Shown here piece by piece: positions 1-64,000 of a stretch of 64,000 nucleotides of DNA; position 1 is the stretch's first letter; each line of letters starts with the position of its first letter. The translations under genes and the position numbers were made by a program. Source of the DNA: Takakia lepidozioides (lineage: Eukaryota; Plantae; Bryophyta); the NCBI GenBank assembly GCA_030704615.1, contig CM060731.1:74276001-74340000 (forward strand). Reading direction: 5' to 3'. Under the pieces are notes generated by a model. The model ran no database searches, had not been told where the DNA came from, and saw only the letters and a program-made list of their open reading frames with translations.

Positions 1-1003
1 CCCTTGTTGACATGTATGTCAAATGTGGGAGCATGCAATATGTGCGTCAAGTGTTTGATAATTATACTCATCATGGGTGTTGTATGGAGGCTTTTGAGAT
101 GTATGGGCAAATGATACATGAAGAGGTGACTCCGGACAAAATAACTTTCAATTGCGTTCTCAGGGCATGTGGCAGCCTAGCAGCCCTGGAGAAGGGCAAA
201 GAGGTTCATGCTAACATTATCAAATGTGGAATTCCACCAGCTATCATCCTGGAGACTGCCCTCAAAAACATGTACGCCAAATGTGGGAACATGAAGGATG
301 CGCTTGAAGTGTTTGACAACATGGCTGAGTGTGATGTTGTGTCATGGAGCACTATGATTGCAGGATATGCTCAGAATCACTGTGGTAGGGAGGCTTTTGG
401 CATCTATGACCACATGATTAAGGAAGGCGTGGCACCCAATAAATCACATATATCTTCTAAATGTTTGTGCCAGCCTTGTAAGCCTGGAAAAGGGCAAAGA
501 ACTACATGCTGAGATAATCAAATCTGGAATCCCAACACATGTCATTCTGAACACTGCCCTTGTTAACATGTATGCAAAATGTGGGAGCATGGAGGATGCC
601 ATTCAACTGTTTGACAAAATAGCTCAACGGAATGTGGTTTCATGGAATGCGGTGATTGCAGGATGTGGTCAGCATGGTTGTGCCAGGGACGCCCTTCAAT
701 TATTTGAACAAATGCAAGAGAAAGGGTTGAAGCCAAATAGTGTCACATTTATTTGTGTTCTCTCTGCATGTAGCCATGTAAGCCGAGTGGATGAGGGTTG
801 TCACTACTTTGATTACATGAATCAAGTTCATAGCCTTGCTCCTACAGAGGAGCATTTTGGCCACATGGTGGACCTTTTTGCGCGTGTAGGAATATTGATT
901 GATGCGGAGGAGTTTGCCAACAGAATGTCTATCAAACCAGGTACTTCAGTGTGGGGGGCCTTGCTTGGTGCCTGCAGAATTCATGGCAATGTGGCGGTAG
1001 CCG
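1..1003 (+). pseudogene. PLS-class PPR protein fragment (P-L-S motifs into P2/L2/S2-E1), frameshifted and truncated
   Basis: Typical motifs ([65 protein letters not shown]) split over ORFs 12-512 and 568-1203 by frameshifts. Similarity stops abruptly near 1003. Confidence 0.9.
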
Positions 1004-1117
1004 AACTCTTTTGCTTGCAAAGCAGGGGTTGGGTTCATCTGCAAGTTTTTCAATTTTTATTTTTATTTTATTGTGGCAAAATGCCTCCTGCAGTTGAATC
1101 CGCAGGAGGCTGCGACT

Positions 1118-1737
1118 TGCTCCTCCACCGCATCTGCAGTACAAAGCGTGTGTCAAGCACATACCCCGTCTCCTTCATCTGCCCAGACAATCTTTTTGGC
1201 TAAGCATGGATTTCCTTAATTCTGGGATGCAGTTTGTCATCTACAACAAAGCTGTGCGCCCTGTTGCCAACCTCAATGCAGCAACGACCTGGCTCATTCC
1301 TAACCTCTATGACCTTCATCATTTTTCTCACCTTTGCACTATCATCCTCGCCTCCTTCATCTGCCCAGACAATCTTCTCAGCTAAACATGGATTTTCTTA
1401 ATTCTGGGATGCAGTTTGTCATCTACAACAAAGGTATGCGCCCTGTTGCCAACCACAATGCAGCAGTGACCTGGCTCTTTCCTAAATCCTCTAACCTTCA
1501 TCATTTTTCTCACCTTTGCACTATCATCCCACCTGCGAGCTGCAACATAGATGTTTGATAGCAACACATAAGTCGCGGCATCTTGTTCATCCCACTTGAG
1601 AATAGATATTGCAGCATGTTCAGCCATCTCCACATTGCCATGGATTCTGCAGGCACCAAGCAAGGCCCTCCAAACCATAGCTTTGGTTTCATTAGCATTT
1701 TGTTAATGAGCTCCTCTACCTCATCCAATTGCCTCAT
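1118..1737 (-). pseudogene. PPR S2/E1/E2/E+ (PG box, start of DYW) fragment with a ~180 bp internal tandem duplication
   Basis: WRALLGACRIHGNV, ATYVLLSNIY, KEPGHCCIVV..HTFVVDDKLHP, GQMKETGYVLDTRFVL. Segment 1171-1347 duplicates 1353-1529. In-frame stops are present. Confidence 0.88.
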
Positions 1738-1739
1738 AT

Positions 1740-2385
1740 GTTCGCGGTGGCAAGCCGCTTGGTAAATCCTCCGGCATCACATCCTGGTATTTCTCCAAGA
1801 TCCCCTTGATCCAATCTGGGCTCGGCTCCCTATCGCCTTCTCCCTCCACTTGTCTTACGTAAAGCAAAAACTGGGGCTCGTGTGGCTCCTCCACGGCCCA
1901 CTCCTTTGCTGACAGCAGATTTATTCGCCCTCCCACTGGGTTGGGCATTTCTGACACTCGTAAAATTTCGCCACCATTCCCACACAGTAACGTGACTACT
2001 CTCTTGTGGCCATCTATAACCGCTCCTGATTTGCTCCTAAAGGTCATCCCCAAAATGAGATCCACTCCATCGATCTCGCAAATGGTGAAGTTCTCACGTC
2101 CCTCCTAACTCCCCAGCTGAAGAGGAACATCGAACGCCAACCTCGTCGCCAATTGTGGTTCTCCTTTGGCAGAACGCACTTCAATGGAGCCCACATCACT
2201 TGTCGGGAGCCCCAGCTTCCGTGTCGTTGCCGGTGTCATGAAGGAGTGCGACGCTCCTGTGTCCACCAACAATGACACGTTAGTTCCGGAAATTATCCCA
2301 CTCACGAACATTAACTGACTCCCTTTTCGCAAGGCGCCAATTTTTTTATACAACTCACAAGAGTAGTTGCCTACCTTGCAAGTCT
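1740..2385 (-). mobile_element. Internal fragment (protease to start of RT) of the same Ty3/gypsy chromovirus family as 36396-43281
   Basis: VSLLVDTGASHSFMTP and [24 protein letters not shown] are near-identical to about 38330-38972. No LTRs. Confidence 0.9.
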
Positions 2386-2690
2386 TGTTCCATGACACCA
2401 CATTTCGTTCAGCCATGTTGTCGAACACTCCCTCTGCATCTTCAATACTCCCACATTTGGCATACATATCCAGCAAGGCAGTGTTCAGAATGACATCTGG
2501 TACCATTCCAGATCTGACAATGTCACCATGGACCTCTTTGCCGTTTTCCAAGGCTGCCAGGCTCGCACACGCATTGCAAATGCAAACAAACGTGATGTGG
2601 CTGGGCTTCACCTCTTCCTCCATCATTTGCTCATATGTCTCCAAAGCCTCGATACCACGCCCCTGCTGTGCATATCCATATCCTGCGATC
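2386..2690 (-). pseudogene. PLS PPR fragment
   Basis: IAGY..GYAQQGRGIEALETYEQMMEEEVKPSHITFVCICNACASLAALENGKEVH...MYAKCGSIEDAEGVFDNMAERNVVSWN. Confidence 0.9.
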
Positions 2691-2691
2691 A

Positions 2692-3080
2692 GTCTGATGA
2701 GAGGGCAAATCGGGCTGAAATAGTTTGAACAAGAAGTTCCCTCACCACATTGTCCTTGACTTTGTGTCATGACTGATGGAGGATTAAACCGACCACCAAC
2801 CAAAAGGACCTCTTGTATATGCTGCTTGTATCCATGGTGGGGTAATGTCCGATTGGTTTGTGAGAACCACCACGGTGCAGCTGAGCAGCCATAGATTGAA
2901 ACACGACCTCCTAACACCAAACTGACCCTCCTAAGCACCTTGTAAACACCAAAGAAAAATACCAAATCGTGATACTAACAGGAAGAGCCAAACTTCTTCA
3001 CCTTATACATTAAGAGAAAGCCACACCTTGCGATTACGGTTGTCCCACCATCGTGAAGGATCTTTAAAGAACTCATGCCA
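2692..3080 (-). repeat. Unclassified dispersed repeat, inverted copy of sequence at about 57500-57960
   Basis: Shared blocks, e.g. cttcacgatggtgggacaaccgtaatcgcaaggtgtggcttt (reverse complement here) versus cttcatgatggtgggacaatcgcaatcgcaaggtgtggcttt near 57786. Confidence 0.7.
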
Positions 3081-4717
3081 GCTCCGCTCCGTGCTCCAAG
3101 GTAGACTTTTGTGCCCGAAAATCCGGCAGCATCAACATTTTGCCAAGTTCCTTTACGGAGGGGTGCTAATGAGCTTTCAACAACATTCATGCTGATCGCT
3201 TTGGGCTCCATTGGACTCTCCACAACGAGGACATACGAACATGTCCAAATGTACACAAATGTTAAACCAGCTTATGTCTGCAGTGTGGAGATTTTGGAGT
3301 GGTCTCTGAAAACGAGGAGGAGTAGTTGAGCAGCGCCAGTCTTTGGGGACACGATTTTTGAAAGAGGGCATGATGTATGCTTGGGATGCCATGTAGCATG
3401 GGGAGGATGAAGGCATGCAGGGGGGATGGAGGCGATGCCATGCATGAGGGCATGATAGGAGGGGGGATGGGGATGCGGGAAAGGGCACATCTCATGTCCT
3501 TGCAGCGAGAACATGAGGCGCGGGAGGGCGTGCCGCGTGTGTGCAGGCGTTGGAGCGGGGGGAGGGGGTTGGGCGTGGGGTGGGGGGGGGTCCACGCTGG
3601 CGGAACCGGGCCCTCGCATTCAACTCCAGGGCCCATCTAATGCTTGGCATCAACCATCACCAGCCCATAGGACCCAAAACCATAGTCTTTGACGCAAACC
3701 AATTCTGAACATAGTCTCTATAGAACCCAATTCATTCGAACAGTTTGGCTCCACTGCACATTAACTGCTGGATTTACATTTTTTTTCATATGTGCCCTTC
3801 AATCTCTATCTATCATCGTCCTCGAGTCTCAGACCGGTTCCCGAGAGTGTCCTCCATAAAATAAGAACCACTTGCGGATTCCCAAGTCACCCGCATGGCC
3901 GTTCTGATTATGTTATATTCATGTAAGTCAAAGCTCCACGCACAAAGAAACATGCGAACCAAGACAAACGGGAGGTCTCCCCTCCCAAGGGAAACATGCA
4001 CAAGATCCAACAACCCCCAAAAGCCAATTCCAATAAGAGAATGAGGGCTCTGACAGGAACATGCACATAGAAATGTACAGAGGACAGGAGGTCTCCCGTC
4101 CTTACCCACGCCCTCTAGTCTACAAGAGTCTGACGGGTGTGCTTACGAAACCAAAACATGCACATAGTCAGGTAGGGGAGATCTCCCATGGTGATACCTC
4201 TCATAACGACATGAGTAATGAATTCCAAAACTGAACAAAGAGTACACAGAGAACACAGAGCACAGCCATGATGTCCATCACTCTGACATGAAATGAATAA
4301 AAAAAAATGAACCATTTGTATTCATAATTTGCGCTTAGAGAATAGCATCATTGTCGATGTACATTATCTACAATATCCCAGTTGTAGAACCTCCATACCA
4401 GCACCCACTTCTTCACGATCTGCAATACTCACCTCTAGCAGCCACCACTCTTCCGACCCAAGCTGCAAATTACACTGGCTGATAAAGTGCACCCTACACC
4501 CTGCATGACACCTTCTAAGTCCCAACAATCTGTCCCAGAGTCCTAGCAACGTTTCTACGTCTTACCACCGTAGCCGGAGGGCCATGTTTGACAAATACGA
4601 TCACCAAGACGATCCCAACACAACATCCACACACCCGAAGCAGGTACCCAGCCAGTAGCAGGCTTCTTCCAAAAGGACTTCCAACGAAGTTCATAGATCC
4701 TCCAAGCATACGAGCTC

Positions 4718-6353
4718 ATGGAAAAAAAAGCTGGCGAGGCAGGAGACCCCCCTATCTTGGAATTAGGTCAGAACAATAACTCATCCGACTTGGGGTGGTG
4801 CCGAGAGAGAGTGAGGAAATGGTGCACTGTAGACGTGCTTTTCCTCGATTGCCACAGTGGCTATATCCTTCCAAGAGATGCGATGGTAAAGAGGGACAGT
4901 TCTACTCTCACCCAGCTCCCTAAAGGCACGAAAATTAACCCTCACACAGGACTGGCCCTGGAATCATATCACATCATAGTCAGATTCGACTATGACACCA
5001 ACATGGATCGAGCCACAGTTCTGGAGAAGACAAGACGAAGACTTAAGGAGATGGATATCCCCCTGGGAAGCACGCGTATCTCTCCAATCCTTGTGTTCAC
5101 GCAAGCCAAAACCAAACTGTGGAATGGCCTAATCAAGATTGAGATGGCCTTGCTCTACTGAGGGGGGAGCGTGTGTTCACTCTCGAGCTGTCCAGAGGCG
5201 TAAGAGTTATTGGCCATGTGGAGAAAAGCTTCGATCTCGCAGCATCTGGTGACTACTTTTCTTTGCATATTGCTAGTGATGCATTTCATGGATGCCTGGG
5301 GCATACACTGGCTGTCCAGTTCATTGTAGAAGGCTACATTAGCGGAGATGAATATGAGTTCCAGCATGTTGGAAAAAACAAGACAGACACGAAATTTGGG
5401 TTCATATATGTCATCTCCGAAGAGACACGGGCGAAGGTGCTGAAACACGGAGTCAGCTTTGCCAACAACCGCATCAAACCAGAAGTAAGACATACAAACC
5501 TGGCAGGCGTACCAACAACCTCCAAAGAGTTTATTGTTGAACGCAATGCTCTTACACTCCAAGTCAAAAACCTCAACTCCTCCAGAACTCGGGCAGAAAT
5601 AGATGACGTTATCCGAGGGCTGATGGGAAGAAACAATGTGGCGCAGATTTACTCCCGAGGGAGGAGAAGACAAAACATGAAGGCATAGCGTACATCACAT
5701 GCCTTAATCCAGCAGTCTACACTCAATGGTGCTACAGACGCAATATACCGCAGCATGGTCATTTCATTGACTTCATACCACATCCGCAAAGCCTAAGCGG
5801 GTCACTCCCTGTGGCGCCAGAAATTCTCCAGCGGCTTAGCACTGACAACATCAACAAGGCACTAGTGCAGACTGTGGAGTCCATCAACATTGCAGCTGCC
5901 AAGCCAAAAGATACTATCAGCCGGGCTGAGGTGGACCAGCGCTTTGCTGCTCTAGACAAGCGCTTTGCAGAGCACCGCATTACAACAACGGAAGACATGA
6001 GCAAATTGGAAAGGCCCTTTGTCAAAACCTTCACCACGTCAAATGCCCTGAACCTGCAGAATGTGCGCCAGTCCATCACAGCCCACTTCTCAAAGAATTT
6101 GGCCAGCTTTCATGAACATGCCAATGAGGCCCTTTGCAAAATGCCACAACTGCTTGGAGCGATTCTCCCCCCGGATAAGGAGCAGGTAGACACACTAGAC
6201 CAACTTGCCAAAGATTCAGGAAACTTCAACTTTGTCCCGCCACCATATGATCCTGAACTACTCTCCCTTACCATGGCAGGGCAGATACCGGCACCCACAG
6301 TGGCTGATCGCACAACAACAACGGACATACACATGCAGACCGCCAATGAGTAG
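4718..6353 (+). mobile_element. Decayed non-LTR retrotransposon ORF1-like sequence (RRM-like segments plus coiled coil)
   Basis: Three consecutive ORFs in different frames (4718-5161, 5173-5688, 5811-6353) with RNP-like segments (KFGFIYV, TLQVKNL, GIAYITC) and a helical C-terminus. No introns seen. Family assignment is inference. Confidence 0.45.
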
Positions 6354-6939
6354 ACACATGGGAAGCATGCTTAGCAACCAAGAAAGACTCAACGTAGCTA
6401 CCACCAAAAACACACTCAGATTATGTCACAGAACTAGACTGACATCTTGTATTTGAATAGAATTTCCCGACTGGTATTGGGTGGATTCGTCCTCATAAAG
6501 TGTTTGACGTCGGAGGTCTTGACCCAAAGAGATTCAACACACTCCAAGTCATCCAAAGTGATGAGAATTGAGGTGGGCTTGCCTTTTCTGAATATCAGTG
6601 GTGTGACACAAGAATCCTTGGGTGCTGCAATGTCTCCAGGGCAGAGCAGCCAATCAAATCCAGGTTTGGAAATGAGCATGTGTTGAGCACACATTGGTGG
6701 AGGATGTGTTGCAAGAAATACCTGTGGGCCACCTCTGGTTGTAGGGCTTGTCATCTGGATAGATTGAGGAGGTGGGTCTTCACCTAATTTTCCTTAATTT
6801 GCCTTTCTTCATTGCGAGCTTCCTTTGCTGGTGGGCTCTGACCTCCTCTTGCATTGGGTCCCTGTCGATGTCCAAGAGAGGCAGGTCTTGGTCCATAAAG
6901 TTCGGAGCCTGTAGCTGAACTGGTTGATCTCCATATGGC

Positions 6940-7609
6940 TTAGATTGTTTTGGGCAGGTGGAGTGCGACCCACAAATGGCGGTGGTGCAGCTTGAAAGCT
7001 GAATTCAGATCTGTGGCAGGGGCAGCAGGGGGTGATCTCTTGCGTTTTGCTGAAGGGCAGTCGAACTTGATGTGGCCAACCTCATCTATTGGCAATCTCA
7101 CATATTGTGGTAGGGCTTCCTCATTGGGCATCATTAGTACGAATTTGGCACTGCCTGTTTCATTGAGTCTGGAAGCAAATAGTAACTGAGCTCCAGGCTG
7201 GATCCTGTCTGAGATTTAGTGTGCACATTAGCGGATCGAACACTGCCAAACAACCTAGATAAGAGCCTAAGTGGGTGGCTATATCAGGTAGGTTCACCAG
7301 GTATTGGTCTGGAATATAGGGTACTGATATAATCCGTGGACTCCACAACTTACTGTTCCTATGGCCCATTTTGGAAGACCATGGAAAGATATTTACGTCG
7401 AAGACTTTTGTGTGTGGGTTGAATGATAGAGCTTGGATGGCAGCTTCCCTAGTTTCAAAGACTATTGAGAAGAATCCGCGGCCCTTGGCATGACAGAATG
7501 TCTGTTTTAGCTCACCCGAGCCCCCGAGGTGTCTTATCGCCCAATCACGTACATAGGCTCTATTGACTTTCTTCCCTGGAAAGTGAATCATGATGCCATA
7601 CTCCTCCAT
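6940..7609 (-). mobile_element. L1-type LINE ORF1 remnant (DUF4283-like region plus degenerate zinc knuckle)
   Basis: GRGFFSIVFETREAAIQAL...IFPW resembles plant L1 ORF1. Downstream EVGHIKFDCP is a degenerate CCHC knuckle. Frameshifted. Confidence 0.65.
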
Positions 7610-7727
7610 AGATGCCCCTCTTTTAGCGTCAACTCTATTACAGATTTATATGGAAGTCACTGCACAGAATCATATGTCTAGCTGAAAATTTGGTTTTGTA
7701 TTTTTGTTTCAATGGATTTGGGTGCAG

Positions 7728-8927
7728 CTATCTGAAACTCATGGTGCCTCCGCCCCTCCTCCTGCAGTTGTGAGGGTGCTAAATTACAAGTCATGCAGAG
7801 GTATTTGTCCTTTGAAAGCCCCTTACTCTTGTCTTAAATCAAGGAGTAAAGAACAATCTTGAGGATCTAAGTAGTTTCACGCAAAGACACCAAAGCTGTC
7901 TTCAGTGTCTTGGCCTATTCAGCATTGTACAAGCACCAACTGCGTGCAAATCGTATGCGTGACCAGTGTGCAAGACAGCTGTTGGATGTGCCTAACCTTT
8001 GTACTGCATGGCCTGGAGGCAATGTATTAGTAACCAAGATGTTATCGAACATTCTCAGCGATTGTAGTAAAAACTGTACTTTAAGGTCCCAGCTCCCTTT
8101 CTGCTGGTGATTGCTCAGCGTGAGCAATCATTGCCACAAAGGCTACCCTTCCTCTCTACTTTCAGTTGATAAGCAGCCATCACTGTTTGGTTCACATCTG
8201 ATCCCATTCTCATGAAGGAAAGACATTTGAGTCATCGTCTTCACTTTGTCTCTCACATCCACACCAACTTCTGGTCAATTTATGCCTGGCTGTCAAAGCT
8301 GACGGGTGGCTGCATACCAAGGGCTATAATAGTGGCGAGAAAATGATGTGTGGGGTACTGGGCAGGTGCTATTATGTTTGGAGATGCATTGCTTCCTGCA
8401 GAATGTCGGCAGCTTGTAGATCGTTGTGCTTCCAGGTTGGCTAGACCCTTGTTTTATGCTTGTATTCCTGTTTCCTTGCTCTTATCCCTGAAGTTCTGTC
8501 TTGGTGCATAGCTTTGTGTGTAGTGTAGTTTTGCACTTTCCCATGAAGAGTTTCACCAAGTTCTTAGCCACATGGAGACCTACTCAAATTATTAAGTGCA
8601 TACATGTGGAGAATGTACTTACCCTTACATGACATGGGTAACATGCATTGGCCCGCAAGAAGCCAAACATGTTCATGGTCTATGGCAGTGTGCACATGGC
8701 CGCCCTACAATGGTGCCCCTGTTAACCTCCATGCCTTGCACCATCGATTTGGACCTTCATCCGGCAGCATCCGAAGGGTCATCACCAGTGTCACAGGTGC
8801 AGCACCAGTAAACTGTGTGAGTGCATTGGAAGGAAGCAGGAGTAATGTTTGGCACGGTTTGCACACAGACCTTATGCCTACTCTTGCGCGAGCACAATCA
8901 CGGCTACAACAAGCCCAACAAACTTAA
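7728..8927 (+). pseudogene. MLH3: 3' fragment of mismatch-repair/meiotic endonuclease MLH3 (last three exons: 7728-7800, 8366-8435, 8689-8927)
   Basis: Spliced at GT-AG: LSETHGASAPPPAVVRVLNYKSCR-GAIMFGDALLPAECRQLV..LCFQ-CAHGRPTMVPL..WHGLH..TLARAQSRL. These match the MutL C-terminal motifs and the plant MLH3 tail. There is a deletion/frameshift before LCFQ and a -1 frameshift after VPL. No upstream exons. Confidence 0.85.
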
Positions 8928-10282
8928 ATCTCTGATATAGATGAAACATGTCCCAACTTGTACTCTCAACGTGCAACAGAGTCGAGGCATGAAAATATAA
9001 CCAAACAAGAGGCGTGATGAGCAATGCAGCTGTGCTTCATCCACTGAACGCTGACATTGAAATGGGGATAGAAAAAGTATTGCAATTCAATATTGTCGGC
9101 ATTTGGTGCTGCATCCTGGGGGTCCTCGACATTCAACAAAATCAGTGGGTAATCTATGTCCAGCTCTTCCTGGTGCCACCCTTGTGCCACTAGACCAATC
9201 CTCATCTGGCAATGGAGGGAGGGAGTTACCTTCGGATGCAGAGAGCTGTCTCGGAATTTTGAAAAAGGGCTGTAGGGGGGAGATGGGGCATAGGAGAGGG
9301 GGGTACTCTTACTGGAGCATTGTTGGAGAACTTCCTGGAGCGTGCTTGATGAGCCTGAAAAAAACCCGTCCCTGTTGAGGGTTGGGATCTCCTCTGTTGC
9401 GGGTGAACGCCTCCATTGGAGAATCTCGAGTCCATTGAGCCCTTGTGCTGGGATTTGAAGAATCCTGAGGCCATGATAAGAAGGAGCTTAACTGAAGAGA
9501 GGAAGACCTGTTACTAAATACGCACTAGAGAACGCAGACTTAACCTGTGACTAACTAAACTGATGGAGATGGTGATTGTAAAAGCGAAAAGGGAGGAAAC
9601 TTGCAGAACACTTTGATAAATCCTGCAATTAGTGCTAAGCCGAAAGTGAGATTAGGGGTGACGGGAGTAGAAAGCCAAGAAGAGAGACACTGCCGGAGCG
9701 GGAGGCGGCGAGCAGGACGTGAGGCTGGTTCAGCTAGGGATACAGAATGATTAGAAGAGATGAAAGAGGGAGAAAGAAGAAGCTCGCGGATGAACTATAA
9801 GCAAGCCTATGAAGATAAACTTTAGATCTCTGCACCCTTTGAAAATTATATGAAAATGAAGCTTGTTCAACGACGAGGCGGAATGAAGGAGAGTGAGGCA
9901 TAGATCGAAGACCATGATAAGAGAAATCTGTGCGAACGCAAGGGGAAGAGACGATGAGACCGTTGGGGGCTGCAGGGCTCCGCCATCGCTCCCTCAATTA
10001 TTTTCAGAGCAAAAATTAATACATGTCTGCAGGACAACGAGTGACAAACAAGTGGGCACTGAACATACTAAAGGATTCACTACATGTATGTGTGGTTTAG
10101 AATGTATGCAAAAGCATCCATACACTCATACCTCTATGAGAGAGAGAAGAGGGAGAAACTTTCCAAAGCTATACCCTTACCACTTTCTCAATTAATCCTG
10201 AGAAATTTGAATACAATGATGGCATGTGCTTAGGTGGTGCTTAAGAGTGGGCAAACTACTGACCAACAAACATGATCAATAT

Positions 10283-13200
10283 TCAACTATTTGTTTTTGA
10301 AGTGCGGTCAGTAATCTTCTGAAGAAAATCGACGGTTTTGGTATACGCCGGGTCAGATCGGCTTAGAGGTTTGCAGGAATTAACGTGATCTGTGCCATCC
10401 AGAACCTGTCAAGAAAGCACACACCTATATTAGAGGACACTTACTAAATCCAACTTTATCATTCAACTTCCAGTGATTATTAGACTGCTGCAACTTGGAC
10501 CCATCCACCACAGATGTCCTCTGAAGGCCTACTATATTATTCTTGGCTCAGTGTCTTCTTATCAGATGTACTTGTTAGTCTCCTCTAAATCTATCTTGAT
10601 AAATCTAGAGACATACTGAAATTTCATGTTGTCATCCTAATCCTCAACGGTACAAGCACATAAGGGGAGTTACCACAAGATCGCCAAAGCCTGGATATGC
10701 AGACTCAATGGGCACAATTTCCAATCTCAGTGCATAACCTCCATAGCCCTCCACCAAGGGGGTCACCTTTGTCTGCGATCATCATCAAATCAATACCATC
10801 AAAGCAATATTAACACCTAAAACAGGGACAATACACCTTCCCTGCGATAGTTGTCACGAGTCCCGGAACACAATGATGCTTGAATGCATGGTGATCATGG
10901 CTCAGGGCCTTAGTGCTGGATCTAGTTCTCCAACAAGAATTGATAAGAATGAGAGAGTCCTGTGCACCTCACTGAAGCTGAGAACCTCTACACCACTCTT
11001 ATGAAGCAGTCGGATGTTGCGGTTAAGCTCTTCCAGCCTGGGTGACCCGCTCCGCAAGTCCCCTATCTGCTCAACAATGAAGCCCATCACGACTATTAAT
11101 GTTGTTCTACTTCCAGGGAAAAGCTTGGTAACTTTGCACACACAAAGATGTACTCATCGAGCATTGCCTGTGCTCAGTGGGCAATGGGAAACCCTTAACC
11201 CTACTGGACACTAACGTTCCCAGAGCCAGATGCTGGGTCTCCATCTACCGGGATGGAAAAGCCAGGAGTACAACATGAATAGGCCACAGGAAAGGTGAGC
11301 TGGGAGACATAGCTGGAGATGAGAGTGACGCAAAGATCCAGAGAAAGAAACAGATGGTTTGGGGAACCATGCCAAACCAGTTAACCACATCATTGTGAGA
11401 GCATCCCCTTATCCCACAAATGGGGAACAATCTATCAGTATGGACCAATATGTGAGGCCGATGCCCTTACTGGTAGGGTTTCGACTGGTGGAGAGAACAG
11501 ACATTCCTCTCCAACCATTCCCCAGTCACCAGGCTCGTTCCTCTCCAAATCCTACACCACACAGACCTGCATGTGACAACGCTGCACATCGCGATAGGTT
11601 TTAGAGATATGCCCATGTAAAGGGGGAAAGGAGAAGAGCCTACTGAAGGGGCAGGTCGTAGGACGTAGCCAATGCGCCAAGGCATGTCAGCAAGCTTGCT
11701 TCCAAAATGCGGGCAGCTATAAAATACCTGCTTCGTGCAACAAAAAAAGTTACTAAATTAGTTTCTGAAAGCATTACAGGCTTAGAAGGATTGTCATGTA
11801 TGTTCAACAAACCAATAGAAAGCGCTACATGTATTCACATCATTTTGCTATAGTACCTTTACACGGACAGTAGTAGGAAAAACACAACACATCAACCCCA
11901 TTTATATATGTATCATCAATATCCATAACAAAGGCACAAACCACGCTTTGCTCCCAGTTTGCACTGCTTGTCATCCAAATGGGAATCGAAGTAGTAAATA
12001 AGTAAGAGCTGATCACTAAAAATGGTAACCTTCACTACCATACTTGTAATACATTTCCAGGAGGCCACAAGCTGATTGAAACTTTGGAGGGTATCGAGCT
12101 GTTGGTTCAACACCTTTTTGACAGCACATTGTTGCAGAATAGTAAATACATTTTCAGATAATAGGATATTTAGCATTCTCATCTCTGGTTATCCTGTGTG
12201 GAACTGTATCAACGACTACAGGAGATGGTACTGAAGTTTGAGGAAGAATGGATCACACTTAGCAAGAGGAAAAGGATAATTGAGACCAACAATGCCAGCC
12301 GTTTGCTTCACGAGATGGGCGCGCTTTTCATCATGGCTTGCTTGCAGCAAAAGTTGCTTCACTACCAGGCCCCCCATGCTGCACCAAGTAGTCATACCCC
12401 ATATTCAATGAATAAGTCCCTCGGAGAACCAAGAGTACAAGATCTCTCATTCCAAGAGATGATCTGCCAGTGTATTCTCTTTAATGCCAAGCAGTAAGAC
12501 ACATTTTGAATTTCCACATGCACTTCGGGAGAAAATGAAGAGGAACGCACTTCATCTACAGATGCCCATAACAGCAAGGGTTCTGTAAGAGCTATTTGAA
12601 AGGATCTACTCCCTCTTCATAGTGAAGGGTTAGTCAGTTCATATGATTGCCTGCAAGGCATATCTGCTGAATGAGTAAATGTTCCATTGGTTGGGCTCCC
12701 CAGAAGGTAGAGCCTGCACATTCAGTCGTCAAATCTGGTAGAATCTACCTTGGGCCGACATGGTTAGTTTGATTCATTAAAAGTCAAGACAGAGCTCTTC
12801 CATGCGTTGACTCATTGCAACATTTATCCCATGAGCCAAAACCCTCTTACAAAGCAGATCTCTGCATCCATTTGTTGAATGCTACAAGTAGAACCAAAGA
12901 GAGGGCAAACCTGTGAGTGACAAAAACAACAGGGCGTTCGCCAACACCTGCAGCAAGCAGTTTATCTAGCAACATCGAACCCACTTCCTGTGCGAAGCAC
13001 CAGCCCACATCCTGCCGTCTCAGCAAGTATGCCATGGAAAAGTAGATCAGATGTATTTAATGATCTCAACACTAGTATGTAACACAGTCTACTACTCATG
13101 TGGAAACGCTGCATTCACGTTGAGCAGTACAAATGGAAAACATGATCCTTGTAAGACAAACAGCTACAAAGGTGATCAACCTACTGCAGATGCAACCTCT

Positions 13201-16200
13201 TTGGTTACACTTCAGCAAAACTCCACACAGACTCTCATTGTCAAGTAGAAGTACCTGTAAAGGAAGTGTTGCACCTGACCACAGAGACAAATTTGTCTGC
13301 ATTGGAAGCAGGAAAATTGAATGTAAGCATACACAGGAAGCTACGGAAAGAGAACAGGGGTCTGCCACATTGTACCTCTTCTTCCCCCCCTTGTCTCTGT
13401 GCCACCCAAATTGTGTAAAACTGCTATGGCAAACAAAGCAGATTGCCCTCCCCTGGATTTGAGCAAGGGATCTCACAATACAACTGACAAGGTGGAGGCT
13501 ACATGTTCAACATGCTTTTGCAGATTGTACAATCTACTTCTGTGAGATCATTTAAGAGAGTTGCAATTGAAGATCAAATGACGTCCAACAATGCAAGTTC
13601 TTTTGCAATGGCTAACCTTATATTTCAAAGTAAGCAAGCGGCTGTGAGGAAGGTCAGCAGCAAGCCATTCTTCAGGCCAACATGTCCCCTCCTTCCCCGC
13701 ATCCACATCAATCTTCTCTACGAAAGTGCTGCTTGTTGTAGCATTCTCGTCAGCTATCCGCCATGTCCGGTAAGGGCCACCCATCAAGCCATGCACAAAT
13801 ACCACATCCACAACCGGTGTGTCGTTGTCCTCCTGCCAGCAGACACAAGGCACCACATTTCCTCAAAACTAGAGACAAAGGACTTGACGCAGAGTCAAAG
13901 AAATACAAACCATGAGAGAACCCTATACCAAACACAACTCCATCCCTTCTAAAGTCTTAGAACATCTGTACGACAACAATGTAAGTCAATCTCCTAATTT
14001 AATCCTTGCGACATTTGGCTTCAAAACTATGCCAAAACTTAACTTCAACTTAAGTCATCAACCTTTTAGGTGAGATTATTCCAGTTTCAGAAGTTTCTGC
14101 GATGAACCCTTAAGCTTTGGTATCAAGATGACTATAAGAACACTGCAAAATGCAGTTCGATAGTTACACCACCTTGCCGGAGGATTTCTGCAAGGCCTGA
14201 ATTTGAGACAGATGGTCATGTGGGAATGGTGAATCCAGCAAGGTGAATCAGCAGATGATACCAAATGCCCTTTGTGCCCACTATTTGTGTTAGCTTGGCT
14301 CAGTAAACTGTTTTCTTCTTTCAAAGACTGAGTAGACTTCTTCCCCGTATATATATACACACAAAGATCTCTGGAAACCAGGAGTGGTGAGGAAGGGGGT
14401 CTGAAGGCTGTGGCAACCTTGGAAAAGTTAACTAAATCAATTCTTGAAGAGTTTTCAGCTCATGTCTCTGATCATACCTCTCAACAGATCAGAGCTTATA
14501 ACAATGAACCCACAAACTGGATATGGAAGATGCAATATATTTACCAACATTTGCTAACAGTGGCAAGGGTGATGGCTAAACAAGAATGTCTCGTGTTTCT
14601 GTAGATGTAACACCCACAATCTCAGTCTCTAGAGTAGTTCTATGCTGTATCTATAATTGAGGTCTCCTAGCAAAGACAGGGAACAGCTGCTTGGTACTCA
14701 CTTAAGACATTCCGAAAAAGACTATTAGTTAAGTGGATGGAAGTAAGTTTAGTACCAGTAGTTTCAGTAACGGAAGTAACTCTATAGTTTGCACTGTTAC
14801 TCACCATCTCTGAAGCACATTGAGATTCAACAAAACGACCTTCACCTACTTTCCTCATCCCTGAGCCAGAAACTTCGCTGCTACAGGTGACTCCAAAATT
14901 GCTTCTAGCTATTTGCTGTCTCCAGTATGCAGCATCAGGGTTGAAAATAAAAACACCATCTTCATAACGAGGCCAAATTTCGCTCATTCCCTTGAGCGAT
15001 TCTTCCTCCTCTTTCCCTGATCCTGATAATGCAACCCCCTTCTCTGCCATTTCCTTTGCTTGAGAGACATGGAGCAAAACTGCACGTGCGTGGCTGCGTA
15101 GTTTTAGGTCACTCCCAAAATCACCATCTGCACAGGCCTCTAGCCAATCACACCATGTTGGGTCACTTGCTATAGCCACTGAGGCCAACCGTTCCAAAGA
15201 GAGAATTGAAAGCAACCGGGCAGTATGCTTCCGGATATGGGCTGTAGGGGGCTCGTTGGAGCTGGAAAACTCCCTGGACTTCACTGGGGGCACTTTTTCC
15301 TCTGATCCTGCATTACTGGCATGGACTGAAGGGACTGGCTTGTTACTTTCAGATGCTTCAGCGGCTGCCCACTGATCAAAGTCATTGCAGAGCAAAAGCC
15401 GCCTTAGCAAACATAGGCCACCTGCCTCTATGACTCGTTGCCTACCAACCTGTTCACAACACATGGACAATGTTAAACCCTTCTTCTAAAACTGCTTAAC
15501 GATGACTGGGTTCACGATAGAAATACACGTTTGATAATTTTGAGATTGTGATCAAACTGACCGGATCCTCTGCTGTCAACTCTGTCAAGGCTTTGACAGC
15601 CTTCAAGGTAGCGAATGCAGCTTCCTCCGCAGTGACCTTTGGCAGCATATCTTTGTTACCAGACTTGGATAATGACTCAGTGGACAGGTCAAAGCCTAGC
15701 AAGTCCACCATGGGTAATACGGCGGCACTTTCAGCAACGGCTTGTTCAACCTGTTCAGTTGTTGCTGCCAGAGCTGCTGCTTCTTTGGCTACTACTTTTG
15801 CCAGCTCTGAAGCTGCCGCAGTTGCCAATTTGATTCGTTCACTCTGCAACAATGAGCAACTGTGAGGAAGAGAGAGATACCCACTGACCATTCCTTGCAA
15901 ATTCTGGCAATGATATCTCCACGGATAGTCATAGTCCCTGCAAGATATTGACCCTCCCAGAGCTAGTTGAGAGATTTAGTCCCAGCGCGTATGTGAACTT
16001 GCTTGACCTTCCTGCACTTCTCCATACTTTTGAGATCCCCACTAACCCTGTTGCTTAGCATTTCCCAAGCTAATTACAACAATCAAAATGTTTGGATGAG
16101 AGAACGTTGGTCAGAGAGTTCTCCTAAATCCACCCAGAAGTTTACAAAAGACCACATTGGGGTTGAGCGAGCACTACACCTGGACCATGCCTCTTTCTTT

Positions 16201-19200
16201 AGCTTCCTTGATGGAGGATGGACCTTGTTTATGTACCCTGGGCTTTGGTTTGCTACCACTCACAATATCCATAAGAAGCATGGCAAGCCAAGCTTGTGAG
16301 ATGGGTATCCCCCCTTGTCCCAGATGATTGACCACACGTGTCAAAATGCGGCACCCACATGCTCTTGCCTGACTTTCTGATGTTTGGCTACAAGCCCAAC
16401 GAAGCAGAACTGGAGACCATTTCTTGCTCTCCTCAACTGACATCCCCACAGCTGAAGCCGTCAGCACATCGAGAGTTTGTGCAACTGCCCCTTGAACTCG
16501 TGCATCTGTTTCGGTCTGCTTGGCAAGCTCTCGCAGTACAGGGAGCCCCTCCTCTGTCACAAACCTGTGGGCGTCTGCTGGTTAAACAGAAGCCATGAAG
16601 TCACATGAGTACATCAACATGAGAGAAACCAATAACAATGTCCACTCCAAAACATGACTATAGAAAAGCAGAAAATATCAGCTACGGAACTGCGGCAATG
16701 CAAACTCTGTTAATGCCAACAGCCATGCTGAAACTGTCATGATAAGAGATCTCAGTGGCACTACAATCAGATGCATGATTAACTAAAAATGTGACCTTTT
16801 CCACTTGTAGCACCGGTCAACCAATTTCAAAAAAATTGAATCCATTTCCCATACTGCGTTCTGCAATCCATTCTCCCCAATGTGCATACTGGCACGGCCA
16901 CAAAATGACAACTAGGATGGAATTGCTACTCTGGTCAACAAATACGATCAAATTGTAACTAGGCACGTTAAAAGAGCAATTGTGTGATTTCCAGTAACCC
17001 CTGGGCCAGAGATTTTCAGATTGGAGCAAAACTCAGTGTAGCAGATAAAAGCAAATTGCAGAAGCTTCGGCAAATTCATCAGAGACAGGATTCACCCAAA
17101 TTCCATAAAGAGAGTGAGTTGAATGTCCAACATAGAAGTAATACATTCCAAGGTCCCACATACATGACAACCCAACTCAGGAATGGGTGTGCCCATGTCA
17201 TATTCAGAGTGGACTTGAAAACTTATTCATTTGACCATATATAACCTAGGTTAGAGTTGTCTCATATGCTTGACCAGTGACAGCATGTCAAGTCTGCAGA
17301 TAGGGGGTGATATTAAGTGAATCCCGTTCCACTTGTTGACCTTAGGACAGGGCTAATTTAACTGGTAACAACTGTAGCCATAATACAGGCAAATAGTTGT
17401 AGGCACACACCCTCGCTATGTGACACACAGGCCCTCAGAGCAGTCAGAGCTGATTGTGCCAGTGGCGAGTCGTGGTAGCTGGCAGCCTCAGCTGCCATAG
17501 CCAGTAGGGCAGAGCTCCAACGAGCTGCGACCTCATCAAACCCCCGATCCGCATTCTGCAAGAGAAACTTCATTGCTGTCGCTCCATGCCACCTCACTGT
17601 TCTCTCAGGTGCCAGTACAGCCGCTAGTAAGGCATCACCTTCCTTATCAATCTGTACTATGGTTGATCGGTTAGCACTCGAGGCCTGGGCCCAGGTATCA
17701 AGTGCCCAGGCTGCCAATGGCACAGCCACATATTGACCTGGAAGATCATCCCAAAGACCAAATCTGCTGCCAGAGCTTTCATTGGACCATTTCCTCCTCA
17801 ACCCTCCGGCACTTCCTCGTTCATTTACTCTCTGTAGTCGCTCAGTCATTATATCAGCTGGGATATTGCTTCTGCCCAAGTGACTTTCCAAAGGAATTTC
17901 CGGGGCCCACAGCTCTCGGACAAAGCTCACCAGTTTGCTGTCCATATCAGCAAAGGCAAACGGTAATAAGTTTTGTTGCGTTCGCTGGACGCCAATAACA
18001 TTTGTGCCCCCACGCACAAGGATGCCAATTCCATGAACCCCTCCTCGATCCTTCTCATTTTCTCCCTCAGACTCTCCCTCGTCATCCATGAGCCATCCCC
18101 CCTCCACTACCTGTAAAGCTGCTGCAATGTCTGCTGGGTCCGCTTTCCCTGCAAAACCAAACACAATGACACAGCTGTGTGAAGCAGCTTTTACTAAGTC
18201 AGATAGATAGAGCGATCATACTACTGAATTTTATACCACTCAGGGGCTTGGGGTGAACAGAGGAACCTATAAGTGGAGAGGGAGACATTGGAAGTGTGAA
18301 CCTTGGGGAGATATACCCTCTGCTTGCTGTCAAAACAAATTGAGAACTGCAAACCTCTCCCTAATGTGCAGTACTGCAGAGACTGTAGTATCTCCTTCTA
18401 ACCCCAGAATACAAAGGGTAGACAGAAGAAATGTTGCTGCGTCTCCACTTTTGGCATAGTGTAAGCGGGGCCAGTATGCTAATCGATTGATGTTGACACT
18501 CTCCTCCATTCTCTGAAAGTATAAATGATGTGGAGAAGTTGTGGACAAGTAGTAGGGGTTAGATTAGTATGACCCCTAGTGGCGCACATGGATATTCAGG
18601 AGGTCCCCTTTGCTCAGACTGCTCCCCTCCTGCTTCGTGAGCATGAGCCTGGGGAGGATTGAATCAAACTAATTTTCCTGTGGACAGTCACTTTGTATAT
18701 GAATTGGCTGAACTTGGTGAACTAGCAAGTTTGTGAACCGGTAAGGGTAATTTCTGGGAGGTGCAAATTATGCCAGCAGCCAGTGGCCCAAATGAGGCCT
18801 TGTACTGCACAGGATTGTCAAACTCTCTTCATAGAGTTTCTACTGATGTTGTGCGATAGTCCAACCATATCAAAGAATGTACTCTTAAGACGTTGTTTGC
18901 CATAGCCTTGTGGCCATAGATCCCATGCCAGAGAGTATCAGAGAAAGAGAATGTACTCACGAGACCGATGGCCCAGTGGTTAGGGCAGAAGGTCACCTTG
19001 GAAGCAGTCGGGGGTTCAAAGCCCTGGTGTATGTTGGATGTCACCCATATAGCCAACCCAGCTATAAAAAGGAGGTCACTGGGTCAACCGGTCACCTAAT
19101 GTGTGGGTACCTGAGGGACTTTCGAGTCCTTGGGGAAGGTTTGGGCAACCGTGTTGCCCCAGTTACGGCCTTTAGAAGGTGTCCACCTTCCAAACGGGAA

Positions 19201-21894
19201 GCAGCAGCACTTCGATTGAAGTGACGTCATAACTTTCACTTGCTTCGGCAGGAGTCAACCATTTTACTCGTGAGATGTTGTTTGCCATATCAGAGAGCGA
19301 CAGAGAGATGATTGAAACTCTAAGACAACCTATTCATACATTGTCCTAGATGATATAATCTAACCTGGAAGCATTGGTCGAAACCCAGTATAGGCATCAC
19401 CATCATCACAACTTGAGGTGATGAGGTCCATGATAGCTGCCACAAGTAGGCTCTTCCCACGAGGTACTTGCCCACCCTCTTGTATCACTTGAACATTCTT
19501 CCCTTGCTTCAAAGTCTGCAGATCAGAAATCCAACTCCATACTTACCGTCAGATGCACTGTTCTGTCATTATGAGATGATCTGAAACCACATTGTTACCC
19601 TACTTTTCAACCAATTCCAGCATTGCAATGTTGATTCAAAAATTACCACAGTGCATCATTTGAATCATGCCAAAAACCTCTCTCACCTTGCCTCAAAAGT
19701 ATGGTTATGTAATATGTTGCGTTAATCGTAATAATGTGCTATATATGTAATCCTACCCTCTCAACTTCTAGAACTGAGCCAAGAGGCTTCGGAAGCAAGG
19801 TACCAACAGGGAGAGAAACTTTTCAGATTGTATTCGGCCTCCAGGTCATAAAGCCTGCACCTACAAATAACAAGCAGGACGAGGAAACTGGCACTACAGA
19901 CAGGAGAGAAATGAAATGATATGAAATGGTGCTTTATAGCATCCACAGAAAGCTCAAAGAGCTCAGAGAGGGACAGGCACAATCTATATTCTCAACAAAA
20001 TTCTTGTCTGAAAGTGCAACTACAAACCTCAATAGCATCATGAGGACGAAGAGAGGCTGCGAAATGGAGTAGGTAGGGCAGGGCATGGGGCCTGCCTAAT
20101 ACCATCTCACATGTGTTCACGTCCGACAGTAGGTGGGCAAGGGCCCTTGATGCCTCTGCCTGAGTCACCACGCATGCCGGCCTGCCATTAGAGTAATCAA
20201 GAAGATTGCATGCATAAGTCAGAGAACTTCAAATAGAGCTGCATGACGTATAGTCTCTGTTGAACTACAGAGAAATTGCCATCACAGCCATCAAAAGGAG
20301 TCGAAAGACCCAATCAACCATAGAACTCGATTCTGTGGGTGGGTGCCTGTGTGATCGTTGAAACTAGTTCCTTTCCAAAGCATGGAGAGAGAGAATGTAC
20401 TCATCAGACGTTGTTTCAAAGCATGGAGAGAGAATGAGAAAATCAATGCCAGTGATGAATTTGACACAACACAGTATGGCCAGTGTAACTTTAAATTTAT
20501 CAAGACCTACCTGCCTCCCCCAACAGACTTCAAAAGCCAGTCCACCACTGCACCTCTCCCAGACTGCACCACTGCCATCCTCCGGCTCTCATGTGCTGCA
20601 AGATCTGTCACCTTCATGATTGTAAGACAACAGTAAACTCAATCCAGGATAACAACCCCCACCAAGTAGATCAACACTTGACACATTATAACATTTCGTG
20701 GTTACTGTTTCAATTTCCCGTTAATGAGACATAATCTGCTGCAAATGCGGCTACTAATTGGAGTGACACAGCCTCAAAAGCGCTACATCACATACAAACA
20801 AAGGAGAAGGGTTTGCTAAATGTTCTTGACACACATGATCATGAAGCCTTAACCCCATGGGAACTCTGGAAATTTTCATATTTGAAAAATGGGGCACATT
20901 ACATGTGTTTATGTTTTCACTGAAATGCGATTCCAGTTCCTCGGGTACCTGACTACCAGTGGCAACAGTGGCTACAAAACTAAGTTGATGCCCACAGCAG
21001 TTGAACACCATACAATCATACAAATTGAGATATTTGGCAAAATTCACCAGAGGCTATAAACCTGGGCGACTACCCTCAATCCCAACGACTCACTCCACCA
21101 TGCCAATAAAACTTACAAGAATTAATGAGGTAATTTAATATATCTTCACTAACTTGTGGCTGCAACAACTTGTACACCATACCTGCTAACAAAGATGCTA
21201 CTCTCGGTCGCCACCAAGCATTCACGCCAAGTTTTTCACCGTCACTGGCAGATGCAAGCACCGAAGACAGGCATCGAACCAACACCACGGCTGCTGCACC
21301 TGCTTCCATTAAGTCCACAAAAGACTCCACCAATTTTTCCTCCAAGCTGCCCATCATCTGGGCCATCTCCCGTCCAATGCCTGCGGCAAAATCAGAAACG
21401 GCCGAGAAGCCAGAAACCACCTGTGCCTTCAATTCTGCAGCTGACATGGACATGGTTGCCGATGCTGCAACGAACATTAACAGTGCAGCCGCACCTGCCC
21501 CAGCAAAATAGAATGCCCGCTGCCTGTTATGCCGATCAAGTGTTTTCGCCGTTTCTGCCAACAATGGATCCTCTGGGCCATCAGGCAATCCTTCTCCTCC
21601 TGCAACACTATGCAAATAAAGCCAGGATCTGCGGCTGACGCCATCCAGCGTAGATCTCTCTTGAGGCGGTGGCAGCGTTTGCTTCGTTGCCAAGAGAGGG
21701 AAGGACGATGGAGAGATACCAGGTTTCAAAACCCTAAACCCTAGAATTTGCTCATAACAATGCTTGCTGCCAGGAGATAAAGAGGGACGGAGGTGGATCT
21801 CTGAAGTGGGAGTCGGTCTTTCCAACTTATGGCAAGAAATTCGGCCCCTCAATTGCGGCCACAGATGGCGACGCACGTTTGTGCGAACGAACAT
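10283..21894 (-). CDS. SERAC1: SERAC1-like ARM-repeat plus C-terminal alpha/beta-hydrolase protein, about 1332 aa, 16 exons: 21183-21894, 20511-20604, 20028-20181, 19365-19515, 17411-18148, 16180-16574, 15562-15843, 14805-15449, 13617-13832, 13255-13296, 12911-12987, 12291-12378, 11644-11727, 10968-11066, 10674-10772, 10283-10405
   Basis: All junctions are GT-AG and phase-compatible, totalling 3999 nt. Motifs: DVVFVHGLMGGPYRTWR, CWPEEWL, VVFVTHSMGGLVVKQ (nucleophile elbow), FYSCPHFGSKLAD, IVPIESAYPG, TDHVNSCKP. An extra small phase-0 exon cannot be excluded. Confidence 0.9.
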
Positions 21895-22645
21895 TTGCGT
21901 TTAAAGTTTTGAGCTGCATTCCCTTTGCTCACTACGCCCACTTCCCTCAACTCTCCTTGAACAATTCCTCCTCCAAACCCACTCCGATTTAGAAGAAGAG
22001 AGAGGAATTTACATAAGAGAAAGAGAGAGAAAATTGATAGTCGACACACGAGACAATCCAAAGCTCTATGTACGAGATCAGTCCAGAAAGCGAAGGGGAA
22101 GGGCGGCTACCGGTGCACATGTGCCCAACTCTTGTAAGGCCACCACGTGCCAGTCCAAGTGACGCCACTTGGCATATTCCAGAAGTATCATTACCAGGAA
22201 AATAAGAACATGAACACGGGAAGGTTGCAGGGGGGAGATGGTGACGATCGCTTGCAGGAACAATCGCGCATAAGAACTTTCATTCTGATCCCTTAAACCC
22301 AGTGTTGAGTTTTTGAAAAATGGAAAAAAAATAAAAATTAAGAGAGCTTCAGGTTGAGAGCTTGATCCTCATGACCATGAAAGAAAGACCTCCGTAAGTG
22401 ATTGGCTGTCTCTGAACAGGTAAGTAGTAGTAGAAGGCCCTGACTTTATGACAGTGGAAGAAGAAATGTTGCTCAGCCGCAATCTCCTGTCTATCTTTTC
22501 TTGCACAAGCAGGGTACAAGCATTCATTACACTACAGATTAACCCATCTACCAGTTTCCTCCCAGTTTCCATCCTCAGGCTGGGATCTGAACCCAATGCC
22601 CATAGAAGAGATGGAGAGAGTGGTGTAGTCAAGTAGTTGGGCTGT

Positions 22646-22869
22646 GAGAGAGAGAGAGAGAGACACTGTGGAAACGAACGAGAGAGAGATAGTATGTGCG
22701 CATGACTATACCATTAGAGGGTGCAGTCCCCACAAGCTATTAAAGTGTCAGCTAGCCAGTCGGGGTTCATCTCACCAGGGTCACTGTATGAAGCTCAACG
22801 GAAAGATGTGGTTGAGACGAAAGAAAGCGACAAAAGAAACTATGATTGAGAGAGAGAGAGAGAGAGAGA
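22646..22869. repeat. (GA)n microsatellites
   Basis: GA runs at about 22646-22662, 22680-22689 and 22847-22869. Confidence 0.8.
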
Positions 22870-24918
22870 TCAGACACACACACCAGGCAGCAATAGACTC
22901 ACAGGAAGAGTCAGGGAAGAGAGCTCTTAACATTAGCCAGCTGCAAGCTAGCCTACAAAGAAACGGATGTCGGTGCATGATCTACTGAAAAATCCAGAGA
23001 TTTTGCCCTTACTGCAATTTGCATATCCTGTCAAAAGATGTAAGAAATCCTAGAGATGTAGTATGTCCACCCCCATACCAATTTTTTATTTAGCTGCACG
23101 GTGAAATGGAGTGGGCCAGCTGCACATGTGAAAGTGAATTGATCTTTGACTTAGACCTCTGCGCTGGATGAAATGGAACTGGAGTCACTAGATCTTCAGG
23201 ATGTATATATAGACCTATGGATTGAGTACCACTAATGACAATCTGAACACTCCATGAAAAGGAAACACCTACAAACCTTGTAGTGTGTTTGCCAACTTGT
23301 GCAAAATCCCTTGCAGCCTTCCATGCAGCCCTCCAGCGCTTTGCAAGGCTAGACAGGGAACAAAGAATACATTGCAAAATATGGAGCCCTTACATTCATC
23401 CAGAAAGGACTTTAACTTAGTCTTAAAGTGCTCTGAAGAAGAACAAGAAGGTCTATCAAACTTGGGCGCAAATTGGGAGTTACTGAGGACAATGGTTGTT
23501 ATGGGACAAATAGAGTTCAGTTCTATTATGGAGGCTGCTGCTTCAGGTGACCGGGCCAGAAGGCCTGATCAGAACAGAAACCAGGACTTCAATACCAGTT
23601 TGGAGAAACAGAGCGAATTTCGAGATAGGGGTGCACTTAACACCCAAATGCAACGAAGAGATGATTCCCTGGTGCCCATCCTTGTAGATATGATGCCTGG
23701 GTTGAACAGCATTAAATTTTAATGAAGTTCACATTCCCACATTCCAGTTGACCAGGCTAGTGGGCCCAATGATCACTTGTCAGGCCCCCAGCAACAATCA
23801 CAACAATTGGACTGCTCTATACTCATTCTGGCAGGATCTAAGTTCTTCCCTCATGTGGGCATTCTCTGGATGAAAAAAAGAAATTCTTTCTTGTCAAAAT
23901 ATGAGGAAATCTAACAGATCTGTGCCTTCGTCTCTCTCTCATTTTGTTTAAATTCTTTCTCTCTGCTATCGAACGTTCCAGTGTGTTTCTAGTCGTGTCC
24001 CTCTTGTGGATGTAATACTTGTAATCTCTCTTACTCACTGTCTTAAGTAGTCCTGTACTGGCCCCTTGGTGGGGTCCATGAAGACTCAACAAGGTTTTCC
24101 TCAAGGATTTCTTTTTCTTTCCTTCACCCGATTGTGGTCCATGTTAATGAGGCGTGCTTCTAGTTTTCTCTTGTACCCGTACTTTGCACATGTTCCCTAA
24201 GGCCCATCCCTATTGGATCTAACAAATTTCAAGATTCCATTCTTACTTTTCTTTCCCCCCTGAACATCCCTGTCCCCATTGCTCCCTTTTAAGTCACAAT
24301 GAGAGTGTGTGATATGTGGCCGTGCAAGACTGCAAGAAGTACAGACCGGTAGAGTACATCATCCGTCATTATTCTCACTAACTGTTTCTTCTTTCATGGT
24401 GCACAATTGGGAAGATCGTAGGTCGAACTACTGAAGCAATTGCACCCTCCCTCCAGCCTCCCTCCAGTAGCGAGGGTTGCTTACATGGATACCAGTCATG
24501 TCACGGGTGTCAAGAAAATTCGAATGTGGATAGAATGTGGATAGAATGTGAATGATCTTCTCTGGCGACTGTAACTCAATTGAAGATTCGAATCCACTCT
24601 TTCCCTGACCAAAAGCTCTATATAGAATTAATCAAGTACGTCATACATTTCATTTAAAATAGATGTCCAAACGTTGCTAAAAGTAACAACAGAAGTTTGC
24701 TTTACATTTTATGACACATGAGAATATTTCAAGTCCTCCTATGCAGATCAAGCATGCAGACATTTGAAGTGATTCTTAGTTAAGCAGGCCGCAGTGTTCT
24801 CTATCTACGAGGAACATATTGAAAATGGTGGACATTGAAAGTGTTGTGACTCACAATATATCAAACTTGATGCAGCTGCATCTGATCAATGTGTTCTAAA
24901 TGTGGTTCTGGACATTGG

Positions 24919-26144
24919 TCATCCCTGAGGGTGCCGGTAGCGCTTGTGCAGGGCGCTCCAGTGAATATTTCCACACATGAGCTCCTTCACACCTTCCACA
25001 CAGCGGCGCACAACATTGGCGAAAGGTTCAGCCTCCCGAATGGACAATTGCGTCTCCAGCTCCAAGACGATGTGAGCGTATGAGTTCGCCAAGTCCACGG
25101 CTCTCCACGCAGCTTGGGGTAGCGTTGTGCCTTCACATTCCATCAACACCATGATTAGATTGCGCGGATTCTTTTCATGTGCAACCTCCTTGGAGTAGGA
25201 GAAAACATCGTTGACGAAAGCGGCCTGAATGACGGCCGCGTTGGTCAGCTGTTGCATGATGGGTTGCGCGCGCATCTCTTCTGGAAGAAAGGCGTTCTTA
25301 CCATACTCCACCATATTCACACTAAACAAGGCTCCAGAGTTCCAGGCGCGCATTTGGGTGAAAGTCTCCAAGTCTTGCCAATATAAGCGGTCACCTGCAA
25401 TGTCGGTTTGGCTGGAAACGCTCATTCTGTGGTGCTCGAGGAGAGAGTCTGCAAAATTGTTGAACCATTCCGGGTTGGACAGGAGTCGCATGTCCTGACC
25501 CAATTCCCACATCATCCTCTCGATCGAGGTGGGAGCTCTTGCTGCCTGAAGAGCAGGTTCAAGTTGCTGAGGACCTCTCCGATTTTGTCATGGCTCTTAA
25601 GGACGCTGCAATCGATGCCATACTCCTCGAGCAGCAAGTCGTCTGGATTATCCAACAAAAGATCATCCAGGAGGAACATGAGGGCGTATACTATAGAGAT
25701 GTGTACAAGACGATCAGAACTGACGGTTCCGCTGAACACAAAGCTGGCACTCGACACACCCAGACGAAGATAGGATTTATACGAGTCGATTTGCCAGCGC
25801 TCGGCAATTTTCATCACGCGTTCCTCGGCTTCAATTACAAATACGCTCTGGTGTCGAGGTGGGAAGCCGCTGATGTTCAGGGAAGGGACGAGAACTGGAA
25901 GTTCGATCTTATCGGTCGCCGGATTTTTAACTGCTAGATGGTCAGATTGTTGCAGTTCTAGCCTACTAGCTGTGCATCGTACTAGAAGGGCATTAGACCA
26001 GTATTTGACAGGAGGAGTGAAGCATGGGCGCTTCTGATAGGCAGCAGTTGTAGGGAGGGAGCCAGGGAAGAAGGTAGGCAGACCACTTCGGGAATGAAGT
26101 GACAAGCCATTCTGGAGCGGGCTCTGGCAGAGCTGGGGAACCAT
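24919..26144 (-). pseudogene. Microbial-type terpene synthase-like (MTPSL), intronless, predicted plastid transit peptide, frameshifted
   Basis: Class I terpene cyclase motifs FLLDDLLLD (DDxxxD), NDVFSYSKE (NSE/DTE) and WSALHKRY (WxxxxxRY). A frameshift near 25520 separates the halves (PP / IERMMWELG). The N-terminus from ATG 26144 is S/T/P-rich and ends in VRC-TA. Confidence 0.88.
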
Positions 26145-26375
26145 TCTGCAGTCCTCCCTGCAGCTGGTACAGTTAGAGCGGCCCACTACAGTGCGCGGGG
26201 GCAGCAGAGCGATGAAGAGGGACCTTGACGTGATGACAGTAATCACAGTATAAAAGCAACATATGAGCAACGTTGCAACTCCTCAGCGGGTTCAGGAATC
26301 ATCGGTTGAGGACGCGCACACAGTGCCATGCATGGAGCTCTCGATCAGCAGCTGAGTGGAGCTGGAATGCGGATC

Positions 26376-26390
26376 TTCTATATACACGTA
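26376..26390 (-). promoter_or_regulatory. Candidate TATA box with adjacent ACGT-core element for the MTPSL gene
   Basis: Minus strand reads TACGTG-TATATAGAA about 240 bp upstream of the ATG. Confidence 0.4.
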
Positions 26391-26667
26391 ATTTCTCTTC
26401 TCATCGCCCTCATGCACGACATACTCAACACAACCCTGAACGCGAAGGCTCATTCCTCCACACTTTGGCCCAACATTCTCGGATACGCCTTTCATGAGGG
26501 TCGTACTCTCTGGAATCTGCCTCGGCATCCCATGACTAGCAAAAATACATAACTAACTAATGTATTGTACTCTAACAGGCTTTTTTTTTCTTTTTTTTTT
26601 TAAAGGGAAACACCTGGGAGCGACAGCTCACAAATCAGGCCCCTTGATACTGAGAGGAGAAAATAAC

Positions 26668-26954
26668 CAGTGTTGGGCGGTCATTTGATTTTTTTAATAA
26701 CCAACGGTTCCGGTTGCTTCACATTTTAGGAAACTACTAACCTGCGGTTGCAGTTACTTGCAAAAATCTCAAATAACCGGCGGTTTTCATCAAACAACCT
26801 TGGGTATTGGGCGGTCCTTTAACCTTGGTTATTTGAATGCTTGACCTCCGCCGTTTCCTAACTGGATGGGTTTCTTCATTTTTTCACCTCCATTGGTCAT
26901 AAATATACATAACCGGACAGATAACCGCTGGATTTAAATAACCGCCCAACACTG
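26668..26954. mobile_element. hAT-type MITE, 287 bp
   Basis: 14-bp TIRs cagtgttgggcggt / accgcccaacactg, exact 8-bp TSD aaaataac (26660-26667 and 26955-26962), internal aaccg/cggtt motifs. Confidence 0.9.
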
Positions 26955-28825
26955 AAAATAACCTCTTTCAGCGTAGACATGGGACACTGCCCAAGGGAAG
27001 GGGGAGAAGAGTATACCACATCCGTCAAGTAGCAGGATTTGATCCCAGAAATCATCTAGGTGGCACTCAGAGCAATAACCAACTAATGTTGTTCTTTGTT
27101 GTTCTTCATAATCCATGCCACAGAGATCCTGTTTCTATATTTATCTATTTTCTTTGAGAGCCTTACATCAATTAATTTGACATATATTAATTTTTTTAAA
27201 TAAATTATTGGTATGAAATTACAAATCACATTTTATTGGCTCCTCTTTAGTCTAAAGCGGAGATTAGCATCATTGTCAAGAATTGCTAAGCCCAAGTTGT
27301 GCCTTCCCCAGGTGTCACCTCTTCTTTTTCCACTCAAAACCACTTCCTGATGGCCTTCCCAAGGTAACACCTCCCTTAGGTAAAAAATCTCTAAAGGAAG
27401 ATGTTCGTTATTGAACAACTTATGAGAAATAAATGGATAAAATGTTTATTAGTGATGAAAGTAGATTCCCCTATTTACAAGGCTCGTCTTCTTATAGTCA
27501 AGGCCCGAGGCTTCTCTCGTCGCAATAGCTCTAGTACTTGAGATGGAGTGTGGGTAAGGTTTGTATGATGAAATCTGTTAATAAAGATGTCGTTGGCTTG
27601 CAAACTTATATAAAGTGACAAGTGGATTCAACTCTTTTTGCATTTCTTATCTATTGTCGCGCTTTCTAACATTGTGTGCTTAGAATGTGTGGTTGGAGAG
27701 TGATGCTTAGGTACACGACGGAGGGACCAACCATCAATGTGCTTTCCTCATGTAATTCTTCTCTTTTTGCATGTGATCAATAAATGATTGTTGACTTTTT
27801 CATGGGTTCAAATCGATATAATCTTTTTCGCCAAGGGTATAATCCCCCTCCCTTGGGCGGTGTCCCTTGAGCCTCGTGCTCCGCGCCGAATGGCGAGGAC
27901 GTGGACGTAGTAGATATGCATATAAGTGTAAGGTTCATCGTTAGGGTTCATTGGGTAAAAGATTACACTGTAAGACTAATTTCTCTATCCGGAGGATATT
28001 CTCTTATCCTCTGAGAGATTGGGCGCTAAAGTGGGGAAGTAGCTAGTAAAGCACGCCAAGCTAGATGGGAAGGATCTCTTGCTAGAGGAGCCTCAAAGGT
28101 GGGTCAATCAAATCATATGCAGGGGCATCAAGTGCAAACATCCATCCAAGTACACTCTGATGATCACACAAAACATCCTGCGTTTGGCAGAAGCCAACCG
28201 CTTTTTATATTAACGAATGGGCTAATCTGGAATGGCAAATGGTGGCCTCATATTGGCTGCCAGGATTTCTTTAAGTATCCCAGACACATCAGCAGCCACC
28301 CTGTCATATTATGTTACTGTTGGAATGAGACAAAGATCTTGGCTAACATTAGGCACATTTAATCAGCCACACCAACCGCATTGCTTTTCATCCAGCCTAT
28401 GAACAGAAGAGCATCTGTAGCAGGTAGAATACTCCATCTTACATATGTAAGACTCGCCCACGCCAGGAGGAGCGAGCTCCAGCGAGCTTCGGCAAGTTTA
28501 CCAAAGCAAGGTCCTTCGAGCCCAAAAAAATCAAATTCAAAATCTAGACCAGGCATCCGATAGGAGAGGGATGAAAAAACCTCTGGGGAAAACCTTACAA
28601 GATGGGTAAAGGGCAAAACCCCCAGCAAGAAAAATCCCAAACCATACAATTGATGCAAGCTCAAAAGAGCAGTTCCGTAGCTCTCATCACTCTCACAATC
28701 AGATGTCTATCCTAAATGAATAAAACTAGCTGGTGAAGTAAGCCAAGCCACACAGATTTGATGCAGCTCCACCACTGCACAAAAGCCAAGTGTAAAAGCA
28801 GAAAGCAGAAATTCATGATTTGCAC

Positions 28826-30925
28826 TCATGCAGCACGGCCAAGGATCAGAACAACACGACGGCCTGCTACATTAATACAAGTAGGATCAAAAACCAATTT
28901 GCAATGCACAAAAGATTCAAGGTGGACAGTCTGGGAAAGAGGAGGGACAGAGTGATGTTGAGGGAGCAGCTTGTACTGTCTCCCCCGCAAGACTTCCACA
29001 ATAAGATATGGGCCCTTGATACGCTTGGAAGCCTTGGAAGTGATCTTCCCTTGCTGAAGCCATACACACACAGATTGACCCTGCAGAAACTCTTCAGAAT
29101 AGCACACACGTTGGTTATAATTGCGAGCCTGAATTGCCTGAGCTTTAGCTATGTTGGTTTTGGCAGAGGATAACAACTTTTGCCTCTTAGCACTCATCTC
29201 AACCAAGAATGCATCCCAATCAACAGGGCCAGTACCGACAGGAATCAGCGGAGTGTCATGCAAAGGGCTGCGAGCAAGTCTGCCATATACTAGCTCAAAG
29301 GGAGTATACCCGGTACTTGCGTGAACTGAAGTCCTATAGGCGAAAATCAAAACTGGAAGAGCCACATCCCAATTACCCAACAGAGAACCATATTTCTTCT
29401 TCATCATGGAACACATGGTCTTATTGAATCGCTTTGTCAGACCGTTGCACTGGGGATGATAAGGCGTCGTGGTTCGATGCTTTACCCCAAGATTGAAGCA
29501 TATCACTTGCATTAATTGGTTGCAGAACTCTGTACCCTGATCTGTAAGTATCTCAAGAGGACATGCGTGCTTGAGAATGATTTCATCAAAGAAAAACTGT
29601 GCAACTGCATCTGCATCTTTCGCGGCCAAAGGCAGGACCTCCACCCATTTAGAGAGGTCGTACGTTGCTACGGCTATGTAGGAGTGGCCCTTCTCTATGA
29701 GCTTAAGAGGTCCAACAAGATCTAAGCCCACCCTGTCAAAGAGACCAGTGACAGGTATAGGCTGCATGGGTAATGAAGCGCGAGCCCGAGGAAGCAATGT
29801 CTTGGCATGACATTCAACACATTTAGAAACAAATGAGGCAACGTCCTGATGCATACCCTTCTAGGCATACTGTTCTTGCAAACTCTTGACAGTTTTAGTC
29901 ACACCAAGGTGACCAGCAAAAGGTGAGGCATGATATAATTCAAGCAACTCTAGAATTGAGCTCCTATTAGGAACCTCCACGGTTTTGATAAGGCCATCCA
30001 AGACAATGTTCTTCAACAATTTACCTTCACATTCCACATGACAGGGAAGGTGATAGTTAACTTGCCTTTAAAGTGACTTGGAAATACCTGGGAGTTGTGT
30101 GTCAGCCTTGCACTTGTGGAGAAGGGCTGCGAACAGCGAGTTATCCATTCCTATCATGCACAGAGCCAAGGAAACAGTATGTTAATAGCAGATAATCAGA
30201 AGTGTCCGCCCCTGTGGTCTTCCTAAGGGAAGTAAACATAAGAAACACATGACCATGCGAGAAGAAGAAGGTACAACTGTAAGTTACCAGGCAGTATTGA
30301 TCAAACAAAAGAGGATCAGACCAGACACCCAAGTACCAAAGTAACCAACTTAATGTACATCAAAAGTGATGAGATCTCCTGCAGGTTTAATTGCATAGGG
30401 CAACTCGTCCATCAAACTCAAAAAGGATGCACGTAGATGTAAATCAGGCAGTGAACGATCAGGATTCTGCATGGGAGCCAAATCATCCAAAGTCGTGCAA
30501 GGAACAGGGGTCTTGGTCTCTCCCCTAGTAAGTGCATCAGCGTTGCCATTTTCTTTCCCCTTCTTGTAAACTATATCATATTCAAAGCCCTGTAGAAGCA
30601 AAGACCATCTAGCAAGCCTGCCAGACAATTCACAAGGAGTTTTAAGGGCTTTGAGAGGGAGATGATCTGTCTCCACGGTGTAATAACAACCATGCAGGTA
30701 TTGCCTGAAGTGTTTCACACCAAAAATGACAGCCAACCCCTCCTTGTCAGTAATACTATAATTTTTCTCATGTTCATTAAGCCGCCTGGATGCAACAACA
30801 TGTTCTCTACCATCTCGCACTTGGCTAAGAATTGCAGAAACAACCATGTCACTGGCATCTGTTTGCAATAGAAAGGGGAGGGAGAAGTCTGGAAAAACCA
30901 GCGCTGGAGCAGTAGTGAGGGCTAT
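28826..30925 (-). mobile_element. Truncated Ty3/gypsy pol remnant (RNase H then integrase), a different family from the chromovirus
   Basis: RNase H: LQTDASD...EGLAVIFGVKHFRQYL...TDHLPL...RLARWSLLL...NADALTR. Integrase: H..H..C..C zinc region, GLDLVGPL, ILTDQGTEF, TTPYHPQCNG. RH-INT order is gypsy. Stops present. Confidence 0.9.
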
Positions 30926-31021
30926 CTTCAGCTATTCAAAGGCCTTGGTCTCAGGTATGCCCCAGTGAAATCGAACATCCTTGCATAGAAGCCTGAATAA
31001 TGGACCAGCCATGTTAGCAAA

Positions 31022-31351
31022 ATGAAGGATAAAACGTCTATAATAGGAGGCAAGTCCAAGAAAGGCACGGACACAATGTTTGTCACGAAATTAGTGCCTA
31101 CCAAAGAGCTGGAGGTTACTATAGCTGATGGTACCAAATATGAGCCGTTAGGGCTTGTAACCTTGCCTATTGGAATTGCTGATAAGGTGGTCACAGTGAC
31201 TGATATTGTCACTATGGGAGAGCAATTTTCTAATTGGCTTGGATTGGATGAGGGAAGCCACGGCAGAAATCAACTTACATATGAATGTCATGACCTTGAG
31301 TGGTGGCAATGGTACAAGGCATAAAGTCAACCTGAACTTTGTTCCTATTAT
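31022..31351 (+). mobile_element. Retropepsin (LTR retrotransposon protease) C-terminal fragment
   Basis: VTIADGT..PLG.V.LPI.I and NFLIGLDWMRE..AEIN (LIGxDW signature), frameshifted, cut at 31352 by a CACTA end. Confidence 0.6.
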
Positions 31352-33183
31352 CACTACAGCAAATGGGGGGGGTTTGCGACGCCAGCCGCGCCCCCATGCC
31401 TCGCGCGGCGCCGAGAGTGCGACACCAACCCCACGGAGCGTGTTTGCGACGTCGGGCCGTCGCAACCAACCCCGCGGGAGTGAAATCTGGCGCCGGGGCC
31501 AGGCGGCGACGCCTGGCCGTCGCACGGAGTGATGAAGGGGAAATGGCAGCCCTTCCGTGCGACGCCTAAGCGTCGCCCCCAGCGAAGGGCAGAAGGCAGC
31601 CCTTTCTGGCGACGGCCGGTCGTCGCACGCCGGAAAAAAAAAAAAAAAAAAAAACCATTTCTTGCCATTTCTTTCAACGCAACCCTTTCTTGCGACGCCC
31701 GGTCGCATGGTGGCATGAAGGCCTGACTGCCCTACTCTTTCAAAACAAAAAAAAACATGTCACAGTTTGCGACGGCTGTCCGTCGCCGTTTGCGACCCCT
31801 GGCCTCATAAATCCATTCAAAAAAACAGGTCGCAGTTGGCGACGGATGGCCGTCGCCGTTTGCGACCCCCGGCCTCATAAATCCAAGAAAACGCGTCGTA
31901 GTTTGCGAGCGCGGGGGTCACAGGAGGCGACGGCAGGTCTTTCTAGGTTTAGGTTTAGGGCCTTTGGGGGTTCTTAGTTTTTTTTTTTTTCATATGGTAC
32001 TGGGGTAGGGTGTTTGTTTTTCTTTATGGTTTAGCTTGTTGTTGTGGACCTTCTTGTAGATTGTGACATTCATTTTGATAATTCTCTTGATACCACATCT
32101 GTATGTGTTGCTCCAACATATTCATTGCCTCTGTCTTCTTTCTTGAAAGACTACCAGCCACAGCCATATTTGATGAATTATAGAAATAAAGTACAATATG
32201 CATGTATATGTACAATCAATCGAAGGGATGGATCCAGTTCGGTGCGAGAATTGTAGCTTTGATTTTGTGTCTAATCAACTTGAACATCATCATCCGGAGC
32301 CTCTTCATCCTCATCAAGCCGCAAGTCTTTTTGGTCATCGGAGTCATCGTCATAAATGGCCCGGCCCTCAAAAGGCACCTCCGAATCATCCTCCACCTCG
32401 TTGTCAATGGCCGTGTCTTCGTCTTCTTCTCCAACATCTGTATCTTCTAGAGCTTCATCATATAGGTCCAGGATGCATTGTCCGGGGCGTCATCATCCTC
32501 TTCTACCCTCTCTACCCAACCTCCATCATCACCATCATTATGACCAATCTCTCCGTCCACCGCAATTGCCTCACCCCATGGAGATCCGAAACCATGATAG
32601 ATACGTCTTCCTCTTGGCTGAGCATGCACAACCACCTTCCAAATCCTCCCTCTTGTTTTGTCATCGGAGAAGAAAACTTGCTCCATGTCTGAAGGCCGTG
32701 AAAAAGGCTCATCGAAGGGACGATGAGTAGGGTTGAGCCTATCTGCATTGACGCGCATGAAACCACAATCATCTTGCACTAGTGTTGCGGAGGGCCCCAC
32801 AAGATGTGGCTGGAACCACCTTCCCTTGAAGAGAAGAGGCCGATACCTTGTATACTGAAGTTGGAGTATGCTCTCAAGCTCTCCAATGTACTCAAGTTTG
32901 CTCATAGCAGGTCGTGTATCTCCCTTGCCCCACACGGAGTCTTGCCAATATGTGGCACACAAGCCAGAATCAAAGGTTGTTTTGCGCTTCATGTCAAGAG
33001 CACGAATGCGAAAATGACGACTGTGAACCCAAAACCGTAGTGTATGAGGTCGCGAATTGAGAGGGGCCCCTTGCAATGTCTTGCACCAAATCTGAAACCA
33101 CCTCTCCTTGTGCAACAGCGTCATAAACTGAAGTCCAAAGCCACTGTTGGAATGAACTTAGAGGCTGCAATTCCATGGGCAAA
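31352..33183 (-). mobile_element. CACTA (En/Spm) transposon 3' end with DUF4216-like transposase C-terminus (32447-33124)
   Basis: Terminus CACTACAGCAAAT at 31352, dense gcgacg/cgtcgc subterminal repeats to about 31950, and YIGELESILQLQY...LFKGRWF...DDCGF...DEPF...EQVFF...WKVV. Confidence 0.85.
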
Positions 33184-33720
33184 CACTAGAAGAGAAACCG
33201 GCTTTTTCCACGGCTTTTCCCACACTTTTTGCTGTGGAATCAGCCACAGTCCACACCTACCGTAGGTGTAAGGAACGACTAGTGCTTTCGGACACCCCGC
33301 GGACGGCCTGGCTCTCGGGTGGCCCTGTGGAAAAATCCACGGGTGGCTTTTCCACGGGAGGCTTTTTCCATGGGTGGGCTTTTTTCACGGGGTGCATGGT
33401 GACATGGCCGATGGCATAGCTGACATGGCAAAGTGTGAAAAAGGCCAGTGTGGCATGTTTCACGACGGATTTCACACCTTGAACAAGCCACTATGCGACA
33501 CGTGTCATATTTCACACCTTTGACAAATCACTATGCAACACGTGTTCGTTCCTGTGTGGTGGTACACATTAATTAATTATTATTTGCTTTCTAATATTAA
33601 GTTTGAATATTAATGGATTTAATTTATTGTTATTATTATTATTATAGGAAAAATGGACAGTGGCCTGGATGAGAACATTATTAAATAACAAAATATTGAA
33701 ATTATGTTTTTAGAAATTAT
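33184..33720. mobile_element. Second CACTA terminus nested in the previous transposase
   Basis: CACTAGAAGAGAAA at 33184 followed by ttttccacgg/gtggaaaa subterminal repeats and an AT-rich tract. No partner end found. Confidence 0.75.
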
Positions 33721-33789
33721 ATTTATTCGCTCAGATACCAAAACACACCCTTTGCAGGGAATGAGAGTTTGCCTTAGTATCTATGCTGA

Positions 33790-34719
33790 GTTGCGTCTCC
33801 TACTCTCTGTAATCTAATAGACATTCACCTTTTTCCCTCGATTGTCCCACCCTTGACTGCGGTCAGAAAAGCATTCATTCCACAGCTTCTCCTCATCTTT
33901 GTTACATGTTTCTGGATACTTTCCTATTGTCACTTTGGCAGTATCATGTCAAAATCACTCCAAACTATGTACCATCTACCCATGCAAGTTTCTTATAGCT
34001 AACCCTCCACAGGGAATCATAAGTAATCTGGAGCTTGAAATCTGGCCCTCTTGGATGACACTCTATCCCTGCTCCTTCAGCTATCCATGCCTCTGCACAG
34101 ATCATGCATACATCCTTGCATTGCTGTTAGCAGCTGACAATGGCAGCCTAGATATGTTCCAGCAAACACCCAACTCAACTTATCACACCAGTTCCTATTC
34201 TCAATTGCATCTACCACTCTGTAATCCAAAGGCATTTACCTTCCAAGACGGTTGTCCCAACATTGACTGGGGTCAGAAAAGTATTCATTCCACAGCTTCT
34301 CCTCTCTGTTACCTATTTCTGGATACTTTCCTATTGTCACTTTGGCAGTATCATGTCAAAGTCACTCCAAACTATCAAAGGTTCACTCAACCACCTAACT
34401 TGCAGAATTCTTAAAACATGAAAATTTAGGGCGATTCTGATAAGAGGGGAAAATAGAATGAAATGGGTCGAAGAAGGTGCCTTGATTAGCATTGCCTAAT
34501 TTTATCAATTGTGTCGCTGCTGCTGTCGCTTCCAGTTGACCATCTACCCATGCAGGTTTCTTGGAGCTATTTTTCCACGGGGAATCACCCCTTCCCGCAT
34601 CATTGCTCATAGGTCTCCAAAGCCTCCATCCACGCCCTTGCTGTGCATATCCTGCAATCATCGCACTCCACGACACCACATCTCGTTCAGTCATACTGTC
34701 AAACACTTCATTTGCATCC
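33790..34719 (-). repeat. Scrambled copies of a PPR-associated repeat plus a short PPR fragment (34590-34719)
   Basis: Same sequence family at 44376-44924 (minus), 60520-60885 and 61540-61915 (plus). PPR piece: DANEVFDSMTERDVVSWSAMIAGYAQQG. Confidence 0.75.
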
Positions 34720-36395
34720 AGGGACTTAGCCATTTTCGGGCTAAGTCCCTAGACTGGCTGGCCCTGAACTGGAAATTCGACGCCATTTTCTAGTTCCAGG
34801 CCCTATTGCCGTTCAGGGACTTAGCCATTTTCGGGCCTGAACTGGAAATTCGGCGCCACTCACATCCGCCCCAACCTGGGAAAATGGTGCCGAATATGCA
34901 TTTCAGGGACCTCATTGTGTTTTTCATGAATGCAGGTACTGCAAGTTCTCCCTTTTGGAGAAAGGTCATCTGTCTTTCGAGCCACCATTCTTCCTGGCAT
35001 GGAGGAACCCTGGGGCTGACTCCATGTACACTGACGATATTGTGAAGGAGTGGTATCTGGAACATTTGCGTGATTGCCCTTGGTATGTGGACCTTCCGCC
35101 CGGCTCGCTCGACCCATCCGAGTTTCAATTGAAGCTGGATGCTGAATTCCGACGAAACCAGGCTCCGCTGCCTCCGTTGGGTGCAAAAGAGGCAAAAGCG
35201 CTTGCGAACTCCAGGAAAGCGGCAGAGCTTGCTCAGGCAGGAATTCAGGAGAAATTGCATGAGAAGAGTAAAGGCCAAAGGAAAAGGACAAAGAAACAGG
35301 TGAGTGCAGTAACACCCAAAAAGAAGAAAACCATCGGGGCATCGGAGGAGGCGCAGGAGGGGACCCAAGAGAGTGACTCGGACGATGACTTTGTTCAAGG
35401 TCCTGCGATTGTTGTTGCTCCTACCCAGTCACCGGTCGTCCGGGTTCCCAAGTCAGTTCGGAGTGGGACTGGCTCTGCCAAGAAGTTGGCATTTGAGGGC
35501 GAGCCTACACGGCGGTATTCGGCGGTGACATTTACGCACAGGCCAAAGCTAGAACCTCCAACCATCATCCAATGCGTCAATGAGAGCTTCCTTGACGCTC
35601 TCGCTGCCAGGGCGAAGAAGGTGGCACACAACAAGTCTCTGGCGGAGCAGAAGGGGAAAGCCAAGAAGAGGGCTGGCGGTACAGAACCTAAAGACACCCC
35701 TGGTTTTGAAGCCATGATGAAATTCTTCACGGCTGTGAGCACGAATTGCAAGAGTACTCGGGGGGGGGGTTGAGGTGGAGAGAGCTTGCGACATGATTCT
35801 CCTCGACATTCCAGATGGGGAGCTGCTGGAGGGCCTGGATGGTGTGCCCACCTGGAACAGGTTTACTGAGGACTACTGGAAGCCGGGTTTGGGCTGGCGG
35901 GGATGCTTCTGGATGACGGTGGATGTGTGGTTGTCCTTGCCACGAGAGGGAAGACCACAGAGAATGCGGTGGCAAGGTGGACACCGAAAAGTGTCACCCC
36001 GGTCCTCCTCAGGAAATGGTTCTGCATCAGTACGCAGGGGTTGCGAACAGAGGGCCAAAGTGTAAGTTATCAATCTTTTGCATTCACTTCATATTGTGGT
36101 GTATGTTAAGTAGACCCTGGAGTTGATCCCTTCTTTGTTGGATGTGCAGACATTGATGTTTGAGGCATATTGCTTTGTGAAGAGAGGGTCTACGTTCAAA
36201 TTCCACAACGACGGTCGTCTTGTTGATGCCGCTGTGGACCCTGTAACCTACGATGTCCTCTACAACTATGTGCCCCACTCCAGTATGCCGAAGGACACAA
36301 AGACAGGCAAACCGTGGCGGTACAGCCGGACCCGGAGCCCTGCTTTCATCCAAACCCTCATGGAGTCGTGCTCGGATGTCCAAGGGCGGATTCTG

Positions 36396-37121
36396 TGTCG
36401 CGGCCCTTTGCCTTGAGGGCAGGGGGTCGGGACACATGAGGGGCTGCCCCTGTGGTGGGGGCAGCGGCAGCGATAGGTATGGGGGGCTGAAGCACCCTTG
36501 AGTGCCCAAGGCACTCAGGGAAGCGGAGGTGCTCACTAGGTGGAGCCCCGCACACTGGGTTGCGGTGGGGGTGGCTCCACAAGGGGTGGTGGTAGCTTAG
36601 CGGGACTTAGTGGGGGTGGCATAGGACTCACCATGGGAGCGGAGACCTCGTGGTGGGAGTCGTGGGGAGTCTTGGGACTCATCACGGTCCATAGGGACCG
36701 TGGTGAGCGGGCCAAGACTCACCGTGACTCATCACCGGGAGTCGAGGGTTTTCGTGGTGGTTCGCCATAAAATGGCATGGCTGGTTGTGAAACCCCCGCG
36801 GACACCTATAGAAGTATATATAGGGAGTAGTAACCCCGAGAACGGTGCAAGCCCGTTGGTGACCAAAAACTAGTGAGTAAGCGAGCGAGCCGGAAAGCGA
36901 CCAAAGAGTGGGGAGCTGTTCCGGACTGCCATCTACCAAAGGGAATTCTCCTAGTCCCAAATAGGTGGAGGGTTTAGAGGGAAGCCAAGGGGGACCGTTA
37001 TGTCCCGGTGAGCAGCCGAAGCTCCAAGTTGGCCCGGGCGGCCAGGTTGGGAGTCAGGCGCGCGCATCAAAGCGAGTAACTATGACTTGAAGGGGAGCTT
37101 ACCGAAGTGAGGTGCGCGACA
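36396..37121 (+). repeat. 5' LTR
   Basis: 726 bp, about 10 substitutions versus 42556-43281 by eye, TG..CA ends. Confidence 0.95.
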
Positions 37122-37123
37122 CT

Positions 37124-37135
37124 TGGTATCAGAGC
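37124..37135 (+). promoter_or_regulatory. Primer binding site (initiator tRNA-Met)
   Basis: tggtatcagagc, 2 nt after the 5' LTR. Confidence 0.92.
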
Positions 37136-37349
37136 TTAGAGTTCAGTACGCGATCGTCCTTGGGATTGGCCTCATCATGGGGTCGGGCAAGCCGAAGCGA
37201 AAGCGGAATGGCCCAAAAGATGATGATCCCGGTGAGCCCGATGGGGGCGGCGTGTCACCGAGGCGGCCGTTTGAGGAAGCGATTCATGTTTCCAAAAACG
37301 AGGCCGCCCAAGAGCGGAGGAATCCGAGGAGTCGGAGCCCGAGGAATCC

Positions 37350-38357
37350 TTGAGAGTTCCGACAAACCAAGAGATGCCTCCCATGCCGGCAGCCTTTTGG
37401 GAAGGGTTGTTGGCGCAGTTTGGCGGGACGTTGAAAGACGTGTTGAAGGCGGCTAATGCCACTTCCACTAAGGCAAAGTTTAAGGTGAAGCCTAAGAAAC
37501 CCGGCACCTTCGAGGGCGTCCGGAATCGGAAGGCACTCAACACCTGGCTCCTGGAGCTAGAGCAGTACTTCCGAGCGGCCAAGTTGAGTGACGAGGATCG
37601 GGTGGAAGTGGCTCCCACCTATTTGAGGGGCTATGCTCAACAATGGTGGCAGAAACGCCTTCACGACCGAGGCCCAAGCCCGGAAACCTTGAACTGGAGT
37701 GGGTTCAAGGAATTGATGAAGAGACAGTTTGTGCCCCTCAACGCGTCCTGGCTCGCCCGGGACAAGATGAGGAATTTGAAGCAAACAGATGACATTCGGG
37801 GATATGTCCAAGCTTTCAATGTGCTGTTGCTCAAAGTTGCGGACATGGCAGAACCAGAAATGGTCTTCAACTTTGTGGCGGGACTGGCCCCATGGGCCAG
37901 GCGGAAGTTGAAGAAGAAGCCACCTAAGACTTTGAACGAGGCTATTGAGAGGGCTGAATGTTTCTCAGATGTCCCTAGGGGTGAAAGACAAGGCCGTACG
38001 GAGCTGAACCACAAGAAGATTCGGCGGGAAGGTGACTCCTTCCGACCGGAAAAGAAGTGGGATAGGCCACGCGGCGAAAATGGCACGTGGAAATCGAAGG
38101 GAGGGCCTTCACACGTCAAGGCGGCACCTGGTGCTTCAAAAGGAAAAGCGGGTGGAGCGGCTTATGGCGGACAGAAGGCGACCTTTGATGGAGTGTGTTT
38201 CAATTGCGGGGAGCCCGGGCACATGGCCAAGAAGTGCACGAAGCCCCGGCAATTGAACATGACTCGGAGCGACCACGGAGCTGTCGGAAGATACCATCAG
38301 TCGCTTGGTGGAAGCGGTGGTCGCCAGGACTTGCAAGGTAGGCAAATTTTCTTGTGA
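37350..38357 (+). CDS. gag: Retrotransposon Gag
   Basis: KPGTFEGVRN...WL.ELEQYF...YLRGYAQQWW...LKQT..IRGYV..F and CFNCGEPGHMAKKC. The true start is uncertain. Confidence 0.88.
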   Translation: MRVPTNQEMPPMPAAFWEGLLAQFGGTLKDVLKAANATSTKAKFKVKPKKPGTFEGVRNRKALNTWLLELEQYFRAAKLSDEDRVEVAPTYLRGYAQQWWQKRLHDRGPSPETLNWSGFKELMKRQFVPLNASWLARDKMRNLKQTDDIRGYVQAFNVLLLKVADMAEPEMVFNFVAGLAPWARRKLKKKPPKTLNEAIERAECFSDVPRGERQGRTELNHKKIRREGDSFRPEKKWDRPRGENGTWKSKGGPSHVKAAPGASKGKAGGAAYGGQKATFDGVCFNCGEPGHMAKKCTKPRQLNMTRSDHGAVGRYHQSLGGSGGRQDLQGRQIFL

Positions 38358-38400
38358 GTTATATTAGGAAACTGGCGCCTTACGAAAAGAGAGTCAGTTA

Positions 38401-41400
38401 TTGTTCGTGGATGGGATAATATCCGGAACTAATGTGTCGTTGTTGGTGGACACAGGAGCGTCGCACTCCTTCATGACACCGGCAACGGCACAAAAGCTGG
38501 GACTCCCGACAAGTGACGTGGGGGCCTCTATTGAGGTGCGTTCTGCCAAAAGAGAACCACAGTTGGCGACAAGGTTGGCGATTGATGTTCCTCTTCAACT
38601 GGGGAGTTGGGAGGGACGTGAAACTTCACCATCTGCGAGATCGATGGAGTGGATCTCATTTTGGGGATGACCTTTTTGAGCAAATCCGGAGCGGTCATAG
38701 ATGGCCGCAAGAGAGTAGTCACGCTGCCATGTGGGAATGGTGGCGAGGTTTTACGAGTGTCAGAAACGCCCAAATCCGTGGGAGGGCGAATAAACCTTCT
38801 GTCAGCAAAGGAGTGGGCCGTGGAGGAGGCACACGAGCCCCAGTTTTTGCTTTACATTAGAGAAGTGAAAGGAGAAGGCGATGGGGAGCCGAGCCCAGAT
38901 TGGATCAAGGGGATTTTGGAGAAATACCAGGATGTGATGCCGGAGGATTTACCAAGCGGCTTGCCACCGCGAAGAGGAGTTGACCACAAGATTGAGGTGA
39001 TACCGGGATCGGAACCGCCTGCCAAGGCGCCCTACCGGTTGAGCCACAGAGAGTTGGTCGAGCTGAAGACTCAGCTCAAGGATCTAATGTCAAAGGGGTA
39101 CATCCGGCCGAGTAAGTCACCTTACGGAGCCCCGGTGCTATTCGCAGACAAGAAGGATGGGACGCTGCGGATGTGTGTCGATTACAGGGCTTTGAATAAG
39201 GTGACTATTAAAAACCGGTACCCTTTGCCAAGGATCGACGACCTTTCGATCGGTTGGCAGGAGCGAAGTATTTCAGCCGGATCGACTTGCGCTCCGGCTA
39301 TCATCAAATTCGGGTGGCGGAAGGAGATGAGGAGAAGACCGCGTGCAGGACAAGGTATGGTTCATATGAGTTCTTGGTGATGCCTTTTGGGCTCACCAAT
39401 GCACCAGCGACATTTAGCACGCTGATGAACAGCCTTTTTCAGGAGTGGTTGGATGACTTTGTGATCGTGTACATCGACGACATCTTGGTGTACTCAAAAA
39501 CAAAGGAGGAGCACCTGGAGCACCTCAAAAGGGTGTTCCAAAAATTGCGAGAAGGGAAGCTGTATGCCAAAGCTTCAAAGTGCGAATTCGGGGTCACGAA
39601 AGTGGAGTTCTTGGGGCATGTGATTACACAGGATGGGATCAAAATGGATGACAGAAAGGTGAGGGCGATCTTGGACTGGGAGCCTCCGACTTCGGTCCCG
39701 GGAGTGCGATCCTTCCTAGGACTCGCCTCCTATTACCGGAAGTATGTGAGAAATTTTGCCAAAATCGCGGGGCCGCTGTCAGACCTTCTGTGTAAATCTA
39801 AAGTCTGGGCATGGAACACCTTTTGTGGCCAAGCTTTTGCTGAATTGAAGCAGCGGATGGCGGAAGCTCCAGTCTTGAAAATCCCGGAGTTCGATCGTCC
39901 GTTCGAGATACATACAGATGCGTCGGACTTCGCGATTGGGGGTGTACTGATGCAAGATGGACGTCCAGTGGCTTACGAAAGTAAGAAACTGAATGAAGTG
40001 GAGCGACGGTGGCCGACGCACGAGAAAGAGATGAAGGCGGTGGTGCACTGTCTTGAGCTCTGGCGCCACTATGTTGGTTCCAACCCAGTGAAGGTGTTCA
40101 CGGACAATGTCACGGTGAAGTATTTTGCCACGCAGCCCAAGTTGTCCCCAAAACAACTTAGGTGGCAAGATACTTTGGCGGTGTTCGACGTGGATATCCA
40201 GTACAAACCGGGACGAGACAACGTGGTGGCCGATGCTTTAAGTAGAAAGCAGCAGCTCTTGTTGGTGTACAAGGGCGAGACGGCGCTCCAAAGGAAGATC
40301 CGGAAGGCTTGCCGGAAGGATGAGCTGGCAAAGTCCGTGATGCAGGACTTGAGAATGGGGGTTAAATCGCAGTTCCACTTGCAAAATGGTTGCTCCGGTA
40401 TAAGCAAAAGCGTCTCTACGTACCGAAGGGAGGGATCAGAGATAGCCTCTTGAGAGAATGCCATGATAGCCCGCTTGCGGGCCACGGCGAAGCCAAGCAC
40501 AAAACCGGAGCAAGTACAAAAAGCAAGCGGGGCTGTTACAACCCTTGCCGATTCCAGAGGGGACTTGGGAAAGCGTCTCGATGGATTTCATGACTGCTAT
40601 GCCGCTGTCAAAAGGATTCGATGCAATCATGGTGGTGGTGGATAGGTTCAGTAAAATGGGCCATTTCATCCCCACCAAGGAGACGGCAACGGCGCAGGAG
40701 ACAGGGCGACTTTACTTCGCCCACGTCTTAAAGCATCATGGAGTCCCGAAGGATATTGTCTCGGACCGCGATCCAAAGTTTACGAGTAAATTTTGGAGAG
40801 CACTTTGGAAGAAGATGGGGACGAGGCTGAAGATGAGCACCGCCTTCCGACCTACGACCGACGACCAAACAGAAAGAGTGAATTCCGTAGTGAAGCAGAT
40901 CTTGCGGAATTACGTGTCGGCAGACCAAACAGACTGGGTGGAACACTTAGACGCGGCAGAGTTCTGTTATAATAACACAGAACACTCCGCAACGGGAGTT
41001 TCCCCTTTCGTATTGGTCTATGGAAAAGCACCTCTGGTGCCGACAAGTTGGGCCGCCCAGGACGTTGAGGAACCGGCAGTAGCGGCGGTACTGGAAGAAC
41101 GCGAGCGTTTGTTGAAGCTCGCAAAGTACAACATTGCCAAAGCTAGGAAACGGTATGAAAGGCAGGCGAATCGGAAGCGGAGGGAAGTGAAGTTTGAGGC
41201 AGGCACGGAGGTCTGGTTGAACATCAAGAATTTCCGACTACCTCCGGAAGTGAGTCCGAAGTTCGTACCTCCGTATGCGGGTCCCTTTCGCATTCGGAAG
41301 GTTATGAATGAGGATGTGTATGAATTGGAGCTGCCGGAAAACAGCAAGGTGCACCCAGTATTCCATGTCTCCCTTTTGAAGCCTTACTTCAAAGATGAAG

Positions 41401-41648
41401 CACGTCCGAATCGGCATCAAGTGTTGCGTCCGCCACCTATGCTGTTGGATCATGAAAATGAACCTGAGTACGAGGTGGAGGCAATACTTAAGTCGAGGAG
41501 GTTCAAGAACCGAGAAACGGAGTATCTCGTCAAATGGAAGGGCTATCATCATGTGGAGGCATCTTGGGTGCGTGCCTCAGAAATGGGAAACGCATCCGAG
41601 GCGGTTGCAGCTTTCGAAGGGCGACCTCAAAAGCGGAAGAAGCGTTGA
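38401..41648 (+). pseudogene. pol: Retrotransposon Pol (PR-RT-RH-INT-chromodomain), frameshifted
   Basis: ORFs 38401-38670, 38649-39380, 39254-40453 and 40545-41648 carry [56 protein letters not shown] and the chromodomain. Confidence 0.93.
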
Positions 41649-42555
41649 TGGGGACATCAACCTTGGAGCGTGGGGGAGGAAATGCATGCTTAGCCCGGCT
41701 TAGCTAGCTTAGGGAATCCGATTGCAAAAACTTGTATTATACAAAAAATTGTTATAAAGGAAATGGGTTCCAAATGTTGTGCGTCCTATTTTGTTTGGAA
41801 TGGTGATGCATGGTATGGTTGGCTAGTGTGTAGAATGCATGCTAGCTTATAAAAGTGGGAGAGGTAAATTGGGTTAATCGTGTGTTTGCGTAGTGCCGAA
41901 ATCGGGTGACCCCCATCCAAGGGGCAAGGAAACTTGCGCCTTCTTTGGGAGTTCACGTGCTAGTGCGCACCTGGCGCGTGCGCGTACTATAACTGCGCTA
42001 CCGAGGGGGTTGCCTTGTAGTGCGGGCTAACGCGGAAGCTACGTGCTTCCGTTCACGTACTATAATCGTGTAGCCTCGGGACGAAGTCGTAGTGCGGCTT
42101 CGGCGTGTTCCCGTACCTCAGGCCAGCATTCCAAGGCGGACCCAATTGTAGTGATTGGGGCGCACGGTTGGTTCAAGGTTATCTTCCTAGTCAAAGAGGG
42201 TTCCAGGTGAACCCTTGCTCAAGGTGATGCCAACAGCGGCATCATGAGCGATCGCAAGCAATGTTGTTGCAGTAAGGCGATTTGATCCTCGGGAGGATCG
42301 TTCCTTGGCCTTGAAGTAGGCCAAGAAGAGTGCACTGGGAGGAGCTTAGAGGGGCTCCACCCTTGGCCGGGACTTGGAGGAAGTCGGCCGAACTAGCTAG
42401 TGGAGAGTAGAGTCAGGTGTGGGGTTTGGTTCTTTGCCATGGGACGCCATGGTACGGAAACAAACTCCTTGATGTGGGACGCCACAACTTGGATGTTCGT
42501 TTCTACAAAATGGACAAGTCGATGAGGACATCGACTCCCTGTTGGTAGGGGTGTG

Positions 42556-43281
42556 TGTCGCGGCCCTTTGCCTTGAGGGTAGGGGGTCGGGACACATGAG
42601 GGGCTGCCCCTGTGGTGGGGGCAGCGGCAGCGATAGGTATGGGGGGCTGAAGCACCCTTGAGTGCCCAAGGCACTCAGGGAAGCGGAGGCGCTCACTAGG
42701 TGGAGCCCCGCACACCGGGTTGCGGTGGGGGTGGCTCCACAAAGGGTGGTGGTAGCTTAGCGGGACTTAGTGGGGGTGGCATAGGACTCACCATGGGAGC
42801 AAAGACCTCGTGGTGGGAGTCGTGGGGAGTCTTGGGACTCATCGCGGTCCATAGGGACCGTGGTGAGCGGGCCAAGACTCACCGCGACTCATCACCGGGA
42901 GTCGAGGGTTTTCGTGGTGGTTCGCCATAAAATGGCATGGCTGGTTGTGAAACCCCCGCGGACACCTACAGAAGTATATATAGGGAGTAGTAACCCCGAG
43001 AACGGTGCAAGCCCGTTGGTGACCAAAAACTAGTGAGTAAGCGAGCGAGCCGGAAAGCGACCAAAGAGTGGGGAGCTGTTCCGGACTGCCATCTACCAAA
43101 GGGAATTCTCCTAGTCCCAAATAGGTGGAGGGTTTAGAGGGAAGCCAAGGGGGACCGTTATGTCCCGGTGAGCAGCCGAAGCTCCAAGTTGGCCCGGGCG
43201 GCCAGGTTGGGAGTCAGGCGAGCGCATCAAAGCGAGTAACTATGACTTGAAGGGGAGCTTACCGAAGTGAGGTGCGCGACA
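42556..43281 (+). repeat. 3' LTR
   Basis: Direct repeat of 36396-37121, preceded by a short purine-rich tract ggtagggg. Confidence 0.95.
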
Positions 43282-44375
43282 CTGGACCTCACATGCGGCA
43301 CGGGTAAGACTTCACGTGCTCAGTTTGTCCCCTGGCCCGATTGCAATTGCATGCCGCAAGCTATTAACCGCCCGCTTTGGTCCTCAGGTGCTTCAATGTG
43401 GGCAGGGACGTTGTCCGACAGGCATGTGTTCGCCTTCGAGCCAGATACTGCCCTCCACAACTCGGAACTTGCAGCGGCTGAACGTCTGCCGAAAGAGGAA
43501 GAGGCATCCTCGGAGGATGAGGAAAAATCCGAGAAGGAGCAGGGGGAGGAAGTTGGGATCGAGGCCGAGGAGCCCCCGGTTTACGAGTGAGTGGTGGCAT
43601 TGTAAGTTGCCTCTAGATTTCGTGAGGCACCTCCCTCCGCTCTCTTATTTCATTGAAAACCCTTTCTGGTTGTGCTGGTATTGACATTCTTGAAGTGGAT
43701 TTGTTCTTACTGTAGGATGCCAAGTACTGCCGGAGGGACGTCTACACCGGAGTTCATGGGCAGGAGGAACGTGCCTTTTTTTGCCAGGGGGGATTTCATG
43801 CCTAGTCCAGAAAGGGAGTACATCCTTCCTACTTATGCTGCCCGGCTTGCTTCGGTGTCCATTAGGAGGTGTTCCGAACGTAGTCGTGTACAGCAGATTT
43901 TAGACGAGGCAAGCCTCAAGAAAATGAAGATGAGGGAGGAGGCAGCAGCTATTAGAGCCCGTCGGGCTCGTAGATTTGTGTTGGATTCTGCTGAGGAAAG
44001 TGGGGGAGAAGACGTAGAAGATTCCTAGGAGGTGAGGTGGACATTTTTTAGAGGCATAGTGGAACTGATGCATCACAGAGCTCCGAGGACGAGGGGGATG
44101 AGGGGGATGAGGAAGAAGGTGGGGCAAGTTCATCGGAGGGTGTAGGAGAGTAGTGCCCATTCCGGCTATGACAGTTAGAACACACTTGTATAGACGTGGC
44201 TTGCCACAAAATTTGCAATAAAATGTTGCATTTCAAGTCCACTGGTGCCACATTCCAACTTCACATGACCCTATTTCCATGCCTCCTAACCCTATTTCCG
44301 TGGACTAAAAATGGTCTGCTCATGCTTTTTTTTTTCCGCTCATGCTCATGCCGCTCATGAAATAGCAGCCCCTCA

Positions 44376-44924
44376 TTGGCAGTATCATGTCAAGTCACTC
44401 CAAACTATCAAAGGTTCACTCAACCACCTAGCATGCAGAATTCAACATGGAAACTTAGGGTCAATTATGATAAGAAGGAAAAACAGGGTGAAATGTGTTG
44501 AAGAAGGTGCCTTCATTAGTAGTGCCTGATTTATCAATTCCACCACTACTGCTGCAGCTTCCAATTGACCATCTATCCATGCAGGTTGCTAGTAGCTATT
44601 GATCCACAGGGAATCATAGGAGCTTGAAGTCCAGCCCTCTTCGATGAATCTGGATCCACACTCTATCCCTACTCCTTCAGCTATCCATGCCTGATTTGCA
44701 CAAATCATGCATTCATCCTTGCCTTGCTGCTAGCAGATGACAATGAAAGCCTCGAATTGTTTTGGGAAACACCCAACTCAACTTATCACACCAGTTCCTA
44801 TGCTCAATTGCATCTTCTACTCTCTGTAATCCAATAGGCATTCACCTTTTTGCCTTGATTGTCCAACCGTTGACTGGGGTCAGAAAAGTATTCACTCCAC
44901 AGCTTCTTGTGGTCTCCGTTACCT
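44376..44924 (-). repeat. PPR-associated repeat copy
   Basis: Collinear with 33930-34560 and the reverse complement of 60520-60885. Confidence 0.75.
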
Positions 44925-46748
44925 GTGTTTAGCCATTTCTCCAAGGGGTTTAGCCACGCCAAGCTAGGGTTTGTGTCTCTTGGACTCTAGGCTTCTTTCC
45001 ACCGAGCTATGGCGGCTGTGAGGAAATCAGCAAGGTATTCTTGCTCTTTCGGCTCCCACACACCACCATAGTAGCCCTAAGCCATGAGGTGGTTGCCACA
45101 AACCAAGCCTTCTTTCTCACTTAGCTTCCCCAAACACGCCACTAAACTCAATGGCAAACAACCAAGCCCTGCTGGTTCCTAGCCCTTGTGAGCACTCATT
45201 CAAGCACTCTCCTTGGCCATAGCATCTATCTTAGAGCCTATTCCAGCCCCCTACACCTACTGCTTCAAGAGTTGCGCTCCCTTCAAGCTTGAAGTTGAAA
45301 CCCCAACCTCACATAGGCCCTACAAGTGCTTTTCTTTCACTCCAAGTGGAAACTAGCCCTAGACCTTCCGTTCTAGCTCTCTAAAGCTTGAAAACAAGAG
45401 CCTCAATGGGCTGAAGGCATGCTCCACACATGCCCCACTCTCACCATAAGAGAATCAGCTCCTTTGCTTCATTTCTTGCACCCACAAACCTGAAAATACA
45501 AGCTTCAGCAGGCTGAAAGCATGCTCCACATGACCTACAGGGAAACCAGCCCCTTCCTTCCTTTCTTGCACTCCCACACCTGAAAGTGCAAGCCTTCACC
45601 AGGCTGATAGCATGCTCCACACATGCATTGCCCTCACATAAGGGAAGTCAGCCCTTCCCTCTTCCTTGCTTGCCCTCCAAGCTTGAAGATGGAAGCTTCA
45701 ATGAGCTAAATACATGCTCCACACATGCAACCTCTTCACACAAGAGATATCAGCCCCCTATCTTGGCTCCTTGGCTCCTTGATGCTCTCTAAGACAAGAC
45801 TAAGCACTCCACAGCCTTTGCCAAGCTCCTGAAACCCTAAGGCTTACATTTCCAACCACAAGACACTTCTCTTGTGGTGCAAGAGCTCTTCTTCCAAGCT
45901 CTGAAACCCTAGGTGCACATTCCATGGCCTTGCCGCACCTCTTAGCTCCTGTTCCAGCCCTGCTCTTGCCATGACAAGAGCCCTCTCAATGCTGAAGCTC
46001 GAGATTGAAACCCAATCTCACCATACTCCACAAAGTGCACTGATTTGCCCCAAGCCAAATCAGCCCTTTCGTTTGGTCTTGCAATCCTTCACACAATGAA
46101 AGCTCGCATTCCCAAGTCCAGTTCTCAGCTTTGCCACCAAAGCCACTATAACCTGCTCTTGACTGGTCCTCTTCCCAATCGTGCTTGCTCATGCATGTAC
46201 ACAATCTGAAACCATCAAGGTGCTCTGGAATTACCTGCAGCATGGTGCTTTCATCTCTGAAGCTGAAGATCGAATGCCAAGGTCTACCACCTCGTAACCC
46301 ACATTGCCTCCGCTTCTAACAACCAAGAGCTCCACGGTGCTCCTTGCATAACAACTTGGTTTCTCTCATTCTCAAGCAAAAACCACAAGTGCTACAACTA
46401 ACTCGTATCTGGCACTCACAGATATGAGCTCATCTTTCTCGAGTGATAAAGAAGAAGAATACAAGCACAAGCTCATGCGAGCTCACAAAGCTGAAGCATA
46501 AACTCATGCATATATAACCTCATCACTCAAATACAAGTCAAGCCAAGTGCACCCCACGCCATGGGGAATCCACACTACGGCGCCATAGCTAGGCGCGGTG
46601 AGGCTCAACTCGAGAAAGATGAGCCTCCCGCGCTTGCCGTGAAGATAACCACTCCATGGCCTAAATCTGCCTTGACCCCTGGATTGACACTTGGGCCAAT
46701 CCCAAATGTCAATATGTAAAAGCTAGCTATTTCCTAGCTAGTTTCACA
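44925..46748. mobile_element. Unclassified insertion, possibly LTR or LTR-adjacent sequence, with degenerate tandem repeats
   Basis: Abrupt start inside the PPR-associated repeat. catgctccaca recurs four times at 45418-45725. No coding signal and no TSD found. Confidence 0.35.
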
Positions 46749-46770
46749 CTAGTGGTAAAATAACTTGACA

Positions 46771-48965
46771 TCTAGCCTGCCACCAAGTACACTTCTTGGG
46801 CATGGTAAGCCATATTGCCGCTTCACATTTGGCCAAATGTAAGCACCCCAAAGCATGCATCTTGCAAGGCCTTCTGGGTATGTAAGAACAGCCTGTCATT
46901 GTATATATTCAGGACCTGTGCACATAGGACTCTTGCTGGCCCAGCCTGCAGTAAATCAGACTTCAAACATGCAACCAAGTGATCACTTTGGGCATGACAA
47001 GACTGACTGCGACTTCATTCTACATCATGTACACTTGCCCCAAGATATACATCATGTAAGGCGTTTTGGCATGGAAGAAAGGCCTGCCCTGTCACAGCAT
47101 CCAGATCTGGACATACATACACTTTGAGTGCCCAAGACCAAGCCCACTTGGCCAAGATAAATCATACAATGCAGGTGGCTGTTCATATGGCAAAATAGAG
47201 TAAATAATCATTGGCCAGAGTCCTTTAGAGCTTACCGTCAGTGTTTCACAGGAGGCTAATGCCATGTTTTGCAAATAGAACCTCATTATGCTCCATTCCA
47301 CAACAAAACCAGGTCTGAAAAGAGGCCTGTCACTGCCTTATCAGGCTGTCTTCTTTAACAAAACTCAGGTCTCCTCATCCTTAGAGCCAAACAACTATTT
47401 ATGACTTGTCCCTTACACCATCAATCCTCTTTTAAGGCCAAAAAAAGGGGGCAACCTAGTCTAAAAATCCTCAGGCAAAGCTGTCAAAGATTCAAGACAA
47501 GGTTCGATTCACATGCAGTGCTGCATGAGACAAGGCTGCCAGGGCAAAGTGCTCCATCAGCAGCAGCAAAAGATAAGTCAAAAGCAAACATCATCATGTC
47601 AAACCGGGAGCAAGCGGGCCGAAATCGGGGCTGCATGCAGCAGCAGTATGTTCCTTTTGCGCACATCCTTATCTGCAAGCTCAAGAGAATTCAAAGTAGG
47701 TAGGGATCCTCACCTGGTCCCATCACAAGCCCCCACAAAAACCAATGGGTTAGTGAGGATTGTGGAACCCCAGGTGAATCACAGACCCCTACACTTGTTA
47801 TCGATGTCAACTAGGAACCCGAAAAGCAAGAGAGAAAGATATGAAGTAAGAGGAACCCTAATCGCCAAAAGCACGTTGAGCGATTGGGGAAGGTAACACT
47901 GCGCCATCGCCACCAACACGCCACCTCTAGCACAGCTAAGGAGAAGCGAAGAATACAATTGCTAGGTCTAAGAAGGGAGAGGGAGCGATATACTTCCCCA
48001 CCAAAGCGCCACTGCGAAACATAAAAGCCGGAGGAGGGAAAGGGACGATGCCATCACAACGGGTTCTCCCGCCTGTGTGTAGAGACAAGATGCCGCCATT
48101 GCGCATCCCCAGGAGCTCGTCCGGCATGAAGCAGCAGACAGGGTAGCAGCAGAGCTCAGACGCCATAACTCGCGAGCCCAGCAGCACGAAGAATGCAGCT
48201 GACAGCGGGAGAGACACCCTAGGGCAGAGCCCGATTTTTCATCCGAAGGATGAATAATCAATATCCTTTCTCTTAAAAACCCGACGGATGTCATCCGTTA
48301 GCTAGGTTTAACCAGTAGATTATAGGGTAGGAGTTAGGGTTTCACTCCTTAATTAACAATAATTAAGTGTAATTAAAAAATCTCCATGGCCATCATAAGC
48401 TGTTTTTTTCATCCGGTCCAAATGAAAAAATAAATAGGTTCATTTGTTTGGATGAGGTCCATCAGCAAGATGAAAAATTAGTATCCATCATCCAGGGCAG
48501 TGGTTTTTCATCCTAACAGGTAATTCATCATCCCTTAAGAGAAAGCCTCATCCAGTACGGAAAAAAAGCATAAAGGGGGAATAAAACGAATTCAAATCCT
48601 GGTATTTTTCATCCGGCATGGATGGAAAAATTATAGATAGGATGCCAATGTCATAACCCTTATGGAGGTAATTCCTCATTCTCTGGTGACTCATCTGATA
48701 TAGATGAAAGTCAATAAAAGAGGAATGAAAAATTATAGGTCCTTTTTAAAGGTACTTTAGTGTCCACCCAAGTGATTCTTCCGGTATGGATAGAAAACCT
48801 TTACAAGTCGGGTGAAAACACCTTTTTGAGTCCATCTGGTATAGATGGAAGATCATGAAAAGAACACTGATGCAACCGGCCAGTTCCGAGGAGGGAGACA
48901 GAGGGAGACAGAGGGAGAGAGGGGGCAACAAAGAAAAAACAAAAAGGTGGGGGGGGGGGGGGGGA
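46771..48965 (+). repeat. Copy 1 of a ~2.2 kb near-identical direct repeat
   Basis: Collinear with 51847-54024 (offset about 5076). The distal part is rich in catcc/ggatg motifs. Confidence 0.95.
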
Positions 48966-49011
48966 GTGACTGAGTAGCAACTACTCAGTCACTCCCCCCC
49001 CCCCCCACCTT
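48944..49011. repeat. G-run/C-run flanked palindrome, copy 1
   Basis: aaggt-G16-agtgactgagtag-caa-ctactcagtcact-C13-acctt. Confidence 0.9.
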
Positions 49012-51846
49012 CCTCTTTTCTTTTTGTTTCCTGATCTCTCCCTCTCCCTCTATACAAGGAACTTGCTTGTATTTTTTCCAAAACCCTGGAAGGCGTGGAC
49101 TATTTCTGTCTAAACCATATTTTAAATCTCATCCATACTGGATGTAATCATGAAAATGGATGAATTCCATTAAAGAATATTCTCTGATAGCCGGGTTCTT
49201 TGGATGATTTTGGTCATGAGAACTAACCCTAATGAAAGCCAGACCCTATTTTGGATGTCATCCCTACTAGATGACATCATGATGAAATCAGGGAAATTTT
49301 TTACATCTCATTACCTGTTTTTCATCTAATTTGGATGAAATCGCGAAGGTTTGCCCTATCTCTTCCTCCGCCCTAAAACTCTGCACGATACGCGTGCGTT
49401 TTGATTCTGCTGGAGCTGAGCGATGGTGTCAGTGAATTCATTTAAACACGAAGCTTGTGAATTTGATGGCTATGGAGAAGCTTTATGGCAGCCTGCAAGT
49501 GCTCTGGCAAGATTCCAGTACTTTTCGATTCCCCTTGGGGTATGCAATGGCGGCAGAGCTTCAATTCCCTCAATGAGGTTGTCTCTTCCCTTGGCGGACA
49601 ATCTACCCTAAGCAGTGATTGTTTGTCGATATGTTCAATGGTCATTAAGATCCAGCGCCGCTCTCAAACTTTCAGGAAGTCTCTTCACCTGATAAAATGC
49701 TCGTAGAAATCAGCAAACCGTTGCTTGTTTGTGCTGTCAATTGCCGAGTTCTTGGAGCTATGTCGAATCCTCTTCCACAAACCCTTAAGGTTGTGGATAA
49801 TCTTTGCTTTGCTTTTGATCTCTTCTTGCTTTTGAACGCATGTTGTACAGCGATAACAAGCGTGAGGCCTGATATTCACCTGGGGTTCCACATCTTCACT
49901 AACTTCATTGTTTTTTTATTGCATGTGATGGGACCAGGTGAGGGCCCTCACTTAATATGATTCATGAAGCTTGCAATTGATTGAAACCTAGCAAGATGAA
50001 GTGAAGTCGACTCAAGCTGTTTCTTCAGGGAGCTGATTCAAATCTACCCCCTTATCTTGATCTTTCTGGCTATGCTTCCACCTCTTTCTGTTGAGCATCA
50101 ATGCATTAAGATGAGCTTTATTAGAACACTTATGTTCTATTAATGACTCTTACCTTTGATTTCTGCTACATTACATGATGGTGCTGGATTTGCTATTTAC
50201 AGCACAGCCTGAGCTTTTATTTTCGGTTTATGGTACTGGTAAGATGCTGGGCGTGAAGGGTATCGGGCAGCCAAGTAAGAGGACATAGGGAACACCAATC
50301 TCTTGTTTTTAGGCCATGTATGATTACTGATGCAGGCCATTTGATTTCCAGTCCTTCTTTACTTGTTTGTGACCTTGCAAGTACCCTGCTGAAGCAGATA
50401 CAGATTACCCCAAAACCTGAAACGGGCTCTAGGGTAGACTGGCTTTACTGCTATGGCATGTACCAAGCAGCACAGTAACCTGAAAGATCTTTTTGAACTC
50501 AGACAATATGTTTAGAGGGATTTTAAGACATCGGGGATTAAGCTAGTACAAGCCCTGTATATCTCTCTATACCTCCATGAATGCTTGGTGATATGGTAAA
50601 CATTTTGCTAGAATATATACTCCAGATTATGGAACATAATCAATATCTTCTGATTGTATTCCATGTTTACATATCATTTAGTAAGATCTGCAGATATACA
50701 ATGTAACCATGGGTGATGAAATTCAGCAATCTGAAGACTGGCTTCCTTGCTTTGCACAGTGGTAAAGTAGCAATATGTACAATTGTTTGCTACTTAACAC
50801 CTTGTTACCACGATGTATACAATGGGCCCAGACCTAAACCAGGTTCTGGGGCAAAAAAACAAGGTATGAGGTCATACCACTTATGAGTAAATGGTTCACA
50901 ATCTGTATGATGCTTTGATATGGCCATAAGATTACATAATAAGTGGAACTTCATTTTCAGAGTGTTCATGTAATCTTGGGGAGTGATGTTAGCAGGATAA
51001 ACAAGTTTTCCCTGCTATGAACAGTTGCTTTGTTACATCTGAAAGCATACCCAATAGTGTGATACATGATTGGGTCCCTGTTTAGACATGCATTTTAATG
51101 AAGCATATACTGATGCGGATTTTTATATAATCTCACCCCCCCACCCAGAGATTTCATGAACTATGGGATCTGTTGTATGTTAGCAGACTGGTTTATGAAT
51201 GGAGAATGATTGATAGTGCCTCATTATGAGGCTGATTTGTCGTAAAAATTGACAAAGAGCTTGTTTGGTCTTGTCCATGTCTCGACAAGACATTTTATCT
51301 TCCCTCTCTTTCGTGTTGCTCAAAAAAAAAAAAAACCACAGAGGGAAAGAGGGGGTAGAAAAAGTTAATAAGAGAGAGGGAAGATACTCATGTCATGTCA
51401 AGACATGGACAAGACCAACTAGGGTCATTGTCAATTAAAGACATAAACAGCCCCATGACAGGGCACCATCTAACATTTCCAGTCTTGTCATAACACACCA
51501 AGTGACGCCACCCATTCAGTCATGATAAAACAGGGTGGGAGGGCGGGGTATGTTCATAATCAGATTCCTGTCATGTACCCCAAGTGACCCTCTTGCACAA
51601 TATAAGTCAGATTGCAGCCTCAGATTATATCATCCATAGTTATCCATAAGATATGCACCATGCAAGATATCATGGGCATATAAGAACTTCTTGCCACATT
51701 ACAGATCCAAGATATGTATACACAAGTACCTTGAGGTGATCCAAGACAAGCATTATGCAAGGTAGGTAAGAACAGTCTGCCCTACAACACATTCAGTGAG
51801 TGTTCACACCGGTAGCAGGAAGGACCAGCCTGCAATTAATTACACT

Positions 51847-54024
51847 TCTAGCCTGCCACCAAGTACACTTCTTGGGCATGGTAAGCCATATTGCCGCTTC
51901 ACATTTGGCCAAATGTAAGCACCCCAAAGCATGCATCGTGCAAGGCCTTCTGGGTATGTAAGAACAGCCTGTCATTGTATATATTCAGGACCTGTGCACA
52001 TAGGACTCTTGCTGGCCCAGCCTGCAGTAAATCAGACTTCAAACATGCAACCAAGTGATCACTTTGGGCATGACAAGACTGACTGCGACTTCATTCTACA
52101 TCATGTACACTTGCCCCAAGATAAACATCATGTAAGGCGTTTTGGCATGGAAGAAAGGCCTGCCCTGTCACAGCATCCAGATTTGGACATACATACACTT
52201 TGAGTGCCCAAGACCAAGCCCACTTGGCCAAGATAAATCATACAATGCAGGTGGCTGTTCATATGGCAAAATAGAGTAAATAATCATTGACCAGAGTCCT
52301 TTAGAGCTTACCGTCAGTGTTTCACAGGAGGCTAATGCCATGTTTTGCAAATAGAACCTCATTATGCTCCATTCCACAACAAAACCAGGTCTGAAAAGAG
52401 GCCTGTCACTGCCTTATCAGGCTGTCTTCTTTAACAAAACTCAGGTCTCCTCATCCTTAGAGCCAAACAACTATTTATGACTTGTCCCTTACACCATCAA
52501 TCCTCTTTTAAGGCCAAAAAAAAGGGGGCAACCTAGTCTAAAAATCCTCAGGCAAAGCTGTCAAAGATTCAAGACAAGGTTCGATTCACATGCAGTGCTG
52601 CATGAGACAAGGCTGCCAGGGCAAAGTGCTCCATCAGCAGCAGCAAAAGATAAGTCAAAAGCAAACATCATCATGTCAAACCGGGAGCAAGCGGGCCGAA
52701 ATCGGGGCTGCATGCAGCAGCAGTATGTTCCTTTTGCGCACATCCTTATCTGCAAGCTCAAGAGAATTCAAAGTAGGTAGGGATCCTCACCTGGTCCCAT
52801 CACAAGCCCCCACAAAAACCAATGGGTTAGTGAGGATTGTGGAACCCCAGGTGAATCACAGACCCCTACACTTGTTATCGATGTCAACTAGGAACCCGAA
52901 AAGCAAGAGAGAAAGATATGAAGTAAGAGGAACCCTAATCGCCAAAAGCACGTTGAGCGATTGGGGAAGGTAACACTGCGCCATCGCCACCAACACGCCA
53001 CCTCCAGCACAGCTAAGGAGAAGCGAAGAATACAAATGCTAGGTCTAAGAAGGGAGAGGGAGCGATATACTTCCCCACCAAAGCGCCACTGCGAAACATA
53101 AAAGCCGGAGGAGGGAAAGGGACGATGCCATCACAGCAGGTTCTCCCGCCTGTGTGTAGAGACAAGATGCCGCCATTGCGCATCCCCAGGAGCTCGTCCG
53201 GCATGAAGCAGCAGACAGGGTAGCAGCAGAGCTCCGATGCCATAACTCGCGAGCTCAGCAGCACGAGGAATGCAGCTGACAGCGGGAGAGACACCCTAGG
53301 GCAGAGCCCGATTTTTCATCCGGAGGATGAATAATCAATACCCTTTCTCTTAAAAACCCGACGGATGTCATCCGTTAGCTAGGTTTAACCAGTAGATTAT
53401 AGGGTAGGAGTTAGGGTTTCACTCCTTAATTAACAATAATTAAGGGTAATTAAGAAAATCTCCATGGCCATCATAAGCTGTTTTTTTCATCCGGTCCAAA
53501 TGAAAAAATAAATAGGTTCATTTGTTTGGATGAGGTCCATCAGCAAGATGAAAAATTAGTATCCATCATCCAGGGCAGCGGTTTTTCATCCTAACAGGTA
53601 ATTCGTCATCCCTTAAGAGAAAGCCTCATCCAGTACGGAAAAAAAGCATAAAGGGGAATAAAACGAATTCAAATCCTGGTATTTTTCATCCGGCATGGAT
53701 GGAAAAATTATAGATAGGATGCCAATGTCATAACCCTTATGGAGGTAATTCCTCATTCTCTGGTGACTCATCTGATATAGATGAAAGTCAATAAAAGAGG
53801 AATGAAAAATTATAGGTCTTTTTTAAAGGTACTTTAGTGTCCACCCAAGTGATTCTTCCGGTATGGATAGAAAACCTTTACAAGTCGGGTGAAAACACCT
53901 TTTTGAGTCCATCTGTATAGATGGAAGATCATGAGAAGAACACTGATGCAACCGGCCAGTTCCGAGGAGGGATACAGAGGGAGAGAGGGGGCAACAATGA
54001 AAAAAAATGGGTTGGGGGGGGGGA
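51847..54024 (+). repeat. Copy 2 of the ~2.2 kb direct repeat
   Basis: Near-identical to 46771-48965, ending in the G-run of a truncated palindrome. Confidence 0.95.
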
Positions 54025-55380
54025 GGTCAGATGGTGGGGTCAGCTGCAGCATATGTCCAACACCATATATCCTAAGTTAATCGACTCTATATCTTGGAAA
54101 CAGGACCGCCCACCGACCTGTCAAACAGGCTAAGTCCTGGCAGAAGACAGTATAAGATATTCTCAAGGACCTGGACCTGGAACCGCAAGTCTTCACCCTG
54201 CTGGATAAATCTGACTTAGAGGCTGTAGTGTCCAACCATGTCTGTTGCCATGAGATTGTCTGATGAAAATGAAGTTAGGCAAAAAACTTCCCTGAACTTG
54301 TTTCCAGTCAGTGACATGGGGGAGGACATCTTGGATGACCTCAAGGGTCTACCCACTCTCGGCACTAGACTGAAATTTAAACTCAGGGCAGGAAGCCTAC
54401 CTTTGAACATCAAACAGAAGCAGAGAGGAAAGGGAGAGTGCAATTGCCCGTTGTGTGGGCGCGTCGATGGGGAGGCAAATGATTTATTCGTCTGTTGTGT
54501 CTCCGCACATGTGCAATCTGAAGACAATACTCATTTTCTCATACATTGTTCCGGGTTCTCTCACCAAAGAGACGCTCTCTTCAAATCTTTCAAGGGAATT
54601 GTGCATGTACCTCTGTTTACTAACTTTGAAAAAGTCGAGGCTGAACCAAAAGCCCAGCCCCTTCTGAGGCCTAGTTTTTGGGCATCTCACACACAGCAGA
54701 TTGATGCTTGTGTGAAGGGATTTGTAGAGGATATCTGGAAAACCCGGATTAATTCTTTATGTGAAGGTAAGTCTTACTACCAACGTCAGCCCCTGACAGA
54801 GGTAGGATCTGTCCCTTTTGTTTCCCCAAAAGAGGGAGCAACAAAGAAAAACAGAGAATGTGGGGGGGGGGGGGGGGGGGGAGTGACTGAGCAGCAACAG
54901 CTGCTCAGTCACTCCCCCCCCCCACCTTCTTTTCTTTTCTTGTTGCCCTTGATGTCTCCCTCTCACTCCCTCCCTCTCTCTCCCTCTCTCTCCCTCTCTT
55001 CTGTGCTGCTCTCTTTTAAGCTCCCGACGAGATAAATTCAAGGTCAGATGGTGGGTTCAGCTGCAACATATGTCCAACACCAGATATCTTAAGTTAATCG
55101 ACTCTATATCTTGAAAACAGGACCGCCCACCGACCTGTCAAACAGGCTAAGTCCTGGTAGAAGACAGTAGAAGAGATTCTCAAGGACCTGGACCTAGACC
55201 TGGAACCGCAAGTCTTCACCCTGCTGGATAAATCTAACTTAGAGGCTGTAGTGTCCAACCATGTCTGTGGGCAACCTGAAGACATTATTCATTTTCTGAT
55301 ACACTGTCCGGGGTTCTCTCACCAAAGAGACGCTCTCTTCAAATCTATCAAGGGAATTGTGCATGTACCTCTGTTTACCA
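54025..55380 (+). mobile_element. Non-LTR retrotransposon ORF2 C-terminal (zinc-finger) fragments, locally duplicated
   Basis: TRLKFKLRAGSLPLN...CPLC...THFLIHC...IWKTR. Segments about 54025-54245 and 54520-54620 are repeated at about 55043-55378. Confidence 0.75.
54861..54926. repeat. G-run/C-run flanked palindrome, copy 2
   Basis: G20-agtgactgagcag-caacag-ctgctcagtcact-C10. Confidence 0.9.
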
Positions 55381-56990
55381 CACTAGAAGAAAAACGTGGA
55401 ATAACCACTGGCCCTTTAACCACTACTGTCTTTTTCCACTCTATAAACCACTAGTAACCACTTGTCAGTGGTTAATCCCAATGAAATGCCACGGTTGCAT
55501 CACAGACAGTGGTTGGAAGTGGTTTCAACCACTCAGTAGTCCACGTGTAATAATTTGTTTTTATTTATTTATTTATTATTTGCTAATATATTTTAATTAA
55601 TTAGTATAATATTCCACGTGGACGAGTGTAGTGGTACATTGTGAGTGGTTATAGACACCTCAGTGATGGGAAGTGGTTGAAACCACTTCCTACTCCATGT
55701 GTAATAATTCAAATTTTATTTGTGATTTATTATTTGGAAATATATTTTAGTTCATAAATATAATATTCCACGTGGACGGGGACAGTGCACGTTGATCTTG
55801 AGTGGTTAAAGACACCTCATTGATTTGTACCACTTTGATAGTGGTGGAGAGTGGGTGGTGAAAGATACTGCAGTAATTGGAACCACTATGCTAGTGGTTG
55901 CTCATGAGTGGTTGCCTACACAACAGTGATTGGTACCACTTTTTGGGTGATACATGAAAAACTTTAAGTGGTTTGTGCAGTTGTGACAGACTTTGAAAAA
56001 CAGACAAGTGGCCAGACCATTGTGGGATGATGCTATTGAACAAATGGTTCCAACAATAAACTTTATTTTGAATCTGAAACATATTCGTCACCCTCTGAAT
56101 CACTTTGCTCAACTGGAATAGCGGTTGGTTGCACAAATGCCGCTTGAATGGTAGCCAACATAGCTAGGTCTTCTTTATTTAGAGCCGTGGGACCATCTAA
56201 TGACCTAGGTATTGACTGATTTGATAAGGTAGACGTCGATTGGCACGCCACTCATCACCACATGCCTCTTTGTCTGCTGTGAACTGTGCCTTCTCTGTTG
56301 CATACTTTTTGTCACAAAATGGCAACAAGAATGACACATGTTAGCAATGAAGTATTGCATTACTTAGCAAAAAATACCTAGCATGAATGATACTTTGAAA
56401 ACCACTGTTTCAAACCACTGGAGGAGTGAGCAGAATGACTTGTAAATTCTCATGCTCTTCCAACAAGTCACTCACTCAGACATTCCGTTACTACAAGATT
56501 GGTTATAATCAGGATGAACCACTGACATTTGTGACTTTGTGGGTGGTTATATTACATTGGTGACAGTCAGAATTGAAATTGAACTTGATATGAATAAGGT
56601 GCAATGAAAAGAAGTACTCACTGCGCCCAAGGAGCCATGACATTGGTATTGTTCAGCACATATAAATGTGCTGCATCTCTCCCAACTCCAGTCATGTCCC
56701 GCTTTTTGCCGACACCTTCGAAGACCTCGTCCTCAACCCCTTCCTCCGCATTTGCACCCCAAGTCCGCTGTTGAGTTGCATCAAATGATTGCATATACTC
56801 AGTCATGAACCCCATGGCCTCATCCAGAACATACCCTACAGCCGTACTCCCTTCTGGCTTTGTGTAATTCCTAACGTATCCCTTAAGATCTTTCATGTAA
56901 CGCTCCATGGGATACATCCACCGTGAAGACACTGGATGGACAGTTTTGTTCATCTCCATGGAATACATCTATGTGCTCACTTGTAACCAC
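55381..56990 (-). mobile_element. CACTA transposon end with DUF4218-like transposase fragment (56618-56968)
   Basis: CACTAGAAGAAAAA at 55381, many accact/agtggt subterminal repeats, and PVSSRWMYPMERYMKDLKGYVRN..KPEGS.A.GY. Confidence 0.85.
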
Positions 56991-57419
56991 TAAAATATTT
57001 ATTAAAAAAAAAAATCAAAGTGCAAAAGATTTTTAAAAAGCACATCGGTTGGTAAGTGCAGAGTGTGTCGCCCTGGTGGTTCAGGGTTCAAACCCGCTGC
57101 ATTACTCCATGTGTGGAATTGTTTGTGACGACGGTATGTCTAGGCGTTGATCCTCTTGTAGGTCTCATGGCCCATAAATGAAAGGGGGTTAATTTGTCCC
57201 CCTCCTCAAGGGCCTGAGGTTTCATTTAAAATTTATTAAAAAATATTTTAAAAAAATTGCTTATAGGGTTTGTGAAAAGGTTAAAAAACTTAAAAAGTTG
57301 CCCATCACGTATGTACAATATATACATACTTTTGGGGGGAAATTTCAAATGTGTGCAAGTAGCGTACTGGTAAGGGCTCTTCATACGTGTCGCGGGGTCG
57401 CGGGTACAAACTTCTCGCG

Positions 57420-58121
57420 TTGTTTTTTTCCCCCTCATGCACTAAGCCCCACTAAGCCCCATTAAGCCCGATCGTTGTTGTGCACACTAAGTCCTCGTGC
57501 AGGTTGGTCTTAGCAGGTCGCGTTTCAATCTCTGCTCGTTCAGCTGCACCGTGGTGGTTCTCATGGACAATCCGACATTACCTAACTACAGACACAAGCA
57601 GCACACACAAGAGGTCCGTTTGGGTTCATGGTCTGTCAAATCCTCCATGGGTCATGACACAAGGTCGACGACAATGTGGTTAGGGCACCTTCTTCTTCGA
57701 CCTATTTCAGCTTGTTTTGCCCTCTCATCAGCCTCGGCCCTGGATTTGCAGCACGGAGCAAAGCTCGCATGAGTTTTTTACGATCCTTCATGATGGTGGG
57801 ACAATCGCAATCGCAAGGTGTGGCTTTTTCTTAATGTAGGATGTGAAGAAGTTTGTCCATCCTGCAAATGTGGGCTTTTGGCTCCTGTTAGTACCATGAT
57901 TTGGTATTCTTCCTGATGTTTATAAGGTTCTTGGAAGAGTCAGCTTGGTCTTAGCAGGTCGTGTTTCAATCTCTGCTCGCTTAGCTGCACCATGGTGGTT
58001 CTCATGGACCAATGCGATGTTTTTTTTTCCCCTCAAGCACTAAGCCCCACTAAGCCCTATCGCTGTTGCACACTTAAGTCCTCGCTGATGTTTACAAGGT
58101 TCTTGGGAGAGTCAGCTTGGT
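57420..58121 (+). repeat. Scrambled unclassified repeat (same family as 2692-3080) with cactaagccc tandem units
   Basis: Blocks at about 57420-57575 recur at 57940-58120. Confidence 0.7.
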
Positions 58122-58561
58122 CCAGGGTATGCACGGCAGGGACGTGGGATGGACGCTTTGGAGACCTATGAGCAAATGATGGGGGAAGCACATCGTGTTT
58201 ATTTGTGCATTTGTAATGCTTGTGCAAGCCTGGCAGCCCTGGAGAAGGGCAAGAGGTGCATGGGGATATCATCAAAGTTGGAATTGTGCCAAATGTCAAT
58301 CTGAACACTGCCCTGGCAGCTTTGGAAAAGGGGAAAGAGGTCCATGGCATCATCTTCAGAGCTGGAATTGTATCAGATGTCATTATGAACAATACCCTGG
58401 TGAACATGTTTGCAAAATGTGGGTGCATCTAGGATGCAAAGGGAGTGTTTGACACTATGGCTGAACGAGATGTGGTGTCGTGGAGTGCGATGCTTGCAGG
58501 GTATGCACGGAAGGGATGTGGGATGGAGGCTTTGGAGACCTATGAGCAAAGGATGGGGGAA
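58122..58561 (+). pseudogene. PLS PPR tandem unit (left flank of the TIR element)
   Basis: ALEKGKEVH..IIKVGIVPNVNLNTALAALEKGKEVH...NMFAKCGCI*. Near-identical to 63593-63970. Confidence 0.88.
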
Positions 58562-58884
58562 CCTGGGGGGTGCACTCCTCATTAAATGTACCAGCCACGT
58601 GCGTGCACAGGAGGGGGTATTTTAAACCCCCCCATGTACAACATTATACATATAAAGGGGGGTTTAAAACACCTTAAATATAATATTACAGGAGGGGGTA
58701 GTGTAGTGGTAAGAACGACGATTAGGCTGCGATGCACCGCGGGATCAATTCCTTTTGTTTGGTTTTCTTTTTCTTTTCTTTTTTTCTTTCTCCCCGCGAT
58801 CTTTCTCCCCTTCCCTGGCTTTCTCTTTTCCCTCTCCTCCTCTCATCTCCTCTCCCGCGTTCAAGATGAACAAGATGTGGCATC

Positions 58885-61800
58885 GTGCAAGCCTGGCAGT
58901 CCTAGAAAAGGGCAAAGAGGTGCATGGGGATATCGTCAAAGCTGGAATTGTACCAAATGTCATTCTAAACACTGCCCTGGCAACTCTGGAAAAGGGGAAA
59001 GATGTCCATGGCGACATCTTCAAAGCTGGAATTGTACCAGCTGTCATTCTGAACAATACCCTGGTGGACATGTTTGCAAAATGTGGGTGCATCTTGGCGA
59101 ACAGCCGTGCAAGGATCTGTTCGTGGTGTAAGTGAAGAGGGTCGCTCTCAGATGGGAGTGTACACCGGAAATGTATCAGAAAATGTTTAGTCTTCAGGCT
59201 TCCCGCACGTCGGGCATTGACAGGCTACCTCTCATCTCTGCATCTGTTTGTTTGTTCAAAGGTACACTCCCCGACCTGCATTTCAATTTCAGTCTATTGC
59301 CAAGAGTAGAGAGAGCGAAACGTACTCATACGACGTTTGCCATTGCATTGTGGCCATTTACCCAGTCCGTGCCCAGTTTGGGCGGAACAGGGAGAGGTGT
59401 GTGTGAGGGAGAAAGTACTCATGATAGCCTTGTGGCCATAGACCCTGCACCCAGATTGGGCAGAACAAAGAGGAGGAGAGAGAGAGTCATGACACTGGTT
59501 GCTAAAACCTTGCCAGCCCTAGACCCCGCCCCAAAGCAGAAGATGGACATGGCGAGGAGGAAACAACAAGTAGGACTGCGAAACCACTTCAATCCATGCC
59601 CCATCAAAGGGACCTATCTTCATTTACAAAGTCAAAGGGAGTGTTCGACACTATGGCTGAACGAGGTGTGGTGTCGTGGAGTGCGGTGCTTGCAGGGTAT
59701 GCATAGCAGGGACGTGGGATGGAGGCTTTGGAGACCTATGAGCAAATGATGTGCGACGGGGTGAAGCCCGACCACATCACGTTTGTTGCGTTTGCAGTGC
59801 GTGTGCAAGCCTGGCGGCCCTGGAAAAGGGCAAAGAGGTGCATGTCGACATCGTCAGAGCTGGAATTGTACCAAATGTGATCCTGAACACTGCCCTAGTG
59901 GACGTGTATGCCAAATGTGGGTGCATGGAGGATGCAAAGGGAGTGTTCGACAATATTGCCTAATGAGATGTGGTGTCGTGGAATGCAATGATCGCAGGAT
60001 ATGCACAGCATGGTTGTCATAGGGAGGTCCTGCAACTATTGCAAAAGAACGGCTTGAAGCAGTTGTGTTCTCTCTGCATGCAGCCACACTGGCCTTCTGA
60101 ATGAAGGAAGACGCTACTTCGATTCCCTGATTCAAGATCATGGTGTCACTCCGACAGTATAGCACTTTGGCTGCATGGTGGACCTTCTTGGACGTGCGGG
60201 ACAACTGGATGAGGCAGTGGACCTGAACGTGCGGCAACATCTATCCTCAAGTGGAATGAACAGGATGCCGCGACTTAGTTGCTATCAAACATCTACGCTG
60301 TAGCTGGCAGGTGGGTTGATACTGTAAAGGTGAGAAGAATGATGAAGGTCAGAGGGGTTGAAAAGGAGCCAGGTCGCTGCTGCATTGAGGTTTGCAACAG
60401 GGTGCACACCTTCGTTGTAGATGACAAGTTGCATCCCAAAATTAAGGAAATCCATGCTGAGCTGAGAGGATTGTTGGGAAGATGAAGGTGATTTGCCAGG
60501 AGCCGTTTTCCACATTATCTATGATTACCTACAAGAAACCTGCATGGATAGATGGTCAAGTGGAAGCTGCAGCAGCAGCGGCACAATTGATAAAATCAAG
60601 CGTTGCTAATGAAGGCACCTTCTTCAACACATTTCACCCTGTTTTTCCCTCTTATCAGAATCGGCCCTAAATATCCATATTGAATTCTGCAAGTTAACTG
60701 GTTGAGTGAATCTTTGATAGTTTGGAGTGACTTTGACATGATACTCCCAACTGACAACAGGAAAGTACCCTAAAAGAGGTAACAGAGATGAGGAGAAGCT
60801 GTGGAATGAATACTTTTCTGACCCCAGTCAATGGTGGGACAACCGAGGCAAAAAGGTGAATGCAAAAAGGTGAATGCCTGTCAGATTACATGTCATTCTG
60901 AACACTATGGCTGAATGAGATGCGGTGTCATGGATTGTGATGTTTGCAGGGTATGCACAGCAGGGGGTGCGGGATGGAGGCTTTGGAGACCTATGAGCAA
61001 ATGATGGGGGAAGGGGTGAAGCCGCCCACATAACGTTTGTGTGCATTTGCAATGCGTCTGGCAGCCCTGGAAAAGGGCAGGGCAAAGAGATCCCTGGTGA
61101 CATCATCAAATCTGTAATTGTACCAGATGACATCCTAAACATTGCTCTGATGGCCATGTATGCCAAATGTGGGAGCATTGAGGATGCCAAGGGAGTATTC
61201 AACACTATGACTGAATGAGATGTGGTGTCGTGGAACGCGATGCTTGCAGGGTGTGCAGAGCAGGAGCGCGAGATGGGGCTTTGGAGACCTGAAAGCAGAT
61301 GATGGGGGAAGGGGTGAAGCTCAACCACATCATGTTTGTGTGCTTTGCAGTGCGTGTGCAAGCCTGCAGCCATGGAAAAGGGCAAAGAGGTGCATGGTTG
61401 CATCACCAAAGCTGGAATTGTACCGGATGTGATTATGAACAATACCCTTGTGGACATGTATGCCATTGTGGGAGCATTGAGGATGCGGAGGGAGTGTTCA
61501 ACACTATGGCTGAACGAGGTGGTGTCGAGGAACACGATTCATCCAAGAGCTCAATTTTAAACACAAGATTACTTTTGATTCCCTGCGGATCAATAGCTAC
61601 AAGAAAGCTGCGTGGGTAGATGGTCAGCTGGAAACAGCAGCGGCAGCAGTGCATTTGATAGAACAAGGCGATGCTAATGAAGGTACCTTCTTCAACACAT
61701 TTCAGCCTGTTTTTCCCTGTTATCAAAGTTTTTCCCTATTTTTTCCCGAATGAGCATGGATAGAGTGTGGGTCCAGATTCATCCAAGAGGGCTGGACTTC

Positions 61801-62902
61801 AAGCTCCAGATTACCTTGATTCCATGTGGGGGTCAGTAGCTACAAGAAACCTGCATGAGTAGATGGTCAACTAAAGGCAGCAGCTGCAACGGCACAGTTG
61901 ATAAAATCAGGCACCTCAACCATGACCACAACTTCTGAAAGAGGATCAAGAGAGGGAGTCCACAATGTTTTTCTACTCAACACCCTTGTCAACATGTATG
62001 TTATATGCGGGAGCATCATTGATGCTCACCAAGTGTTCAACAGAATGCCTCAACGATCTTTGATCACGTGGAATATAATGTTGGCAGGATGTAATGCGTG
62101 TCCAAGCCTGCGAGCTCTGGAAAAGGGGAAAGAGGTCCATGGTGACATTGTCGAAGCTGGAATTGTACCAGATGTCATTTTGAACACTCCCCTGGTGGAC
62201 ATGTATGCCAAATGTGGGTGCATTAAGGATGCGAAGGGAGTTTCCATGGCTGAACGAGGTGTGGTGTGGTGGAGTGCGGTGCTTGCAGGGTATGCACAGC
62301 AGGGACGTGGTATGGAGGCTTTGGAGACCTATGATCAAATGATGGGGGAAGGGGTGAAGCCCGACCACATCACGTTTGTGTACATTTGCAATGTGTGTGC
62401 AAGCCTGTCAGCTCTGGAAAAGGGCAAAGAGGACCATGGCGACATTGTTGGATTTGCAATTGTATCAAATGTCATTCTGAACAATACCCTCGTGGACATG
62501 TATGAAGGGAGTGTTCAACGGTATGGCTGAACGAGATGTGCTGTCGTGGAGTGCGATGATTGCAGGATATGCACAGCAAGGGCGCGGGATGGAGGCTTTG
62601 GAGACCTATGAGCAAATGATGTGCGAAGGGGTGAAGCCCGCTTTGCATTGCATGATGTTGAGGAAGAGCTTAAAGAATCGTCTCTTTGCCACCACAATGA
62701 GAAGCTGGCCATTGTTTTTTGGCTTATCAACACACCCTCTGGGATGTCTTTGGGGATCATCAGGAATCTTCGGATGTGTGGTGATTGCCACATAGCCACC
62801 AAATTCATCTCAAAGATAGCTAAGCAAGAGATTGTTGTACGGGATGCAAACCACTTTCACCACTTCCAAAATGGTGTTTGTTCTTGTGGGGAGTATTGGT
62901 GA
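58885..62902 (+). pseudogene. Mosaic of decayed PLS PPR, E/E+ (about 60230-60485) and DYW deaminase (62640-62902) sequence
   Basis: Many P/L/S motifs with stops and frameshifts. KEPGRCCIEV..HTFVVDDKLHP; HHNEKLA, RNLRMCGDCH, IVVRDANHFHHF, CSCGEYW-stop. Confidence 0.9.
59092..59632 (-). mobile_element. LINE-derived fragments inserted in PPR sequence
   Basis: Minus strand RLKLKCRSGSVPLN resembles the LINE at about 54360. The PPR motif AKCGCI resumes after about 59632. Confidence 0.55.
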
Positions 62903-63592
62903 AATGAAATGCTTGTCACCTAATTGAATGTATTGAACTCTGTCAGCTGCGAGTCAGGTTGAACTCCAACAGTGGCAGCAAAGGCGCACGAAATCTCTTT
63001 TTGGAGAGGAATTCTCAACAGTAGGTTTTGAACATAATTGGACCTTGCGAAGGTTGAAACTGTAGAACAAATTCAGAAACTGTCCTAGTTGATGAACAGA
63101 GGTGCAGTGACTAGGTCTTCATGGTCTTCAAGAGGGTCACTCTCTGATGAAAATACCCAGGACTGTATATCAGAAATTGGAAACTTTCTGCAGGCCTCTT
63201 GCACATCGGGCATTGACAATGTCCCTTTCCTCTCTGCATCTGATTATTGTTAGATTCCACAACAAGTTTTATCGAGGGCAAACAGATTTTTTTTAATTAA
63301 TTTATTAGATTTTATTCTATTTTTAAATGAATAAACTTGATATAATATAAAAACATACATATACATATTTGAGGGTATTTTTTAATTATTGAAAAGGAAA
63401 ATATACATACAGAAGGCGGTACTTTTTAAAAATTACAAATTTCTATATATGTACAGGACGGGGTTTTATAATCTTCAAAATGTATGTACAGAGGGGGTAT
63501 AAATGATCCAAGGACCCGTATACAGGGGTTTTTTTTTATTAGGCGGCGAACGCACGTGATACGGACATTTTATAAAGAGTGCACCCCCCAGG

Positions 63593-64000
63593 TGGGGGAA
63601 GCACATCATGTTTGTGTGCATTTGCAATTCTTGTGCAAGCCTGGCAGCCCTGGAGAAGGGCAAGAGGTGCATAGGGATATCATCAAAGCTGGAATTGTGC
63701 CAAATGTCAATTTGAACACTACCCTAGCAGCTTTGGAAAAGGGGAAAGAGGTCCATGGCGACATCTTTAGAGTTGGAATTGTACCAGATGTCATTCTGAA
63801 CAATACCCTGGTGAGCATGTTTGCAAAATGTGGGTGCATCTAGGAAGCAAAGGGAGTGTTCGACACTATGGCTGAACGAGATGTGGTGTCGTGGAGTGTG
63901 ATGCTTGCAGGGTATGCACGGCAGGGACGTGGGATGGAGGCTTTGGAGAGCTATGAGCAGATGATGGGGGAAGCACATCATGTTTGTGTGCATTTGCAAA
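63593..64000 (+). pseudogene. PLS PPR tandem unit (right flank), running off the window
   Basis: Near-identical to 58180-58560, including the same TAG stop after KCGCI. Confidence 0.88.

What the first reader, a model, noticed from the sequence alone, without database searches (positions are those of the whole stretch)
58562..63592. Pack-type TIR transposon filled with PPR and DYW RNA-editing modules
Seen in sequence: matched 43-bp imperfect TIRs 5 kb apart, an exact 8-bp TSD tgggggaa (a 6-bp reading with a 1-nt longer TIR is also possible), arms of about 320 bp, and about 4.3 kb of interior made of PLS motifs, an E/E+ segment and a DYW domain. Removing the element restores atgggggaagcacatc, as in the uninterrupted units at about 58179 and 63964. 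Established knowledge: Pack-MULE-like elements capture and shuffle host fragments, and PLS-DYW families are greatly expanded in editing-rich non-seed plants. Inference: transposon capture may be one route for amplifying and recombining editing-factor modules. The CCTGGGGGG end does not fit the typical hAT or CACTA termini.
Basis: partly seen in the sequence, partly recalled or inferred. Interest (0 to 1): 0.75.

Follow-up and report, generated by a model that had tools for sequence, protein, structure and literature searches.

The report
Moss transposon carrying dead editing-gene fragments
A 5-kb stretch with matched transposon ends and a duplicated target site, from a plant that is likely a moss, is packed with broken pieces of RNA-editing genes; it likely jumped as one unit, but it holds no intact editing-factor reading frame, so it likely spreads raw sequence rather than new genes.

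Summary
The ends are real: 16-bp perfect (35 of 43 matching) inverted repeats and an 8-bp duplication, inserted into an already dead 372-374-bp PPR tandem array. Short-read contigs show the left arm as an abundant end joined to foreign flanks, and favour the 8-bp reading. The cargo is only about 60% PPR/E/DYW. It also holds OSB-type PDF-motif pieces, intron remnants and two inverted LINE-like pieces. It is dead: at least 8 premature stops, several frameshifts, and a DYW domain split and out of frame. The parent genes are likely a PDF-PLS(-E-DYW) family, intact in Sphagnum, a lycophyte, a fern and a liverwort, which I did not find in print. Best reading: a non-autonomous Pack-TYPE element of unresolved superfamily that captured debris of such genes at DNA level. 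The same debris lies outside these ends, so a role in expanding working editing factors is unshown. No genome was held; no second full copy or transposase was seen. The scan had not noted this before.

The parts
58554..58561 (+). Left copy of the 8-bp target-site duplication TGGGGGAA
58562..58604 (+). Left TIR (16 bp perfect, 35 of 43 matching)
58605..58866 (+). Left arm: subterminal ACAG(G)AGGGGG-type repeats, an internal hairpin (about 58612-58675) and a CT-rich inner part. The outer 140 bp is very abundant in short-read contigs
58867..59092 (+). PPR debris: S-motif stub joined to a duplicated L motif; sister lineage to the flanking array units (about 90% identical)
59135..59307 (-). Inverted fragment like the LINE-type tail at 54229-55390
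59425..59632 (.). Unassigned repeat; about 100 contigs in X1 reach it from other left neighbours
59633..60490 (+). Broken S-P-L-S-P2-L2-S2, end of E, and E+/PG box (Pfam E_motif 2.6e-10, Eplus 1.3e-7); stops and frameshifts
60516..60863 (+). OSB-type PDF-motif pieces (second half, linker, first half) ending in an intron donor remnant near 60857
60895..61538 (+). Broken PLS triplets with premature stops and frameshifts
61539..61920 (+). Two more PDF second halves; the second follows an intron acceptor remnant near 61779
61964..62639 (+). PLS pieces; longest PPR frame in the element (223 aa stop to stop, 61859-62530), frameshifted before the last S-P
62640..62902 (+). C-terminal half of a DYW domain (Pfam 4-93 of 93, E 4.7e-38; HxE and CxxC kept), out of frame with the P motif before it and 2.15 kb from its PG box
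63117..63251 (-). Second inverted LINE-like fragment, 73% like the first
63280..63549 (+). Right arm, AT-rich, with the same subterminal repeats
63550..63592 (-). Right TIR
63593..63600 (+). Right copy of the target-site duplication
58188..58561 (+). Target array unit left of the insertion (374 bp, dead PPR unit)
63601..63972 (+). Target array unit right of the insertion (372 bp; 348 of 374 columns identical to the left unit; shares its stop codon and deletion)

Best explanation
This is likely a non-autonomous cut-and-paste (Pack-TYPE) transposon: it has matched inverted ends and an 8-bp target duplication, carries broken fragments of PDF-PLS-E-DYW genes plus LINE-like pieces, and likely was moved as one unit into a dead PPR tandem array by a transposase encoded elsewhere. 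Shown: the ends, the duplication, the empty-site match, the dead cargo, and arm ends joined to foreign flanks in read contigs. Inferred: (1) capture was at DNA level, since intron donor and acceptor remnants are kept; (2) the donor was likely a same-strand cluster of about three PDF-PLS-E-DYW genes or pseudogenes that collapsed by internal deletions, taken up by neighbouring insertions moving together or by gap repair; (3) the element is methylated and decaying. It would spread PPR sequence that can act as recombination template or small-RNA source, but this copy cannot encode an editing factor.
For: Ends and duplication are beyond chance. The array units on both sides share a stop and a deletion, so the target was dead before insertion. 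The left arm lays 2,799 contigs in X1 on 396 bases, many from the PPR edges; one 75-base arm contig has depth 1,437 against 47-135 for the other seven listed X3 pieces. Pieces from three samples reach the tip with foreign letters before it. A loose-end consensus before 58867 in X1 (12 contigs) begins with the arm's last 10 bases and continues with about 20 PPR bases that this copy lacks, so the arm-to-PPR junction exists in another form. Cargo junctions are held in contigs: X3 piece 59423-59675 bridges spacer to PPR; X5 (another study) has 59065-59662 and 62840-63251, each with 7 differences. All 243 tblastn hits of PDF/PPR proteins in 57400-64000 are on the + strand. Removing a 196-bp GT-AG intron from the sister copy at 44.6-44.8 kb joins the two PDF halves in frame; the element keeps that donor and acceptor. 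Transitions against the local majority: CG 12 of 87 and CHG 17 of 166, against CHH 24 of 671. The first cargo piece groups with the flanking units, as local capture would give (model in PMC8903248, section 9).
Against: No genome was held, so no second full copy with another target duplication was seen and no transposase partner was found. No listed contig spans the element or bridges either TIR-flank junction with 31 letters on each side (tables cut). How many of the 12 contigs reach the arm is unknown: the median loose length is 13 and the arm begins about 20 letters out. Summed contig depth is no copy number. The tree support for cargo-flank kinship is only 86/80 and 87/85 on 129 columns. 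PPR debris is so abundant that shared junctions could come from a repeat family outside these TIRs. The methylation counts are small and are measured against a majority, not an ancestor.
Confidence: 0.7

Rival explanations
1. A short, abundant TIR element inserted here first; PPR/PDF debris entered it on the spot (ectopic repair or nested insertions), and the 5-kb composite never moved.
For: No second full copy was seen. The outer arm is far deeper than the inner arm and the junctions. The first cargo piece is kin to the flanking array. PPR debris is everywhere in this window.
Against: The arm-to-PPR junction occurs in a longer form in X1. The S-to-L deletion junction at 58867-58914 is held by contigs of two other samples, at depth 23 in X5 against 2.4-15 for the other listed X5 pieces. 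No nested target duplication was found inside (exact inverted 12-mers only).
Confidence: 0.15
2. Two insertions were duplicated along with the tandem array and lost their inner arms, so the interior is trapped flank DNA and the matched duplication is inherited.
For: The flanks are tandem units, and the first cargo piece shares their doubled L motif.
Against: No arm or TIR remnant inside or elsewhere in the window. The cargo piece is about 90% like the flanks while the flanks are 93% like each other, and it falls outside the flank pair in the tree. The interior does not begin or end with the sequence that flanks the insertion.
Confidence: 0.08
3. The element belongs to a family that also moves intact or repairable PLS-DYW genes and so drives the expansion of editing factors.
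For: All module types are present in native order. PMC13386178 finds dispersed duplication dominant and says retroposition signs are limited in the one moss studied.
Against: At least 8 premature stops, several frameshifts and a split, out-of-frame DYW. The PPR modules are roughly ten to twenty times deeper than the right arm in X1, and four other debris loci in the window lie outside these TIRs.
Confidence: 0.05
4. Assembly artefact: repeats were mis-joined.
For: Highly repetitive region; the best run holds only 0.58 of the sampled words.
Against: An exact duplication around matched TIRs at an array junction is unlikely from mis-joining. Internal junctions are held by short-read contigs of two studies.
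Confidence: 0.02

Closest known systems
Pack-TYPE transposons (Pack-MULE, Pack-CACTA, Pack-hAT, Pack-PIF, Pack-Mariner; Gisby and Catoni 2022, PMC8903248; passages and section 9 read)
   Same: TIRs plus target duplication, no transposase, interior of host coding fragments, size within their 0.3-15 kb search range; cargo kinship with the flank fits their neighbouring-insertion model.
   Different: Host is likely a moss (the main text has no mention of Physcomit-, Marchantia, Selaginella or pentatricopeptide; supplements not read). The CC terminus is unassigned. Their cargo tends to be less repeated DNA, whereas here it is among the most repeated. A family of two or more full copies, which they require, is not shown.
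hAT superfamily non-autonomous elements
   Same: 8-bp duplication (PMC8903248); short perfect TIR with subterminal repeats (recalled from Ac/Ds).
   Different: Terminus CCTGG, not the usual (C/T)A start (recalled); an ordinary CAGTG-ended 8-bp element sits at 26668-26954 for contrast. No transposase to test.
Zisupton/Dileera (KDZ) elements
   Same: 8-bp duplications and TIRs (PMC12730594, passages).
   Different: Their termini were not given in the passages seen, and no KDZ transposase is linked to this element.
Retroposed dispersed PPR duplicates of early land plants (PMC13386178; section 6 and passages read)
   Same: Dispersed copies of PLS/E/DYW sequence next to transposons in a PPR-rich non-seed plant.
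   Different: Here the carrier has DNA-transposon ends, keeps intron remnants and is dead; that paper's main text has no occurrence of 'DNA transposon', 'Helitron', 'OSB' or 'PDF'.
OSB proteins with PDF ssDNA-binding motifs (PMC6963530, passages)
   Same: The cargo's PDF pieces match Populus OSB1-like and OSB2-like proteins (E 9e-7 and 2e-5 in a local tblastn); the PDF stretch of a lycophyte PDF-PLS-DYW protein retrieves proteins named OSB1, OSB2 and OSB3.
   Different: In the likely parent genes the motif stands in front of a PLS array with E/E+/DYW, not behind an OB fold (Sphagnum compactum P0266, Diphasiastrum P0022 and P0259).

Membership tests
Pack-TYPE transposon | Paired TIRs in inverted orientation | tested here: met
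Pack-TYPE transposon | Target-site duplication | tested here: met
   8 bp exact; empty site matches sister units
Pack-TYPE transposon | No transposase inside | tested here: met
   ORFs of 80 aa or more listed; the element ORFs scanned give only PPR, E and DYW families above cut-off; not every ORF was scanned
Pack-TYPE transposon | Captured host coding fragments | tested here: met
   PPR, E, E+, DYW and PDF pieces with intron remnants
Pack-TYPE transposon | More than one copy with related cargo at different sites | tested here: inconclusive
   Arm joined to foreign flanks and a second form of the arm-PPR junction; no full second copy, no genome
hAT | 8-bp target duplication | tested here: met
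hAT | (C/T)A-type terminus (recalled) | tested here: not met
   Ends read CCTGG; not filed as hAT
hAT | Partner hAT transposase with the same ends | not testable with these tools
   No genome; pattern scans of metagenome and viral contigs gave one chance hit and none
Pack-MULE | Long TIRs (about 100 bp or more) and 9-11-bp duplication (recalled) | tested here: not met
   Arms are complementary only over 43 bp; duplication 8 bp
CACTA | CACTA/CACTG termini with a short duplication | tested here: not met
Zisupton/KDZ | 8-bp duplication with TIRs; KDZ transposase partner | tested here: inconclusive
   Duplication length fits; partner not testable
Functional PLS-DYW editing factor | One reading frame: PLS array, E, E+, DYW | tested here: not met
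   At least 8 premature stops; DYW half out of frame and 2.15 kb from its PG box
Functional PLS-DYW editing factor | HxE and CxxC zinc ligands | tested here: met
   HNE and CGDC kept

The most novel reading that the evidence does not exclude
An abundant TIR family with unclassified CC ends, and likely CACTA families beside it, has been mass-transporting pieces of an undescribed OSB-PDF-PLS-DYW editing-gene family through a moss genome. DNA-transposon capture would then be the missing route for the dispersed, intron-keeping part of the PPR expansion, and the thousands of dead modules would be a reservoir that recombines into live editing factors with new RNA targets.
Probability: 0.15. Interest if true: 0.75.

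Novelty: new member of a known kind. Interest (0 to 1): 0.42.

Why it matters
How editing-rich non-seed plants came to have thousands of PLS-class PPR genes is open. The 2026 survey credits retroposition but finds its signs limited in the one moss studied (PMC13386178). This element gives a concrete DNA-level carrier and a 16-bp end with which the question can be tested in one genome search. As it stands it is one dead copy, so it shows transport of sequence, not birth of genes. The side result may matter more to specialists: the cargo points to PLS-E-DYW proteins with N-terminal OSB-type ssDNA-binding PDF motifs in mosses, a liverwort, a lycophyte and a fern, which would link RNA editing factors to organelle DNA or nucleoids.

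Tried and rejected
Whole genome: none held. TIR pattern in metagenome contigs: 1 match, in a contig that shares only the 16-mer with the window, taken as chance; viral contigs: 0. No RNA holder listed; X6 is only guessed to be RNA, so nothing is said on expression. Summed depths were not used as copy numbers. A tRNA-like look in the left arm (58695-58752): ARAGORN found 0 genes in the window and Rfam gave only weak matches below gathering score; dropped. The left arm does not fold better than shuffles (z -0.78). A word-based homolog search with a PDF piece found nothing among 39 candidates, and both Atlas searches were blank; Pfam gave no family for the seven PDF pieces scanned. The PDF assignment rests. 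The idea that the transposon created the PDF-PPR pairing was rejected: 27 of 120 long PPR hits score against a PDF profile built from 23 segments of those same hits, so the count is not independent, and fusions also occur in Sphagnum and Riccia, which came from a separate search (11 of the 149 new hits carry PLS or DYW marks). No right end was found for the CACTAG starts at 33184 and 55381. A search for a table of superfamily termini returned 0 papers, so terminus rules are recalled. Not-in-print claims rest on searches (Pack elements and PPR; PDF/OSB with PPR), of an open-access library only; most hits were seen as listings alone.
Full report
Observation. The TIRs at 58562-58604 and 63550-63592 are perfect over 16 bases and match at 35 of 43. 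TGGGGGAA flanks both ends, and removing the element restores the junction seen at 58181 and 63966. In 100 resampled 64-kb sequences, 31 inverted 16-mer pairs arose and none had a flanking repeat of 8 bp or more; the real window has one, this element. No other copy of the 16-mer exists in the window at up to 3 mismatches, and the arms match nothing inside the element or elsewhere in the window.

Host. No genome is held. An exon of a SERAC1-like host gene at 17.4-18.1 kb is closest to Ceratodon and Physcomitrium (54-55%), then Marchantia and Riccia (47-48%). The host is therefore likely a moss far from those two; it was not identified further.

Target. The element sits at the junction of 372-374-bp tandem PPR units. 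The units left and right are identical at 348 of 374 columns and share a premature stop and a deletion, so the array was dead before the insertion.

Mobility. Logan contigs of four runs (three samples) were laid on 57900-64000 and on 58525-58920. The outer left arm is abundant: one 75-base X3 contig has depth 1,437, while the other seven listed X3 pieces have 47-135. Six listed pieces reach the tip with other letters before it: three begin at 58562, two at 58561, one at 58558. This shows a mobile end and favours a CC terminus with an 8-bp duplication. Summed depth falls steeply beyond 58700, so most copies of the end differ further inside. In X1, 12 contigs have loose letters before 58867 whose consensus starts with the arm's last 10 bases and goes on with about 20 PPR bases missing from this copy. 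The arm-to-PPR junction thus exists in a second form, though the number of contigs that reach the arm is unknown. X3 bridges the spacer-to-PPR junction (59423-59675, 3 differences). X5, from another study, holds 59065-59662 and 62840-63251, with 7 differences each. Another X3 contig carries 59094-59373 with 651 different letters to its left, marking a breakpoint at about 59093. Against this: no listed piece spans the element or bridges a TIR-flank junction, the tables are cut, and summed depth is no copy number.

Cargo. Of 4,413 interior bases about 2,670 are PPR/E/DYW, 720 are PDF-motif pieces and 310 are inverted LINE-like pieces (boundaries by hand). The order is: S stub and doubled L; LINE-like piece and an unassigned repeat; S-P-L-S-P2-L2-S2, E end, E+; PDF pieces; PLS triplets; two PDF halves; PLS pieces; DYW half; 3' flank; second LINE-like piece. 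All 243 protein hits in 57400-64000 lie on the + strand. Read in the proper frames there are at least 8 premature stops and several frameshifts. The longest PPR frame is 223 aa stop to stop. The DYW half keeps HxE and CxxC but is out of frame with the P motif before it and lies 2.15 kb from the PG box. Transitions run higher at CG (12 of 87) and CHG (17 of 166) than at CHH (24 of 671), as in methylated repeats; counts are small. The L motifs of the cargo are 72-89% alike, so they are old paralogues. The two in the first piece group with their counterparts in the flanking units, with support 86/80 and 87/85.

Parent genes. A profile from fetched PPR proteins finds the first half at 60793-60867 (E 4e-11) and a second half at 61553-61633 (E 0.004). 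In a sister copy at 44.6-44.8 kb, removing a 196-bp GT-AG intron joins the halves in frame, and the element keeps that donor and acceptor. Capture was therefore likely from DNA, not cDNA. The motif of a lycophyte PDF-PLS-DYW protein retrieves 735 representatives, among them proteins named OSB1, OSB2 and OSB3. It also retrieves PDF-PLS fusions from Sphagnum, Riccia and Diphasiastrum and a PPR-annotated Adiantum protein; Sphagnum compactum P0266 reads PDF-PLS-E-E+-DYW. The pairing is thus ancient and inherited. Four searches and term look-ups in two papers did not show it in print; most subscription papers and all supplements were unseen.

Mechanism. Most likely a transposase encoded elsewhere cut this element at its 16-bp ends and inserted it with an 8-bp stagger. 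The cargo reads as about three same-strand PDF-PLS-E-DYW genes collapsed by deletions. It could have been taken up by two neighbouring insertions moving as one (PMC8903248, section 9) or by template switching in gap repair (established for other DNA transposons; recalled). Kinship of the first cargo piece with the target suggests local origin, but that subtype may simply be common. The superfamily is open: the 8-bp duplication fits hAT and Zisupton/Dileera; the terminus does not fit hAT, CACTA or MULE as I recall them.

Meaning. The same debris lies at 1-3.1 kb, 33.8-34.7 kb, 44.4-44.9 kb and 57.5-58.6 kb, outside these TIRs, twice downstream of a CACTAG start (33184, 55381). PPR bins are roughly ten to twenty times deeper than the right-arm bins in X1. 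This family may therefore be one of several carriers, or may capture PPR debris because the debris is everywhere. PMC13386178 (section 6 and passages) ascribes the PPR expansion to dispersed duplication with retroposition, reports intron loss in 51.98% of such genes in the moss Takakia, and does not mention DNA transposons; a DNA route is therefore worth testing. Searches for Pack elements with PPR cargo gave no direct report (listings only, apart from the papers named). PMC12973397 (passages) added only that algae and mosses have few active autonomous TIR clusters.

Verdict. A real Pack-TYPE-like insertion, new member of a known kind, with dead cargo. Interest 0.42; 0.75 if DNA-transposon transport proves to feed live editing factors (probability about 0.15).

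Noticed in passing
P0022, P0259, P0266, P0367, P0298, P0086; window 60516-60863, 61539-61920, 44376-44932, 33781-34587, 2691-3099, 57500-58013: PLS(-E/DYW) proteins with one to three N-terminal OSB-type PDF motifs in Sphagnum, Riccia, Diphasiastrum and Adiantum; their debris is scattered through this window. Not found in print in four searches.
   Followed up: partly
window 55381-57000 and 33184-33750: Two CACTAGAAGA starts, each followed by PDF/PPR debris; the first has subterminal repeats and a DUF4218 fragment (56621-56968). The target array may itself be cargo of a larger CACTA-type element; no right ends were found.
   Followed up: partly
window 26668-26954: Ordinary 287-bp hAT-like MITE with CAGTG ends (14 bp perfect) and the 8-bp duplication AAAATAAC.
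   Followed up: no
window 36394-43283: Near-complete Ty3/Gypsy element with 730-bp LTRs 98.6% alike, set into what looks like a CACTA accessory gene (unassigned ORF 34841-35773).
   Followed up: no
window 24919-26282 (-): Terpene synthase gene (Pfam Terpene_syn_C_2 on the 3' ORF) in two reading frames; it resembles microbial-type terpene synthases of non-seed plants (recalled).
   Followed up: no
window 46768-48962 and 51844-54026: 2.2-kb direct duplication at 98% identity.
   Followed up: no
window 31352-33157: CACTAC start with GCGACG-rich subterminal repeats and an inverted DUF4216 fragment (below Pfam cut-off).
   Followed up: no
window 1-2974: PLS gene piece on the + strand facing an inverted PDF-PLS-E+ piece that is interrupted by a Gypsy fragment 91% like 38325-38973; the E+ part is tandemly duplicated (1164-1529).
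   Followed up: no
window 59425-59632: Unassigned repeat inside the cargo; about 100 contigs in X1 join it to other left neighbours.
   Followed up: no
window 14667-21900 (-): Multi-exon SERAC1-like host gene, used only to place the host.
   Followed up: partly
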